Source: Bryobacterales bacterium (lineage in GTDB: Bacteria > Acidobacteriota > Terriglobia > Bryobacterales > UBA6623). Taken from it: a stretch of 64,000 nt of DNA. The stretch spans positions 1,184,001 to 1,248,000 of the forward strand of contig OY729427.2 in the NCBI GenBank assembly GCA_963422375.2, given 5' to 3'. Under the pieces are notes generated by a model, which did no database searches, was not told where the DNA came from, and worked only from the letters and a program-made list of their open reading frames with translations. Positions 1 through 64,000 of the stretch are shown piece by piece. A program made the translations under genes and the position numbers. Positions within the stretch are counted from its first letter, which is position 1, and each line of letters opens with the position of its first letter.

Positions 1-843
1 CTTGGCGGACCAAGTGGAGCGGCGCGTGCTGCGAGGGGAGAAGATCCCGCACGAGGAGAAAGTGTTCTCGATCTTTGAGGAACACACGCGCTGGTGCGTG
101 AAAGGAAAAGCGGGGGTGCCGGTGGAGCTGGGCGTGCCGGTATGCATCGTGGAAAGCGAGCACCGATTCGTGATGAATCACGAAGTGATGTGGAAGGGAA
201 GCGACGTGGACGTGGCGGTGGGAATCGTCGAGGGAGCGCAGGGGCTGTACGCGGGGTTGTCGAGCTGCAGCTTCGACAAGGGCTTTCACAGCCCGGCGAA
301 CCGGACGCGCTTGGCGGAACTGCTGTCGTGCAACGCGATGCCACGGAAGGGGAGGCTGTCGAAGGCGGCGAAGGAGATGGAAGGCGCGCCTGAATTCGTG
401 GCTGCGAGGCAGGCTCACCCGGCCGTGGAGTCGGCGATCAACAATCTCGAGTGCCGCGGTCTGGACAGGGTGATGGACCGGGGAGCGGAGGGATTCGAGC
501 GGATGATCGGGCTAGCGATCCTGGCGGCGAACGTGCATCGAGTGGGCCGGATCGTGCGCGACAGAGAGCGCGACAGAGAGAGGGAGCGTCTCAAGACGGG
601 ACCCTTGCCGCTGGCTGCATAGGCAGTCGGCAGCGATCTGAATTGCCCTGAATTTAAACCTTGAAGAGACAAGGTTCAGGAAAAGTGTACAACTAGAACA
701 GAACTAACTGTATCCTCACAATGAAAATGGAATATGAGGCAATGAGTTCGGTTAATTGGCGCAGACTGTTTCTTCCATAGCTATCATTTAGTCGGGATCT
801 ATCAGCTAGAATCCCCAAAATATCAGGGTTTTGTCACAAGCAC
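1..843 (+). mobile_element. Right part of an IS5-like/ISNCY insertion sequence; right IR at about 824-843 (CAGGGTTTTGTCACAAGCAC)
   Basis: Contains the transposase C-terminus. The end motif recurs inverted at 24761 as a MITE end, and the neighbouring gene is cut at 844. Confidence 0.75.
2..622 (+). CDS. DDE transposase, C-terminal part (IS5-like/ISNCY), 5' end outside the window
   Basis: Motifs KVFSIFEEHT..KGKAG.PVELG, SFDKGF, HPAVESAINNLE. Confidence 0.85.
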   Translation: MADQVERRVLRGEKIPHEEKVFSIFEEHTRWCVKGKAGVPVELGVPVCIVESEHRFVMNHEVMWKGSDVDVAVGIVEGAQGLYAGLSSCSFDKGFHSPANRTRLAELLSCNAMPRKGRLSKAAKEMEGAPEFVAARQAHPAVESAINNLECRGLDRVMDRGAEGFERMIGLAILAANVHRVGRIVRDRERDRERERLKTGPLPLAA

Positions 844-901
844 TAGTTACCTCACATCCATCGGAAACCCCCTCTCGGATAGATGCAAGGAGATCGCTCA
901 T
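844..901 (-). pseudogene. N-terminal stub (MSDLLASIREGVSDGCEVT) of a gene coupled to the AAA ATPase, truncated by the IS
   Basis: ATGA overlap with the ATPase stop; the frame runs into the IS end. Confidence 0.45.
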
Positions 902-2434
902 TGCGGTTTATCAATCTCATTGGTAATCACGGCCCAGCGATTGTGCAGAGCGATGGCTACGTCATCAAAATCGGCCAGATAGAGGCCGGCATCCTCAAGA
1001 CGAATTTCCCTTACAACCGAACCATGAGCAGCACTAGGACGCTCAAGCAACCAAACACCCACCTCGTCCGGACGGATTGAAGTCTCGTTGAGACTTGGTT
1101 GGCCATCAGTCGCTCCCGACAGCTGACTTCCGCGCACAAGATTAGAAAGCTCTTCAAGTACCCACTCACTATGAGTTGTAACGATCACTCGCACACCTGC
1201 ATTCGCGATGGCGACGAGTACCCGCGTGAATTCAACCTGCATCGCCGGGTGAAGATGCGCTTCAGGCTCTTCAACAATCAGCACATTGCCCGGCTGAACG
1301 ATGTGAAGAAAATAGAGGGCTACTGGTGCAAGCTCCGATACCATGGAGGAAGAACTCATCAAGGACAGGTCATTCTTCTAGCCATGAGGGCGGTAGACAA
1401 ACTGAGGATATGACAATTCATCTGGTGACTTCACGCTCACAGATCCTTCCAAGAGGCGCTCCTCAATCCATTGATTTAGATCACGAAATCGTGTTCTACT
1501 ATTGGACTTGAGTCTCGAAAGAGCTACAAGCTGCTCAAGAAAATTGGCCAAGACTCCTGAAAGCATCGGAGTCATGGTAGGAGGTCGGAGACCGGCCATC
1601 GATGCTCGGTTAATCAATGCGCTTACTACGATGCTGCGTGCATGCATTACTCCTGTTCGGTCAGCAGGAAAATAGAATGCTGGCCATGATAACGGACCAA
1701 TCAGATACGGCGAGAATGAGCTAGATATACCCTCCATCATCCACAACGATTTGTCCATTTTCCAGTGATCTTCGTCAGACATCTCTAGTACAATTCGGTC
1801 TGATCGAATCAGACGCCTAGCTGGAACGGAATCTATCGGGACATTGAATTGAGTTTTCTCACCAATAATAGGGTTCATGCTGAGAGAGAGTTTCTCCTTT
1901 CCTATCGATATGGTATGCTCAAATACGCCGGATCTAATCGTGTTTTTCCATCGTAGAATGACACTTTCCACGCCGGATTTTCCCTCACGATCAAGCATGT
2001 GGGCCTCTCTTATTCTACCAAAATATCTTCTTATTTCCTACGTCAAGACTGGGGCTGTTATAGTTCATGATATCGCAAAGCAGCTTTGCCATATAGTCAG
2101 GAAACTGCATTAGTTGATCCGATCCAGACTCCAAATCCTTCCAAGGGCTTGATTCATTCCATCTCTTCAATGCAGAAATCGCGCTTTTCGACAGTGCTGT
2201 CGAGTCAAAGTTAGCGGTGTCTTCATGGTCGAGATTGAGACGATGTCTCATCGGTGAAACTCTGTTGTGGAAGAAACTGTGCAACGCATAGATCAGAATA
2301 GACAAGTAGGACTTTCCTGTGTTGCTCGGCCCGACCAAGACGGTCAGTGGTCGCAAGTCCACCTTGGCCCGGCTGGTCGGCCTGAAGTCAGTTACGTCAA
2401 GCTCAAGGCGGCCAGTGTTGGTCGGATCACTCAT
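898..2434 (-). pseudogene. AAA_15/AAA_21-type (ABC-like) ATPase, broken into three ORFs
   Basis: Walker A GPSNTGKS, Walker B/D-loop IVEEPEAHLHP, H-loop TTHS. Frameshift near 2000-2017 and in-frame TAG at 1378-1380. Confidence 0.85.
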
Positions 2435-3145
2435 GTCGCTACCCTCTCTTGCCAGCGCTTACTACAGGTAGGCATGAAGGCACAGGTCTTCATCGCTCAA
2501 TACTAGAGTGAAGCTGCTGCGTCGACAACTTAGATGCGCGGATCGACGGGCTAGAGGAGTCCGTCCTAGCGATCCGAGGGCGGGGAGTGTGCGAGTGGGC
2601 CTTGGAAGCAGGGACGACGCTGAACGGAGCCTCTGGCCGGCTTGCTGCACCGGCGTACCTGCTCGGCGGTTTCGCCTCGAGCCGTTGACAGCGGTAGCCT
2701 CATAGATCGGTTTGCAGCTGCGAATCACAAAGGTCGAGCCGATCATGCGATTCGATCCGTGTTGGCGCACGGTGGCGATTCGGTTCGTGTCGATGACATC
2801 CTTCGGCGCGACTCCCTGAGGAATCCGTCTTGGGGCCGAATCGAGCGGGCCACGGCAGTACGCCAGATGGGTTAACGATAGCGACTCCTAGCAAGGTTAT
2901 CGGCGGACGAGGCGTAGTCGAGCGAGGTGAGCCGCGTGCGGCGATGAGCCGACGGGTGGTCGACACACTCCGAACCGTCAGGTTCCGATCAGTCCTCAGG
3001 AGCCGGCTGGGACCCGAGCCGCAGCGATAATGCATTGCCCGCCGGCCTAGCCTGGATTATCGCCGCATCGGCTGCTACACGACCGCGTCCGCTCCAGCGG
3101 CGTCAGCTGGCAAGACGCGGACAAGGGGACGAGCAGGCGCGGGCG

Positions 3146-4558
3146 TCAGGCAAGCGCTTCGGAGATAAGCTTGCCGCCGTTGATCGTGGGACGTTCCGAG
3201 CGTCCGTTGTGGAGGTAGGTCAGGCTCAAGTGGTCGAGGCCGAGCAGGTGCAGAATCGTGGCATGAATGTCATGCACGTGGTAAGGCGACTCCTCGGCTC
3301 GCAGGCCGAGCTCGTCGGTCGTGCCGACGGCCTGGCCTCCCTTGATGCCGCCTCCCGCCATCCAGATCGTGAACCCCCAAGGGTTGTGGTCGCGTCCGTC
3401 GGCCTGCTCGTTGAAAGGCGTGCGACCGAATTCCCCACCCCAGATCACGAGCGTCTCGTCCAGCAGGCCGCGAGACTTGAGATCCGCCAGCAGCCCGGCG
3501 ATGGGCTTGTCTGAGACACCGCACCACTTGGTATGGTTCTCCTCGATCCTGCGGTGCGCGTCCCAGCCGCCGCAGTATGCCTGCACGAAGCGCACGCCGC
3601 GCTCGACCAGCCTGCGGGCCAGCAGCAGGTTCCGCCCGTACAGGGCAGTGGGCTCCTCGTCCATGCCGTACAGCTTCTTGGTGCTCTCCGACTCCCTAGC
3701 CAGGTCGACCGCCTCGGGCGCGTGCGCCTGCATCCGATAGGCCAGTTCGTAGGACCGCAGCCGGGCGTCCAGCTCGGACTCGGCCGGATGCTTCTCCGCG
3801 TGATGGGAATTCAGCCTAGCCAGCAGGTCAAGCTTGCCTCGTTGCTGGCTCCGACCGACCGCTTCGGGTGTCTCGAGATCGAGGATCGGCGCGCCTTCGC
3901 GCTTGAACATCGTGCCCTGAAACGTCGCCGGGAGGAATCCCGCGCTCCAGTTCTTCGAGCCGCCGTTGATGCGCACCTCGTCATTGAGCACCACGAAGGA
4001 CGGCAGGTTGCGGTTCGCCGACCCGAGTCCGTAGGTCACCCAAGCTCCCAAGGACGGTCGCCCGGCGAGGATCGAGCCGGTGTTCATCTGGCAGACCGAG
4101 CCCACGTGGTTGAGACCGTCCGCGTGGCAGGACCGGATCACCGCTAGATCGTCGACATGCCGGGCGACGTGCGGATACCAGTTCGAAACCCACAGGCCGC
4201 TCTGGCCGTGGCGCGCCCAGGTCCGCTGCGACGGCATGATCGTGTTATGGGCAGTGCCGGGCATTGCGGTAAGCGGCCTGCCGTACGATGCGGGCAGGGG
4301 CTGGCCGGCGTACTCCTCCAGCGCGGGCTTGGGGTCGAAGGTGTCGAGGTGGCTCGGGCCCCCTTCCATGAAGCACCAGATGACGGATTTCGCCGCGGGC
4401 CTATGGTGAGGCTCCCGCGGAGATAACGGGTCGCCGCTCGCGCTGGCCGCCTCGGCGTCCAGAGCTGCCAAGGCAAGCGCCCCCAAGCCTCCCGACGCCT
4501 GGCTCAGGAACGCCCGGCGGGATCTCACGGCTGTCGGGTTGGCGGCCTTCGCGCGCAT
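3146..4558 (-). CDS. DUF1501 family protein with Tat signal
   Basis: SRRAFL signal; FMEGGPSHLDTFDPKP, GEFGRTP, GRDHNP motifs. Confidence 0.92.
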   Translation of the reverse strand: MRAKAANPTAVRSRRAFLSQASGGLGALALAALDAEAASASGDPLSPREPHHRPAAKSVIWCFMEGGPSHLDTFDPKPALEEYAGQPLPASYGRPLTAMPGTAHNTIMPSQRTWARHGQSGLWVSNWYPHVARHVDDLAVIRSCHADGLNHVGSVCQMNTGSILAGRPSLGAWVTYGLGSANRNLPSFVVLNDEVRINGGSKNWSAGFLPATFQGTMFKREGAPILDLETPEAVGRSQQRGKLDLLARLNSHHAEKHPAESELDARLRSYELAYRMQAHAPEAVDLARESESTKKLYGMDEEPTALYGRNLLLARRLVERGVRFVQAYCGGWDAHRRIEENHTKWCGVSDKPIAGLLADLKSRGLLDETLVIWGGEFGRTPFNEQADGRDHNPWGFTIWMAGGGIKGGQAVGTTDELGLRAEESPYHVHDIHATILHLLGLDHLSLTYLHNGRSERPTINGGKLISEALA

Positions 4559-4583
4559 TGCAGGTCCCTCCGTACGACTCTGG

Positions 4584-6827
4584 TCAGTTCCGATAGACGA
4601 ACTCGTTGGAATTCAGCAGCATGTGGCAGAAGTCCACGACCGCGGCCGCTTCGGCCACGGTCATGGGTGCCGGGACCGAGTCGGGCAGGAGCAGCGGCTC
4701 GCCCGCCTCGGCGCGCTCGGCGACGATTTCGCGCTGCGTCTCGAAGAACGTCAGCACGGTGTCCCTCTCCCAGCCGTCGGGAGCCCTGTTGTAGGCGAGC
4801 CGGAAACCCGCATCTACCTGCCGGGCGCGGTCGGCGCCGGCCTTCTCCAGGACGCGACTCGCCATGCCCTGCGCCCAAGCGAGCGTATGCTCGCTGTTGA
4901 GCAGCGAGAGCGCCTGCGGCGCCGTGGTGGTCGTCGAGCGGCGCGCGCAGGACTCGTGAGTGTCCGGCATGTCGAACGACTCCAGCATCGGGTAGCGCGA
5001 GTTGCGTCGCACGAAGACGTACACGCTGCGACGGTCCTGCGCATGGCTCCGCTCGGGCACGTCCCAGCCCCCGCGCGGTTCCGCCGCGCCGAGCGGCAGG
5101 GCCGGAAATACGCTCGGGCCGCCGACGCCGTAGTGCAGCCGGCCCGACACCGCCAGCATGGAATCCCGGATCACCTCGCCCTCGAGCCTCTGCGGCGGGA
5201 AGCGCCAGAGCAGGCGGTTGAGCGGATCGGCCTCGCTGGCGGCCTCGCGGAAGGCGGAAGACTGCCGGTAGGTCTCGGAATTCATGATCAGGCGATGCAG
5301 GCGCTTCAGCCTCCAGCCCCCTCGGACGAACTCCGCGGCCAGCCAGTCCAATAGCCGCGGGTGCGTCGGCCGCTCGCCCATCAGGCCGAAATCGCTGGGC
5401 GTGCGGACGATGCCCTGCCCGAAGTGGTAGTGCCACACGCGGTTGACGAGCACGCGGGCCGTCAGCGGGTTATCCGGCCGTGTCAGCCACTGCGCCAGCG
5501 CCGTGCGCCGCCCCGAGGAGCGCCCGCCACGGGCGGGGGCATAGGCGGCGGGCCCGGGATCCAGCAGGGTCAGGAAGCCGGGCTCGACCTCCTCGAGCGG
5601 AGCGGCGTAGTTGGCGAACGAGAGGACATGCGTCTTCGGCACATCGGCACCGAGCTCCTGGATGCCGACCCCAACCGGCAGCGGCTCCGGCTTGAGATGG
5701 TCCAGATCCGCCAGCTCGGACTGCAGCCGGGCATAGCGCTCCTTGGCCTCGCCCTTCAGCGAGCCAGCCAGCCGGGCGTCGTTGTGGTACCCCATCTGCC
5801 AGATGTGCTGCTGGAACAGAAGACGCTCGTACATCGAGCGGTCGGACGCGGCCTTGCCGAAGGCGGCCTGCGTTTCCGGCGCACGCCGGTCCACCTGCGT
5901 CTGGAAGGCCTCCTTGCGCTTCTCGTCTAGCAGCTCGTCGATTTGAGCGCGGATTTCGCGGGTGGCCTCTTCCCATGCCGCCTGGCGGCGGCCGTGCTCC
6001 GCTCGCCGACGCTCGTCATAGAGGTGGACCTCGTCGTCCCGGGCGACGTTGGTGAAGAACGCCTGCAAGCGGTAGTAGTCCTTCTGCAGGATCGGGTCGA
6101 ACTTGTGGTCGTGGCACTTGGCGCACCCGTAGGTGAGGCCCATGAACACCGCTCCGACGGTGTCGGTGATGTCGAGCAGGACCTCCTGCCGCCGCTGCAT
6201 CAGGATGGCGGCGTTCGACTCGTCGGGGTAATGCCGGTTGAAACCGGTGGCGATGCGTGCCTGCGGGCTGTCGGGCCACAGCTCGTCGCCGGCGATCTGC
6301 TCCTGGACGAACCGGTCGTAGGGCTTGTCGGCGTTGAGCGAATCGATGACGTAGTCGCGGTAGCGCCATGCGTAAGGTCGCGTCTCGTCGGACTTGAAGC
6401 CCTCGCTCTCGGCGTAGCGGGCCAGGTCCAACCAGTGGCGCGCCCAGCGCTCGCCGTAGCGGGGCGAGGCCAGCAAGCGGTCCACCACACGGGCAAACGC
6501 TTCCGGCGCGTCATCGGCTAGAAAGGCCTCGACCTCCTCGGGGGACGGCGGCAGGCCGTGGAGATCGAAGGTCGCCCGCCGGATCAGCGTGACCTTGTCC
6601 GCGCGCGGCCCCGGCGCGATGCGTCGCCCGGCCATGCGCGACACGACGAACGCGTCCACCGGACTGGCTCCCGTCGACAGAGGGGCCTCCGCGGCAGCGA
6701 GGGGCTGGAACGCCCAGTGCGCACGCTGATGCTCGGTAAACTGCGGACCGGCGGTCGATCCGCTGACCTGCGCCGCTACCGCCAAGGCCCCGACCAAGAA
6801 GCAGATTGGGGCGACTCGCTGATGCAT
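4584..6827 (-). CDS. DUF1549/DUF1553 (PSCyt2/PSD1) protein
   Basis: HWAF, YGERWARHWLDLARY, CAKCHDHKFDPI, NPLTARVLVNRVW; adjacent to DUF1501. Confidence 0.92.
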   Translation of the reverse strand: MHQRVAPICFLVGALAVAAQVSGSTAGPQFTEHQRAHWAFQPLAAAEAPLSTGASPVDAFVVSRMAGRRIAPGPRADKVTLIRRATFDLHGLPPSPEEVEAFLADDAPEAFARVVDRLLASPRYGERWARHWLDLARYAESEGFKSDETRPYAWRYRDYVIDSLNADKPYDRFVQEQIAGDELWPDSPQARIATGFNRHYPDESNAAILMQRRQEVLLDITDTVGAVFMGLTYGCAKCHDHKFDPILQKDYYRLQAFFTNVARDDEVHLYDERRRAEHGRRQAAWEEATREIRAQIDELLDEKRKEAFQTQVDRRAPETQAAFGKAASDRSMYERLLFQQHIWQMGYHNDARLAGSLKGEAKERYARLQSELADLDHLKPEPLPVGVGIQELGADVPKTHVLSFANYAAPLEEVEPGFLTLLDPGPAAYAPARGGRSSGRRTALAQWLTRPDNPLTARVLVNRVWHYHFGQGIVRTPSDFGLMGERPTHPRLLDWLAAEFVRGGWRLKRLHRLIMNSETYRQSSAFREAASEADPLNRLLWRFPPQRLEGEVIRDSMLAVSGRLHYGVGGPSVFPALPLGAAEPRGGWDVPERSHAQDRRSVYVFVRRNSRYPMLESFDMPDTHESCARRSTTTTAPQALSLLNSEHTLAWAQGMASRVLEKAGADRARQVDAGFRLAYNRAPDGWERDTVLTFFETQREIVAERAEAGEPLLLPDSVPAPMTVAEAAAVVDFCHMLLNSNEFVYRN

Positions 6828-7078
6828 GGGCAGTTTCTCCGGTGGGACGCGCGATCACAATCCCAATCACTTACACTATAGTCCTCGCGGCACCTGCAAA
6901 CGCAGGATTTCCGGTCCTTTCCGAGACCAATAGCGCCCTTGCCAGGCCCTAGGCGACGGATGGCCCGCAGGTTTTCCGGGCCGGGGCTCCTGGGCCGCCT
7001 CGGCCGTTTACGAGGGCCGGTCTTGACGGGTTGGTCCGGCAGTTGCCATGATTGGACGCGCCAATGCCGCGGCCAACC

Positions 7079-8023
7079 ATGACGTCGAGACTCTGCCTTC
7101 TGCTCGCCTGCGCCGTGTCCGTCGCGATAGCCGAGGACGAGGCGTTCAACGGGCGGTGGATCATAGAAGCGCTCGGCGACAACGGCGGCCGGGCCCTGTG
7201 GCTCGAAGTGAACGGAGCCGGCGGGGGCTCGATCAGCGGATCCATGGTCGGAGCCGGGCCCGGCGGCCAGCTCGACCCCATCCGCGAAGCGCGCGTCGAG
7301 GGAGGCCAGCTGCGCTTCCACCTAGAGCGCACGCAGCGGCGAGGCCCAGGCTCGGTGATACGGACCGAAGTCGAGGCTGCCCTGCACGGCGAGCGGCTCG
7401 TCGGCGTGGCGAACCGCTCTCGCGGAGCGCTGCTGTGGGTCGGGCAGCGAGCGCCGGTCATCGCCGAGCGCGACGACGGTACGTGGAGGGAAGGCGCCCC
7501 GGTCGAGCTATTTGACGGGAAGGGGATCGACGGCTGGCACGCGCTGCGGCCGGGTCGCGAGGACGGCTGGTACGCGGAGAACGGCATCCTCAAGAACCGC
7601 CGCAACGCCGACGTGCTCGTATCGGACGCTAGGTTCTGGAATTTCCGCCTGCAGGTCGAGCTGCTGGTGCATCCGGGGATGAACGGGGGGATCGGGCTGC
7701 GCGGCCGCTACGAGGTGCAGCTGCTCGACGATTTCGGGCAGCCGGCGAGCGACCACGGTAACGGTGCGCTCTACGGTCGGATCGCCCCGAGCGTCAACGC
7801 CAGCCGCCGCGCCGGGGAGTGGCAGGCCTTCGACATCCGGCTGGTCGGGCGCGAGCTCACGGTCGTGCTGAACGGCGTCAAGACCATCGACCGCATCCCG
7901 GTCGATGGATTCACGGCAATGGCGACCGACTGGCGAGAAGGCGAGCCGGGGCCGATCACGCTGCAGGGAGATCACGGCGCCATCGAATTCCGCAAGATCC
8001 GCGTGACGCCTCTGACTCGGTGA
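7079..8023 (+). CDS. DUF1080 (3-keto-disaccharide hydrolase-like) secreted protein
   Basis: Signal peptide; LFDGKGIDGW, YEVQLLDD, GPITLQGDHG.IEFRKI. Confidence 0.88.
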   Translation: MTSRLCLLLACAVSVAIAEDEAFNGRWIIEALGDNGGRALWLEVNGAGGGSISGSMVGAGPGGQLDPIREARVEGGQLRFHLERTQRRGPGSVIRTEVEAALHGERLVGVANRSRGALLWVGQRAPVIAERDDGTWREGAPVELFDGKGIDGWHALRPGREDGWYAENGILKNRRNADVLVSDARFWNFRLQVELLVHPGMNGGIGLRGRYEVQLLDDFGQPASDHGNGALYGRIAPSVNASRRAGEWQAFDIRLVGRELTVVLNGVKTIDRIPVDGFTAMATDWREGEPGPITLQGDHGAIEFRKIRVTPLTR

Positions 8024-9516
8024 CCCGAAGGAGCCTAGCGGCCGCGGCGGGCCTGCTTGCCTTCGCCCTGTACCTAGCGCCGATCCCCCGGCGAGGGCTA
8101 GTTGGCCCGGACGAACCGCGCTACGCCTCGATTGCCAGGGAGATGGCGGAATCGGGGGACTTCGTCACGCCCGTCCTGTGGGGCGAGCCCTGGTTCGAGA
8201 AGCCCGCCCTGCTGTTCTGGCTGGGGGCTGCGGGTCGGCTGGCCGGACTCGACGACTACACCAGGGTCCCGGTGGCCTTGGGCTGCATCGCGTTCCTCGC
8301 ATTCCTGTACCGGACGGTGCGCAGGGAGTTCGACCGGGAGACTGCGGTCGCGGCAACCTGCGTTCTGGCAACCTCGGCGGGTTGGGTCGCCTACGCCGAC
8401 GCGGGAGTGTTCGACGGGCCGCTGGCGGCGCTCGTGTCGGCCTCGCTGCTCTGCCTGCTGCCGTGGGTACGCGACCCCGACGGAGCCGACAAGCGCTGGA
8501 TCTCCTGCTTCGGAGCCCTGCTGGGGCTGGGCGTGCTGGCCAAGGGCCTGGTCGCGCCGGCGATCGCGGCGGCGGCGATTCTGCCGGTGGCGTGGCGCGA
8601 CCCGCGGCGCGTCCTCGCGCTGCTCGGGTTCCGGGCGCTGGCACCGTTCGCCGTCGCCTGCCTGCCCTGGTACGCCGCGTGCTACTGGCGGAACGGCGCG
8701 GTCTTCGTCGAGGAATTCATCCTGCGGCATCACTGGGAGCGCTTCATCAGCTCCTCCCTCCAGCACGTGCAGCCATGGTGGTTCTTTCTGCCGGTGCTGC
8801 TGGCGTTCCTCCTCCCGTGGGCGCCGCTCCTGCTCGGCCTGCGCCTGGAGCCGCTCCGGGCCGACCCGCGGCTGCAGTTCCTGGCGGCATGGGCGCTGGG
8901 CACGGTCGTTTTCTTTTCGGCGTCCGTCAACAAGCTGCCCGCGTACGTGCTGCCGGCCGTCCCGCCCCTGGCGATCCTGCTGGCCGTTCGGTGGCGCGAG
9001 CGTCCCCGGAGGGGTCTCCTAGCGGCCTCGGCCTGCTCGCTGCTGCTAGTCCCGCTGGCGGGAGAGCTGCTGCCCGCGGGCCTCGCCGACGGCATCACGC
9101 GGGCGGTGCGGCAGCTCGAGCCGAGCGCCTCGGTGCCGGCCGGCCTGACGGGCCTCGCGCTAGCGGCCGCGGCCGTCGCCGCCGCGACCCGGGCGAGGCC
9201 TGCGCTGGCGCTCCCGGCGGTGGCCGCCCTCGCGGCAGTCTCGCTCGCCGGGCTCAAGTTCCAGACGTATCCCGCCGCCAGCAGGCTCGCGGGCGCTCGC
9301 GAGTTCTTCCTGGCGAACGCGGCGCGCACGGGCGAGGCCTGCCTCGGCGAGGCGCGCCGCCACGTCGCCTACGGGCTGCGCCACTACAGCCGGGATTCCA
9401 TCCCGCCCTGCGAGGAGCGGCCGCGGCCGCTGCGGATCGAAGGCGACCCGCCCCGCATCGCGCCGAGCGCCGCGGGGACGGAGCCGCCCCGCGAGCCTAC
9501 GCGAGTTCCTCCATGA
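8020..9516 (+). CDS. ArnT/PMT-like membrane glycosyltransferase
   Basis: DEPRYA..AREM, WFEKPAL, LAKG, NKLPAYVLP; many TM segments; GTG start overlaps the upstream stop. Confidence 0.88.
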   Translation: MTRRSLAAAAGLLAFALYLAPIPRRGLVGPDEPRYASIAREMAESGDFVTPVLWGEPWFEKPALLFWLGAAGRLAGLDDYTRVPVALGCIAFLAFLYRTVRREFDRETAVAATCVLATSAGWVAYADAGVFDGPLAALVSASLLCLLPWVRDPDGADKRWISCFGALLGLGVLAKGLVAPAIAAAAILPVAWRDPRRVLALLGFRALAPFAVACLPWYAACYWRNGAVFVEEFILRHHWERFISSSLQHVQPWWFFLPVLLAFLLPWAPLLLGLRLEPLRADPRLQFLAAWALGTVVFFSASVNKLPAYVLPAVPPLAILLAVRWRERPRRGLLAASACSLLLVPLAGELLPAGLADGITRAVRQLEPSASVPAGLTGLALAAAAVAAATRARPALALPAVAALAAVSLAGLKFQTYPAASRLAGAREFFLANAARTGEACLGEARRHVAYGLRHYSRDSIPPCEERPRPLRIEGDPPRIAPSAAGTEPPREPTRVPP

Positions 9517-10552
9517 CCTCGTCGAGTGCATCCCGGCCCGGACGCAGGCGGTCCTGCCCGAGCTCGGCTAGCGGCGCGTCGTCGAGCTGGAGCACCTCGG
9601 TGAAGCTGGGCGATTCGGTGTTGACGTAGAGCACGCCCGTCAGTATCTGGCTCTGGCCGACGGCCTGCTCGATTCGGTCCAAGGCCCCGATGCGGCTCGT
9701 GGGGTCGTAGTCCTCCTCGAGCTTCTCCAGCCGCAGCAGCGACCCGTCGTGCATCTCGACCTCGCGGACGGTACCCGGGGCGAAGTCGTCCTCCAAGTGA
9801 ATCTCGTCGAAGTGCGGGACGAAGTCGATCGACTGCAGCAGCACTTTGTTGTCGCGCACGTGCTTGTAGCTCTTGGTGGAGCCCGCGTGGTCGTTAAAGG
9901 TGACGCACGGGGAGACCACGTCGATCACCGCCGTGCCCCTGTGGCCCAAGGCGGCCTTGAGGACCGCCTGCAGCTGCTTCTTGTCTCCCGAGAACGAGCG
10001 CGCCACGAAGGTCGCGCCCATCTGCACCGCCAGCCCGCACGTGTCGATGGGCGGGAGCTCGTTCGCGATGCCCGACTTGGCGGTCGACCCCAGGTCGGCG
10101 GTCGCGGAGAACTGGCCCTTGGTCAGGCCGTAGCAGCCGTTGTCCTCGATGATGTAGACGATCGGCACGTTGCGCCGCATCATGTGGACGAACTGGCCCA
10201 GCCCGATCGAGGCCGTGTCGCCGTCGCCGGACACGCCCAAGGCCAGCAGGTCCTTGTTGGCCAGCATCGCGCCGGTGGCGACGGCCGGCATCCGGCCGTG
10301 CACGCTGTTGAAGCCGTGCGACATGCTCAGGAAGTAGGCCGGCGACTTGGACGAGCAGCCGATGCCCGACAGCTTGACGACCTGCGTCGGATCGATGCCC
10401 ATCTCGAAGAAGCATTCGACGATGCGCTCGGAAATCGAGTTGTGGCCGCAGCCGGCGCACAGGGTCGTCCTGAGACCCCGGTAGGGATCGAGTCCCAGTC
10501 CGATGCGGTTGATCGCCGGGGCCTTCGCCCGGCGCGCTGTCGCGACGCTCAC
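9497..10552 (-). CDS. 2-oxoacid:ferredoxin oxidoreductase beta subunit
   Basis: LCAGCGH, SGIGCS, VHGR, SGDGD TPP motif, SPCVTFN; GTGA coupling to the alpha gene. Confidence 0.93.
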   Translation of the reverse strand: MSVATARRAKAPAINRIGLGLDPYRGLRTTLCAGCGHNSISERIVECFFEMGIDPTQVVKLSGIGCSSKSPAYFLSMSHGFNSVHGRMPAVATGAMLANKDLLALGVSGDGDTASIGLGQFVHMMRRNVPIVYIIEDNGCYGLTKGQFSATADLGSTAKSGIANELPPIDTCGLAVQMGATFVARSFSGDKKQLQAVLKAALGHRGTAVIDVVSPCVTFNDHAGSTKSYKHVRDNKVLLQSIDFVPHFDEIHLEDDFAPGTVREVEMHDGSLLRLEKLEEDYDPTSRIGALDRIEQAVGQSQILTGVLYVNTESPSFTEVLQLDDAPLAELGQDRLRPGRDALDEVMEELA

Positions 10553-12390
10553 AGCCTTTCCTCCTCGACGACGGCATCGGTGACCGTGCGGGCGTCCAAG
10601 GGCATCCCGCCGCAATAGCAGACGCTGCGCAGGTGGTCGTGAATGGCGGGAAACTGCCGGCGCAGCAGCACGCGCAGCTGGCCGTCGCGATTCTGCTCGA
10701 CCACGTACACCCTCTGGTGGCGCGCGATGAACTCCTCGGTGCTGTGGCTGAAGGGCCAGCCCCGCACGCGGCAGTAGGCGGTCTCGATGCCGTACTCCAG
10801 GAGCAGCTGGCTGCGCGCCTCGCGCACGGCCTCGTGGCTCGTGCCGGCCGCGACGAACGCGACCCTAGCGTCCGGATTGTCGTCGACGATCGGTTCCGGC
10901 AGCCACCTGCGGGCGCCGGCCAGCTTCCTCTTGATCCGCTCCAAGTTGCGGATCCAGTCTTCCTCGCGCTCGCTGTAGTTGGCGTCCTCGTCGTGCCCGG
11001 TGCCGCGCGCGAAGTAGGCCGCCTGGGGGTGCCGGTTGCCGGGGACGGTGCGGTAGGGGATTCCGTCGCCGTCGATGTCGCGGTAGCGCCCCCAGTCGCC
11101 CTGCAGGCGCTCGATATCGGCCTCGCTGAGCACCTTGCCGCGATCCAGGTCCCAATCGGGGTAATCGAACTTGGCGGCGGTCCAGTAGTTCATCCCGAGA
11201 TCGAGGTCGAGCATGACGAACACGGGCGTCTGCAGGCGCTCGGCCACATCGAAGGCCTTGGCGGTGAACTCGAAGCACTCTTCCGGCGTGGCCGGGATCA
11301 GCATGGGGTGGGACGTGTCGCCGTGCGAGAGGGTCGCGGCGGACAGGAAGTCCCCCTGCGAGGTGCGCGTCGGCAGGCCCGTGGAGGGCCCCATGCGCTG
11401 CACGTCGATCAGGACCATCGGAATCTCGGCGAAGTGCGCCAGGCCGACGAACTCGGACATGAGCGAGATGCCCGGGCCGGCGGTCGTGGTCATCGAGCGG
11501 GCGCCGGCCCAGCCCGCGCCGATGGCCATGCCGATCGAGGCGAGCTCGTCCTCGGCCTGCACGACGGCGAAGGTCGCCTTGCCCGTGTCCGGGTCGGTGC
11601 GGAAGCGCTTGAGGTAGCCCTGGGCGGCTTCGGCCAGCGACGACGAGGGCGTGATGGGATACCAAGTGATGACGCTCACGCCCCCGAAGACGGCGCCCAG
11701 CGCCGCCGCCGAGTTGCCCTCGACGATAATCTTGCCCTGGTTCCCGTCCATCCGCTCCAAGCGGAAGGGGTCGCGCTTGCCGAGGTTTTGCTGCGACCAC
11801 TCGTAGCCGGCGAGGGCCGCGTTCCAGTTCATGTCGGCGGCCTTGGGCTTGCGAGCGAACTGCTTGTAGATCGCGTTGCGGATCTCGTCCATCTCGATGC
11901 CGAGCAGCGACGCCAGCACGCCGTCGTAGATCATGTTGCGGACGAGCTTGCGCAGCCTCGGCTGCGGGCAGACCGGAACGACGAGCCTGTCGAAGGGCAC
12001 AGGGTAGAAATCGAGGTCGCGCCTGAGGTCGCGCAGTCGCAGGGGCTCGTCGTAGACCACCGCGCGGCCGGGGCTCAGGCTCTCGACGTCCTCCCTGGCG
12101 GTCTGCGCGTTCATCGCGACGAGGACGTCGACTTCCTTCTTGCGCCCGATGAACCCGTACTTGCTGGCGCGGATCGTGTACCAAGTGGGCAGGCCGGCAA
12201 TGTTCGAGGGGAACAGGTTCTTGCCGGATACCGGAATGCCCATCTCGAATAGCGCGCGCAGCAGGACCAGGTTGGAGGACTGGCTGCCCGAGCCGTTCAC
12301 CGTGGCGACGTGGATACTGAAGTCGTTGACGACCTCCCGCACCGGCAACGGCAGGGGATCCCCTATCGGGGAAACTTTCACAGCTTGCAT
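10549..12390 (-). CDS. 2-oxoacid:acceptor oxidoreductase alpha subunit
   Basis: YPITPSS, QAEDELA, QRMGPSTGLPT. Confidence 0.93.
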   Translation of the reverse strand: MQAVKVSPIGDPLPLPVREVVNDFSIHVATVNGSGSQSSNLVLLRALFEMGIPVSGKNLFPSNIAGLPTWYTIRASKYGFIGRKKEVDVLVAMNAQTAREDVESLSPGRAVVYDEPLRLRDLRRDLDFYPVPFDRLVVPVCPQPRLRKLVRNMIYDGVLASLLGIEMDEIRNAIYKQFARKPKAADMNWNAALAGYEWSQQNLGKRDPFRLERMDGNQGKIIVEGNSAAALGAVFGGVSVITWYPITPSSSLAEAAQGYLKRFRTDPDTGKATFAVVQAEDELASIGMAIGAGWAGARSMTTTAGPGISLMSEFVGLAHFAEIPMVLIDVQRMGPSTGLPTRTSQGDFLSAATLSHGDTSHPMLIPATPEECFEFTAKAFDVAERLQTPVFVMLDLDLGMNYWTAAKFDYPDWDLDRGKVLSEADIERLQGDWGRYRDIDGDGIPYRTVPGNRHPQAAYFARGTGHDEDANYSEREEDWIRNLERIKRKLAGARRWLPEPIVDDNPDARVAFVAAGTSHEAVREARSQLLLEYGIETAYCRVRGWPFSHSTEEFIARHQRVYVVEQNRDGQLRVLLRRQFPAIHDHLRSVCYCGGMPLDARTVTDAVVEEERL

Positions 12391-12622
12391 GGAGGGACCT
12401 TGCGGTCAGGCGTGTCGGCTCGCGCGCGCGGGACAGCCGCAGGTCGCTGCGAGTGCAACTACATCCATTATAGAAATCCTGTCGGCGTTCGGCGCACGGG
12501 AATGTCGGCGCGGAACGCAGTAAAATCGCAGTAGGGCCGGCCCCTTGCCGTTCTAGCGCCGTCCCGGCCCGCGGGCCCGGCCGCAGCCGAGGCGAAACCG
12601 ACCTGCGCCCGTTTGATTCGCC

Positions 12623-14017
12623 ATGCTCGACAGCGCCCCCCCGCCCGCCACGAGGGACAGCCTCCCCGCTGACGTCGCGGCGCGGCGGCGGCTGGAAGCC
12701 GCCTTCGTTCGCACCGCCGAGGCGTACGGCTTCGCGGAGGTGGCCACGCCGACGTTCGAGCGGGCGGATCTCTTCGCCGCGCGCTCGGGACCAGAGATCA
12801 AGAGCTCCCTGCTCACCTTCCACTGCGACCACGAGGAATACGCCTTGCGGCCCGAGATGACCGCGCCGGTCTGCCGACTGGTGGCCTCCGGCGCGCTCGA
12901 CGGCGCACCGCCCCCGCACAAGCTGTTCTACGTGGCGCCGTGCTTCCGCTACTGCCGCCCGCATTCGGGACGCAGCCGCGAGTTCGTGCAGGCGGGAATC
13001 GAGGTCTTCGGAGACGGCTCGGCCGCGGCCGACGCGGAGGTCATCGCCGCGGCGCATCGCTTCCTGCGCGGGCTCGGGATCGGGGGCCTGTCGCTGAAGA
13101 TCGGCTCGGCCGGAATCTTCCGCGCGCTGCTTCCCGGCCGCCTTGGCCCGGACGACCGGGCGGCGGTGATCGGCCACCTGGACCGGCTGGCCGGAATCCG
13201 CGAGCGCTGCGCGGCGCTGGACGGTCGGCAGGATCCGCTGATGACGGAGCAGCTGCGCAGCGACCGGCGCGAGCTGGCGTCGATGCAGGCGCAGGACGGC
13301 TACGAGGGCGAGTTCGCCATCACGGCCCGCCCGAACCTCGACGCGGCCGGGCTGGCCCGCCAACTCCCGGACGAAGCGGCGGCCACCTACAGGCATCTGT
13401 GGAACGTGGAGGGCTACCTGCCGGACGAGACCGCGGTGCGGCTGCTTAGCGCGAGCGCGATCCGCGGCCGGCTGGACGAGATCTCGGCACTCGCGTCCGA
13501 GACGTTGGAGGCCTCCGGCGCGGAAGCGGCCCTGTCCGACCTGCTGGCGGTGTGCAGCCTGCTGGAGCATTGCGGCCTCGGAGGGTTCGAGGTGGCGCTC
13601 GGCATCGCGCGAGGCCTGACGTTCTACACCGGCACGATGTTCGAGATCGCGAGCGGCCCGGCCAAGGTGTGCGGCGGCGGGCGTTACGACACCTTGGTCG
13701 AGCTTTTCGGCGGGCGGCCCACGCCGGCCACGGGCTGCGCCGTGCGCTTCGACATCCTTGGCGGGCTGGCCGGGCCCGAGGCGGGCGCGCCCCGCGGCAC
13801 GGGGATCGCGCTGCGGCCGGCCGCGGCCGGCGACGAGGCGGCGACCGCACGGCTCGCCGAGGCGCTGCGCGACCGCGGGATCCGGGTCGGGCTTCCGGGC
13901 GACCCGGCGGCCACCGTGGCCGGCGGGAGCGTGCGGCTGCCGGGAGGAGCGGAAGTCGAGGCGGCGGCGGGTCCCCTGGCCGCGGCGCTCGCGGCGCATG
14001 CGAGGGCGACAGCATGA
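12623..14017 (+). CDS. hisZ: HisZ/HisS-like protein (ATP phosphoribosyltransferase regulatory subunit)
   Basis: LRPEMTAPV, APCFRY, REFVQAGIE, RGLTFYTG, GGGRYD; coupled to a short hisG. Confidence 0.75.
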   Translation: MLDSAPPPATRDSLPADVAARRRLEAAFVRTAEAYGFAEVATPTFERADLFAARSGPEIKSSLLTFHCDHEEYALRPEMTAPVCRLVASGALDGAPPPHKLFYVAPCFRYCRPHSGRSREFVQAGIEVFGDGSAAADAEVIAAAHRFLRGLGIGGLSLKIGSAGIFRALLPGRLGPDDRAAVIGHLDRLAGIRERCAALDGRQDPLMTEQLRSDRRELASMQAQDGYEGEFAITARPNLDAAGLARQLPDEAAATYRHLWNVEGYLPDETAVRLLSASAIRGRLDEISALASETLEASGAEAALSDLLAVCSLLEHCGLGGFEVALGIARGLTFYTGTMFEIASGPAKVCGGGRYDTLVELFGGRPTPATGCAVRFDILGGLAGPEAGAPRGTGIALRPAAAGDEAATARLAEALRDRGIRVGLPGDPAATVAGGSVRLPGGAEVEAAAGPLAAALAAHARATA

Positions 14018-14790
14018 CCCCGGTGCGGTTCGCCATTCCCAAGGGGAGCCTGGAGAGGAAGACGCGCGCCTTCCTCGAGCGAGCCGGCATCGACCCGCGA
14101 GGCTACGCAGACGGCAACCGGAGCTACCGGCCGGAGCTCGGCATCGCGGGCGTCCGGGCCAAGACGATGCGGCCGCAGGAGATCCCCTACATGCTGCAGG
14201 CCGGCTTCTTCGACCTCGGCATCTCGGGGGTGGACTGGTATTACGAGAGCGAGGTCTCGGCCAATGTCGCGGACATCCTCGATCTCGGCTTCGGGCGCGT
14301 CGACATCGTGCTGTGCGTCTCGCAGCGGTGGAGCGAAGTGCGCTCGGCCCCGGACCTGTTCGCTCGGTTCGTGGAGTCCACGGGCACGCAGCCCCTGCGC
14401 ATCTGGACCGAGTACCTCAATCTGACGGAGGCGCTGGTGCGCCAGCACACCGACCTGGAGCCGTCGCTGTACAGCCCCTACGCCCGGCTGAGCGTGCAGC
14501 GGAGCGGGGCCTCGCCCGTGGCGATCTTCCATTCCTTCGGCGCCACCGAATCGAAGCCCCCGGAAGACGGCGACGCGATCGTGGACAACACCGAGACCGG
14601 GCGCACGCTGCGCGCCAACGGCCTGAAGATCGTCCACAAGGTGCTCGAGGGCTCCACGGCGCACCTGCTCGCCAACCGCCGCGCCCTGAGAAACCGGGAG
14701 AAGCGCGAGGCCATCGACCGCGTGCGCGACCTGCTGGCGGCGGCGGCGCCGGCGCCGGTCGAGGAGGATCACGTCTTCGGCCACATCTAG
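14014..14790 (+). CDS. hisG: ATP phosphoribosyltransferase, lacking the C-terminal ACT domain
   Basis: FAIPKGSL, RPQEIP, DLGISGVD, GATE..P, AIVDNTETGRTLRANGL; ATG at 14014 overlaps the hisZ stop. Confidence 0.88.
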   Translation: MTPVRFAIPKGSLERKTRAFLERAGIDPRGYADGNRSYRPELGIAGVRAKTMRPQEIPYMLQAGFFDLGISGVDWYYESEVSANVADILDLGFGRVDIVLCVSQRWSEVRSAPDLFARFVESTGTQPLRIWTEYLNLTEALVRQHTDLEPSLYSPYARLSVQRSGASPVAIFHSFGATESKPPEDGDAIVDNTETGRTLRANGLKIVHKVLEGSTAHLLANRRALRNREKREAIDRVRDLLAAAAPAPVEEDHVFGHI

Positions 14791-14836
14791 GGCGCCGGCG
14801 CGGCCGGCGAACAGGTATGATGCGTTACGGCTGCCC

Positions 14837-16720
14837 GTGGTGAATAGAAGGCATGTCGCCTGGGCCTTGGCGCTGGGCCTGCTGGCAGTCTGCGCGGCGT
14901 CCACGCAGATGAGGCGTTCACGGAGCGACAAGGAGCGGCGGCAGCGAGCGATCCTGCGCTGGGAGGTCTTCCGCCCCGTGGTGCGGGGCAAGGAAGCGGC
15001 CGTCGCCGCCGGCACGCAACTGGTGACGCAGGCGGCCATGCGAGCGCTCCAGGCCGGGGGCAACGCGGTGGACGCGGGCGTCGCCGCGCTCCTCGCCGGG
15101 GCGGTCACCGAGTTCTCGCACTACGGCTTCGGGGGGGAGGCCCCCCTGCTGATCCGCACAGCCGACGGCGAGGTCCACTCGATCGCCGGAGTGGGCACGG
15201 CCCCGGCCAGCATGACGCTGGACTTCTTCCTAGGCCTCGAGGCCGATCCGGCCTTGGAAGAGGAGGCCGCTCAGCGGGACCACGAGACCGGGCCGATCCC
15301 CTCGTACGGCACCTTGCCGGCGCTGGTGCCCGGCATGGTCGACGCCGCGCTGCTGGCGCTGCAGCGATTCGGCACGCTCTCCTTCGCGGAAGTGTCCTCG
15401 CACGCTGCGACGCTAGCGGACGGACACCCCCTCGACCGCACGCGGGCGCGCTCTATCGCCGAAGCGGGGAGCTTCCTGCAGCTGTTCCCGACCTCGCGGG
15501 CCGTCTTCGCGCCGGACGGGCGCGCGCCGGGGCCGGGCTCCCTCTTCCGCCAGCCGGACCTAGCCGCGACGATCCGCGGGATGGCGGGCGCCGAGCGGGC
15601 CGCGCTGGGGGCCGGCAGGTCGCGGGAGGACGCGATCGAGGCCGTGCGGGACCACTTCTACAGGGGCCCGGTCGCCCGCGAGATCGCCGACTTCGTCGAG
15701 CGCAGCGGGGGCCTGCTGCGCTACGAGGACCTCGCGTCGTTCCACTTGGACCTGGAGCGGCCGCTGGCGACGACCTTCCACGGGCACGAGATCTTCAAGG
15801 CGGACTTCTGGACGCAGGGCGCGGTGCTGCTGCAGGCCCTCAACATCCTGGAGGACTACGACCTCTTCGAGCTGGGCTGGAACACGTCCGGCTACCTCCA
15901 CCACTTGGTCGAGGCGCTCAAGCTGGCGTTCGCCGACCGCGACGCGTGGTACGCCGATCCGGAGTTCTCGCAGGTGCCCCGGGAGCTGCTCGACAAGGCC
16001 TACGCGGCCGGGCGCAGGGCCCTGATCGACCCGGAGCGGTCCTCGGCGGAGTTCCGCCCGGGCGCCTTCGGCGACCGCCTCCCGGTGCATCCGGCCGGGC
16101 ACAACGGCCGGGCGCGGCCGCTCCCGGACGCCCTCGCGTCCAAGGACACGACCTGCATCAACATCGCGACGGCGGACGGGATGATGTTCTCGGCGTCCCC
16201 GTCCGGCGCGTGGATGCCCTCGGTGATCGCGGGACGGACCGGCATCCCCCTGACCCAGCGCGCCCAGAGCTTCCTGACGCTGCCGAACCACCCGAACGTG
16301 GTCGAGCCCGGCAAGCGGCCGCGCATCACCCTGACCCCCACGCTGGTGACGCGAGGAGGCCGACCGTTCATGGCGCTTTCGACGCCCGGCGGCGACCAGC
16401 AGGAGCAGGCCCTGCTGCAGGTGCTGCTGGCCGTCCTGCTGTTCGACTTCAACCCCCAGGCGGCGGTCGAGGCGCCGCGGTTCCAGAGCAAGCATCTCGT
16501 GGCCAGCTTCGACGACCACGCCATGGAGCCGAACGTGCTGCTGGTGGACGAGCGCATGCCCGAGTTCGTGGTGGAGGAGCTGGCCGCGCGCGGCCATCTG
16601 GTGGAGCTGCGGGGCCGCCGGAACAGCGGGTCTGCCCCGACCGCGATCAAGGTGCTGCGCAACAGCGTGATCGAGGCCGGCGCGGATCCGTACGCGAACC
16701 GCTACGCCGCCGGCTGGTAG
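14837..16720 (+). CDS. ggt: Gamma-glutamyltransferase family protein
   Basis: GGNAVDAGVA, LKLAFADRD, DTT nucleophile, PGKRPRITLTP, TPGGD. Confidence 0.88.
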   Translation: MVNRRHVAWALALGLLAVCAASTQMRRSRSDKERRQRAILRWEVFRPVVRGKEAAVAAGTQLVTQAAMRALQAGGNAVDAGVAALLAGAVTEFSHYGFGGEAPLLIRTADGEVHSIAGVGTAPASMTLDFFLGLEADPALEEEAAQRDHETGPIPSYGTLPALVPGMVDAALLALQRFGTLSFAEVSSHAATLADGHPLDRTRARSIAEAGSFLQLFPTSRAVFAPDGRAPGPGSLFRQPDLAATIRGMAGAERAALGAGRSREDAIEAVRDHFYRGPVAREIADFVERSGGLLRYEDLASFHLDLERPLATTFHGHEIFKADFWTQGAVLLQALNILEDYDLFELGWNTSGYLHHLVEALKLAFADRDAWYADPEFSQVPRELLDKAYAAGRRALIDPERSSAEFRPGAFGDRLPVHPAGHNGRARPLPDALASKDTTCINIATADGMMFSASPSGAWMPSVIAGRTGIPLTQRAQSFLTLPNHPNVVEPGKRPRITLTPTLVTRGGRPFMALSTPGGDQQEQALLQVLLAVLLFDFNPQAAVEAPRFQSKHLVASFDDHAMEPNVLLVDERMPEFVVEELAARGHLVELRGRRNSGSAPTAIKVLRNSVIEAGADPYANRYAAGW

Positions 16721-16771
16721 CCGGGACCCGCGCGGGCGCCCGGCAGCGGCTGCGCTATCATCGCCGGTCGG

Positions 16772-18262
16772 ATGCTGACGAGACGGGAGTTCCTAGCGAC
16801 AGGCGGCGCGCTGGCCGGGGCGGCGAGCTGCCGGCCTTCCGACAGCGAGGACGGACCGCTTAACGTCCTGTTCCTGTTCCCGGACCAGATGCGGGCCCAG
16901 GCGATGGGCTGCATGGGCAACCCGGACGTGCAGACGCCCAATCTCGACCGGCTGGCCGCCGAAGGCCTGCTGTTCCGCAACCACTTGGCCAACTCCCCGG
17001 TGTGCTGCCCGGCCCGGGCCGTGATCCTGACCGGCAAGTACGCCCACGCCAACGGCATGACGGCCAACGACCTGCGGCTGCGCGAATCGGAGACATCGCT
17101 GGCGGAGCTGTTCGCGACGGCCGGCTACCGGACGGGCTTCGTGGGCAAGTGGCATCTCGACGGCGGCCCGCGGCAGCCCGGCTGGGTCCCTCCCGGCGGG
17201 CGGCGGCAGGGCTTCGAATACTGGGCGGCCAACCAAGTCAGCCACGCACACTTCGACACCCACTACTTCCGCGACGAGGAGGAGGCCATCCCGATCAAGA
17301 CCTTCGAGGCGGAGACGTGGACGGACTTGGGCATCGAGTTCCTGCGAGCGGCGAAGGACGACAAGCGCCCGTTCTTCCTGACCGTGCAGATGGGCCCGCC
17401 CCACGACCCCTACCTCGCCCCGGACCGGTACATGGGCATGTACGACCCGGAGGCCATCGCGCTTAGCCCGAACTTCGCGGGGGACGCGTCGGACCGGGAG
17501 CTCGAGCCGAATCCCTACGTCAAGACCCCCGGCCGCAAGGAGATCGCCGCCTACTACGCGATGGTGACGGCCGTCGACGAGCAGGTCGGGCGCATCCTCG
17601 GGGAGCTAGACGAGCTGGGCCTGCGCGACAACACGGTCGTGCTGGTGTCGTCCGACCACGGCGACATGCTGGGATCGCACGGGCAGCGCCTCAAGCGGAA
17701 GCCCTGGGAGGAGTCGATCCGCGTCCCGGGCATCGTGCGCCCCCCGAGGACGGAGCCCGGTCGCGAGACCGACGCCCTGTTCTCCCACGTGGACATCGCG
17801 CCGACGCTGCTGGCGCTGTGCGGCCTGCCGACCAGCCCGGCGATGCAGGGCAGCGACCTATCCGGGGTCATCCTCGGCGCGGCGGGCGAGTCGGGCCCGG
17901 GATCGGCGTACTTCCAGATCTTCGGCCCGTTCCTCGCAGGCGGGGTGGAGGGCGGCTGGCGCGGAGTCCGCACGCAGCGCCACATGTACGCTCGCACGAG
18001 GGACGCGCCGTGGGTGCTGTACGACCTCGAAGCGGATCCGTACGAACTCGCCAACCTCGCGCAGGAGCCGAGCGCGGAGGCGCTGCGCGTCGAGCTCGAG
18101 GCGGAACTGGCGCGCTGGATGGAGCGCACCGGCGACTCATGGGACTTCGACTGGTCCGCCCCGGTCGAAGACCGAGGCCGGCTGTACAAGCACGAGACAT
18201 TCCATTCGGTCGACGAATTCATGGAGTGGGCCGCCGAGCACCCGGACCTGGCCGACCTGTAG
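16772..18262 (+). CDS. Sulfatase (FGly-type), Tat/lipoprotein signal
   Basis: TRREFL; CCPARAVILTG (CxPxR), GKWHL, SDHG. Confidence 0.93.
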   Translation: MLTRREFLATGGALAGAASCRPSDSEDGPLNVLFLFPDQMRAQAMGCMGNPDVQTPNLDRLAAEGLLFRNHLANSPVCCPARAVILTGKYAHANGMTANDLRLRESETSLAELFATAGYRTGFVGKWHLDGGPRQPGWVPPGGRRQGFEYWAANQVSHAHFDTHYFRDEEEAIPIKTFEAETWTDLGIEFLRAAKDDKRPFFLTVQMGPPHDPYLAPDRYMGMYDPEAIALSPNFAGDASDRELEPNPYVKTPGRKEIAAYYAMVTAVDEQVGRILGELDELGLRDNTVVLVSSDHGDMLGSHGQRLKRKPWEESIRVPGIVRPPRTEPGRETDALFSHVDIAPTLLALCGLPTSPAMQGSDLSGVILGAAGESGPGSAYFQIFGPFLAGGVEGGWRGVRTQRHMYARTRDAPWVLYDLEADPYELANLAQEPSAEALRVELEAELARWMERTGDSWDFDWSAPVEDRGRLYKHETFHSVDEFMEWAAEHPDLADL

Positions 18263-18373
18263 CCCGCTCGCGGGCGGCAAGGCCGCGCCGGGCACTCGGC
18301 GGGCGAATGATCGTGTTCGGCGCGTAATCCGCCGTGTCGGAACCGTGGGATCCCGCCTCTGTACGATGTTGGC

Positions 18374-19978
18374 GTGACCGAGTCCAACGCAATAGACCGT
18401 CGCCGATTCCTCCAACTCGCCGGCGCGACCGCTCCGCTGGCGGCGGCCTCCTGCGGGCCGACGGGCACGCAGGCCGGGAACGACGCGCAGCCGAACATCG
18501 TGATGATCATGTCCGACGACATGGGCTATTCGGACCTCGGCTGCTACGGGGGCGAGATCGAGACGCCCGGCCTCGACCGCCTAGCCGCCGGGGGCCTGCG
18601 CTTCACGCGCTACTACACGAACAACATGTGCGTCCCGACAAGGGCGTCGCTGATGAGCGGCTGCTACACGTCGAAGGCACTCAACGAGCGCGACGCGATC
18701 TCGGAGCAGGTGGTCACAGTCGCGGAGGCACTGCAGGCGGCAGGCTACGCCACCTACATGAGCGGGAAGTGGCACCTCGCCAACGACGCGAAGCGCGAGA
18801 GCCTGCCCTGCCAGCGGGGCTTCGACAGGTTCTTCGGCACGACCCTTGGCGCCTGCAGCTTCTGGGCGCCCGCATCGCTCATGGTTGACAACGAGCCCGC
18901 CGAGCAGCTCTATCTGGATCCCGGCTTCTACTACACCAAGGCGATCACGGACCATGCCCTCGACTTCATGCGGGACGGCCTAGCGCGGGAGCGGCCGTTC
19001 TTCCTGTACGTGGCCTACACCGCCGCGCACTGGCCGCTGCACGCGTTCCCGGAGGATATCGCCGGTTACGAGGGCCGCTACGAGGCGGGATGGGACGCGT
19101 TGCGGCTCGAGCGCCACGCCCGCCTCAAGGAAGGCGGCCTGGTGAACCCGGACTGGGCGCTCTCGCCGCGCAATCCCGAAGTGCCGGCCTGGGCGGACGA
19201 GCCGCACAAGGCATGGCAGCAGCGCCGCATGGAGGTGTACGGCGCGCAGGTGACGAGCATGGACCGCGGCATCGGCCGCCTGCTGGACCTGCTGGAGGAA
19301 TCGGGAGCGGCCGAGAACACGCTGGTGGTGTTCCAGGTGGACAACGGGGGCTGCCACGTCGAGTACACGACCGACCGGACGGGGCCGTACCTGCCGGCGC
19401 GCACGCGGGACGGAAGGCCCGTCGTGCCGGGCAACATTCCCGGCGTCATGCCCGGCCCGGAAGACACCTACCAGAGCTACGGCTACGGCTGGGCCAACGC
19501 GTCCAACACGCCCTTCCGGCTCTACAAGCAGCACGACCACGAAGGAGGCATCCTCGTGCCGCTGATCGCTCGCTGGCCGGCAGCGATCAAGGAGCACGGC
19601 TCCATCAGCGGTCAGCTCGCTCACGTGATCGATCTGATGCCGACGTTTCTCGAGGCGGCCGGGGTCGACCAGCCGACCGAATTCGGCGGGCAAGCGGTCC
19701 ATCCCGCCGACGGACGGAGCCTGCTGCCCGTGCTGAAGGGAGGAAGCCGCGAGCCCCCGCGAGAGCTGTACTGGCAATGGAGCCGCGGCAAGGCGATCCG
19801 CCGGGACCAGTGGAAACTCGTGGCGCGGCGCGACCGGCCGTGGGAACTGTACGACATCGAGGCGGACGGGACGGAGCTGCACGACTTGGCGCAATCCCGT
19901 CCTGTACTCGTAGCCGAGCTGGAGAGGCTCTGGAATGAGTGGGAGGCCGGGCCGCCGCCCCTGCAACCGGGGTCCTAG
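18374..19978 (+). CDS. Arylsulfatase, Tat/lipoprotein signal
   Basis: DRRRFL; SDDMGYSD, CVPTRASLMSG, GKWHL, DNG. Confidence 0.93.
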   Translation: MTESNAIDRRRFLQLAGATAPLAAASCGPTGTQAGNDAQPNIVMIMSDDMGYSDLGCYGGEIETPGLDRLAAGGLRFTRYYTNNMCVPTRASLMSGCYTSKALNERDAISEQVVTVAEALQAAGYATYMSGKWHLANDAKRESLPCQRGFDRFFGTTLGACSFWAPASLMVDNEPAEQLYLDPGFYYTKAITDHALDFMRDGLARERPFFLYVAYTAAHWPLHAFPEDIAGYEGRYEAGWDALRLERHARLKEGGLVNPDWALSPRNPEVPAWADEPHKAWQQRRMEVYGAQVTSMDRGIGRLLDLLEESGAAENTLVVFQVDNGGCHVEYTTDRTGPYLPARTRDGRPVVPGNIPGVMPGPEDTYQSYGYGWANASNTPFRLYKQHDHEGGILVPLIARWPAAIKEHGSISGQLAHVIDLMPTFLEAAGVDQPTEFGGQAVHPADGRSLLPVLKGGSREPPRELYWQWSRGKAIRRDQWKLVARRDRPWELYDIEADGTELHDLAQSRPVLVAELERLWNEWEAGPPPLQPGS

Positions 19979-20489
19979 CGCCGCGACCAGCACGTCCGAA
20001 ACAGTCCCGCGCCCTGCCCGACCGGCACTTTCAGTCGGATTCCCGGGTGGCGCCCCGGGCTGGAGGGCCTCGGCGCTGCGGAACTCCCGATTGCGGAAGG
20101 GGTCTCGGCTTCCCAAGCACCGGCGGGCCGAGCATACGGTCTGCCGCGGGATCCTCAAATGCCAGAGAGATGCCCTCACCTCGGTCCGTCCAACCACACT
20201 TCCGCCGGCTCCAGGTAGTAGGTGACAATGTTGCGAACTGGCAGCGCTCCGAGGTATCCCACCGCCGGTAAGTGGAGCATTAGCCAGCTCTCCGTCCGTT
20301 TCGGGTAGTGCCCGTTTTCGTGCTATGCTCTAATACTGCTCTCGGATGCGTTTAACGTGGATTCGATAAAGAAGTGTAAGTTTGTCGCACCAAGGAGGTC
20401 TTCAGTGGACACAATCGTCTCTGTTTGATGAATCAGTTTCGTCGGGACGCACCGGTTCTTCACGGCGAGTAGCCGGTCTTCCAAGCGGC

Positions 20490-22120
20490 AACCGCGAGCA
20501 TGCATTGAGGGTTGAACGTTCGACCCTCTGGGCAGCATGCGGCGATGCCCTCGGATCGATCGGTGAGCTAACTGACCAAATCGCCTTGAAACAGCGGACT
20601 GGCAGCAATGCTCTCCAACGCCCTGTTGGATGGACGAGACGAATCGGAGGTCGTGCCGGTGCCAATGTAAGATTGCCACCTAGCCGCTACTCCGATGATT
20701 CTCAGCCACGCCTTGCTACATGTCGTGCAATCGGGCCACATGGTCTCGACGTGGGGGCATTCTCTAGAGTGGAGCTTCAGATCTGACTTAGCGATGACCT
20801 TGCGGGAGGCAAGGGGACCCAAGCGGCCGCCTCGCATCTCGCTTCCACAAGCTCGCCGTGGTACCGCAACACTCTTCGCGGTTGGACCCGTTCCGGCGGG
20901 AACGGTGCCACGATGCGTATTGAGCCACATGTCTAGGCAAGCCCGTCACCTGATGAAGCAGGCACGTTCCTACTTGATGTTGTTCGCAACTCTGTTTGCA
21001 CACATTCGCATCCATGTGGCATACTAAGTGCAGTATTTCATGCCTTTGTGCTTGCTCGTGAGATGACTCTTTGGCAGCGTCACTCGACCGAATATCTACT
21101 CGATATTGTTAGCGTTCCTAATGCCATTCCTGCACTTATGAGCGGTGATGATACGTTGTCAACCATTGGGACGGCAGCGTTCAATAGGCTCATTAGGACT
21201 TTCTGGATGCATAAAGTTCTGAAATATCGCGCTGTAAATATGCCCTCAATAAAGCTTGTACGTCTAGAGAAATTACATGTTCACATCGGTGCAATTAGGG
21301 TATTCCCGATCCCTAAATCTTCCTAAAACGTCAGTCCTAGGTGACGGAGTACTCACTGGAATAGCGGCCGATGTTTTCACTTGCTACGAGTTACATCCAG
21401 AGAAGCAATTGAGTGGTTAGTTTAACGATATTGGAACAGATGTCGACATCATTGCAACGATGGACGGTACCATCATGGGCGCATCATCCGAATCGTATCC
21501 CTCGATTTCAATGCCTAATGATGCACTCTTTTGTTCGGAATCGGAGCGCCCATACAGGCCCAGAATGGGGTCCGTCTCAAGAGGACACTCCTGTCCAGAC
21601 CTTCTATATTGGTTTGCCCCTCAATGTCGAGCCGAGGCATTGTCTCGCGTCCCAAACGGGGAAATATACATTCATGAATTGCGGGTATCCAAGGAGTTGT
21701 GAGACCCGATTCGCTCTTGACGAGAGGAAATTCATAAGGCAGTCATTCCGTCTCCCTACGGGCAAGACGATGTTGGTCAAGCGTCGCAGGAACATCCCAC
21801 AGTACAAGTCCTTGTCTCGGAAGCCGTCGGAAGGGCAGGCCCAATGGGAGGTATCAGGGGGTTCTAGTGCAGGAACGAGTCCCGGAAGCAATTCGCAGGC
21901 GCACATTGTCGGTCCATCACGGTCAACTCGTAGTGAGCAAGTTGGATCAATTGTGCCTAATGGACAGATCTTGCCCAAGAAATTGCAGAAGGACATCAGC
22001 TACATCGAACGTAACTCTGAAGATGAAGCGATGATGTTGCGGATGCTGAGGCGAGTTACTAAGAGGGCATTTCCATCTGATGTAGAGACATTTGTGGCTG
22101 CCCTTGTCAGACTTGTCTAA
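20490..22120 (+). pseudogene. Long ADP-ribosylglycohydrolase (ARH/DraG family) gene, decayed; 5' boundary approximate
   Basis: Collinear motifs across stops and frameshifts: WAACGDALG, YSDDSQ, SGGNGATMRIEPH, CTHSHP, GTDVDIIATMDG.IMGA. Stops at 20784 (TGA) and 20934 (TAG). Confidence 0.8.
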
Positions 22121-22953
22121 TGCCCGTCCACACCGGCAATCCCTTCGGGAAATCTCGCGCATCAGGCCAGCTCAGAAGAAGTCCTCCATCAGGAGGGGCA
22201 GGTTAAAGGCGAGACACAATTCTCTTCTGATTCCTGTCAGATTTGTGCAATAGAGGACAGTCTCCGGACCGCACGGAATGAATAATACCAACATCAAACC
22301 AAGTGAGAGGCATCTGAAATCTAGGCTTCAAGAGCAGTGACTCAGACATCCCGAGCTTGTATCGCTTTCGATGCCGGAAGCAGGCCGCCCCGACGGACCG
22401 GGAGAGAAACACCGGCCGCACCCGGGCCGGCACTCATCAGGATGGGCCGGTTGCAACGCCCGTGAGGTGCTTGACACCCCCATCCACGGGCCCGGGCGTG
22501 GACACTCGGCTAAGCCGTAGCACTTCAATGGCTAGGATGGGAGCTCCTGTCCCCTGTACCCGACTCGAACCCGTGAAGGGACAAACGAGACGGTCGGCAT
22601 TCCGGGAACCCCACGTACTCGCAAATCTAGCCCGAAATGCACCGTCCTCGCATCAAGAAATCGCGAATCTCGCAGAGCCCACGAGTTTGGGAGCGTCCCG
22701 ATACACGCTAGTGGCAATGCGTGGCGAGTCGGCGAACCGCTGGTACGAGCCAGTCCGCCGACAGGTCACCCGCCTGCTGCCAGAGGTCTTGACACCGCCA
22801 GTGCCACATCGCGGTCAGGTCTTGCTCCTCATCGAGGCGCAGCACGTCCCGGAGGGTCCCTGGCACGGGCGATTCGAGCCGGCCAAACCCGTCGACACGC
22901 CCGGTCAGGCGAAGGAGCTGGGTATGCGCGGCCGGCAGCTCGTCCACGCGTTC

Positions 22954-24411
22954 CTACTTCAGAGCGACCGGATCCGCGAAGGGTCCAAGCCAAGGTCTCC
23001 CAGCAGGGCCACAGCCCTCTCGACGCGCAGCTCGGACGCCTTGAGCCCCTTGCGCACTCCGAAATGATTTCGACAGTTCCCCCATGATTCTAACGAGCTT
23101 GTCCGCTTGCGTCCGGTCAGGAGCGTACGCCCACGGGCAGCGGTCCACCCCTAAGAGTGATTTGACGACGGGCGACACGCGAGCGATGTCGACCGGCTGA
23201 GCCATATTTGGTCGCGCCTTCACTAGGAGCTGGTTAGATACCTCTAGATCCTCCGTATCGCACCACTGGTATGGGATCACGCTGGGGTGGTCAAACAAGA
23301 GGCCCTTTGCCCATTCAGCATGATGTTCCTTCAACTCGAGTCGAAGCCTTAGATAGGACGATTCAACTGGGTCGCTGCCTGCTCTGAGATCAACACACTT
23401 GAATAACTTTCTGTCAACTAGGCGACCAGCCAAGTTCGAGATGCTGCCGTTATCGGCGTACTTGAGCTCCGCCACAGAGGCCCAGACCACAGCGTCGTCA
23501 AGACAAAGCAAGTCACCTAGCGAAGGAGATTCAGTGGTAAGATACCGGCATAGAGGTCCAGGAAGAGCGAAGTGTCCCTCTCTCGCGACACTTGCCACGA
23601 GATTCAGCAGTGCCTCGAGCATTTTCTCGGCGGCTCTTGTGGTCTTGTGCATATAAACCATACAGTACAGCCGGTAGCGAGCTTCAAGGTACTCCTCTGC
23701 AACCGACATCCCCTTGGGGTCCAGATACAGGATCGGCACCTTGGTAGGCCCATCACCGCGCCCGATCACGAGTGATCCGACCTCTAGGCAATCAAGAAGC
23801 CAGTCGCGGTCAAAGTCCCCATATCCGACACCTGTCATTTGGCGGTCTCGTTGAATGTAGTCGAGACGGTCAGCGTCAAACTTACTGGTGACAACCGACG
23901 TGAAAATGTCACCGGCATCTCGCTTCAACAGATTGCTGATCTCGTCAGGAAGGCACGTATCCACCTCCCCCAGAACGGAGTTCACCTCCGTGTGATCGCG
24001 AATCACCTCCACGCTCCAGTCTTCGTGCCTTTTCGGCTCTCCAACCCCCATGCCCTCGAACGCATGGCTGAACGGCCCGTGCCCGATGTCGTGTAGGAGC
24101 GCAGCCAGCAGGGCCACCCGCGCCCGGACGGAGTCATACGTGTCGCTCTGCTTGCGCTTGATGACGCAAACGATCTGACGCGCCGTGTGGTAGACGCCAA
24201 TACTGTGTGCAAATCGGCTGTGGGTCGCTCCCGGATAGACCATATCGGCTAGTCCGAGTTGGCGAATGCGACGCAAGCGCTGGAACTCGGGCGTTTTGAT
24301 CAAGCGCCATGCGATTCGGTCGGTCTCGTTCTGAAACGGATCAGCGTTCCCACCAAACACAATGAGGCCGTGAACCGCATCGCGGACGCGCTGCTTCATG
24401 CCGTTCGTCAT
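22954..24411 (-). CDS. HD-domain phosphohydrolase (SAMHD1-like/dNTP triphosphohydrolase family); C-terminus probably altered by a deletion
   Basis: RDAVHG, FQRLRRIRQLG, HSRFAHSIG, LLHDIGHGPFSH, DADRLDY, VYMHKT. Confidence 0.9.
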   Translation of the reverse strand: MTNGMKQRVRDAVHGLIVFGGNADPFQNETDRIAWRLIKTPEFQRLRRIRQLGLADMVYPGATHSRFAHSIGVYHTARQIVCVIKRKQSDTYDSVRARVALLAALLHDIGHGPFSHAFEGMGVGEPKRHEDWSVEVIRDHTEVNSVLGEVDTCLPDEISNLLKRDAGDIFTSVVTSKFDADRLDYIQRDRQMTGVGYGDFDRDWLLDCLEVGSLVIGRGDGPTKVPILYLDPKGMSVAEEYLEARYRLYCMVYMHKTTRAAEKMLEALLNLVASVAREGHFALPGPLCRYLTTESPSLGDLLCLDDAVVWASVAELKYADNGSISNLAGRLVDRKLFKCVDLRAGSDPVESSYLRLRLELKEHHAEWAKGLLFDHPSVIPYQWCDTEDLEVSNQLLVKARPNMAQPVDIARVSPVVKSLLGVDRCPWAYAPDRTQADKLVRIMGELSKSFRSAQGAQGVRAARREGCGPAGRPWLGPFADPVALK

Positions 24412-24760
24412 CGCCCCTGCCCAGACTCCCGCCTCTCTAACCGGCTAGCGCCCCAAGCAACCCGACCCGCCACGCACTCCCAGCCGACCACCGTTCCGTC
24501 TGGCACTCTGAACTCATCGTACCGCAAATGATACGAAGATTACGGCTCGTAATCTGCCTTCCAATTGTCTGTAAAAGGATTTTTACCGCAATCTTTGACG
24601 AACACAGAAGAACCGGCTTGCGAGGAAAGAGGGCGGGGCCTGAGGGCGCAAGGGACCATCGCCCTCGATGTCTGAATCCTGGGTGAGTAACGAGTCAAGC
24701 GCATGCGCTAGCGTACGACCGCGGTCGCCAATCCTCGGTAGGCGAGCCAAGCGCTATGTA

Positions 24761-25015
24761 GTGCTTGTGACAAAACCCCTGAATTCTGGCCCGATCAGCA
24801 TTTCATACTACATCCTGAGGTCGGATGGATCTCCAAACACAACATATAGGGCCCAAGGTCGGAAGTTGCTCAGACGCCAATCGCGAAGATTTCCGCGCTC
24901 TACCCAGAATCGCCAGGATTTCGGATTAGTCGTAGCATTCCAGCGAAATCTTCGCCTTGAGAGATTGGACCTAACGCCTTTTTTGTCAAGGGGATACGAG
25001 TTTTGTCACGGGCAC
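24761..25015. mobile_element. MITE (255 bp) with 16-bp imperfect TIRs and a TATGTA target duplication
   Basis: GTGCTTGTGACAAAAC at 24761 and GTTTTGTCACGGGCAC ending 25015; TATGTA at 24755-24760 and 25016-25021. Confidence 0.85.
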
Positions 25016-25439
25016 TATGTAGGGCCGCCGCATTTGGCTTCGTGGCCTTGCGTTGCGCCCGGGGGAGCACCTGCGGAGTCTGCGCCCAGTGGCTGCTCCA
25101 ATCCCGAGAGGCGGCAGGGGGCCCGAGCGGATTCGAAGTGCCGGCACCAGCAAGGCTGGGAATTGACGGCCGAATCGAATGAGGTCACTCCACGACAGCT
25201 AGGGTTTGATCTCGGCGGATCTGGCGAGCACAGCGCGAGGCTGGCGCGACGGGCGAGTCAGGGCCGATCGGTCGCGGTCCGGCTCGACCAGCTTGTTGCG
25301 ACACGAGATGTTCACACGACGCGTGGCGCATTCCCTGCGAAGTCGAGCCCTTTCATGATGTAGTTCAAGCGACCCGCTGCCCATGTCGGGCGCTCTGGGC
25401 CGACGGTCGCGAGGCGCAGCCGGGCAAGTCGCAACCGGC

Positions 25440-25605
25440 ATCCGCCCTCTCGGTCCCGCCTGAGCTGGCACTTGACCATCCAAGGCCTGTTGTCGTTTGC
25501 GCCGAGCTGGCACGCCGGTTCCAGCGGCGGGGTGCCGTTGTGGGCCCTTGAGGGCAGGTCTAGGACGAGGAGCCAAGTGGTCAGCGGCAGCGTGGCGCTC
25601 AATAG
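25440..25605 (-). pseudogene. Degenerate IS1595 transposase fragment
   Basis: ATLPLTTWLLVLDLPSRAHNGTPPLEPACQLG..PWMVK aligns by eye with TKLPLTVWFLALHLLTQGQHGVSSLELARQLG..AWKVK at about 59760-59890. Confidence 0.6.
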
Positions 25606-26826
25606 GATCGTGCCGACCGGCAGCGAAACCTAGCGCTTTCAGCCGTGGCACTAGTACAGGGCCCGGCGAGTCCCAAGACGGTAGAGTCTTTGACGGTAAT
25701 AGGCTAGGTATGCGACGCCGTCAGGCCGGAGGACGCCGAGCAGAATCCGAAGGGCGTCCCGTCAATGAAGGGTATCTTAATCTTATTGAATGGACTTATG
25801 GGGGTGATAATCCATCATAGTGAAACTGGTTGCGCAAAGCACCTGTTCTATCTATACAGGCGTCTGCGGGGCGTAGCGCCGCTCTGGTGCGAACGCACGC
25901 CCGAGGAAGCGAACACTTATCGGAGAGAGGGCGGCCGCAGCGGGCACTGCCAAGCAGTGGCGCAGGCTGCGGGCGCAAGCTAGGCGCTAGGGCGAGGACT
26001 TGGCCGGCTGGGTGCCCGCCTCCGGCCCATGCCACGTCCATGGAATTGCACCCTCGGCCGGACATCCAGCCCCATTCCCAAGTAGAGATCGGGCTCATTG
26101 GGGTTTGGACAGATTGATGGTACAATTCAGGCCCCACCCAAGCGTTTCACGTCAATGCCCGGTCAGGCAGGCCGCAATGACTGGATTGGAATTCCAGTAC
26201 GGTGGGGCTGACCGGTATCGCGTGCAGGTCCTAGGCATCCAAGCCGACCCAACAGCACGCCACCGGGCATGACCTACGGTTGATGCGTTTCACATGCGGC
26301 TTCGGAATCGTCCAACGTACCCCATCTGGAGTCAGACCCATCTGGATGTCTGAATCTACATCCCTCAATTTCGCTAGGCCGGTGCGGCAGCGGGTCCGGG
26401 AGACTCGTCTCGGGTTGTCGAACGAAAAGTCCGGGAGTCGCGACCCGCTTTGAACTGGCCCTCCAACCGCCGGTTGCTGCGCGGGGACAACCAATAGTTC
26501 GATTGGCAGAGATTGCCGCCGACGGCCGGCCCGGTCAGGTCGATTCCGCGACCGGCAGCTGCGGAAACTCGAGGCTCGTTGGGATTTGATTCAGAGATCT
26601 GCGATGATACTTCCCAGGCTGCTCTCGTCGCGGGCGTCCCTACAGGCGCGCGCGCACCGGAGTTCCAGCGATGGCCGAGCGCTTCCGAGCAGCTCTCGGG
26701 AACCTGTCGGGCCGAGCCCCATTCACGGCGTAAGATGGTATCAGCTAATCGGCAGGCGGTCGCTCGACCTCAAGGCCCCGCCATTCCCGCCTAGCCCCGC
26801 GAATTGCCGGGCTCCCCTCCGTACTC

Positions 26827-28137
26827 ATGTCGAACCTAGCAGTGTTGGGCCTCCAGTGGGGGGACGAGGGCAAGGGCAAGATCATCGACCTCGTGGCGGA
26901 ACACTTCGATATTGTCGTGCGTTGCCAAGGAGGCAACAATGCGGGCCACACCGTCAAGGCCGGCGGCCAGGTCTTCAAGTTGTCTCTCGTGCCGAGCGGA
27001 ATCCTGCGTCCGGGCAAGATCTCCGTGGTCGGCAACGGCGTGGTGATCGATCCCAGGGCGTTCATGGAGGAAGTAGACGGGCTCCGCGACAAGGGCGTGC
27101 CGGTGGACGGCAACCTACTCGTCAGCAACCGCGCGCACGTCGTGTTCCCGTATCACCCGGTCATGGAGCGGTCGACGGAGGCATCGCCTGGCGGGCGCAG
27201 GATCGGCACTACGGCGCGCGGTATCGGGCCGTGCTACGAAGACAAGGCCGCCCGGCGTGGCATTCGCGTGGCCGACCTGCTGTCGACCGACACCTTCCCC
27301 GACCGCTTCCGGTCGATAGCGAAGGAAAAGGCCGCCGTGGCGGCGGCTGCGGGAATCGAAGGGCCCACTTGGGACACCGACGCATCCGTCGCGGGCTATC
27401 TAGAGATGGCGGAGCGCCTGCGACCGTTCGTGAGGGACACCACGAGATACCTCAACGACGCTATCCGCCAGGGCAAGCGCCTTCTGTTCGAAGGCGCTCA
27501 AGCCACGATGCTCGACATCGACTTCGGCACCTATCCGTTCCTGACCTCCTCGAACGCGACCGCGGGCGGACTCTGCACAGGCTCGGGAGTCTCGCCGCGG
27601 ATGCTGCACGACATCGTGGGCGTCGCCAAGGCTTACGCCACCCGGGTCGGCGAGGGCCCCTTCGCGACGGAGGTCACCGGCCCTTCTGGGGACTCGCTTC
27701 GCGCGGCAGGAGCAGAGTTCGGCACCGTGACGGGGCGGCCGCGGCGGTGCGGATGGCTCGACTTGCCGCTCTTGCGCTACGCGCACGCCATCAACCACCT
27801 CTCGACGCTCTTTGTAACGAAACTCGACGTCCTCGACTCACTGGACCGCATTCCCGTCTGCACGGGCTACCGCTACAAGGGGTCGCCGATCGACTGGATG
27901 CCCGCCGTGGCCGAAGAGTACGCGGAAGTGCAGCCGGTCTACGAGGAACTGCGGGGGTGGAACAGCCCCACTCCGACCATTCGCGACTTCGGTCGCCTAC
28001 CGCAGGCGGCCAAGGACTACATCGCGTTCGTACAAGATCGCATCGAAGTCGAAATCGGCGGCGTTTCAACGGGGCCCGACCGAGATCAGTCGATCATCCG
28101 CCCCGGATCGGTCTTGGCGCGCATTGCCGGCGCGTGA
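26827..28137 (+). CDS. purA: Adenylosuccinate synthetase
   Basis: QWGDEGKGK, GGNNAGHT, GTVTGRPRRCGW, TKLDVL. Confidence 0.97.
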   Translation: MSNLAVLGLQWGDEGKGKIIDLVAEHFDIVVRCQGGNNAGHTVKAGGQVFKLSLVPSGILRPGKISVVGNGVVIDPRAFMEEVDGLRDKGVPVDGNLLVSNRAHVVFPYHPVMERSTEASPGGRRIGTTARGIGPCYEDKAARRGIRVADLLSTDTFPDRFRSIAKEKAAVAAAAGIEGPTWDTDASVAGYLEMAERLRPFVRDTTRYLNDAIRQGKRLLFEGAQATMLDIDFGTYPFLTSSNATAGGLCTGSGVSPRMLHDIVGVAKAYATRVGEGPFATEVTGPSGDSLRAAGAEFGTVTGRPRRCGWLDLPLLRYAHAINHLSTLFVTKLDVLDSLDRIPVCTGYRYKGSPIDWMPAVAEEYAEVQPVYEELRGWNSPTPTIRDFGRLPQAAKDYIAFVQDRIEVEIGGVSTGPDRDQSIIRPGSVLARIAGA

Positions 28138-28290
28138 GCCCTAGGCATCACCAGCCAAGACGGCCGCGGAATCCGGCCTAGTACGCGACCGCGCCGGGCA
28201 ACGCGGAAAGCTCCCCCCTCCGCCAAGGCAAGCCGCCCTGGCCCGCCTGCGCGGGACAGGGCGGCGCGGAAGCCTTGGGAATGCCTCGAA

Positions 28291-30393
28291 TCAGTCGCCG
28301 CTTGCCCCGACTGTCTCGCGGGGCTCGCTCGGCGCTGCGATTTGCACGAGTTGCGGGGCCGCGGGCTCCTTGAGGACGTCCCTGCGGTACATCTTCATCA
28401 GCTTGGCCTCGTCCTCGGCAGACAGGTTGCGGGTCCGGGCGCCACTGGACGGAATCTGCTCGCCGCGGGCCTTCGCCTCGGCCAGCTTGCGGTCGCGGGC
28501 CGCGATCTTCTCCTCGCGAGCATTCTGCGGGCCGTCCGATACCTGCGCTCCGCGGGCGGCGTGGTCGGCGTTGATGTGCAGCTGGTCGCTGAGATGCGTG
28601 ATCTCCTCGACCTTGCGCCCGCCGGCGTATATCTTGTGCCGACCGTGCTCCCCGTACCAAGTTGACAGGGTCGCGGTCATGTGCATCTTCTCGATGATGT
28701 TGCGCCAGCCGATGCCGGTGTTGTACGCGCAGAATGAGATCTCGCCCTCCTGCGTGCCGTAGGGGATGACGCACATCTCGGTCCGCCGGAAGTCGTAGTT
28801 GAAGAGGTCCTGGAACCACATCCCGGCCACGAACAGGAAGTTCCACGGATCGTTGCGCCGTGCGGTGCCCTTGCCGTAGTTCCGTCCGCTCAGCGCGAAG
28901 GACTTGTCGAACTTCTTGAGCAGGTCGAACATCGAGAAGTCCGCCGGGGCCTTCATCGGGTTGTAGTTCTTGAGCAAGGCGAGGCCCATCTGCATGTTGG
29001 TCGCGAACTTGCCGCGCCCGGAGTCGGTGACGCGACGGATGTCCTGCACGAATTGCGGCACGTTGATGAATTCCGGCACCGCCGCCATGTCCTTGGTCTG
29101 CTTGTTGATCATCAGCGCCGTGCCCACGCCGCAGTTCGGGTGGCAGCCGCAGCTGACCTGGCCCCACTGGGCCTGCGGGCCGTGGGCCAGGTCGGCGGCG
29201 TCGACGAAGCTACCCATGACCGAGATCGGGAACCAGTCGCGCGTCGGCTCGGTGATGCCGACCTGCTGCTTGACGTCGTGCGCCAGGTGGCTCAGCGTGT
29301 AGCGCTGGCGACGGCGTCGCTCGTCGGTGATCTCCTCGTCGCGGCCGGTGAAGGAGACCGGCTGGAAGGCGATGAAGGCGATCCGGCCCGGGTTGTCGCG
29401 CGCGAACTGGATAATCGGGCCGACCTCCTCGTTGTTGACATTGTTCACCAGCGTGGTCACCAGCACGATCTCGATGCCCGCGTCGTGCATGTTCTCGATC
29501 GCCTTGATCTTGACGTCGAACAGGTTGCCGATCTTGCGGTGCTGGTTCGGCTCGTTGCCGATCCCGTCGAACTGCAGGTAGGCGTAGCGCATGCCGGCGT
29601 CGGCCACAGCCTCGGCGAACTCCCTGTTCTTGGCGAACTCGATGCCGTTGGTCGCCGCCTGAACCGAGTTGTAGCCGATCTTGCGACAGTACTGCACTGC
29701 CTTGAGGAAGTAGGGCGACATGGTCGGCTCTCCGCCGGAGAACTGGACCGACATCTGGCGCCGGGGCTTGATGCTGATCGCGTTGTCGAGGATGGTCTTG
29801 ATCTCTTCCCACTCGAGCTCGTGGACGAATCCGACCTGATTGGCGTCCATGAAGCAGGGGTCGCACATCATGTTGCAGCGGTTGGTCAGGTCGACGGTCA
29901 GGACGGCGCCGCGACCCCACTTCACGGTCGAGGAGCCGTGGTTGTGCAGGTCCTCGTCGTTATGGGCGCGGATGTCGCGTCCCGGGAACTGCGCTTCGAT
30001 GTGCTCGAGGAACTTGGCGTCGATCGCCATGAGGTCCTCGATCCGCCCGTGGCGAGGACAGTCCTTGACCATCCAGATCTGGCCGTCTCGCTCCAGGATG
30101 GTCGCCTTGACCTCGCCGACCTTCTCGGTCTTGAGGATCGAGTAGTCCACCTCTCCGTTCAGGATGACCTCGCGCGCCTCGCGCACGCACTTCGGGCAGA
30201 GGGAGTCGGTCTGGCGAGGCCAGCCGAGCGGGGGCTTGGTCTTCTCCCACGACTTGAGCATGGGCTTGTCGGACCAATTCGGCGTGAATGCCGGATTCGG
30301 CGCCTTGCTGCCATCGAGCTTGCGGGCGATCTTCCAGCCGCCCTTGGCCACCTGCGTAAGGCCGCGCTCCAAGTATTTCACCGGTCGCTGCAT
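28291..30393 (-). CDS. Radical SAM protein, tetraether lipid synthase (Tes/GDGT-MAS)-like
   Basis: N-terminal SLCPKC..KDCPRHG, CxxxCxxC (TNRCNMMCDPCF), FSGGEPT, YLQFDG, CHPNCG, ISFCAYN. Confidence 0.8.
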   Translation of the reverse strand: MQRPVKYLERGLTQVAKGGWKIARKLDGSKAPNPAFTPNWSDKPMLKSWEKTKPPLGWPRQTDSLCPKCVREAREVILNGEVDYSILKTEKVGEVKATILERDGQIWMVKDCPRHGRIEDLMAIDAKFLEHIEAQFPGRDIRAHNDEDLHNHGSSTVKWGRGAVLTVDLTNRCNMMCDPCFMDANQVGFVHELEWEEIKTILDNAISIKPRRQMSVQFSGGEPTMSPYFLKAVQYCRKIGYNSVQAATNGIEFAKNREFAEAVADAGMRYAYLQFDGIGNEPNQHRKIGNLFDVKIKAIENMHDAGIEIVLVTTLVNNVNNEEVGPIIQFARDNPGRIAFIAFQPVSFTGRDEEITDERRRRQRYTLSHLAHDVKQQVGITEPTRDWFPISVMGSFVDAADLAHGPQAQWGQVSCGCHPNCGVGTALMINKQTKDMAAVPEFINVPQFVQDIRRVTDSGRGKFATNMQMGLALLKNYNPMKAPADFSMFDLLKKFDKSFALSGRNYGKGTARRNDPWNFLFVAGMWFQDLFNYDFRRTEMCVIPYGTQEGEISFCAYNTGIGWRNIIEKMHMTATLSTWYGEHGRHKIYAGGRKVEEITHLSDQLHINADHAARGAQVSDGPQNAREEKIAARDRKLAEAKARGEQIPSSGARTRNLSAEDEAKLMKMYRRDVLKEPAAPQLVQIAAPSEPRETVGASGD

Positions 30394-30636
30394 GCGTTCA
30401 CCTTTCCGAGAGTCGAATCGCCACCGGCAACGCGGACCGGCGCGAGTGGCCGGATCCCGTGCAGCCGGAGCGTCGGCGGGCCAGCCGCCACACGATCCTC
30501 GGCTAGTCTACGCAGGCACCGGAGCGCGGCACAATAGGAAACCGCCGAATCGCAGAAATTTGCGTGTCTATGGCAGCATTGGGGGTTGAACGGCAGCCTT
30601 AGCCCGTCCGCGGCGACGGATGCCGGCGGGCCAGGC

Positions 30637-31710
30637 ATGCTCGACTCCCGCCCCGTGAAGGACCGCGCCCGCGAGCTCGGCTTCGAGCTCGCGGGCGTGG
30701 CCCCGGCCGAGCCCACGCCGGAAGCGGCCTTCTACCCGCTCTGGCTGGCCCGCGGGTACCACGGGGCCATGCAGTACCTCGAAGGCCGCCGGGGCGCGAT
30801 GCGCGCCGACGCGCGCAGCCTGCTGCCTGCGGCGAGATCGGTGGTCTGCGTCGGCATGGTGTACAACGCGCCCGCGCCGTACTCGACCGAGTTCGAGGAC
30901 GGCGAGGAGGGCTGGGTGTCGCGCTACGCCTGGGGCGCGGACTACCACGGCGTGCTCAAGGAACGCCTGCGCTCGCTGGCGGACTGGATGCGGTCGCGGT
31001 ACGGCCAGGGGGTCCTCTGCAAGATCTGCGTCGACACGTCCCCCCTGCTGGAGCGCGCGTACGCCAAGCGAGCCGGACTGGGCTGGATCGGCAAGAACAC
31101 CTGCCTGATCAGCGAGCGGCTCGGATCGTGGGTCTTCCTAGGGGAGATCCTCACGTCGCTCGAGCTGGCGCCCGACAGCCCGCCGCCCGACCGTTGCGGC
31201 ACCTGCCGGCGCTGTATTGACGCCTGTCCGACGGACGCGCTCGTGGAGACCGCGGACGGGCCGTCACACGCCCTGGACTCCCGCCTATGCATTTCGTACT
31301 GGACGATCGAGCTGCGGGACGCGATCCCGGCGGAGCACCGGGAAGGGGTCGGGCACCACGTGTTCGGCTGCGATATCTGCCAAGACGTGTGCCCGTGGAA
31401 CAGCCCCCGCCGAGCGGCAACCACCGACGAAGCCGCCTTTCAGCCCGCCAACGCCAGCCCGGACCTAGACGAGCTCGCGGGGCTGAGCGAGGAAGAGTTC
31501 GATGCCCGCTTCGCCGGCACGCCGATCAAGCGCGCTCGCTTCGCCGGATTCCTGCGCAACGTCGTCGTTGCCATGGGCAACAGTCGGAATCAAGGCTTCC
31601 GCCCCGCCTTGGAGAGACTGGCCCGCTCGCCGGAGCGCCAGACCCGCGAGCACGCGGCATGGGCCTTGGAGCAGCTGGCTCGGGGCGCCAGCGCCGACGA
31701 GAGCACCTAG
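30637..31710 (+). CDS. queG: Epoxyqueuosine reductase
   Basis: SRYAWGADYH, VDTSPLLER, GWIGKN, CGTCRRCIDACPT, GCDICQDVCPWN. Confidence 0.95.
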   Translation: MLDSRPVKDRARELGFELAGVAPAEPTPEAAFYPLWLARGYHGAMQYLEGRRGAMRADARSLLPAARSVVCVGMVYNAPAPYSTEFEDGEEGWVSRYAWGADYHGVLKERLRSLADWMRSRYGQGVLCKICVDTSPLLERAYAKRAGLGWIGKNTCLISERLGSWVFLGEILTSLELAPDSPPPDRCGTCRRCIDACPTDALVETADGPSHALDSRLCISYWTIELRDAIPAEHREGVGHHVFGCDICQDVCPWNSPRRAATTDEAAFQPANASPDLDELAGLSEEEFDARFAGTPIKRARFAGFLRNVVVAMGNSRNQGFRPALERLARSPERQTREHAAWALEQLARGASADEST

Positions 31711-31733
31711 CAGCGGCGCGGACCGGCCGCTAC

Positions 31734-32159
31734 CTAGTCCCGGTCTTCCGGCTCCTCCGGCTCGGCATCAATGATCTCGAGCTGGACATCGCCCTCCTCG
31801 GCTCGCTGCTTCGCGGTCTCGGCGTCCACGACCTCGAGCGCCACGGGCTGCTCCATGTAGGCGGCGCCGGCGCCCGAAGTGAGCACCATCAGCCGATACC
31901 GCTTCAGCTCAATCGAGGCGGGCACCTCGAACGTGATCGCTTCCGCGGTCTGCTCGGTCAACTTCATCTCGACGTCTGTGCCGCCGACGGTGAGATAGAG
32001 CGTGTCGACGGAGCCCCTGCCCAAGTCCGAGCCCTTGGCGACGGCCGAGCCTCCCGGCGCGACTGCGTCGGGCTCGACGGAAGTCACTCGAGGCACGGCG
32101 TACGCCAGCACGCAGGCCAGAGAAAGAAACAGGGCTGATAGACGGATCGCTCGCGACAT
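31734..32159 (-). CDS. Secreted IPT/TIG-like domain protein
   Basis: Signal peptide; PRVTSVEP..G..KGSDL pattern; AGGAGG RBS. Confidence 0.65.
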   Translation of the reverse strand: MSRAIRLSALFLSLACVLAYAVPRVTSVEPDAVAPGGSAVAKGSDLGRGSVDTLYLTVGGTDVEMKLTEQTAEAITFEVPASIELKRYRLMVLTSGAGAAYMEQPVALEVVDAETAKQRAEEGDVQLEIIDAEPEEPEDRD

Positions 32160-32247
32160 GGCCATCCCTCCTTTCGGTAGCAATGATAGTAATCGCCCGG
32201 CACCGGGAATGCAACTCTCTCGGGCCGCCGGAACGGCGGCTCTTGGC

Positions 32248-33549
32248 CTACCAGCGGGGCAGAACGCGCTGCCAGGTCGGGTCCACGCGCCTGCGCATCT
32301 CCGCCGCGTCGTCGCGTCGGCGGTAGGGAACTGAATCGTAGCGCCGCTTGAGCCGCTCGAGCTGGTCGTAGTCCAGATCGACGCCCAAGCCGCCCTTCTC
32401 CGGGATGCGGAGCGCCCCGCCTGCGAAGGGCAGCCGTCCGCCCGCGACGATCTCGTCGGACGCCTGCCACGGATAGTGGGTGTCGCAGGCGTAGGTGAGG
32501 CTCTCGGTGGAGGCCGCCACGTGGGCCATGGCCATCAGCGACACGCCCAAGTGGGAGTTGGAATGCATCGACAGGGCGATGCCGAACGTGCGGCACAGTC
32601 TGCCCAAGTGCTGGACCTGGCGCATGCCGCCCCAGAAATGGTGGTCGCAGAGGACCACCTGCACGGCGTCGCGGCGGACGGACTCGGGCAAGTGGGCGAA
32701 GGAGGTGACGGCCACGTTGCTTGCGAGCGGGATGCGAATCCCCCGGGCAACGAGTGCGCTCCGCACGGCGGCCATGCCGTCGAGCCCGGGCGATGGATCT
32801 TCCAGATAGCCGTCGCCGGACAGCTCCTCTCGCAAGGCTTGGCCAACCTGCACGGAGGTTTCGACCTTCCAGGCGGAGTTGGGATCGATGCGCAGCGGCA
32901 CACCGGGCCCCAACTCGGCCCGCAGCTGGCGAATGGCCTCGACCTCTTGTTCGGGCTCGAAGACGCCCCCCTTGAGCTTCACGTCGCGGAAGCCGTACTC
33001 GGCCACCATGGCGCGGACCTGGCGCACGATCGATTCGGGAGTCAGACACTCGCCATACGGGTCCTCGCGAGCGTCGGCTCCCTCGCCGCCGCCTCCGGCG
33101 TGCTTGTAGAAGGCGTAGGCGGAGAAGGGCACCGAATCCCGGACACGGCCGCCGAGCAGGTCGCACACGGGGACACCGACGCTGCGGCCGATTAGGTCCA
33201 GGCAGGCCGTCTCGATAGCCGCGAAGGTCCGCGGCCCGGCGTCGAGCGGGTTCTCGCCGGGCGTGCGCATGGCGTGGGAGCGCTCCGCTCCGGCCCCTTC
33301 GCCTTCCGCTAGGTCCAGCAGGTCGCCGGTGACACGGTAGGCATCCACCCCGAGGACCCGCTCGCGGACGGCACGGAGCGCGGCAGCCGGGCCCTCACCG
33401 CCGTAGGTCTCGGCGATGCCGACGATGCCGTCCTCGCTCTCGATTTCGAGGACGTTCCGCAGGGCGTAGGGCGCGTGGAGCCCGTACGAGCTGCGCAGCG
33501 GGGGATCGGCGATCGCGATCGAGTGAACGCGCAGGTCCTTGATCCGCAT
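32248..33549 (-). CDS. Glucarate dehydratase-related enolase-superfamily protein
   Basis: VPFSAYAFYK, KLKGG, RIDPN, YLEDP, MHSNSHLG, CDTHYPW. Confidence 0.88.
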   Translation of the reverse strand: MRIKDLRVHSIAIADPPLRSSYGLHAPYALRNVLEIESEDGIVGIAETYGGEGPAAALRAVRERVLGVDAYRVTGDLLDLAEGEGAGAERSHAMRTPGENPLDAGPRTFAAIETACLDLIGRSVGVPVCDLLGGRVRDSVPFSAYAFYKHAGGGGEGADAREDPYGECLTPESIVRQVRAMVAEYGFRDVKLKGGVFEPEQEVEAIRQLRAELGPGVPLRIDPNSAWKVETSVQVGQALREELSGDGYLEDPSPGLDGMAAVRSALVARGIRIPLASNVAVTSFAHLPESVRRDAVQVVLCDHHFWGGMRQVQHLGRLCRTFGIALSMHSNSHLGVSLMAMAHVAASTESLTYACDTHYPWQASDEIVAGGRLPFAGGALRIPEKGGLGVDLDYDQLERLKRRYDSVPYRRRDDAAEMRRRVDPTWQRVLPRW

Positions 33550-35168
33550 GGAACTCCCCATTGTAGGAACCGGATCGGGGGCCGTATGCACAGGCCCTGG
33601 CACGGCCGTGTGCCACCAATGAAGTAGTGGCTGGCGACGAGCTGGCGTCAGGATGTCTGAGGTAGGCAGCCGGGCGGACAGTGTTGGACCGTCGCACACG
33701 ACCAAAAGAAGAACCTCAAGGAGTGGAGCATGAACAACGACACCATCGCTCGATGGAGAAAATACTTCAAAGGTAGGATCCGCGAAATGCAGAATATCAG
33801 GTGGCCCGATGGTCCGAAACCGTGCTTTACAGTCGCCAGATTGAACGAAAGTGGTGCAGGTGTCACGCCCGAGGGAGAGAGCGTGGGGTGATCAACCCAA
33901 GCGGAATGGAATTGGAGGCTATGGCGGTGAAGAGAATGTCTTTCTGTCCCGAGCCTAGTGAAGTCGATTTGGCCATCCCGATTGGATCCGGCACTGCATA
34001 TGTCGCCGAGTGATGGTCCCGTTACGATGCCCGGTACATTGGCTGGGTTTCCCGCGATGGCACGTTCAACCCAGTCTGTGATCTAGAACCCACCGGCCGA
34101 GCAAAAGAGAACGTTAGACTGAGACAAGGAATGGGTACTCTGCTCCTTACGCCATTTCCGTCAGGTAGGATCGCCTTGGACAGGTCAAGCGACCGAGAGT
34201 GCGCTAGGAACAAGCGCGGTATGCCGACACTTATCCTCTAGAGAACGCCGTATATCAGGGTGGATATTTGCGGCTGAAGGCCATCGCCCCTCTCCTGCTG
34301 TCGCTGCACTACAAAGCCGAGTTGGGTCCTAATCCCTGAGGGGTTCGGGCCAGTCCTCTACGAGTTGGACACCGCGAACCGCGATCCCAGCTGCTGACGA
34401 TGGTGCCGAAGAATCCACCGCCGACGCCTGCCACACCGCCAACCGAAGAACCGGGGACGCTTCCCGGCGGCTGTCCAATACCGCTTCTACCGCGCTGAGA
34501 CCTGAAGTCGACTTCGGCGGGGCCGTGAGTGGGTGCGCTCGAAGGCTCAGACTTCCCGAAGTTGAGGGGTAGCGCGAGGCCAGGGCCTGCCGAAAGTCCG
34601 TACACAAAGCGCACGGTCTTCTCCGAGGGTTCACACCGTCCAATCTACGTCTTGTGGTTTTCTGCTACGCGTGCCTGTATGGAGGTTAGGACTCTGGAAT
34701 CACAATTGACGCACTGAGCAATTTCACAAGCAGTTTCCGGGATCGGCGGAATGCCGCCCGTCTCATTTGTCCTCTCGCCGCTCCGAAGCGGGTCCACTCG
34801 GCTGAAGCCTTGGTCCTAGCCGTCGAAGGGTCACGGCCGGGCCGAGAGTCCGTTCCGGGGCTGTTGGACGGGGTGTCGCGCGCCTCGACGGCGGCGAAAC
34901 CGGTCCGTTCCGCTCCCAGCCGGGCCCGCTCGCGGCTGCGGTGCTTCTCCCGGTCTGTCGGAGCCGCATCATATTTCGAAATCGCTAGGGAGACGACCAC
35001 GGGATGTCCGAGGCTACCCTCGGTGCAACCCGCGAGTCTCGGCGCTCGGGCAGGAATGCAAGACCGTGCATCTCGGCCCGCCTTGGCCCTCTATCCCCGG
35101 TCACATCGCTGTGAATTCAAGGGGCTTCCGTGGCCGGGCGCGGGGCGCTAGACTGAAGGTGTCGCCGC

Positions 35169-35711
35169 GTGCCCGGGAGCATTTACATCGAGGCGGCGGC
35201 ACTGGAGCGGATGCCGCTCCAATTCAAGGAAGCTATCAGGCCCGCGCAACTGGACCTGTCCGACCCGTGGCGGGTCAGCGACGCGGTGGCCGCACAGGGC
35301 AGGGCGGAGCTTCTCGACAAGGAAGGCCTGCGGTCGATCCGCGTGCGGGGTCGGCTCCATGCCTGCCTGAGCCATGCCTGCGACCGCTGCCTCAAGGACC
35401 TGCGACGGGAATTCGAGGAAGGCTTCGACCTTTGCTTCTACCCCATGGAGATGATCGAGGAAGGCGGCGAGGCCGCCATCAGCATGGAGCAGACCGAGGT
35501 GGGCTTCTACGACGGCGACGGCATCGGCCTAGCCGACGTGGTGCGCGAGCAGCTGCTGTTGTGGCTGCCGACACGGAGCCTGTGCCAGCCGGGCTGCAAG
35601 GGGCTCTGCCCGGAATGCGGGGCAGACCGCAACGAGCGGGCATGCGAATGCCGCGCAGGCTTCGCGGACCCGCGCTGGGACGCCCTGCGGGAGCTGAGCC
35701 GCGCTCGGTGA
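35169..35711 (+). CDS. yceD: DUF177 (YceD) protein
   Basis: CDRCL and LCQPGCKGLCPECG..DPRW; upstream of rpmF. Confidence 0.9.
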   Translation: MPGSIYIEAAALERMPLQFKEAIRPAQLDLSDPWRVSDAVAAQGRAELLDKEGLRSIRVRGRLHACLSHACDRCLKDLRREFEEGFDLCFYPMEMIEEGGEAAISMEQTEVGFYDGDGIGLADVVREQLLLWLPTRSLCQPGCKGLCPECGADRNERACECRAGFADPRWDALRELSRAR

Positions 35712-35741
35712 CGCGCGGCTCGCAGTTGGGAAGATAGAGTC

Positions 35742-35924
35742 ATGCCGAATCCGAAGCGTAGACACTCCAGAGCCCGAAAGGGCAAGAGGCGCGCGCACGA
35801 CCACCTGACCCCGCAGGGGTTCTCGGTGTGCCCGCAGTGCTCGGCCGCCGTGCTCCCTCACCGCGCCTGCAAGCACTGCGGGTACTACAAGGGGCGCGAA
35901 ATCATCGAGGTCGAGCAGGAATAG
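35742..35924 (+). CDS. rpmF: 50S ribosomal protein L32
   Basis: MPNPKRRHS..RRAH, CPQC..HRACKHCGYY. Confidence 0.97.
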   Translation: MPNPKRRHSRARKGKRRAHDHLTPQGFSVCPQCSAAVLPHRACKHCGYYKGREIIEVEQE

Positions 35925-35957
35925 GGCCCAGCCCTCCTCCGGTCACGGATCCTAGCG

Positions 35958-36971
35958 GTGCAACCTGTCACGATAGCCGTCGACGCGATGGGCGGCGATT
36001 CCGCGCCCACGGCAGAGGTCGAGGGATCTCTGCTGGCGGCCGAGGAGTATGGCGCCAAGATCCTGCTCGTCGGCCGCGAGGAGGTGCTGGGTCGCGAACT
36101 GGCGAAGCACTTCCCGGCCCGCGCCCAGATCGACATCGTCCACGCCGAAGACGTAGTGACGATGCACGACAACCCGTCCACGGCGCTGCGCTCGAAGAAG
36201 AACAGCTCGATTTACGCCGCGGCCCACCAAGTGCTGGAGGGACATGCTGCGGGCCTGATCTCCGCGGGAAACACCGGCGCGGTGATGGCTACCGCCCTGA
36301 AGGTCTTGGGCCGCATTCCGGGGGTGTACCGCCCGGCCGTGGCGCAGATCTTCCCGACGAGGCAGAGCGGGCGGACGCTGTTGCTGGATGTCGGTGCAAA
36401 CGTCGACTGCACGCCCTCGATGCTACTGCAGTTCGCCGTGATGGGCGATGTGTACTCGCGGGTGCTGTTCGGCTGCGAGCGTCCGCGGGTAGGCCTGCTG
36501 TCTATCGGCGAGGAAGAGCACAAGGGCAACGACCTCACCAAGCAGGCGACGCCGCTGCTCAAGGGGCATCCCTTTCAGTTCGTCGGCAACGTCGAGGGCC
36601 GGGATCTATTCAGCGGCAAGGCTGACGTGATCGTCTGCGACGGCTTCGTGGGCAACGTGGCGCTGAAGGTCAGCGAGGGGCTGGTCGCGACGATCAAGAC
36701 GATCCTGATCGAGTCGCTCGAAGCGACGGTGATGCGCCAGATCGGCTACGGACTCGCCAAGGGGGCGTTCGAGGACTTCAGGAAGCGGGTCGACTACGAG
36801 GAATACGGCGGGGCACCGATGCTGGGCGTGCGCGGAGGGGTGATTATCTGCCACGGCCGATCCACGCGGCAAGCCATCAAGAACGCCATCCGCGTGGCGA
36901 TCGAATTCGAGACCGCTGGCATCAACCGGCAGATCGAAGAGAGCCTCGAGCTCGGCCTCGGCAAGGCCTGA
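35958..36971 (+). CDS. plsX: Phosphate acyltransferase
   Basis: [29 protein letters not shown]. Confidence 0.96.
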
Positions 36972-37475
36972 TCACCTACCGGACGGTCGGCCCGACATGT
37001 CGGCGCTGCCGAGGTGGACGCAGGCTCGCGGCAGGGCCTTGTCGATCCGCTTCCCGAGTCGCTGGAGCGACTCCTCTGAGAGCGAGTTCTGGACAGCCTC
37101 GAATAGGATGCGCTCCTCGTAGCGGATGTGCGCGACGAGGATCTCGCGCAAGGACCGCAGGCGGCGCACTAAGGTGCCGCCCGCGACGGATTGGAGTTCC
37201 GCGATCGCCGTACGAATCTCGGCGTGCTCGCGAACCAGCCGGTCGACCACCCCCTTATCCTCAATAGCCTCGCGTGCGACGGGGAAGAGAATTTCCTCCT
37301 CCACAGCGAAGTGCCCATTGAGCTCGAGTTCCCATGCGGCGGCAACCTTGACCCGAAGCCGCTCTGCGGCTGCTGGATTCGGATCCCCGCGCAGGTCCCG
37401 GTCGATGAACACCCCGAGCGCCAGCCCGTCATGATGCTGGCGGGACAGGGGGACGAGCGCGGGGTGTCGCTTCAC
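36972..37475 (-). CDS. Hemerythrin-domain protein
   Basis: LSRQHH, HFAVEE, EH, HIRYEER. Confidence 0.85.
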   Translation of the reverse strand: MKRHPALVPLSRQHHDGLALGVFIDRDLRGDPNPAAAERLRVKVAAAWELELNGHFAVEEEILFPVAREAIEDKGVVDRLVREHAEIRTAIAELQSVAGGTLVRRLRSLREILVAHIRYEERILFEAVQNSLSEESLQRLGKRIDKALPRACVHLGSADMSGRPSGR

Positions 37476-37494
37476 GGTACGAGTGTTCCAGTCT

Positions 37495-38742
37495 TCAGGA
37501 GATCGCCTCGGGCTTGTATCCGCCCTTCCGGCGGTAGTGGAGGAACTGGAGCCCGAAGAGAACTACCAGCGCCACCGGCATCACGGAGACGTATTGGAAC
37601 GTCGCCTCGGCTCCGTATTGGTCGTACCAGCCTCCCATGACGGGGAGCACGAACGCAATCGCGAGGTTGCCGGTGCCGCCCATCAGAGCCAGCGCCACCG
37701 GGCCGCCCTTTGGGTAGAGTTCCGATGTTACGCCCAACATCGTGGGCCAGAAGTAGGTCTTGCCGACCCCGAAGAGCGTCGCGGCCGCGAACGCTCCGAA
37801 CATGGTCGAGGCCGAGCCCAAGGCGTAGAGGCCCGCCGCTGCCAGCGCGGCGGAGATCGTCATCAGGCCGAATGGCGAGAAGGCGTGCGCCAAGGGGCCG
37901 CCGAAGAATCGGAGCACGAACATGATGCCTGCGGTGTAGACAAGGATCAGAATGCCCTGCATGCCCGTCAGGCTGGTGATGAGCGACGGGACCCACTGGT
38001 CCGGTCCGAGCTCAGTCGCCGATGTGAGCCACATGCAGATCCACAGGAGAACGAAGGACGGCCGGAACAGGTCCAGCAGCATGTCGCCATTGCTGACTCC
38101 GGCGGCCACCCGCTCGGTCGCGGGGAAGGCCTGACCCCGGATGATGACCAGGTACGCAACCGCAACCAAGGGAACCGTCAGGAGCTTGAGGCGCCAGCCC
38201 AGCGTCGCCGTCGCCGAGTCCACGCTCCCGTCCAGGCCCATCACCTTCGTGATGCAGAACGCGAGGAGACCGCCGACGATCAGACCGCCCGGCCACCAAG
38301 CGTGCAGCACGTTCATGCGATGGGTCTTGTCTTTCGGGAACAGGGTCGAGCAGAGCGGATTGATCACACCCTCAACAAGGCCTTGCGCCAAGCCGAGCGT
38401 AAGCATCGCTACCCAGAGCAGCTGCGTGATGGGCTCGGACATGATGGATTCCACGGGGCCGTCGGGAAACGGCGCCATGACGATGGCTAGGATGGCGAAG
38501 ACATAGAACAGGCCGGAAATCGTCAGCAGGCGGCGCATCCCGAAGAGATCGACCAGGGATCCGCCGATCAGGATCGACAGCGTGAATCCGAGAAAGGCCG
38601 GGCTGAGCAGCTGCCCGAGCTGCTCCTTGTTCAAGTGAAAGTCGTTGCCGAGGGCGTCGAGGACGTCTCCGCGAATGGAAAAGACCATCGAGGTCGTGAC
38701 CAACGCGACGCAACTCGCCAGAAACAGGCGGTTTCGGTTCAT
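37495..38742 (-). CDS. MFS transporter
   Basis: About 12 hydrophobic helices; G.L.D.FGMR motif. Confidence 0.9.
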   Translation of the reverse strand: MNRNRLFLASCVALVTTSMVFSIRGDVLDALGNDFHLNKEQLGQLLSPAFLGFTLSILIGGSLVDLFGMRRLLTISGLFYVFAILAIVMAPFPDGPVESIMSEPITQLLWVAMLTLGLAQGLVEGVINPLCSTLFPKDKTHRMNVLHAWWPGGLIVGGLLAFCITKVMGLDGSVDSATATLGWRLKLLTVPLVAVAYLVIIRGQAFPATERVAAGVSNGDMLLDLFRPSFVLLWICMWLTSATELGPDQWVPSLITSLTGMQGILILVYTAGIMFVLRFFGGPLAHAFSPFGLMTISAALAAAGLYALGSASTMFGAFAAATLFGVGKTYFWPTMLGVTSELYPKGGPVALALMGGTGNLAIAFVLPVMGGWYDQYGAEATFQYVSVMPVALVVLFGLQFLHYRRKGGYKPEAIS

Positions 38743-38849
38743 TCTGCCCCTCCTTCCAAGGGTTCGGGCAGATAGATTAGCACAGCTTCCCGCCTGCCCG
38801 CCGGGAGGGCGCGGTGCAGGCGAGGCGTTAGTATGGAGTCAGCAGCCGG

Positions 38850-38936
38850 GCCCGGGTGGCGAAACTGGTAGACGCAACGGACTTAAAATCCGTAGTCCGT
38901 CAGGACGTGTGGGTTCGAATCCCACCCCGGGTACCA
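38850..38936 (+). tRNA. tRNA-Leu(UAA)
   Basis: Acceptor GCCCGGG/CCCGGGT, anticodon arm ACGGA-CTTAAAA-TCCGT, long variable arm, GTTCGAAT, encoded CCA. Confidence 0.95.
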
Positions 38937-38941
38937 CGGCA

Positions 38942-38964
38942 CGCCCCGTCACGAGACCGGGGCG
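38942..38964 (+). terminator. GC hairpin after the tRNA (no U-tract)
   Basis: CGCCCCG..CGGGGCG inverted repeat. Confidence 0.35.
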
Positions 38965-39178
38965 GCGGCTGGCGGTCCGAGTCGAGAGACTCCGGATCCT
39001 GACCGTTACCGCACTTCCCCGCCCCGGCAGTTTCCACCGAATTTCGACGCCGCTGCGGGCAGTCGCACGTGGCGGGAGGGTTGCAATCACGCTGGCCTCA
39101 GACATCCCGAAGCCCGCTCCTTGGACTCTGCCCGCTACGTGTCGCGAGCCACCTCTTCTACCAAGACATTCGTCTTCG

Positions 39179-39206
39179 GCAAGTGGACGCAGCAAGTGGA
39201 CGCAGC
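39179..39206. repeat. 13-bp tandem repeat GCAAGTGGACGCA x2
   Basis: Direct reading. Confidence 0.8.
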
Positions 39207-39516
39207 GAAGCGTTTGTCGGGTCGCCCATTCGTGACGCACGCAGCAATCAGTCACCGAATCGTCAACGGGCCCGGCCAGAGATCGCGATTCAACAATTCG
39301 GGCAATCCTCGAGGCGTCTCGCAACACCCCGCCCTCCCGCTGGTCTCAGACGAGTCACCTCATGTGCGACGTCCCGAATCAGGCGGCCACGGAAAGGCTG
39401 CGCTTGGCATTCACAACGCCAAGACATTCCAATATGGCTGAACTCCGATTGGGATATCGAGCGGGACGAGACGACGACCCGCTGGCACGACGCCCTTGCT
39501 TTGATTTCATTGTGTA

Positions 39517-40563
39517 CGGCCGACCAAGCCCCGCGCCATGCGCCGCATCTGTTCCGCCGTTGTTCCGCCGTGTCGCAGTCGCGGTCGTTGCGCCGTCCCG
39601 CGAACTCCGTGAGGTAGCGGCCGAGATGACGGACGCTCATCCGGTGATAGGTGCCGTACAGGCCGCGCTTGAACAGGGACCGAAACGATTCGATGCCGTT
39701 CGTATGCGCCGCCCCGCGCACGTACTCGCCGCCGGAGTGCCTGACGGCTTCGTGCGGGAACTCCGCCATGCCGGCGCAGGCCGCCGCCTCGTCGGAGCGA
39801 ACCTGCGCGCCCGGCGCGACCCGGCCGCGCACGAAGCCCTGCAGGTCGCCCTTGGCGGTGCCCGGCAGCGGCCGCGCGGCCACTGCGTTCGTGGCGCGGT
39901 CCCGCGCCCCCGCCACCGGGGTCTTGCCGACGAGCCCGCGCCCGGCGCGGGCCCTCTTGCTCTCGTGCCGGTTGCGTTCCTTGCCGCCGACGTAGGTCTC
40001 GTCCACCTCCACCGGGCCGGCGAACGGGCCCTGATCCCGCTCCCGGCACGCGCGGATGCGGTGCGCCAGGTGCCAGGCCGACTTCCGGCTGACGCCCGGG
40101 TCGCGGTGCAGCTTCATGCTCGAGACGCCCTTGATGCCGGTGGTCAGCAGGAACAGGGCGACGGCCCGGGTGCGGTAGCCGAGCTTGGTGTCGGCCATCA
40201 CGCTGCCGGTGCGCACGGAAAAGCGCTTGCCGCAGCCGCGGCAACGGTACGGCATCGAAGGGTGGGCCGTGCCGGACTGCACGCTGGAGCCGCGGCAGTG
40301 GGGGCATACCGGACCGTCGGGCCAGCGCATGGAGGCGAACCACTTTTCCGCGGATTCGTCATCGCGGAACATGGCGATCACTTCGATCAATGTGATGCCT
40401 TTACGGAACCACTTTCCGGGACCTGATTTCTTCATTTACGGCATCCCCTACTGGAACTATTCTACCAAAAAACACCACAGAATGTAAACGGAAAATCGGA
40501 GGAAATATGAAATCTTATTATGGCTTGATAATTTGCCTACTTGATTCCCTCGGCACTCCGATA
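39517..40563 (-). mobile_element. IS1595 copy A: 3'-truncated, left IR split by the intron and the composite transposon
   Basis: Near-identical to copies B and C down to about 39517. Transposase starts at 40435; an 11-bp duplication near 39550-39570 shifts the frame; no right IR. Confidence 0.9.
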
Positions 40564-42548
40564 GCCGAGTAGGAGGGGTCGTTGCCGAGCCCCTCCCCTC
40601 ACAGACCCGAGCGTGTGCGTCTAACGCACTCGGTTCCTCGGATGGCAGGTTCGCTCAAGCGAATAGCGGAGCGGTCATGGCGGGCCGGACGCGGGCCGCG
40701 GCAGGGGGTGCCGTCGCAGGAGTTCCTGCATCCGGTTCCAGTTCAGGCGCGATTTCCGGCTGCGTCGCGACAGCCACTTCCGCCAAATCCGAACGACTTG
40801 GCAGTGGAAGCTCGACAGCCGCGCGCTGTTGCCCCGGAGCCCGTAGTAGTTCCCGTGCCCCGCAGCACGCTCGCCAAGTGCTCGCACTGCCGCTGCACCG
40901 CGTCGTGCCGGTGCCTGCGGCACCAGTCGTTCACGGTCCGCAGGGCGCGCGCGAGGCGGCTCCGGGCGGTGGACTGGCGCACGACAGGGTAACCCTTCCG
41001 CGACCGCGCCCAGTAATGGGTGAAGCCGAGGAAATCGAACGTCGCGCCCTTCCCGCGCTTCCGGAGTCGGCGCGGTCGGAAGTCCAGGTACCGTGTCTTG
41101 TCCGGGTGGAGCCGCAGCCCGTACCGCTCGAAGCGCTTGGCCAGCACGGCCAGCACGCGCCGGCCGTCCCGGTCGTGCTCGAAGAGCAGCACGGCGGCGT
41201 CGGCGTAGCGCACCAGCAGGCACCGCTCTTGCAGGCGCGGCTTCGCCTCCCGCTCGAACCATGCATCCAGCACGTGGTGCAGGTACAGGTTCGCCAGCAG
41301 GGGGCTGATCACGCCGCCTTGCGGGGTGCCTTGCCCGGTTCGTTGCAGGACGCCCTCCTCGAGCACCCCGGCCTTGAGCCATTTGTCCAGCATCCGCCGG
41401 ACCACTCCGTCCTTGATCCGCAGGTCGAGGAACTCCCGCAAGTGCTTGTGCGGGATCGTGTCGAAGTATTTCGACACGTCCGCGTCGATCACCCATTGCA
41501 GCCCTGCCCGCGCGCCTGCCCGCACTGCGTGCAAGGCGTCATGGGCGGAGCGGCCCGGGCGGAACCCGTGCGAGCAAGGCAGGAAATCCGCCTCGCATAC
41601 CGGTTCCAGCAGCATCGCGATCGCTCTCTGCGCCACCTTGTCCTCGAACGTGGGGATGCCCAGCGGTCGCGTCGTGCCGTCCGCCTTGGGGATGTTGCGC
41701 CGTCGCACCGGCGGCGCTCAGTAGCTCCCGGACTTGATCCGGCCCAGGAGGTCCGACAGGTTGGCCTCCAAGTCCTTTTCGTAGTCCGAGGCCGTCACGC
41801 CGTCGATGCCCGGCGCGCCGTCCTTGCGCGTCAGCCGGTACGCCTCCTGCATCCATGCGAGGTCGATGCAGCGGTGCAGCGTCTTGAACGCCCATGCGGA
41901 GTGCTCCCGCGCCTGTGCGGCTATCCATTGTCTTGCGTGTACGTGTTCGCGGAACTCATGGTTTCCTCCAGCGTTTCCTTCCCATGGTTCTGTCCATCCG
42001 GCGCCCCCCTTCCCTTGGACGGGTCCCGGTTCCCCGCCGTCGCCAGTACTATGCGGGCGCTACGACTCCCTGCGCTGCATCCCCTCGACTTATTGCTTCG
42101 CCAGCCGGTACCACGCCGCGCCTGCTCGTTCGCTCCCGATCCCCCGCAGACAGGGGCGGGCCCGGATCCGTGGGGTTGGCCGCGATCCGTCTTCCGGCCG
42201 TTTTGCATGGACAGTGCAGGGCCTCCCAGGTTCCCCGGCGAGCCTTCCCGTGGCTATGCGGACGTTCTCTGACCCCGGACGACCCGTTGCGCCTCGCCCT
42301 TGGCGGCGCTTCCGGCGCGGCCCCCGCTATAACAAAAACGAAGGCGTCGACATTGAGGATTTCGAGGCTCCATAGCGTCGCTTTGCCACCCGCTGTGTAC
42401 GCTTCACGACGCGCGTTGCCACGCGCCATGCAACACTCGCTCCCGGCTGGCGGGCTGCGCCTCTGCCGGGCAGGTGTCGAACCTGCTGGCTCGCGGTGCA
42501 AGGTTTCAACTCATCGCATCCTCCTTGCCAGGGCTTGGCCTGGCGCAA
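40564..42548 (-). mobile_element. Group II intron (1985 nt)
   Basis: 5' TTGCG. Domain V GAACCGAGTGCGTTAGACGCACACGCTCGGGTC and a domain VI hairpin ending CTACTCGGC. Removing it rejoins the IS IR (AATTATA|TATC). Confidence 0.92.
40675..41959 (-). pseudogene. ltrA: Intron-encoded RT/maturase, inactivated, no endonuclease domain seen
   Basis: APGIDG, IPKADG..RPLGIPT.ED, GFRPGRS, GTPQGGVISPLLAN, YADA in place of YADD, FDFLGF. Frameshifts near 41930 and 40860; TGA near 41719. Confidence 0.9.
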
Positions 42549-42555
42549 TATAATT

Positions 42556-44072
42556 GGGAATTATATATCTGAGTGCCGAGGGAATCAAGTCAGCAAATTA
42601 TCAAGCCATTATAAGATTTCATATTTCTTCCGATTTTCCGTTGACATTCTGTGGTATTTATTGGTAGAATAGTTCCAGTAAGGGATATCGTAAATGAAGA
42701 AATCAGGTCCCGGAAAGTGGTTCCGTAAAGGCATCACATTGATCGAAGTGATCGCCATGTTCCGCGATGACGAATCCGCGGAAAAGTGGTTCGCCTCCAT
42801 GCGCTGGCCCGACGGTCCGGTATGCCCCCACTGCCGCGGCTCCAGCGTGCAGTCCGGCACGGCCCACCCTTCGATGCCGTACCGTTGCCGCGGCTGCGGC
42901 AAGCGCTTTTCCGTGCGCACCGGCAGCGTGATGGCCGACACCAAGCTCGGCTACCGCACCCGGGCCGTCGCCCTGTTCCTGCCGACCACCGGCATCAAGG
43001 GCGTCTCGAGCATGAAGCTGCACCGCGACCCGGGCGTCAGCCGGAAGTCGGCCTGGCACTTGGCGCACCGCATCCGCGCGTGCCGGGAGCGGGATCAGGG
43101 CCTGTTCGCCGGCCCGGTGGAGGTGGACGAGACCTACGTCGGCGGCAAGGAACGCAACCGGCACGAGAGCAAGAGGGCCCGCGCCGGGCGCGGGCTCGTC
43201 GGCAAGACCCCGGTGGCGGGGGCGCGGGACCGCGCCACGAACGCAGTGGCCGCGCGGCCGCTGCCGGGCACCGCCAAGGGCGACCTGCAGGGCTTCGTGC
43301 GCGGCCGGGTCGCGCCGGGCGCGCAGGTTCGCTCCGACGAGGCGGCGGCCTGCGCCGGCATGGCGGAGTTCCCGCACGAAGCCGTCAGGCACTCCGGCGG
43401 CGAGTACGTGCGCGGGGCGGCGCATACGAACGGCATCGAATCGTTTCGGTCCCTGTTCAAGCGCGGCCTGTACGGCACCTATCACCGGATGAGCGTCCGT
43501 CATCTCGGCCGCTACCTCACGGAGTTCGCGGGACGGTGCAACGACCGCGACTGCGACACGGCGGAACGGATGCGGCGCATGGCGCGGGGCTTGGTCGGCC
43601 GGACGCTGACCTGCCGGCAGCTGACCGGCAAGGCCGCGGTCGCGGCCTGAGCGGCGCCCGCCGCGCTGAGCGCGGCAGCCCGCTGCGGGCGCGCGCTTCA
43701 CGCTCGGTACGAGGGGCGCACCGGATCCGGCATGCCCCGGCGCGACCCCAGTCCGGTCCGGACCGTCCATGCAGGCCGTCGAGCGCCGGGGATCCGCTGT
43801 CTTCGGCCCTCGCAGGGCCTGCAAGCGGCTTGCAAGGCGTGCCCTGCCACCGCCAACCGGGTTTCACTGGGGCAACCGGGGCATGCGAGGCGGCCTCTCT
43901 AGTCCCTTCCTCGTCCAATCCGCTGGCAGGCTCGATTCAGATACGATCCCACACCCCACCCCTCTGTGCCCGCCGCGGCCGCACTCGAATGACCCCAGCT
44001 CGACACCCACCTCCCTGCTCACAGCAGTTCTAGTCGGATATGGCGTTGTCGGCACTCAGATATATAATTCCC
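42556..44072 (+). mobile_element. IS1595 copy B (1517 bp)
   Basis: TIR GGGAATTATATATCTGAGTGCCGA at both ends. Confidence 0.95.
42694..43650 (+). CDS. IS1595 transposase
   Basis: Zn ribbon RWPDGPVCPHC..CRGC, VEVDETY, SDE, HTNGIESF. Confidence 0.93.
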   Translation: MKKSGPGKWFRKGITLIEVIAMFRDDESAEKWFASMRWPDGPVCPHCRGSSVQSGTAHPSMPYRCRGCGKRFSVRTGSVMADTKLGYRTRAVALFLPTTGIKGVSSMKLHRDPGVSRKSAWHLAHRIRACRERDQGLFAGPVEVDETYVGGKERNRHESKRARAGRGLVGKTPVAGARDRATNAVAARPLPGTAKGDLQGFVRGRVAPGAQVRSDEAAACAGMAEFPHEAVRHSGGEYVRGAAHTNGIESFRSLFKRGLYGTYHRMSVRHLGRYLTEFAGRCNDRDCDTAERMRRMARGLVGRTLTCRQLTGKAAVAA

Positions 44073-44352
44073 TAAAGAAAACCCGATGCCCGCCGAAACA
44101 TGCTCGGAACCTGGTTTCACGATGTGGCATTCCGATATCGGTGCGATCGTCAAAGCAGATATTGGCAAGGATGAGTGGGCCGAATTCCGCGCAGAGGCCG
44201 ACAAGCGTTATGGTCATGCTGGCGGCCTACGCAAGAATGCACTCCACATCGGCGCCAGCCTAGCCTTCGCCTGGGAAGACGGAAGACAGTCGAACAGCCT
44301 CGCACAGGTTTGTGCCGCCATCCTGAACCCGCACAACTACGTGTCCGAATGA
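44073..44352 (+). pseudogene. 3' fragment of an unidentified gene cut by the IS
   Basis: Open frame from the IS edge with protein-like sequence (YGHAGGLRKNALHIG..AWE); family not established. Confidence 0.35.
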
Positions 44353-44443
44353 GGCGGCAGAAGCTCAACCAGTCGATATCCTGGCGGCGAGGAGGGTCTG
44401 CCCGACAAGGACTTCAGGGGGACTGGCCAGGCAGAATTACGGG

Positions 44444-46585
44444 TCACATCCAGGCCAGCTTGTTCCGGTCGAGGCGTCTTGTCTGCCTCCGTTTTTCGCC
44501 AGCTCGTTGGGCGACGGCTTGGCCAGCGAGCCAATGTCCCGTGTCGATCCGTGTCCCGTCCAGTTCCACCGGGGCCATCTGCTGGCTCTGCCCGGTCCGG
44601 CAGCCTGGACCGGTCTGCCGTCGCGGCGGGGTCGAGCGGATCGTCCGGGGCACGATGCGGTTGTCCACAACATGCGACCAGTCGAGCTCCCTGCCGCCTC
44701 CGCCGTCGTCCGCCTCATCCGGCAGCGGCGGCGGCTCGGCGCTGTATCCCATGGCGCGGGCGATGACGGTCGCCGCCTGTGAGGCGGCGTCGCGCAGTGC
44801 GCCGTCGTCGGATGGGCGTAGATGGCGGTGGTCTCGCGCTGGCGGTGCCCGAGCAGCCGCCCGACGGTGGTGAGCCCGACGCCGTTCATGACACCCTGCG
44901 AGGCCCACGTGTGCCGGCAGTCGTGGATGCGAAGGCCCGGGCAGTCCGGCTTCTTCGCGGACGCCCACCCAGAACGTGTAAAGGCGATCCGACGTCAGGT
45001 CCTCAGGGAACACTCGCGCCGCGCCTTCGGTCCGTGGCAAGGCCGCGAGCAGCCGCGCTGCTTCCGGCCCGAGCCAGATCGTGCGCGGCCCGGTCTTGGT
45101 GTCTTCGAGCCGCGCGCTCGCGCCGTCCTCGCCCAGCTCGCCGATTTCGTCCCACTTGAGGTCGATGACTTCGGAGAGCCGCGCCCCAGTGAGGGTCAGC
45201 AGGCGGATGGCGGCAACCGGCCAAGGGTGCTCCTCACGGTGTCGGTCCAAGACCGTTCCGAGACGCTCCAGCTCCGCGTGATCGAGATATCGGGCGACGG
45301 GCCTGCGCGGGTTCCTGACGATGTTGGCGCAGGCGTCGGGGACGCCCTCGTCCAGCTCTCCCCACTGGCGGGCGGAGGCGAGCATGGCGCGCAGGATCTC
45401 GAAGGCGCGGTTGGCCGCGCCGGGCTTGTCCGTGCTCGCCGCGTCGAACCATGCCGAGACCCGCACATGGTCGATGGCGTCGTTGACGATGCCGGAGATG
45501 CGTCCCGCCGCCTCGCGGACGTGCTCGTCGGCGAGATGGGCGTAGCGCTCGGTGGAGGCGACATCGGCATGGCCGAGCAGGCGGCCTACGGTGTAGAGGT
45601 CGAGGCCGCTCATCACGGCGTGGGAGGCGAACGTGTGTCGGCAGTCGTGGATGCGCACCTCGTCAAGCCCGGCGAGTTTGCGCAGCTTCTGCCAGCGCAG
45701 GCCGAGGTCCTTCATCGGGCCGTCGCCCGTCCTGTTCGGGAAGAGGAACCGCCCCTCGCGCGGCAGGCCGTTCAGGACGGCCCGTGCGGGCGGCGGAAGC
45801 TGGATCGCCTTCGGCCCGGTCTTCGAGTCAGGCAGGACGGCGCGGGCGCCGCGTATCCAGTCCCATCTGAGGCCCGTGATCTCGGAGGATCGCGCGCCGG
45901 TGAACAGCAGCAGCCGGATCGCGGCGGCGGCCTGCCGGTCCTCGGCGTGATCCAGTACGAAGCCGAGGCGCTTCAGCTCGTCCAGCGAGAGGAAGCGCTC
46001 GCGCGGGGTCGTTTTGTAGCGGCGCATGTTGCGGCAGGGGTTCGAGCCCTGGGGACGAAGGTCCCACAGCTCGGCCTGCCGCATCATGACGGAGAGCACC
46101 GGCAGGGTCCGGTTGGCGTTGCCGGGCGTGCCGCTCATGGAGTCGAACCAGCGCCGCACATCGGCGCGGTCGACCTCCGGGACGCGCATATTGCCAAAGA
46201 AGGGGATGAGATGGCGGTCGATCAGATGGCGGTTGCCTTCCCGCGTGGACGGTTTCCACCGGCGCCCTTGGCGGCGCATGAACTCCGGCACGAAGTCGGC
46301 GAACAGCGGGTCGGCCTGGCGCTCGGCGTTCGCGGCCGCAATGGTCGCGAGGGCTTTGTCTCTCGCCTCGGCGGCGGTCATTTCGTCCGCGGTGCCGAGG
46401 ACGATGTTCTTCGCACCGAACTGGTGCACGACACGGACGAAGAAGGTCTTCGCGCCGCCCGGGAAAACCCGGAAGCCGAACTTCGGCAGGTCGATGTCAT
46501 AGACGGCGAGGCCGCGCGCACCGGGTTTGTGTTCCCTGAAGGTGCGCCGCAGCGCACGCTCGTTGATGGTCGTGTGGATGGGCAT
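44444..46585 (-). CDS. Tyrosine recombinase fused in frame to a second, partial and frameshifted integrase
   Basis: First copy: arm-binding-type N-terminus, GARSSE, DSKTG, HDCRH, LLGH, TERY. Second copy: GARLSE, DTKTG, then after a shift near 44940 HDCRH, LLGH, AIY. Confidence 0.82.
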   Translation of the reverse strand: MPIHTTINERALRRTFREHKPGARGLAVYDIDLPKFGFRVFPGGAKTFFVRVVHQFGAKNIVLGTADEMTAAEARDKALATIAAANAERQADPLFADFVPEFMRRQGRRWKPSTREGNRHLIDRHLIPFFGNMRVPEVDRADVRRWFDSMSGTPGNANRTLPVLSVMMRQAELWDLRPQGSNPCRNMRRYKTTPRERFLSLDELKRLGFVLDHAEDRQAAAAIRLLLFTGARSSEITGLRWDWIRGARAVLPDSKTGPKAIQLPPPARAVLNGLPREGRFLFPNRTGDGPMKDLGLRWQKLRKLAGLDEVRIHDCRHTFASHAVMSGLDLYTVGRLLGHADVASTERYAHLADEHVREAAGRISGIVNDAIDHVRVSAWFDAASTDKPGAANRAFEILRAMLASARQWGELDEGVPDACANIVRNPRRPVARYLDHAELERLGTVLDRHREEHPWPVAAIRLLTLTGARLSEVIDLKWDEIGELGEDGASARLEDTKTGPRTIWLGPEAARLLAALPRTEGAARVFPEDLTSDRLYTFWVGVREEAGLPGPSHPRLPAHVGLAGCHERRRAHHRRAAARAPPARDHRHLRPSDDGALRDAASQAATVIARAMGYSAEPPPLPDEADDGGGGRELDWSHVVDNRIVPRTIRSTPPRRQTGPGCRTGQSQQMAPVELDGTRIDTGHWLAGQAVAQRAGEKRRQTRRLDRNKLAWM

Positions 46586-47074
46586 GGCCGCGTCTCCGTT
46601 GTCTGTTCCCTCGGGCGCCGCCCGCTCCAAGGGAACGGAACGGCGGATTTGGGGAGACGACGCGGCCCGCGCGGGGGATCTAGGCCAGAGGCTGAATCCG
46701 GCCTATCCCCCTATCATGTAATGGAAAACGTCCGGTGAAGGCGGACCGGTCGGGTCTCGCTCCATGCACCGTCGGTGCGTGTGGTGTGAGAACCACGCGC
46801 CGAAGGGCGTCCAGATCGCGCTTCCTGACCGCTCAATCCGTCGGGTGATACTTGCGGAGACAGTCCCCGAACCGCCGCGTGGCTTCCAGGCGGCACTATA
46901 GGAAGCACGAGGTAACAGATCAATGCATGAAGGCGTGCGCACCGGCGGCATCATTTACTCGGCCCGCACTGTCGGCGGCGGTGCCGGCTCGCACGTGACC
47001 GCCGCTGAGCAGTGGCCGCCGCACACGTTCCCGCTGCGCAGGATCGAGCCGTGCACACGTTGCCGCTCCGCAGC

Positions 47075-47222
47075 GTTGCCGCCCGCCGCGCCGGGCTTTC
47101 GGCTGCATCCCCTGAAGGGCAACCGTGCGGGCCAGTGGAGCGTCCGCGTCTCGGGCAACTGGCGCGTGGTGTTCCGCTTCTAGGACGGCGAGGCCGTGGA
47201 CGTGGACCTGATCGACTACCAC
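47075..47222 (+). pseudogene. higB: HigB (RelE-type) toxin, C-terminal remnant
   Basis: PGFRLHPLKGNRAGQWSVRVSGNWRVVFRF*DGEAVDVDLIDYH; N-terminus missing, TAG at 47181. Confidence 0.85.
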
Positions 47223-47243
47223 GGACCGGAGGGAGTGCTGACC

Positions 47244-47558
47244 ATGAACGACATTGCGAACGATCGCGTCGGCCCGATGCAGAACCCGCCGCACTTGGGC
47301 GAACTCATCCGCGAGAGCATGGACGATGTGGGCTGGGACGTGACCGAGACGGCGGCGCGGCTCGGTTGCGAGCGCGGAACGCTGTCGCGGCTGCTGAACG
47401 GCAAGGCGGGAGTGTCCGCGAACATGGCGCTGTCTTTGGAGGACATCGGCTGGGGCACCGCCGAGCACTGGATGCGGATGCAGGCGAGCTACGAGCTTGC
47501 GCAGGCGCGTCGCGAGAGGGTCGCCGCCGAACGGCGTGCGGGCGCGCTGCACGCATGA
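47244..47558 (+). CDS. higA: HigA antitoxin (XRE HTH)
   Basis: MQNPPHLGELIRE, LSRLLNG, WMRMQASYEL. Confidence 0.9.
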   Translation: MNDIANDRVGPMQNPPHLGELIRESMDDVGWDVTETAARLGCERGTLSRLLNGKAGVSANMALSLEDIGWGTAEHWMRMQASYELAQARRERVAAERRAGALHA

Positions 47559-47673
47559 TCGTTTATCGCGCCATCGTGGACGGACGAGCAACTGATCCGG
47601 CGGCTTCCCTTCATCCATTTCCAACCAATTGCACATCGTCCGGTGCTCGGCGCAGAGCGGGCGGCGCGGTCTG

Positions 47674-50490
47674 ATGCGCTTGTCATGGAACGAGGTGCGC
47701 GTCCGCGCCGCCGCCTTCGCGGAGGATTGGAAAGACGCGGCCTACGAGAAGGGCGAGACGCAGAGTTTCTACAACGCCTTCTTCGACGTGTTCGGGGTGC
47801 GGCGTCGGAACGTCGCGCGATACGAGGCTCACGTCGCGAAGCTCGACAACCGCTCGGGCTTCATCGACCTGTTCTGGCCGGGCGTGCTGCTCGTCGAACA
47901 GAAGAGCGCCGGGCGCGATCTCCGCAAAGCGTACGAACAGGCCGGGGAGTATTTCGACGCGCTGCCGGAACGCGAGCGCCCGCGCTTCATCCTGGTGAGC
48001 GACTTCCAGACCTTCGAGCTTCACGATCTTGACGAGGGCGAGACAGTCGTCTTCCCGCTTGCAGACCTGCCGGCGCATGCCGAGTCGTTCGGCTTCATTC
48101 TCGGGGTGCAGCGCCGGACGTTCTGCGACCAGGACCCAGCTAACATCGAAGCGGCCGAGTTGGTCGGGCGTCTGCACGATGCGCTCGCCGATGCCGGACA
48201 CCGGGGTCACGATCTGGAACGTTTCCTCGTGCGGATGGTGTTCTGCATGTTCGCCGACGACACCGGGGTATTCGAGCCGCGCGATATCTTCCTCGACTTC
48301 GTCGAAACGCGCACCAGGGAGGACGGGGCGGATCTCGGGCCGTGGCTCGCGCAACTGTTCGAGGTGCTCGATACGCCGGAGGACGAACGCGCCGCGACGC
48401 TCGACGAGAACCTGGCACGGTTCCCCTACGTCAACGGCGACCTGTTCGAGGGGCATCTGCGGACGTTTTCGTTCGACGCGGCGATGCGCAGGGCGTTGCT
48501 CGATGCTTGCCGCTTCGACTGGTCGAGTATCTCGCCCGCGATTTTCGGCGCGCTCTTCCAGTCGGTGATGGACCCGGCGGAACGCCGGGCGCAGGGGGCG
48601 CACTACACGACCGAGAAGAATATCCTCAAGGTGATCGAGCCGCTGTTCATGGACGACCTGCGCACCGAGTTCGAGCGGGTGCGCAAGCGCCGTGGCCGGC
48701 TCGCGGCGCTCCGCCAGTTCCAGGCGAAGCTCGGCGGCCTGACGTTCTTCGACCCGGCCTGCGGCTGCGGCAACTTCCTCATCATCGCCTACCGGGAATT
48801 GCGGCTGCTGGAAATTGAGGTCATCGGCGAGATACGGAACGAGACCGCTGCGACGGGTCAGACGGTACTCGATGCGGCGTGGCAGTCAGTGGTGGACGTA
48901 GACCAGTTCTACGGGATCGAGCTTGGCGAGTTCCCGGCCCGCATCGCGGAGACCGCGCTGTGGATGATGGACCACATCATGAACAACCGGTTGAGCCTGG
49001 AGTTCGGCCAGACCTTCGTTCGCATTCCGCTGGAGAAGTCGCCTCACATCGTCCATGGCGATTCGCTGGAAATGAACTGGTCCGGTCTGCTGCCATCGGG
49101 CGATTGCTCCTTCGTGCTGGGCAATCCGCCATTCGTGGGCGCGAAGTACCAGACGGCGGAGCAGCGCGCGCAGGTGCGCGGCATTGCGGCGCTCGGTAGG
49201 AGCGGCGGCACGCTCGATTACGTCGCCGCGTGGTTCATCAAGGCGGGAGAATATCTGAAGGGCAGCCGCGCTCGGATCGGCTTTGTCGCGACCAACTCCA
49301 TCACGCAGGGCGAGCAGGTCGCGCAGATATGGCCGGCGCTGTTCGGGCGCTGCAAGCTGGGGATCGCCTTCGCGCATCGGACCTTCGCATGGGGTTCGGA
49401 CGCGCGCGGGAAGGCGCATGTGCATGTCGTCATTCTCGGCCTCGACCGGCGCAAGGCCGCGCGAGCCGAGAAGCGGTTGTTCAGCTATCCCGATATCAAC
49501 GGCGACCCGGAAGAGAGCAGCCATGGCGCGCTGTCGCCGTACCTGTTCGATGCAGGCGGGCTGTCCGACCCGCATCTGGTGGTGCGGGAGGAAAACGCGC
49601 CGATCAACGGCATGGGCCGATTGATTATCGGCTCCAAGCCCATCGACGGAGGCAACTTCATCTTCGACACGGCGGGACGCGATGCGTTTCTGGAAGCCGA
49701 ACCGGAGGCCGCGCCGTGGCTCCGACCGTTCATCGGGGCACGGGAATACCTGCAGGGAGGCGAGCGCTGGATTCTGGCGTTGCACGATGCACCGCCTGAA
49801 GTTCTTGCGCGGCTACCGGGAGTGCGGGAGCGAATCGCCGCCGTCCGCGCCTACCGCGATGCCAGCAAGAGCGCGCCGACGCGGAAGCTCGCGGCGACGC
49901 CGACGCTCTACCACGTCAACGTTATCCCGACCACACCATTTCTGGTGATTCCGAAGGTCAGTTCGGAGCGGCGCGAATACGTGCCGGTGGGTTGGCTGGA
50001 GCCGCCGACCGTCCCCAGCGATCTGGTGTTCGTCCTTCAGGACGCTTCGCTGGTCGATTTCGCCCTCCTGACCTCGGCCATGCACATGGCGTGGCTGCGC
50101 CACGTCGGCGGGCGGCTGAAGAGCGACTACCGCTATTCCATCGGCCTCGTCTACAACACCTTCCCGACACCGCCCGAAGGCGCGGACCTGTCGAAGCTGG
50201 CACCGCTCGCCCAAGCCGTGCTCGACGCCCGCGCTGCACACCCCAACGCGACGCTCGCCGAGCTCTACGCCCCCGACCTCATGCCGCCCACCCTGCGCCG
50301 CGCCCACCAAGCCCTCGACCGCGCCGTGGACCGCCTCTATCGGCGCGTTGGATTCGCTTCCGAGCGCGAGCGAGTGGAGCATCTGTTCGGTCTGTATGAG
50401 AAGATGATGTCTCCGCTGGAAGCGGGGACGAGAACACGTTCGAGACGCCGGACAAAGATCAAGCGAATGGAGCAAGGGACAACCTCATGA
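47674..50490 (+). CDS. MmeI/YeeA-like type IIL/IIG restriction-modification enzyme (nuclease, m6A MTase, TRD)
   Basis: FIDLFWPGVLLVEQK, GAHYT, FFDPACGCGNF, GNPPF, TNSITQGEQ, RLKSDYRYS..VYNTFP. Confidence 0.92.
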   Translation: MRLSWNEVRVRAAAFAEDWKDAAYEKGETQSFYNAFFDVFGVRRRNVARYEAHVAKLDNRSGFIDLFWPGVLLVEQKSAGRDLRKAYEQAGEYFDALPERERPRFILVSDFQTFELHDLDEGETVVFPLADLPAHAESFGFILGVQRRTFCDQDPANIEAAELVGRLHDALADAGHRGHDLERFLVRMVFCMFADDTGVFEPRDIFLDFVETRTREDGADLGPWLAQLFEVLDTPEDERAATLDENLARFPYVNGDLFEGHLRTFSFDAAMRRALLDACRFDWSSISPAIFGALFQSVMDPAERRAQGAHYTTEKNILKVIEPLFMDDLRTEFERVRKRRGRLAALRQFQAKLGGLTFFDPACGCGNFLIIAYRELRLLEIEVIGEIRNETAATGQTVLDAAWQSVVDVDQFYGIELGEFPARIAETALWMMDHIMNNRLSLEFGQTFVRIPLEKSPHIVHGDSLEMNWSGLLPSGDCSFVLGNPPFVGAKYQTAEQRAQVRGIAALGRSGGTLDYVAAWFIKAGEYLKGSRARIGFVATNSITQGEQVAQIWPALFGRCKLGIAFAHRTFAWGSDARGKAHVHVVILGLDRRKAARAEKRLFSYPDINGDPEESSHGALSPYLFDAGGLSDPHLVVREENAPINGMGRLIIGSKPIDGGNFIFDTAGRDAFLEAEPEAAPWLRPFIGAREYLQGGERWILALHDAPPEVLARLPGVRERIAAVRAYRDASKSAPTRKLAATPTLYHVNVIPTTPFLVIPKVSSERREYVPVGWLEPPTVPSDLVFVLQDASLVDFALLTSAMHMAWLRHVGGRLKSDYRYSIGLVYNTFPTPPEGADLSKLAPLAQAVLDARAAHPNATLAELYAPDLMPPTLRRAHQALDRAVDRLYRRVGFASERERVEHLFGLYEKMMSPLEAGTRTRSRRRTKIKRMEQGTTS

Positions 50491-50596
50491 CGGGACATGA
50501 TGCTTTTCAAGCGGTTGCCGCCTATACCAATCGACAATCTGAAGATACATTGATCACCCGCATCCGAATCGGCTCATCCATCGAAGGAAGGAACCA

Positions 50597-50965
50597 ATGA
50601 TCGACGTACTTTCCAGACCTGTCAGTGAAATCACCATCGGCAACATCCGAGCGCTGATCGAATCCAAGATTCCCGAAATCGAGCAGGTTGAATGCAAGGA
50701 AACACTACCCGCTAAGCAGGGTGAAGATCCGTGGATGTCCGGCAAGAATAGGATCGAATGCTACGCAAAATACAAGATCCTTAAAGAGGTCGTTGCCTTT
50801 GCCAATGCTTACGGAGGGGTCCTGCTGTTGGATATCCAAGAATCCAGCACAAAGCTATCGGCAGCTGCAGGAATCAACTCGATCCCGAAATGCGTCGATT
50901 TAGCGGATCGTCTGAAGCTGGTGTTTCGCGATCGTGTGGAGCCTCCTCTTCCTGGGGTGTGTTGA
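50597..50965 (+). pseudogene. Schlafen/AlbA_2 domain protein, truncated by an IS
   Basis: E..QVECK, KEVVAFANAYGGVLLL; the ORF ends inside the IS5-like end. Confidence 0.8.
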
Positions 50966-51265
50966 CACAAGTGCCCCCGTGTGTGGTATGTTTTGCCCTT
51001 GTCGTCCCGGGCGGGAAAAGGGAGGAGAATCAAGCCGGTGGAACTTACGGAAGACCCATGCGGACACATCGCACCGATCCTCCCGAAGCAGCGTGGAAAC
51101 GTCAGTCTGTCGCATCTGCAAGTGCGCAACAAGATCCTCTACGTGGCGGAAAACGACTGCAAGTGGCGCGACCTGGCGCCGCGGTGCGGCAACTGGCACA
51201 CGGTCTACACACGGATGCATCGCTGGTCGAAGAGGGGCGTGCTCGAGCAACTGCAAAGAGACCGT
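50954..51265 (+). mobile_element. IS5-family remnant (DUF4096-type N-terminus)
   Basis: IAPILPKQRG..ILYV..CKWRDL..GNWHTVYTRMHRWSKRGV; putative IR GGGGTGTGTTGACAC. Confidence 0.8.
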
Positions 51266-51359
51266 CATCGTCGATGCGCTGCAGTTCAACGAAGCGTTCA
51301 GAGCCCTGCGTATCGATGCGGTTCGTCGAGATGTACGACGTCGGAAACGCAACATTCCT

Positions 51360-51842
51360 GTGGTGGACCTGCCGTGAAGATGCGGAAGAGGCGATCGACA
51401 CGAGTGTCGTCAGCCCGGCCGTCAGCCGAGCGATGAGCCATTTCCAAAACCGACTTCATGCCATGACGGAGAGGGCGGCTGAGGCGAGGAGCACACGTGA
51501 GGACATCACCGATGCACCCACCCCTTTCTCGGGTTTGTTGTGTAACGAATTCCGTGCTTTCGCCGCACGGTTAAACGCGAATGGCGTTTTCGTTGGCAAG
51601 CTGCGTGACCGTCAAATCGACCCAGATACCATGATGCCCGACTTTCGAAGACGGGTGGCAGACGAGCTGAAGGTGCCGCTTGATGTCGTGGTGGCGCACT
51701 TCGCTGCGCGTCCGGCAGCCCCAACCGAGCAGTTTTCAAAGCAGAAGGCAAGCCATCCACCGGTGCACAGCAAAGCTTCGAGGAGGCAGTACGAACCTCC
51801 GATCTGAACGAGGCTCAGCGGCAGTTCTTGTTGGAGTTCTGA
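51360..51842 (+). pseudogene. Hypothetical protein upstream of the peptidase-helicase; N-truncated and frameshifted
   Basis: AMSHFQNRL..KLRDRQID, then after a shift KAEGKP..QSFEEAVRTSDLNEAQRQFLL; ends 4 bp before the next ATG. Confidence 0.55.
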
Positions 51843-51846
51843 TCTC

Positions 51847-54800
51847 ATGGATCCCTTCGAGCCGATCCGTTCCAAGGCAGTGGCGCTTCATGAGGAGTTG
51901 CACTCCGAGGGCAAAGGCCCGTTGGATCCGCTCGCTCTTGTCGAAGCTGCCGCAAGACACTGCGATCTGGACCTTGTATGGCTGTCGCAGGGTGACCCGG
52001 CACTGCAGGGCGCGCGAGCTTTATACGACGACCAAGGCGGAACGATCTGCTGCGAGGAGGGAGGAGGTACGGCAACCCGTGCGCTACTCGTCGCGCACGA
52101 ACTTGGACATTCCGAACTTCACGCTGGCCCCGCGATTTGCGCCAGTTCCGACATTAATCCCTCGCGGAGCACCGAGACCGCGCCATTTGGCCTGCAGCGT
52201 GTCGAGGACTATGCTGCGCGCGCATGGCGTGAACTTCAAGCCAATGTCTATGTGCGCGAACTACTGTTCCCGCGCGCCTTTGCTCGAGAACTTCACCTCG
52301 AGAACAGCCTGACCGCTGCAGAGATCGCCGACCGAACGAAACTTCCGGGGGCGCTAGTTCGGCAACAGTTGTTCGATACGTTGCTCCTGCCGACCATGGT
52401 AGTCGAAGATGAGGCCACACCCGAGATGCCGCACGTACGCAGGCCCGATCCGTCCCAAGAGCGCACGGCAATCCACCGCGGCAGGCCCTTTCTGTTGCAA
52501 GCAGGGCCGGGAACCGGCAAGACACGAACCTTGGTGAGGCGCGTGCTCTCACTGCTGGCTGAAGGCACCGATCCGGCCGCGATCCTTATTCTTACATTCT
52601 CCAATCGTGCTGCCGGCGAACTGTCGGAGCGACTGACTGCGGCTGTCCCGGACGCTGCGCCCAAACTCTGGATCGGAACGTTCCATGCCTTCGGTTTCGA
52701 TCTCGTGCGGCACTACCACGACAAGCTCGAACTCGCGCCTGATCCCTCACTGTTTGACCGCAGCGACGCAATCGAAGTCCTCGAAGACATCTTTCCCACG
52801 CTGCGTTGGTTCATTACCGCAACCTCTGGGATCCGGTGATGGTGCTCATGGACATCGTTAATGCAATCTCTCGCGCAAAGGATGAAATGGTCGGGCCGGA
52901 GCGCTACCGAGTGCTGGTGAAAGCGATGGAGGCGGAAGCGGTCGGTCGCGATGAGGAGGCGCGGATTGCGGCTGCAAAGTGTCTTGAAATCGCGGATATC
53001 TACGACCTTTATGAAGAGGCACTACGCAAACATGGTGGTGTGGACTTTGGCGACCTGATCATGCGCCCCACCCAGTTACTGGAAGACGATAAAGCCGTTC
53101 GCATTGGCGTGCAGCTCCGCCATCGGCACGTACTCGTCGATGAATATCAGGACGTAAATCGGGCCAGAGCACGTCTTCTGAAGACGGTGGCAGGAAATAG
53201 CAAGCGGCTTTGGGTCGTCGGCGATGCGCGACAGTCGATCTATCGATTTCGTGGCTCTTCCTCCGAAAATATGGCTCGGTTCGGCTCCGATTACCCTGAT
53301 TCTGTAACGGATCATCTGGGCGTCAACTATCGCTCGACCGAGCAGATCGTGCATAGCTTTGTCGCGGTGGCACCGCATATTGGCGCGTCGAACGACATGC
53401 TGACCCTCGAGTTGGAGGCTAATCGGAGGAAAGGACCAAGCCGTCCCGAGATCCGCCGTTTCGAGACGCTGAATGAGGAAGCCGAGGGCGTGGCGGCGAG
53501 TATCCGTCAACTTGAAGAAGCGGGGGTGAGGCTCCGCGACCAGGCGATCCTGTGTCGGACCAACCGGCGGCTGAACGAGATTGCCTCGGCACTGGAGATG
53601 CGCGGCATCCCCGTCCTTCACCTTGGCAGCTTGTTTGAGCGGGAAGAGGTTCGTGACCTGCTAGCCGTGCTTAGCTTAGCCGTCGACCCATTCGGCGACG
53701 CATTGGTTAGGGTCGGCGCGATGCCGCGATACGGTCTGATGCTGCAGCATGTGCACAATGTAAGCCGCTTTCTGCGGTCCCTTCAAGAACCCGCATTGGC
53801 GGGACTTGCGAAGGCGGGGCAAGCACCCGGCCTGTCGACATCGGGGCGGAAAGGCATCAAGCGCCTTGCCGCCGATCTGAACGGCCTGTGCTCAAGCACC
53901 AACGCCTGGAAGTTTCTCGCCATCTTTCTCTTCGATCATACGGACGTGGCCAAGGAGTTGGGCTGTGCGACATCCGTAATGGAGTGCATGCGTGCTGCGG
54001 CAGTCTGGCAATTCCTCAATCTTGTGCGCGAGCAGAGTCCGGTGGGGATGGGACTTCCGATACAGCGCACCCTCGATCGAGTGCGGCAGCTGGTGCTGTT
54101 GCCAGAGGAGCGCGACCTGCGACAAGTTCCAGCCGCAGCATTGCATCTCGACGCCGTTCGGTTGATGACCGTCCACGGCAGCAAGGGACTTGAATTCGAG
54201 GCTGTGCACCTCCCTGGACTGACGGTCGCGAGTTTCCCAAGTTCCAACCGCGGCGAGCGTTGTCCGCCGCCTAGGGACATGATCGATGGATCTGGCAATG
54301 CCTCGCCAAGGGAGGTAGCGAAGCGCGCACATATTGACGAGGAGGAATGCCTGTTTTTCGTGGCGCTGTCGTGCGCCCGGACACACCTCCGTCTCTACCA
54401 TGCGCGAAAGCATTCCAATGGAAGCAATCGCTCCCCGTCGTCATTTCTGAACTGGCTCTCCGGCCGGTATGTCCACGAGATGATCAACCCTCTCAAGCTC
54501 TCGCTTCCCACAAACACCCTGCGGATGCAGCCGGTCGAAGTCAGTTGGCCCACGGATTGGGCGGTGACGGACAGCCGTCTGGGCTCTTACGAGAAATGTC
54601 CACGACGCTTCTTCTATACGCATGCTCTGGGACTGGGCGGCGCTCGGAAGTCTACAGCGTTCTCACGTACGCATGATTGCCTTTACGACTTCCTGCGCTG
54701 GCTTGCCGATGCCCGGCGCATGGGCGAACCTGACTTGGACGAGGCGGAAACCGCCTTCGACGCCATCTGGCAAACTCGCGGGCCGGCAGAGCATGCCCTC

Positions 54801-55280
54801 GCCGCCGATTACCGCAGGCTCGCGTTCCGGCTGATCGCGGCTTTGCTCAAGGCGGGGGCTGGGCAAAGTTTCCACGACGCGCAACCCCTTGCCATCGACT
54901 TTCCCAACGGACGCGTACTTGTGGAGCCCAATGAATTGGCGGAAATGTCCGATGGCACCGTCATCATCCGCCTGGTTCGTACGGGCTACAAGCGGAGCGA
55001 CGAATACGACAGGCTGGAATACACCCTTTATCACCTTGCGGCCCAGAGTCAGTTTGGCGGCAACGCCATTGTGCAGGCGTTGCACTTGACCGACGAAACG
55101 CATGAGCCCGTTGTGATCAGCGGGACCAAGCTCGGCAACCGATGGAAGAAGAGCGATACCATGTTGAGCGGTATCGCCTCCGGCGAGTTTCCGCCGAAGG
55201 TAGACGCTGTGACCTGTCCACGGTGCCCTTACTTCTTCATTTGCCCCTCCGTGCCTAACGGCACCTTGTGGCTCGACTGA
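51847..55280 (+). pseudogene. ImmA/IrrE metallopeptidase + UvrD/SF1A helicase + Fe-S PD-(D/E)XK-like domain; one frameshift near 52800
   Basis: VAHELGH (HExxH), AGPGTGKT, LTFSNRAA, VDEYQD, VGDARQSIYRFRG, NYRS, TVHGSKGLEF, CPRRFFY..CPRCPYFFIC. Confidence 0.88.
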
Positions 55281-55374
55281 TTTCGTACGGAGTAGCCTTT
55301 CCGGGTTCCTGCTCTGCTGGCGATCAAGCCCGGGATTCACGATGGCTGTAGATACGTGACTGCCCGTAAATTTA

Positions 55375-56891
55375 GGGAATTATATATCTGAGTGCCGACA
55401 ACGCCATATCCGACTAGAACTGCTGTGAGCAGGGAGGTGGGTGTCGAGCTGGGGTCATGCGAGTGCGGCCGCGGCGGGCACAGAGGGGTGGGGGGTGGGA
55501 TCGTATCTGAATCGAGCCTGCCAGCGGATTGGACGAGGAAGGGACTGGAGAGGCCGCCTCGCATGCCCCGGTTGCCCCGGTGGAACCGGGTTGGCGGTGG
55601 CAGGGCACCCCTTGCAAGCCGCTTGCAGGCCCTGCGAGGGCCGAAGACAGCGGATCCCCGGCGCTCGACGGCCTGCATGGACGGTCCGGACCGGACCGGG
55701 GTCGCGCCAGGGCATTGCGGATCCGGTGCGCCCCTCGTACCGAGCGTGAAGAGCGCGTCCGCAGCGGGCTGCCGCGCTCAGCGCGGCGGGCGCCGCTCAG
55801 GCCGCGACCGCGGCCTTGCCGGTCAACTGCCGGCAGGTCAGCGTCCGGCCGACCAAGCCCCGCGCCATGCGCCGTATCTGTTCCGCCGTGTCGCAGTCGC
55901 GGTCGTTGTACCGTCCCGCGAACTCCGTGAGGTAGCGGCCGAGATGACGGACGCTCATCCGGTGATAGGTTCCGTACAGGCCGCGCTTGAACAGGGACCG
56001 GAACGATTCGATGCCGTTCGTATGCGCCGCCCCGCGCACGTACTCGCCGCCGGAGTGCCTGACGGCTTCGTGCGCGAACTCCGCCATGCCGGCGTAGGCC
56101 GCCGCCTCGTCGGAGCGGACCTGCGCGCCCGGCGCGACCCGGCCGCGCACGAAGCCCTGCAGGTCGCCCTTGGCGGTGCCCGGCAGCGGCCGCGCGGCCG
56201 CTGCGTTCGTGGCGCGGTCCCGCGCCCCCGCCACGGGCGTCTTGCCGACGGGCCCGCGCCCGGCGCGGGCCTTCTTCCTCTCGTGCTTGTTGCGTTCCTT
56301 GCCGCCGACGTAGGTCTCGTCCACCTCCACCGGGCCGGCGAACGGGCCCTGATCCCGCTCCCGGCACGCGCGGATGCGGTGCGCCAGGTGCCAGGCCGAC
56401 TTCCGGCTGATGCCTAGGTCGCGGTGCAGCTTCATGCTCGAGACGCCCTTGATGCCGGTGGTCAGCAGGAACAGGGCGACGGCCCGGGTGCGGTAGCCGA
56501 GCTTGGTGTCGGCCATCACGCTGCCGGCGCGCACCGAAAAGCGCTTGCCGCAGCCGCGGCAACGGTACGGCATCGAAGGGTGGGCCGCGTCGGACTGCAC
56601 GCTGGAGCCGCGGCAGCGGGGGCACGCGGGACCGTCCGGCCAGCGCATGGAGGCGAACCACTTTTCCGCGGATTCGTCATCGGGGAACATGGCGATCACT
56701 TCGATCAATGTGATGCCTTTACGGAACCACTTTCCGGGACCTGATTTCTTCATTTACGACATCCCCTACTGGAACTATTCTACCAAGAAAAACCACAGAA
56801 TATCAACGGAAATTCGGAAGAAATATGAAATCTTATAATGGCTTGATAATTTGCCGACTTGATTCCCTCGGCACTCAGATATATAATTCCC
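55375..56891 (-). mobile_element. IS1595 copy C (1517 bp)
   Basis: Same TIRs as copy B, inverted. Confidence 0.95.
55797..56753 (-). CDS. IS1595 transposase
   Basis: Near-identical to 42694-43650. Confidence 0.93.
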   Translation of the reverse strand: MKKSGPGKWFRKGITLIEVIAMFPDDESAEKWFASMRWPDGPACPRCRGSSVQSDAAHPSMPYRCRGCGKRFSVRAGSVMADTKLGYRTRAVALFLLTTGIKGVSSMKLHRDLGISRKSAWHLAHRIRACRERDQGPFAGPVEVDETYVGGKERNKHERKKARAGRGPVGKTPVAGARDRATNAAAARPLPGTAKGDLQGFVRGRVAPGAQVRSDEAAAYAGMAEFAHEAVRHSGGEYVRGAAHTNGIESFRSLFKRGLYGTYHRMSVRHLGRYLTEFAGRYNDRDCDTAEQIRRMARGLVGRTLTCRQLTGKAAVAA

Positions 56892-57178
56892 ATATAATTC
56901 CCAATGAATACAGGGGGCTTCTGGTACGGCAGGTGTGACGGGGGCTGTGACACCCCCTGTGACACGGGACTCAGGGGCAGTCACAGGCTGTCACGGCATT
57001 CACGGCTCGATTTCCGGCTCCCGTGTCGTTCAGATGCCCGATGATCGGTTCTGTGATCCGGGTTGTCCAGCCGTTGCCAGGCGTCCCTACACCCTCTCGT
57101 CCGCGTGACCCCGTTCTGCCCGCCGTCTCTCCAGCAGCGGCCGTCCGGTAGCGCTTGGGATGCCGGCTGAACGGTTGC

Positions 57179-57499
57179 TCAGTCTCCGACCTCGCGTAGC
57201 TGGCCGGGCGACATCGCCGCCAGCGCCTTCAGGATGCTGTCGACGAGTGGCCGCAGGTGGACCATGCGGTTCGACGGCGCCCGGATGATCAGTATGCGCA
57301 GGCCGAGGCCGCTCAGGTTTTGCTGGTGGGGGAGACCTCGATCCATGCTCAACAGGGCATCGAAGTACTTGCCTGCTTGCCGGAGCAACGCGCCGTTCTT
57401 CGTTCCCGACCAACCCTCGGCTTGGACGCTGCTGACGTGATGTCCGGCCAGCTCCGGGGCGAGAGCCCGTGGTAGGTTCTCGTCAAGCAGAACGCGCAC
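57179..57499 (-). CDS. DUF5615 PIN-like toxin (VapC45-type)
   Basis: MRVLLDENLP, GWSG.KNG.LL, SMDRGL..QQNL. Confidence 0.88.
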   Translation of the reverse strand: MRVLLDENLPRALAPELAGHHVSSVQAEGWSGTKNGALLRQAGKYFDALLSMDRGLPHQQNLSGLGLRILIIRAPSNRMVHLRPLVDSILKALAAMSPGQLREVGD

Positions 57500-57719
57500 G
57501 GGCCAGAACGAAATCGCGCGCCAGATCCAGCGCAGCGAGCGCCTGTTCCTTCGACACCGAGGGGAACTGGTCGAGGAAATGGTCGAGCGTCTCTCCGCCT
57601 TCCAGGTAGTCGAAGAGAGACTGAACCGGCACTCGCGTGCCGCGAAAGACGGGCGTGCCGCCGGAGATTTCCGGGTCGCTGTGGACGACGGAGGGCGATT
57701 CAGCTCGCATCCGCTCCAT
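57483..57719 (-). CDS. DUF433 antitoxin (VapB45-type)
   Basis: DPEISGGTPVFRGTRVPV..L..G..FL..FP. Confidence 0.92.
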   Translation of the reverse strand: MERMRAESPSVVHSDPEISGGTPVFRGTRVPVQSLFDYLEGGETLDHFLDQFPSVSKEQALAALDLARDFVLARARSA

Positions 57720-57952
57720 AATAGTTCATCAGCCCGCCCGGCGCGGCAACTCCGCCATCGTGGCTCCGAGGCTCGTCGACCGGTGCGCCGGTTGGCGCTC
57801 CAGCCTTCGGCGAGCCCGCCGTATCTTCTGCCAGCCGGACTGCCAGCCGTTTCTGATGCGCTGAGCCGTTTTCTGACGTTTTCTGATGGGTTCTGCTCGC
57901 GATTTTCTCAATGAATACGGGATCTGTTGGACTTGCGGCGCGAAACTGAACC

Positions 57953-57992
57953 GATTACGAATCAGCTGCTCTACCAACTGAGCTACGCCGGC
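57953..57992 (-). pseudogene. 5' half of tRNA-Thr(CGU), probable att-site remnant
   Basis: GCCGGCGTAGCTCAGTTGGTAGAGCAGCTGATTCGTAATC, then no T-arm or 3' acceptor strand. Confidence 0.8.
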
Positions 57993-58176
57993 ATCCCTTT
58001 AGAATCAATGACTTGTGAGGTGGTGCGAGTTTCTGCCAGCCAAACGGTCTGCATCGGCCGGCACAGCGTGCGCTGAGGCAGCCGGGGCAAGCGCGACCGT
58101 GTCCTGATCCTCATCGTCACGATTCCTCTATTGTAGTCGGTTCCCGCCGACGGGCGCGACCCCCGCGCACCCGCCT

Positions 58177-58602
58177 TCACGCCTCGGCCACGACACGTAG
58201 GCGGCGGATGGCGTCGCGCTGCTTGGCAAGCGTCGGGGCGGCGTAAGTCCTCGTCGTCGTCGGGTCCGTGTGCCCGTACAGGTCCTGGATGTCCGCGAGG
58301 TCGGCCCCGGCGTGGCGCAGCCACGTGGCGAAAAAGTGGCGGATCTGATACACCGTGAACGGTTCGAGATTCGCCTTCCGGGCGGCCGTGCGGATGGCCT
58401 TGTTCGCACTCGGCGTCGACTAGGCGCCGAACGCCTCGCTGTCGATGAAGGCGTGTGCGGCCGTAGCCGCCTCGTCCACCAGGGGCACCGCGGCGAGTCG
58501 ACCGCGCTTCCCCCGCGGGACGGAAACGTACGGAATGGCGTCGTGAAGGTGGAAGTCCTCACGGGTCAGGCGTCCCATCTGTGACGGCCGCATTCCCGTC
58601 AA
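58177..58602 (-). pseudogene. Tyrosine recombinase catalytic-domain remnant
   Basis: TGMRPSQ, RGK, YQIRHFFATW, YGHTD..TT.TY; internal TAG at 58420. Confidence 0.85.
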
Positions 58603-58753
58603 CTATTTCATTTGCCATCAGCAGAAAACGGATTTCCTCCAGGCCTTGCAGGTCGATCAATATCTCCCTCAAATAATCCTCAATCTGCGGAGGCCGAGCG
58701 ATTCGAAATAGCGTCCTCTCATCAACACGGACTGCTGGTAGATCATCAAGCAT
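58603..58753 (-). pseudogene. Probable RES-family toxin N-terminus, truncated
   Basis: Overlaps the stop of the Xre/MbcA-like gene; assigned mainly from context. Confidence 0.4.
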
Positions 58754-59309
58754 AGTGACCCCCTGCAGCTAGTGATACGTAGGCTATAACGAGCTGAAAG
58801 TTCTCAATCTACCCTTCTAATAGAAGATCCATTGGCACATTATTTCCAAACACTTTATGTCTCTCTCAACCATTCGGTCTCGACACTTGTGTCTCGAAAA
58901 AGACCGTGGATGAGGGCTCGAATCACGACGAGAAATGCAACTCTCCTCTCAACACGTCTCGTCCATTGAATAGACGATCCATATATGAAGGATCCGTCTG
59001 GTCAAATCCGAAGATAGAACTTGTTTCTTCCCGTTCAATCTGCCAATCTCCGACGAGCCTTTTAATGAACTGGACGGGACCATTCAACCGACGAGTATAT
59101 GCCGATTGACTTGCATCTATTCTCTCCCCAGAAAATTTAAGACGCTCTAGCGTGCCAATACGTAACCTCAAGACATCGAATGAAGTTTGACTCTTTTTCT
59201 CCGACGCAAAAGACACCTTGTCATCAGGAACTTGGACAACTCGAAGCCGCGCGACTCGGTTGATATCCTGCAATTGTTGGGTCTGCACCAAGTCGTATTT
59301 GACTGTCAT
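58746..59309 (-). pseudogene. Xre/MbcA/ParS-type antitoxin, decayed
   Basis: C-terminal LF...EWLRE..FGNNVPMDLLLEG recovered across frameshifts and stops. Confidence 0.6.
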
Positions 59310-59438
59310 ACATTCACCCCACTGGCAGCGGCTTCAAGCGATATCAGGCAGTCCAAGCCGATACCTTGAAATGCTGATTCAAGCAACGTGGAAATTTGAA
59401 TGAGATGCTCGGAAATGCCCGATTTCAGCAATTCCCTT

Positions 59439-60489
59439 CCTGATTACCAACGAACTTCAGCCGAGGATATGCTATACTGAAGGAGGTCGTAAATCTCTGA
59501 TAGGAAAGGGGATAGCATCTGAAACGCAATCGCGTGCAATTGCAGAAGGGACTCAGCCTGGGGAAGTTCCTGCAGCGCTACGGCAGCGAGGGGCAATGCG
59601 AGCACGCCGTCTTCAAGTCCCGCTGGCCGGACGGCGGCCGGACGGCTTCCGCTGCCCGGAGTGCGGCTCCCGACGGCACTGCCGCATCCGCTCCCGCACG
59701 CTCTGGCAGTGCCATGCCTGCCACCGCCAGAGCTCCCTCGTCGCCGGCACGATCTTGGCCGGCACCAAGCTGCCGCTGACCGTCTGGTTCCTGGCGCTCC
59801 ACCTGCTGACGCAGGGCCAGCACGGCGTTTCGTCGCTGGAACTGGCACGGCAGCTGGGCGTCAGCCGGAATACCGCCTGGAAGGTGAAGCACAAGCTCCT
59901 GCAAGTGATGAAGGAGCGCGACGAGCGCGTGCCCCTGCGCGGCATCGTGCAGGTGGACGACGCTTACTGGGGCGGGGAGCGGACCGGCGGCAAGCGCGGG
60001 CGCGGCGGGCAAGACGCCGTTCGTGGCCGCCGTGCAGGTCACCGCCGACGGCAAGCCGGACAGGATGCGCATGAGCAGCGTGGCGGGCTTCCGCAAGAAG
60101 ACGCTGGCAGCGTGGGCCGGGCGGCACCTGCAGCCCGGCACGGAGGTGCATTCCGACGGCCCGGCCTGCTTCCGGGGCGTGGCCGGCGCCGGCTGCGAGC
60201 ACGTGCCGACCGTCACCGGAGGCGGGCAGCGGAGCTGCGCGGATTCCCGCTTCGTCCGGGTCAACGTCCGGGTCAGCACGATGCTGGCGAACGTCAAGCA
60301 GTCCCTGGCGGGAACCTGCCATTCGCTCGACGGCAAGCACCTGCCGCGCTACCTCGCCGAGTTCTGCTACCGCTTCAACCGCCGCTACGACCTGGAGGCG
60401 CTGGTCCCCCGCCTGCTCCACGCCTCCGTGCGCACCCCGCCCTTGCCTTACCGCCTCCTAACCTTGGCTGAGTCTTGTGGGTAATCAGG
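59439..60489 (+). mobile_element. IS1595-family element of a second lineage, frameshifted transposase
   Basis: TIRs CCTGATTACC..CAGCC / GGCTG..GGTAATCAGG; RWPDG, CPECG, VQVDDAY, SDG, YLAEFCYRFNRR; shifts near 59635 and 60005. Confidence 0.9.
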
Positions 60490-60523
60490 TAATCCTATAG
60501 CATCGTGTGAGCGTAGTCAACGG

Positions 60524-61531
60524 TTACGGGCGCGGACGAGTCCAGTCGAGCGTGGCAGGCGAGTCGCTGGTACGAAGTGCGCTGAGTCCCTCGGCGGCGT
60601 GGTAGGAACTGCGCACTAGCGCTCCGGACTCCACGTGCCGGAAGCCTAGGCACAAGCCGTAGTCGCGCAGGGCCGCGAACTCGTCGGGCGCATAGTAGCG
60701 TTGGATCGCCAGGTGGTCCGCCGACGGTCGGAGGTACTGTCCGATCGTGACGATGTCCACGAGGTGGTCCCGCAGATCCCGCAGCGTCGCATGAACCTCG
60801 TCAACGGTCTCGCCCAAACCCAGCATGATTCCGGACTTGGTTGGCAGGGAGGGCCGGGCCTGCTTGGCGTAGCGCAGCATTTCCAGCGAGCGGCGGTAGT
60901 CGGAGCCGACGCGGACGGTCCGGTACAACCTCGGGACAGTCTCTACGTTGTGGTTGAGGACATCCGGCCCAGCCTCCGCCACCGTATCCATGGCGGCTCG
61001 GGAGCCTCGGAAGTCCGGCACGAGCACTTCGACGCTGCAATCCGGCAGCCGGTCTCGAATGGCCCGGACGGTCATGGCGAACAGCTCCGCGCCGCCGTCG
61101 GACCGGTCGTCCCGGTTGACGCTGGTTACCACCGCGTGGCGCAGGCCCATCCGATCCACGGCGTCCGCAACCCGGCGCGGCTCGTCGTAGTCGACCGCGT
61201 GCGGGGGGCCCTTCTGGACAGCGCAGAACCCGCAGCGGCGAGTGCATACGTTGCCCAGAATCATGAACGTGGCGCTGAGGCGGTTCCAGCAGTCGCCGAT
61301 GTTGGGGCAGGCGGCGCTCTCGCAGACCGTATGCAGGCGCAGGTCCGCCACCAAGCGCTTCAAGCTGCGATAGTTCGGGCCCGCCGCGGCTGGGGCCAGC
61401 AGCCAGCGGGGACGCGGCCCGGCCGGATTGGCCAGCGGCCGCGCATGCGCCGGCACCATCGGCTTCGCACGCAAGGCGTCCATTGGGACGAAGCTGCTCA
61501 CCGCAAGGGTTCCGACGCGGTGCGCCGACAT
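60524..61531 (-). CDS. lipA: Lipoyl synthase (start uncertain)
   Basis: CESAACPNIGDC, CTRRCGFC, NHNVETV, GQYLRP, VRSSY. Confidence 0.96.
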   Translation of the reverse strand: MSAHRVGTLAVSSFVPMDALRAKPMVPAHARPLANPAGPRPRWLLAPAAAGPNYRSLKRLVADLRLHTVCESAACPNIGDCWNRLSATFMILGNVCTRRCGFCAVQKGPPHAVDYDEPRRVADAVDRMGLRHAVVTSVNRDDRSDGGAELFAMTVRAIRDRLPDCSVEVLVPDFRGSRAAMDTVAEAGPDVLNHNVETVPRLYRTVRVGSDYRRSLEMLRYAKQARPSLPTKSGIMLGLGETVDEVHATLRDLRDHLVDIVTIGQYLRPSADHLAIQRYYAPDEFAALRDYGLCLGFRHVESGALVRSSYHAAEGLSALRTSDSPATLDWTRPRP

Positions 61532-61588
61532 GCCCGTCGGCGCACCGTCACAGCCCTATCCTACCAGCGGGCCGCCGGCAGGGGCGAG

Positions 61589-62233
61589 CTAGTCCTCGCT
61601 GGCGAGGTACCGATGCACGCCGGCCGCCAGCAGCCCCCCGACCGGGCACGCCACGAAGTAGATCCAGAGCGAGGACAGCGCCGTCGGAGCGTCGCTAAAC
61701 AGCGCCGGGCCCAAGGATCGCGCCGGATTGAGCGAGGCTCCAGTAAGCGGACCGCCCATCGCGATGCAGGCGGTGAGAGTCAAGCCGATGGCAATCGGCG
61801 CGAGATTGCCGGCCTTGTTGCTGACGGCTGCGTGGTAAATCGAGTTGACGAGCAGGAACGTCAGGATGACTTCGAGCAGGAAGGCCTGCCCCGTTCCGAC
61901 GTCCGCCGCCGGAACGGTCGCGCCCATCGAGCCGCTCCCGCCGACCACGAAGCTGAGCGCCGAGGCACCGACGATGCCGCCAATGAGCTGCACCACGATG
62001 TACCCGATCGCCTCGCCGACCTTGATCTGGCCGCCTGCAAGCAGTCCGATTGTGACGGCCGGGTTGATATGGGTACCGGAAACGTTGCCGTAGGCGTAGG
62101 CGAACGCCATCACGACCAGACCGTGCGCCAGAGCCACGGCGACGAGATTCCCGCTGACCGCCGCTGCGCCGGCCCCGATGAAGATCAGTGCGAAAGTGCC
62201 GATGAACTCAGCGACCAGTTTCTTGCCCTGCAT
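61589..62233 (-). CDS. MIP family channel (aquaporin)
   Basis: AEFIGT, SGTHINPAVT, GASLNPARS. Confidence 0.94.
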   Translation of the reverse strand: MQGKKLVAEFIGTFALIFIGAGAAAVSGNLVAVALAHGLVVMAFAYAYGNVSGTHINPAVTIGLLAGGQIKVGEAIGYIVVQLIGGIVGASALSFVVGGSGSMGATVPAADVGTGQAFLLEVILTFLLVNSIYHAAVSNKAGNLAPIAIGLTLTACIAMGGPLTGASLNPARSLGPALFSDAPTALSSLWIYFVACPVGGLLAAGVHRYLASED

Positions 62234-62378
62234 GGGACTTGCCCTCCTCGCGCCCCGACCCGTGCGGGGCATGACAGACGCAAGATTGTATCACCGACCG
62301 GAGGCCTTCCGACAAGCGTTCCGTATACTGCGACTGAGAGCGGGCCGGTGTGGCCGGGCATCGGGCCGGCATGACGGA

Positions 62379-64000
62379 ATGCACCGCGACACGCAAGGCG
62401 GCGACAGCCTGCAAGGCTTTCTGGCACCGGGCTTCGTGAATCTCGAAGAGCTGCTGGACGCTCTCGAGTTCGAGGTGGTCCACTCGGGCGGGCTCTTCGG
62501 ACGGCAGGGACTCGAACTGCGAAAGTGCCCTCCCGGCACGCGCAAGGTCGCGCTGACGATCAGCGGCGGCGGCGCGTCCGGGGCCTACAGCGCGGGCCTG
62601 CTCGAAGTTCTGCTCGCCGGGCTGCGCGAGCGTGGAATCGACGTCGGAATCTTCGTGGGCACTTCCTCGGGGGCCGTCAACGGATACGGGGCGTTCGTCG
62701 CTGCGCTGGGCAAGGAAAACAAGCAATTCCGCTCGGAACCGTCGGTGCGGCAGCCCTTCGAGAGCTACATCGCATCGGTCTGGTCGTACCTGGACCGGGA
62801 CGGCAAGGCCTCGCGTTGGGTGGTCGGACGGCGCTCGTGGATCGTGCAGCTGGCCTCGCGCGGTCTCCCTTCGCGCTGGGCTCGGGCGGGCCTGCTCGCC
62901 CTGGTCGCCCTGGGCGCGATCCTGCTGCAGGCGGTCCTGCTGGTGCCCGCGACTTTGGCAGCGACCCGGCCCGCGCCGCTGCTGTACGCTTCGCTCACGA
63001 CCGTCCTCCTTGTCGCGACGGCGTGGATCGTCGCCAGGGCCTTCCGCCAGAGCCTCTTCCTCGACCTGCCGCTTCTGCGACTCCTCTCCAACACGGGTCT
63101 CGGCGGAGACCTCAGGCGCTTTTCCCGCATCTCGCGCGGCCAGGCCGTCGACCGGGGGCGCAACCTGAGCCGCGAGATCGTCGGCGAGTGGTACCGCCGA
63201 CGCGATCATCTGCCCGAGCTGGTGGTCACTGCGACAGACGTCACCGCGAGCAGGGAGTGCCTCTTCACGCTGGTGCGGCCCGACACGTACGCGCAGCTGG
63301 TCCGGCGCGAGTGGCTGGCAGTCCAGTTCGATGCGCCCCTGGGCGACGCGCCGGCCTATCGCGTCGCGGACTCCGCGACCTTCGCGCTACCGGAGAACCT
63401 GCTGAGCTCGGTCCTGGCGTCAGCGGCCGTTCCCGGCGCGTTTCCGACGCAGCGCATCGGTATCTACCGGCACGGATCGGGCAAGGTCGTCAGGCATCAC
63501 TTCGTCGACGGGGGCGTGCTGAACAACAGTCCTGTCCACGTCGCGATCGACGCAGGCGCCACGCACGTAATCTCGCTGGAGACACTGCCCTTCAAGACGG
63601 ACGATCCTCTGGAAGACGGCGACCGAGGGCACGTAAGGTACAACCTGCTGGAGGCGGCCCTCGCGGCCTTCACTACGGTTCTGGAACGTGCGAGGGATGC
63701 TGACATCCGCCGCACCGCGTCCTGGAACCGATTTCTAGTGGGCCGGCCGGCCGGGCTGCGACCGGGCTGCGGGAGGGCGTCCCCGTCCGTCCGGCGGCGT
63801 CGAGTGATTCCCGTCTACCGGGTGGCCCCGCGGGAGCCCCTCCTCGGCACGGTCGAATTCGGGGGCCGCATCGAGGGAGGCCAGCGGACGGTCACGCTGC
63901 GCGACTTGCTTCGACGGGGCGTGCGCGACATGCAGGGGCGCAACATCTGGGCCGCGACGACGCACTACGCGCCGGAATGGCACGATCCAGAGGCCGAAGC
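62379..64000 (+). CDS. Patatin-like phospholipase, runs off the window (absent from the ORF track)
   Basis: Manual translation: ISGGGASGAY, VGTSSG (GxSxG), ASAAVPGAFP, FVDGGVLNN. Confidence 0.85.
   Translation, partial: MHRDTQGGDSLQGFLAPGFVNLEELLDALEFEVVHSGGLFGRQGLELRKCPPGTRKVALTISGGGASGAYSAGLLEVLLAGLRERGIDVGIFVGTSSGAVNGYGAFVAALGKENKQFRSEPSVRQPFESYIASVWSYLDRDGKASRWVVGRRSWIVQLASRGLPSRWARAGLLALVALGAILLQAVLLVPATLAATRPAPLLYASLTTVLLVATAWIVARAFRQSLFLDLPLLRLLSNTGLGGDLRRFSRISRGQAVDRGRNLSREIVGEWYRRRDHLPELVVTATDVTASRECLFTLVRPDTYAQLVRREWLAVQFDAPLGDAPAYRVADSATFALPENLLSSVLASAAVPGAFPTQRIGIYRHGSGKVVRHHFVDGGVLNNSPVHVAIDAGATHVISLETLPFKTDDPLEDGDRGHVRYNLLEAALAAFTTVLERARDADIRRTASWNRFLVGRPAGLRPGCGRASPSVRRRRVIPVYRVAPREPLLGTVEFGGRIEGGQRTVTLRDLLRRGVRDMQGRNIWAATTHYAPEWHDPEAE

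Follow-up and report, generated by a model that had tools for sequence, protein, structure and literature searches.

Position of the intron in an IS1595 inverted repeat

The window analysed here, a stretch of 64,000 nucleotides from a Bryobacterales genome, contains a group II intron lodged in the terminal inverted repeat (IR) of an insertion sequence (IS). The intron occupies positions 40564 to 42548 on the minus strand (1,985 nt, running from TTGCG to CTCGGC) and is decayed; a sequence search of the whole genome found this single copy. It splits the left IR of an IS1595 element after the 10th base. The 5' exon end AATTATA (42549 to 42555, minus strand) corresponds to IR bases 4 to 10, comprising IBS1 and the spacer, and the 3' exon starts from IR base 11 in IS copy A (39514 to 40563, minus strand), which retains bases 11 to 1049 of the full 1,517-bp copy and is missing its right part. 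As had been proposed in an earlier, sequence-only reading of this DNA, joining AATTATA (42555 to 42549) to the 3' exon TATCGGAGTGCCGAGGGAATC restored the left IR from base 4, with one substitution relative to the consensus of 122 left ends. Additionally, AATTATA and the first T of the intron together form one copy of an 8-bp duplication, AATTATAT. An intron at base 10 separates the IR tip from the rest of the repeat, and an IS end interrupted in this way would be expected to stop transposing.

The DDE transposase with its zinc ribbon (NF033547, PF12762 and PF12760) placed the target IS in the IS1595 family. The IR was 24 bp long, and 43 of the 89 paired elements were flanked by a perfect 8-bp duplication. 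This genome contained about 125 copies with 248 recognisable ends, which made up 3.0% of its sequence; the copies varied widely in identity and many lacked matching duplications, which suggests that the burst was long and rearrangement extensive. The tip of the target IS, GGGAATTAT, fits ggnnatTAT, which we take to be the tip motif of the ISNwi1 subgroup. At least two further IS families in this genome had the tip GGGAATTATA, and 201 of the 219 GGGRATTATA sites were ends of the target IS. A target present at both ends of every IS copy had been thought to be self-multiplying for the intron; no multiplication was found in this genome, where 1 of 248 (about 250) IS ends was occupied and the intron is dead.

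Intron ends and RNA domains

The Rfam model RF02005 (group-II-D1D4-6) matched the intron with 128 bits, and the domain V/VI model RF00029 scored 28.8 bits, under its cut-off of 40. Domain V (40604 to 40636, minus strand) had an AAC triad and a 5-nt loop, UUAGA, both of which were the same in the sister introns, and domain VI (40566 to 40600, minus strand) had a bulged A at 40570, 7 nt from the 3' end. A degenerate domain V or J2/3 was considered as a defect of the window copy and rejected, since the sisters had the same AAC triad and likewise ended in GGC.

Upon alignment of homologues from 100 loci in relatives and other phyla, we found a common start column and a common end column with flanks that diverged on both sides; the similarity ran from TTGCG, TAGCG or GTGCG to CGGC, CGGA, CGAC or CGGT. 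The site tally contained 138 rows, and removal of six head-to-tail rows left 132 distinct non-tandem sites. The 5' starts at these sites were TTGCG (104), GTGCG (14) and TAGCG (14), the 5' search pattern itself having selected such starts, and the last two bases over 79 ends were GC (56), AC (11), GA (10) and GT (2). The ends of the window intron had been called atypical, with a possible 1-nt shift. Neither description holds: TTGCG...CGGC is normal for this intron family, and the homologues begin and stop at identical columns without any shift. A search with a 3'-end sequence pattern gave matches in none of five genomes, and the GC skew of this contig was too flat to orient the intron copy relative to replication.

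Reverse transcriptase and intron class

The intron carries a reverse transcriptase (RT)/maturase pseudogene without an endonuclease domain (40675 to 41959, minus strand). Four lesions were present: a frameshift near 41932, a TGA codon at 41720 to 41718, YADA in place of YADD at 41207 to 41196, and a second frameshift near 40860; with these, the window copy has no intact ORF with a YADD motif. Nine bases upstream of the ORF, present in four sisters, were also absent from the window copy. The largest RT fragment scored 287.5 bits against TIGR04416, just below the cut-off of 300. The ORFs of sister introns stopped directly after domain X, so that they comprised RT and maturase without an endonuclease domain.

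The nearest relatives of the intron were found in Bryobacterales. Its RT was 68% identical to that of a R. etli plasmid intron (NC_021909), which is labelled E in Miura 2022, and two further close RT matches likewise carry the class E label. The available part of PMC3753933 describes a 5-nt domain V loop as a feature of classes E and F; the window intron had such a loop (UUAGA) as well as the EBS1-IBS1 and EBS2-IBS2 pairing of class E. We compared the RT with reference introns of classes g1, g2, g3 and D from Toro 2013, for which two GenBank entries were taken as RefSeq equivalents. These references were 36 to 40% identical to it and fell outside its clade in a quick tree that contained no named class E row, and the four classes were ruled out by this identity and tree. 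In particular, the class D reference was 38% identical and outside the clade, so the intron does not belong to the RmInt2 lineage. No group II intron protein was present among the annotated features of one 50-kb piece of pRmeGR4b. From these comparisons, the window intron is classed as a dead, endonuclease-minus copy of class E. The sole other match to the intron protein in this genome was a distant RT-like fragment with 30% identity (G000:C2:2846481-2847080).

Target recognition by EBS1 and EBS2

EBS1 was located by aligning domain I of each intron with that intron's own exon, and corresponded to the six nucleotides that precede the 3' arm of the d3 stem. Over the 132 sites, this 6-mer paired with the exon at 0.93, with at least 5 of 6 pairs in 122 sites, while seven shifted registers paired at 0.31 to 0.46. 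Among the 53 distinct EBS1 sequences, the pairing was 0.87, compared with a shuffle mean of 0.42 and maximum of 0.51. EBS2 was formed by the bases after GAAA, which paired with exon positions -8 to -11 with a peak at -8 (0.76, versus a shuffle maximum of 0.58). In the window copy, EBS1 is UGUUAU (42329 to 42334, minus strand) and pairs at 5 of 6 positions with the exon end AUUAUA, the exception being one U-U mismatch, and EBS2 is UCCU (42356 to 42359, minus strand), which faces an exon segment that in the IR consists of the terminal GGG and one flanking base (-8 to -11). The sequence-only reading had placed EBS1 at UAUAG, 42327 to 42331; that motif is present there, but as EBS1 it lies 3 nt off, and the corresponding +3 register paired at 0.35 rather than 0.93, with at least 5 of 6 pairs in 2 of 132 sites.

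The code of the lineage, EBS2 UCCU with EBS1 UAUAAU or UGUAAU, spells the IR tip GGGRRTTAYA. As evident from sequence comparison, EBS1 pairs with IR bases 5 to 10 and EBS2 with the terminal GGG; an EBS loop that maps elsewhere and does not pair with the IR had been named beforehand as a refutation of homing into the repeat, and both loops of the lineage matched the tip. Two sister introns, L131 and L133, showed a compensatory EBS1/target pair (UAUAAG/CUUAUA). The predicted pairing demonstrably places the specialisation of the lineage in its EBS sequences. The duplex energies computed for the EBS1 loop were weak. For EBS3 or delta, no covariation with the first 3' exon base was found in the tested columns; this base was A, C, G or T on an identical loop sequence and is probably recognised loosely.

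Sister introns and their insertion sites

We searched 30 genomes of the genus, together with 170 from elsewhere in the order, using a pattern for the EBS signature of the lineage. The census revealed 25 introns, all of them within 6 of the 30 congeneric genomes, and the 170 others contained none; the window copy is missed by the pattern because its EBS1 has changed. Apart from L008 and L133, which were without a 3' exon and remained unplaced, 23 sisters could be placed: 13 at IS1595-type ends, 2 at IR-like sites that are unproven as IS ends (L147 and L166), and 8 elsewhere, some of them inside open frames (L138, L139, L144, L145, L146, L161, L162 and L167). At all 13 IS-end sites, in left and right IRs alike, the insertion followed base 10, and in L134 both IRs of one IS contained the intron. 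Eleven sisters were backed by a perfect 8-bp duplication, in which the partner end was followed by the same 8-mer (L131, L132, L134 at both ends, L136, L140, L142, L143, L148, L164 and L328), and the IS ends of L141 and L217 were judged by IR identity and transposase. A related copy outside the census, L163, was also not at an IS end.

When divided by EBS1, sisters with UAUAAK were at IS ends in 8 of 11 cases and those with UGUAAU in 5 of 12, the latter group also including both IR-like sites. The occupied elements included IS1595 species that differ in the interior of their IRs, a derivative with TnpB and a 66-bp miniature, and the transposases of the other occupied IS species were 44 to 55% identical to that of the window IS. 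In G002, four more 5' ends with GGGGATTATA were present at contig ends, and in G021, 6 ends were occupied in a genome with 106 IS1595 transposase matches. A metagenome scan of 79 loci at 56 to 69% protein identity added no site with the EBS signature of the lineage.

The earlier proposal that the intron homes into IS ends was thus borne out in part. Of the 23 placed sisters, 13 were at IS ends, always after base 10 and with both ends taken in L134, and 2 were at IR-like sites. However, 8 of the 23 placed sisters were not at IS ends, and the behaviour is therefore a strong preference rather than exclusive homing. All sisters came from one genus and therefore do not represent independent origins.

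Two kinds of derivative were observed among these loci. L143 (a 1,324-bp element) and L140 lie in non-autonomous elements with IS1595-type IRs and an 8-bp duplication, in which TnpB (NF040570, 218 bits) replaces the transposase; this TnpB is either a passenger or a nested IS200/IS605 element. L136, L217, L188 and L010 are ORF-less intron derivatives of 747 to 764 nt, some at IS1595 ends, and are presumably mobilised in trans.

Base pairing and preference for IS ends

Taken at the level of the lineage, these comparisons make it probable that the main homing site of this endonuclease-minus class E lineage is the outermost 10 bp of IS1595-type IRs (GGGRRTTAYA), and look-alike chromosomal sites appear to be used as well. 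Retrohoming through EBS1 and EBS2 would be tuned to a tip that is common to many IS1595 elements and their non-autonomous derivatives. By analogy with work on group II introns, RmInt1 and RmInt2, the intron ribonucleoprotein would reverse-splice into exposed DNA at the replication fork and, with the target at both ends of the IS, one copy of it would lie on the favoured strand.

The same sites could arise without any special tie to the IS, if the lineage reads a relaxed motif (GGRN-RTTRYA) whose commonest tolerated matches in genomes of 67% G+C are IS1595 tips, with insertions in genes being purged. The two accounts differ mainly in the origin of the match and not in the chemistry. Among fully paired sites in this genome, IS ends accounted for 55% with UAUAAU and 26% with UGUAAU, and much of the preference therefore follows from base pairing alone; these shares are close to the 8 of 11 and 5 of 12 found in the sisters. 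The relaxed motif would also agree with the eight ordinary chromosomal matches, some within open frames, and with the variable first 3' exon base. In contrast, it leaves aside that each EBS loop is an exact match to the IS tip, that EBS1 tracks an IR variant by compensatory change, that both ends of one IS are occupied and that IS ends are over-represented in the IS-poor genome G001. In G001, 5 of 11 insertions were at IS ends and 5 were not, in a genome where at most 38 transposase-bearing IS1595 ends (from 19 transposase matches) were present among 296 motif sites, with non-autonomous ends not included in the 38. The insertions at IS ends in G001 were in excess; selection against gene insertions could produce such an excess, and the copies are related. 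Overall, we consider the relaxed motif unlikely as the full account and prefer homing tuned to the IS1595 tip.

A stronger reading is that the class E lineage is a family-wide parasite of one IS1595 subgroup, which reads nothing but the tip that transposition obliges many IS species to conserve, tracks IR variants through compensatory EBS changes and is drawn to IS ends beyond base pairing. The extra attraction could come, for instance, from a protein that recognises the subterminal IR or from transposase opening the ends. We regard this reading as conceivable and rather improbable.

Probable order of insertions at the locus

The first three bases of the IR, GGG, were found away from the intron at 56902 to 56900, and together with the other copy of AATTATAT they form a detached left-IR tip of copy A (56892 to 56902, minus strand) that contains IBS2. 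This tip lies immediately outside the left end of IS copy C (55375 to 56891, minus strand; transposase 55797 to 56753), and IS copy B (42556 to 44072, plus strand; transposase 42694 to 43650) abuts the 5' exon end AATTATA. Copies B and C bound a 14.3-kb unit (42556 to 56891), with their left ends outward, and the two outward-facing copies and the 8-bp duplication AATTATAT constitute the signature of a composite transposon. Its cargo comprised an integrase remnant, a HigBA-like pair, an MmeI-like methylase and a split UvrD/PD-(D/E)XK helicase-nuclease, and as a whole it was single-copy in the genome. GGG now lies 14.3 kb from the intron because the composite transposon, as we reconstruct it, later inserted at the junction. 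An inversion between IS copies or a replicative inversion was rejected as a source of the detached GGG, as neither gives the same 8-mer outside both left ends.

Since the intron begins with T, the duplication AATTATAT reads alike in either order of insertion, and the composite could have come first, with the intron entering the duplicated AATTATAT by EBS1 alone. At this locus, that order is very unlikely: positions -8 to -10 are at present CCC, which cannot pair with the UCC of EBS2, whereas exon positions -10 and -9 were GG in 23 of 23 sisters. In the window copy, these two positions are now CC and the GG stands at the opposite end of the composite, and therefore the intron most likely arrived before the composite. 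In the preferred order, the intron would have entered an intact IR of copy A, a composite bounded by two further copies of that IS would then have jumped in across the exon-intron junction, so that AATTATAT was duplicated and GGG displaced, and the intron and IS copy A would have decayed afterwards.

In a repeat-rich genome of which IS copies make up 3%, mis-joins are possible, and we considered whether the arrangement or the RT lesions were assembly artefacts. In one study, a 2,053-nt contig spanned the intron with its two junctions and showed 0 differences; in a second study, two contigs that contained them had 1 difference altogether. One of the two studies may be the source of the assembly. 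The RT lesions were repeated in the contigs of both studies and absent from a related intron of a third study. With the 8-bp duplication also coherent across 14.3 kb, an artefact is scarcely credible. No contig joint that skipped the intron was seen in the searched contigs, and an empty allele may still exist. The truncated IS copy has a tRNA gene (Rfam RF00005; 38850 to 38933, plus strand) roughly 600 bp away, and the cluster of mobile elements may be an island at this tRNA.

Other introns and nested elements in related genomes

We also observed repeated targets in neighbouring lineages. G021 contained a sister class E lineage (L130, L135, L137 and L173-L189) with EBS1 GCAAUU or GCGAUU and EBS2 UCAU, which was found repeatedly at TTGAGAATTGC^TG. 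This site resembles an end of a different IS family, with a weak IS4-like transposase match. Repeated identical 5' exons were likewise present in a G001 lineage (ATGTAACGAAGTCTGA^) and a G009 lineage (TTCCGGAAATTCT^).

Class E introns stood head to tail in arrays of as many as five, with a period of 2,010 bp, at G001:C2:1597784-1605853 and elsewhere (L025, L031, L174 and L187); the next copy begins exactly at the previous 3' end, though that end is unpaired with EBS1. In the twintrons of G021 (L130-L137 and L328), another intron was nested at base 41 to 42 of domain I, and among those of G001 (L138-L148), 10 of 11 copies had an intron nested within their RT gene; such twintrons appear to have spread as units. 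In G003, an element of roughly 3.5 kb was inserted at the same spot in three class E introns that lack an ORF (L161, L162 and L217), separating domain V from domain VI. Read by eye, it contained putative tyrosine-recombinase genes, and we take it to be RIT-like.

Comparison with known systems

The IRs at either end of ISRm17 serve RmInt2 of Sinorhizobium meliloti GR4 as homing sites, and the argument that this doubles the targets was made for that intron, as given in the available parts of PMC4615759 and PMC5894124. The strategy of homing to IS ends is therefore already published for RmInt2, and the new detail is the combination of class E with a 10-bp tip common to several IS1595 species. As in RmInt2, copies in the present lineage lie at one fixed base in left and right IRs (13 of 13 IS-end sites, and both ends of L134). 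In contrast to RmInt2, which those parts describe as a class D intron with all copies in one IS species, the present lineage is of class E and occupies several IS1595 species as well as non-IS sites, and the confinement of all copies to IS IRs is not shared, as 8 of 23 lie elsewhere. The mobility of RmInt2 has been demonstrated in the same sources; that of the present lineage is predicted from sequence comparison. RmInt1 in ISRm2011-2 is similar in that a multicopy IS is the target, whose spread is reportedly blocked, and it differs in having one target per IS copy, high site specificity and class D membership (PMC4615759 and PMC5894124, available parts).

The present intron resembles class E (IIE) introns, as characterised in the available parts of PMC3753933 and PMC8919778, in its RT-X protein without an endonuclease, its 5-nt domain V loop and its use of EBS1 and EBS2. 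The R. etli class E intron ends in CTACTCGGC, as the window intron does; unlike intact class E introns, the window copy has a broken protein. UHB.I2 is, according to the accessible text of PMC7923331, a comparable group IIB intron with a 5'-UUGCG start, a non-AY end, no endonuclease and no clear EBS3, and it differs in lying in an integron array and in being assigned to CL1 by its authors. In the literature covered, mostly outside subscription papers on class E, we found no class E lineage homing to IS1595 ends.

The window copy is dead and has not spread, and by itself it carries modest weight; its locus records three mobile-element events in an order that can be dated. With the EBS1/EBS2 code mapped and sister copies available, it can be tested directly whether introns of this kind halt the movement of an IS. 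If the parasite reading were true, such introns would naturally slow IS bursts in genomes rich in IS copies, and other IS families would be restrained likewise by neighbouring class E lineages of the genus. To the published case of an intron that inserts into transposon ends, the lineage contributes a second class of intron and, instead of one IS, a whole IS subgroup; this suggests that the strategy arises repeatedly.

Follow-up and report, generated by a model that had tools for sequence, protein, structure and literature searches.

An IS1595-family composite transposon with two outward left ends, nested in an intron-split inverted repeat of its own family

In a 64,000-nucleotide stretch of a Bryobacterales chromosome (the window), two inverted copies of an IS1595-family insertion sequence (IS), designated B and C, enclose 11.3 kb of island DNA in a unit of 14,336 bp. 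This unit is an ordinary composite transposon of Tn5/Tn10-type architecture, and the event that placed it is genuine, with steps that can be ordered in time unusually well. Very probably, it was one transposition of the whole B-cargo-C block, through its two left ends, into the left inverted repeat (IR) of a third copy, A. The duplication of the target is read directly from the DNA. From it we infer the single-step, two-left-end chemistry, which is possible because left and right IRs share an identical sequence of 24 bp.

Geometry of the unit and its target duplication

The unit and the site that it occupies comprise the following features.

38850..38936, + strand: tRNA-Leu(TAA), the conserved landmark nearest to the mobile cluster on its left side
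39514..40563, - strand: IS1595 copy A, covering IS positions 11-1049 and lacking its right end
40550..40563, - strand: inner 14 nt of A's left IR, which is the 3' exon of the intron
40564..42548, - strand: group II intron of 1,985 bp (Rfam RF02005, 128 bits; domains 5-6 end at 40564)
42548..42555, + strand: left target duplication ATATAATT, equal to bases 4-10 of A's IR plus the first intron base
42556..44072, + strand: IS1595 copy B, with perfect 24-bp IRs and an open 318-aa transposase frame at 42694-43650
44073..44080, + strand: inner flank TAAAGAAA at B, read as the remainder of B's earlier insertion
55367..55374, + strand: inner flank TAAATTTA at C
55375..56891, - strand: IS1595 copy C, with perfect 24-bp IRs and an open 318-aa transposase frame at 55797-56753
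56892..56899, + strand: right target duplication ATATAATT
56900..56902, - strand: displaced tip (GGG) of A's left IR, reading CCC on the + strand
56903..56910, + strand: AATGAATA, copy A's own target 8-mer

B and C are 1,517 bp each, are 96.5% identical, and carry the same perfect IR (GGGAATTATATATCTGAGTGCCGA) at both ends. The first-pass annotation had described them as inverted, with left ends outward and ATATAATT at both outer edges, and these coordinates are confirmed. It had also proposed that CCC (56900-56902) completes the IR of copy A, which holds with the IR remnant placed at 40550-40563 with one mismatch, and that the inner flanks (TAAAGAAA and TAAATTTA) differ from each other and from the flanks outside, which is borne out. 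The arrangement is thus that of two opposite copies of one IS enclosing non-IS DNA, with a target duplication only at the outer ends. By the definitions of compound and pseudo-compound transposons set out in PMC12561309, a pseudo-compound transposon or translocatable unit has direct flanking copies; B and C are inverted.

The Zn-ribbon and DDE_Tnp_IS1595 domains (PF12760, PF12762) score above cut-off in A, B, and C, and NF033547 scores 146 and 168 bits for B and C (cut-off 75). From the shape of the IRs, the copies may be of the ISNwi1-like subgroup. The transposase of B has the DDE-region motifs, yet two conserved tyrosines are cysteines; in that of C, every motif checked is present. At 3.5% apart, B and C rank 437 of 3,160 copy pairs, a point against the best reading. 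This distance rules out a recent inverted duplication as their origin, and since B and C are not sister copies, the unit is opportunistic.

The statistics of the whole family bear on this duplication. The genome contains about 100 near-full copies, no two of them identical (median difference 4.8%), and 20 of 87 retain an open transposase frame. Among 30 genus genomes, the best identity of any relative of this IS is 73-75%, a point against the best reading. The list of flanks for all copies indicates that the 8-bp duplication, which had been called typical of IS1595, is the family rule here: it is exact in 40 of 78 paired copies, has one mismatch in another 7, and is 77% A+T. Its absence from 31 of the 78 also counts against the best reading and suggests that secondary rearrangement is common in this genome. 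When the 115 ends without a duplication of their own were combined into 70 outward pairs within 50 kb, an exact shared 8-mer was seen in 2 pairs, where the null model gives a mean of 0.02. The two pairs that match are left-left units (2/30 left-left pairs; 0/23 right-right pairs). The second, at C2:1781871-1784519, has its own duplication and ends in a 54-64-bp left-end stub without a right IR. Matches between left and right ends (3/58), together with one untyped match, each represent one copy that nested elements have interrupted, and none of the 58 left-right outward pairs is a direct unit of two copies with a common duplication.

A group II intron that probably predates the insertion

The DNA between the IR remnant and the left duplication is a group II intron, which interrupts A's left IR after base 10 and is present in a single copy in the genome. 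It has ribozyme domains 1-4 and 5-6, a reverse transcriptase (RT)/maturase ORF with RVT_1, and defined ends that agree with those of relatives; its match to RF00029 (28.8 bits, E 0.0045) is below the gathering threshold of 40. The RT is broken by an in-frame stop (41719-41721) and frameshifts, and contigs from runs X17 and X18 match the RT region perfectly.

The closest relatives of the intron insert after GGGRATTRYA. Of the 9 distinct sites of relatives that share its EBS2 region (TCCT), 8 have GGG[G/A] at positions -10 to -7, and GGG at -10 to -8 is found in 8/9 sites of this lineage versus 13/47 overall. With EBS assignments that are putative, made from position and complementarity, the present exon CCCA gives 1 of 4 EBS2 pairs, and the GGGA to the right of C gives 4 of 4. 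EBS1 pairs with the exon at only 5 of 6 positions, a point against the best reading. The GGG expected by the intron now lies 14.3 kb away, which is evidence independent of the duplication that the intron arrived first and the block second; this order would follow from the target rule of the intron's relatives. Together, the duplication statistics and the 5' exon of the intron argue that, as the first-pass annotation had supposed, the whole 14,336-bp unit moved as one into A's left IR. In related genomes, an IS1595 transposase adjoins both intron copies of G021 and one copy of G022, and 3 of the 15 intron 3' ends in four genomes have such a transposase no more than 2.5 kb away.

Copy A and the order of events

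The gene order plsX-MFS-tRNA-Leu is common to relatives in the genus. Within A, IS positions 134-1012 are nearly identical to B (4 differences), and positions 11-133 are unrelated (11 differences), a pattern suggesting that A's body was recently homogenised with B. The earlier reading of the three copies stands in its layout; the intron and the recent A/B homogenisation had been overlooked. In two relatives, G015 and G023, the element at AATGAATA runs on leftward without an IS, and the native DNA left of AATGAATA differs from ATATAATTCCC. The G015 sequence left of the target has no real counterpart in the present genome and was thus presumably lost together with A's right end.

These data are consistent with the following order. 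Copy A inserted at AATGAATA, in a small genus-wide island whose site is uninterrupted in relatives, and the intron would then have retrohomed into A's left IR, pairing with GGGA-ATTATA. Independently inserted copies B and C would have bracketed the island DNA, left ends outward, and an IS1595 DDE transposase would have synapsed both left ends as one 14,336-bp composite. Joining of this composite to the AT-rich 8-mer ATATAATT in A's IR, with repair duplicating the 8-mer, would have displaced A's GGG tip by 14.3 kb. Later, A's body was homogenised with its inverted neighbour B, perhaps by conversion or template switching; A lost its right end along with DNA to the left of that end, and the cargo decayed.

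Target choice and donor

The first-pass annotation also suggested that the AT-rich IR acts as a preferred target; here an AT preference alone suffices. Weighted by the AT-rich target profile of the family, IRs make up 5.2% of the target space, and this model expects about 6 of about 118 insertions in IRs, compared with an observed one event plus one doubtful flank. IR-like flanks occur at 3 of 235 ends, two of which are the outer pair of B and C. Homing of IS1595 to its own IR is ruled out by this comparison; the target was picked by the general AT-rich preference of the family.

A local donor, within the genome, is favoured. A 1.2-kb piece of the cargo's MmeI gene, 99% identical, lies 74 kb past the end of the window, indicating that the cargo was once duplicated in this chromosome. 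As a block, the cargo is found in 0 of 40 relatives, a point against the best reading; pieces of MmeI and higBA only, never the block, are present in 28 of 41 genomes. The genome has no second whole copy of the unit, and no donor site was found in it. The empty site of the composite insertion was not found in the 40 relatives or the genome, and its reconstruction is no more than indirect, drawing on the IR and on the exon of the intron. A search for related loci with the cargo helicase as query gave no confirmed locus. Co-occurring strains in runs X16-X20 contain related cargo, in part intact, at higher depth. Two candidate donor traces were rejected: the only like-for-like match of TAAAGAAA, at C1:485471, lies in an unrelated reading frame and was judged to be chance, and TAAATTTA recurs as the target duplication that belongs to a C2 copy.

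Alternative explanations

The arrangement could instead have arisen through a cointegrate: an IS inserts at ATATAATT, a circle of IS plus cargo recombines in, and one of the direct copies then inverts through its own 24-bp IRs. IS inversion between terminal repeats is documented for 23-bp repeats at 2 of 22 Wolbachia loci in the account given in PMC3004938, and Tn7560, as presented in PMC12561309, is an IS1595-family pseudo-compound transposon with direct copies. With identical left and right IRs, such a flip would be traceless. This route is nonetheless unlikely. It takes three steps rather than one, the 58 left-right pairs yielded no direct unit while two left-left units were seen, and the stub of the second left-left unit has no right IR for flipping.

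A history of independent insertions is highly unlikely. Here B would have entered A's IR with deletion of A's tip, C would have inserted separately, and the cargo would never have moved as a block; ATATAATT-CCC after C would be an 11-bp slippage duplication of C's tip or another IR piece. The right junction is readable as a tandem 11-mer, tandem duplications account for 53 of the 105 insertions of at least 5 nt in 83 copies (12 of length 11), and 31/78 copies lack a target duplication. However, the estimated chance of an 11-nt duplication at the first base of a given tip is about 1e-4, and none of the 53 tandem duplications lies within 30 nt of a tip, where alignment ends limit detection. The piece would also have to complement exactly the gap at the B junction, in the right orientation and 14 kb away, and the rarity of IR-like flanks given above, with two of the three being the B/C pair, argues against such a coincidence. 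By reasoning, a single replicative inversion and homologous recombination between B and C are rejected as well: such events would place a copy of the duplication at an inner end or keep the outer flanks as they were, and the inner flanks do not fit.

Assembly error was also considered. The left junction is present in contigs of three public runs and the B/cargo junction in contigs of four (two studies), in a check that covered these two junctions and set aside runs X1-X15 for their small shares; on one side the junction contigs reach just 26 letters into the IS, below the 31 of the bridging rule, and some may derive from the assembly's own sample. Misassembly at multi-copy IS sequences is extremely unlikely, for despite some 100 near-full copies and no single record that spans the unit, the copies differ enough (median 4.8%) for long reads to resolve them, the assembly consists of 3 contigs, three or four runs from two studies contain the k-mers of the junctions, and a chance misjoin would not rebuild both the 8-bp duplication and the intron's GGG exon.

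Cargo of the unit

Between the inner flanks lie the following genes and remnants.

44794..46585, - strand: tandem tyrosine integrases, a 370-aa P4-like protein reading through into a partial, frameshifted second copy
47083..47558, + strand: higBA remnant; HigB is a fragment interrupted by a stop (47181-47183), and HigA is full length at 47196-47558
47674..50490, + strand: MmeI-type Type IIG/IIL restriction-methylase; an open frame of 938 aa that has motifs of the nuclease region and of the methylase
50597..51436, + strand: AlbA_2 fragment and IS5-family transposase fragment
51376..55327, + strand: frameshifted small gene and peptidase-M78/UvrD/PD-(D/E)xK helicase, the latter frameshifted near 52803

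The description of this cargo as defence-like is correct as far as its source goes, a defence-type island, but the majority of its genes are broken (HigB, the second integrase, AlbA, IS5, and the helicase). With HigB a fragment that contains a stop, the toxin-antitoxin pair is not intact. The MmeI-type ORF has all five Pfam domains (MmeI N, helicase spacer, methylase, TRD, and C), a PADLOC IIG score of 1156 bits, and the motifs DPACGCGNF, NPPF, and D..EQK; it has the features of a single-ORF Type IIG/IIL enzyme and may be active. Only this gene and HigA are full length, and only these could still work. No tRNA was found in six related loci that might pair the cargo integrase with flanking tRNA sites.

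Where relatives of the helicase are intact, they are followed directly by Ubl-like, DUF7665, JAB-like, and ThiF-like genes, three of whose four Pfam matches are below curated cut-offs, and homology with these relatives stops at 55327, before the four genes. Seven proteins encoded downstream of the helicase in two relatives have no tblastn match in the present genome at E 1e-4. Bil-type operons, as outlined in bioRxiv 10.1101/2024.11.21.623953, comprise Ubl, E2, JAB, and E1. The likeness lies in the Ubl/JAB/ThiF-like genes beside the intact relatives; in the unit, the helicase is frameshifted, the four downstream genes were not found in the genome, and the unit does not qualify as a Bil-type system. 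The unit today is largely a fossil, and the data do not show a working defence package or a new kind of element.

Significance and comparison with known systems

The unit is clean evidence from nature that true inverted composites, bounded by a target duplication, can be formed by IS1595-family elements; the relevance is that in other bacteria resistance genes are flanked by this family. The nesting of the unit preserves a rare order of events, from IS to intron to composite to conversion and decay, that is checked internally by the pairing of the intron with its exon. A broader reading, possible but not probable, is that the IS1595 transposase can pair two left ends and move more than 14 kb, maybe preferentially, and that the 24-bp IR is a common landing site of four or more kinds of element (the intron lineage homing to GGGRATTRYA, a TA-targeting element, a further IS at the inner edge of the IR, and the family's own composite), which disable ends and may help to end the IS expansion. 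No description of left-left pairing in the IS1595 family was found within the literature that the search covered.

In Tn5 and Tn10, inverted copies of an IS4-family element (IS50 and IS10, respectively) bracket the cargo, and the target duplication lies at the outer ends. The present unit likewise has opposite copies of one IS around its cargo and an outer duplication of family length. It differs in its family (IS1595), its 8-bp duplication, and its unrelated copies, drawn from an expansion of about 100. Except for the MmeI-type gene, it also has no selected, intact cargo, and it is known from one copy, without spread.

Introns in IS repeats are already known. RmInt2 of Sinorhizobium meliloti GR4 sits in the inverted repeats of ISRm17, as described in PMC4615759, and it retrohomes into a terminal IR of an IS through EBS-IBS pairing, as the intron here probably did. 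RmInt2 belongs to another lineage and another IS; the present intron starts with TTGCG and ends with GGC, and its relatives use GGGRATTRYA, only some of them beside an IS1595 transposase.

A parallel within the family, Tn7560 with ISApl4 (IS1595 family, IS1016 subgroup), has direct copies, and its bounding copies lack 8-bp repeats in the description given in PMC12561309. It shares with the present unit an IS1595-family element, AT-rich 8-bp repeats, two copies around a cargo, and a genome with many copies. In contrast to Tn7560, the copies here are inverted and the outer duplication is exact.

Junctions of the composite and the target of copy A

The 14,336-bp unit, made up of two inverted IS1595 copies (B and C) and the cargo between them, lies in the left terminal inverted repeat (IR) of a third copy, A, in a genome (G000) of 6.0 Mb, 67% G+C and three contigs; the window is C1:1184001-1248000 of this genome. 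The transposases of B and C belong to the IS1595 family, and the two copies are 96.5% identical. Re-inspection of the junctions bore out every coordinate of the first-pass annotation, whose layout had overlooked a group II intron between A's IR remnant and the duplication.

Features of the unit and its surroundings (window positions)
39514-40563 (-): IS1595 copy A
40550-40563: remnant of A's left IR
40564-42548 (-): group II intron, 1,985 bp (RF02005, 128 bits), between A's IR remnant and the left ATATAATT
42548-42555: target duplication ATATAATT, left copy, directly before B
42556-44072 (+): copy B, 1,517 bp, perfect 24-bp IRs, left end outward
55375-56891 (-): copy C, 1,517 bp, perfect 24-bp IRs, left end outward
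56892-56899: target duplication ATATAATT, right copy, directly after C
56900-56902: CCC, between the right ATATAATT and AATGAATA
within 56903-58600: DUF433/DUF5615 pair and integrase-like remnant
about 57950-57995: tRNA-Thr-like sequence, 5' half

In two relatives, G015 and G023, the island right of C extends further left with neither an IS nor ATATAATTCCC. This uninterrupted arrangement shows that AATGAATA is the target 8-mer of A and that the 11-mer before it (ATATAATT plus CCC) derives from A's IR. The small island at 56903-58600 is common to G015 and a further genome, G007.

Probable transposition of the unit as one block

G000 contains 252 IR-like ends. After 5 of 83 adjacent left/right end pairs were left out for damaged tips, 78 copies were scored: the 8-bp duplication is exact in 40, has one mismatch in 7 and is missing in 31, in agreement with the earlier claim of 8-bp duplications by IS1595. 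The exact duplications are 77% A+T. Of 235 intact ends, 115 lack a duplication of their own; tested for shared 8-mers, these gave an exact match in 2 of 70 outward pairs less than 50 kb apart (null mean 0.02); genome-wide there were 11 end matches vs 1.8 expected, 3 of them from a single hot spot inside the IS body. When the full set of 116 outward pairs spaced 2.3-50 kb apart was classed by end type, duplications were shared in 2/30 left-left, 0/23 right-right, 3/58 left-right and 1/5 untyped pairs, and each of the four left-right or untyped matches is one copy interrupted by nested elements. The other left-left unit (C2:1781871-1784519, duplication CAAGTTTA) consists of a whole copy joined to a 54-64-bp left-end stub. 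A second IS1595 family is nested inside it. In the window, a second IS1595 family lies at 59437-60490, with ends CCTGATTACC and 91 matches over 800 nt in G000.

The inner flanks of B and C are TAAAGAAA and TAAATTTA. Very probably, as first proposed, the unit moved as one: a single transposition using two left ends, by cut-and-paste or copy-out chemistry, would have carried the B-cargo-C block into A's IR, and this accounts for the outer duplication, the displaced GGG and the unpaired inner flanks. It is improbable that a direct cointegrate formed and one copy then inverted through its own IRs; passages of PMC3004938 allow such inversion, but the route takes three steps, and G000 shows no duplication-bounded unit of two direct copies. 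Less credible still are independent insertions of B and C at this site combined with slippage of 11 bp at the tip of C, a ~1e-4 event that must also happen to complement B's junction. Misassembly is the least likely, given contigs of four of the 20 sequencing runs with the sequence, checked over 40545-55410 (C's outer junction lies beyond this stretch): those of runs X17, X18 and X20 extend from the intron across the duplication as far as 42581, and the join of B's right end to the cargo is present in all four, with an IS overlap of 26 letters each time, short of the 31-letter bridging rule, and some of the four may come from the sample behind the assembly. The composite itself is real, well supported and neatly ordered in time, with a decayed cargo.

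The group II intron and the order of events

Domains 5-6 of the intron end at 40564 (match below the gathering score) and the intron cuts A's IR as GGGAATTATA / TATC. It is single-copy in G000, its reverse transcriptase is broken by a stop and frameshifts, and the intron is matched exactly by contigs from two runs. Related introns are present in 29/30 genomes of the genus. GGG occupies -10 to -8 in 14 of 30 other distinct intron 5' ends (one misaligned, one an intron within an intron), at 13/47 sites overall in a wider set, and in 8/9 introns whose putative exon-binding site 2 (EBS2) region starts TCCT, as that of the window intron does. With EBS positions inferred, the present 5' exon (CCCA at -10 to -7) makes 1/4 pairs with the putative EBS2, the sequence right of C (GGGA) makes 4/4, and the putative EBS1 pairs with the exon at 5/6 positions. 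This exon-EBS2 pairing, which is independent of the duplication statistics, indicates that the sequence from 56900 on formerly lay next to the intron, and thus says that the intron arrived before the unit.

In G021, both ends of a single element are intron targets beside IS1595, as is one site in G022, and an IS1595 domain lies within 2.5 kb of 3/15 intron 3' ends; IS1595-tip identity is established for only part of the GGG-type targets. At one locus of G021 (C5:414500-427500), inverted intron copies occupy both IRs of one IS1595 element, and each copy has a further intron inserted at its base 41. G001, with 47 intron 5' ends, carries a related intron in head-to-tail arrays of up to five copies with an exact 2,010-bp period (C2:1597794-1605853, C3:3761598-3767647 and others).

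Kinship of the copies

Over IS positions 140-1000, 80 copies (3,160 pairs) show a median difference of 4.8%. A and B are the closest pair of all (0.46%) and have three alleles to themselves; B and C differ by 3.5% (rank 437). The A-B difference at IS positions 11-133 is 8.9%, equal to the median. From these patterns, B and C inserted independently, and homogenisation of A's body with B followed the arrival of the unit, probably in the event that also removed A's right end. Among 23 pairs less than 20 kb apart, no other neighbours showed such homogenisation (the next smallest difference was 1.5%), and no two of the compared copies are identical. An open transposase frame is kept in 20/87 copies, including B and C. 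The events at the locus are old.

Target choice

IRs make up 0.07% of bases, yet 5.2% of the target space weighted by the family's target profile, and ATATAATT scores ~550 times the average site. The profile predicts ~6 of ~118 insertions in IRs, a value that is too high because IRs built up over time; the unit event and one doubtful flank were observed, and 8/235 ends lie inside family members outside IRs. The IR is a good target through its AT-richness, and homing of the IS to its own IR is unnecessary.

Other insertions into family members were seen. The family repeatedly inserts into itself at the transposase start (IS positions about 166-174, flanks TTACGAAA / TTTCGTAA; for example C1:1735662, C2:2145328, C2:2301774 and C2:3087581). 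Ends of a TA-targeting element (TAGTGCYYGTGACA) lie at 815-845 and 24759-24789, and 13/126 such ends genome-wide fall within an IS1595 IR. Another IS, with ends GAGCCTTTTGCAAAA, sits at the inner edge of the IR (C2:3806-8132, C2:1710849).

The cargo

The cargo stems from a defence-type island, with most of its genes broken. The MmeI-type gene is open (938 aa, all five domains and motifs present) and HigA is whole. HigB survives as a fragment that contains a stop, the 370-aa integrase continues into a partial, frameshifted second integrase, AlbA and IS5 are fragments, and a break near 52803 divides the peptidase-helicase-nuclease gene at a point where co-occurring strains carry an extra base in their contigs.

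In relatives (76-84% identical), a sigma-like gene and a small gene stand before the helicase, and Ubl-like, DUF7665, JAB-like and ThiF-like genes come after it; three loci (L072, L073 and L074) conserve this block around a peptidase-M78/UvrD/PD-(D/E)xK helicase. The downstream genes probably correspond to the Ubl/JAB/E1-type set known from Bil operons (bioRxiv 10.1101/2024.11.21.623953); the main text of that Bub paper makes no mention of the helicase (0 occurrences). The sigma-like and downstream proteins have no match in G000 at E 1e-4, homology to the block ends at 55327, 47 nt short of C, and the cargo block was found in none of the 40 relatives searched.

A 1.2-kb piece of the MmeI gene occurs a second time at C1:1321986-1323174; this second piece differs by 9 substitutions and a single 26-nt gap, and therefore the cargo was duplicated locally at some time. 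This is compatible with a move within the genome and does not pinpoint the donor. At C1:1321947-1323174 this 3' piece, 99% identical, is joined to a 39-bp stub of an IS right end, and two further IS come after it; it is possibly a donor or sister remnant.

Relation to known systems

Introns are often located in mobile elements (PMC7306698), and RmInt2 (PMC4615759) is already an example of introns in IS repeats; the likeness of RmInt2 to the window intron is this position in an IS repeat. No paper on introns paired with IS1595 was apparent in the literature search. Nor was an inverted, duplication-bounded IS1595 composite prominent there, which is weak evidence of absence, with subscription papers mostly outside its scope. 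Tn7560, of the IS1595 family, has direct copies without 8-bp repeats, whereas the unit has inverted copies with an exact outer duplication. The unit works like a compound transposon in the sense of PMC12561309, has those features of one that were tested, and is a new element of this known kind.
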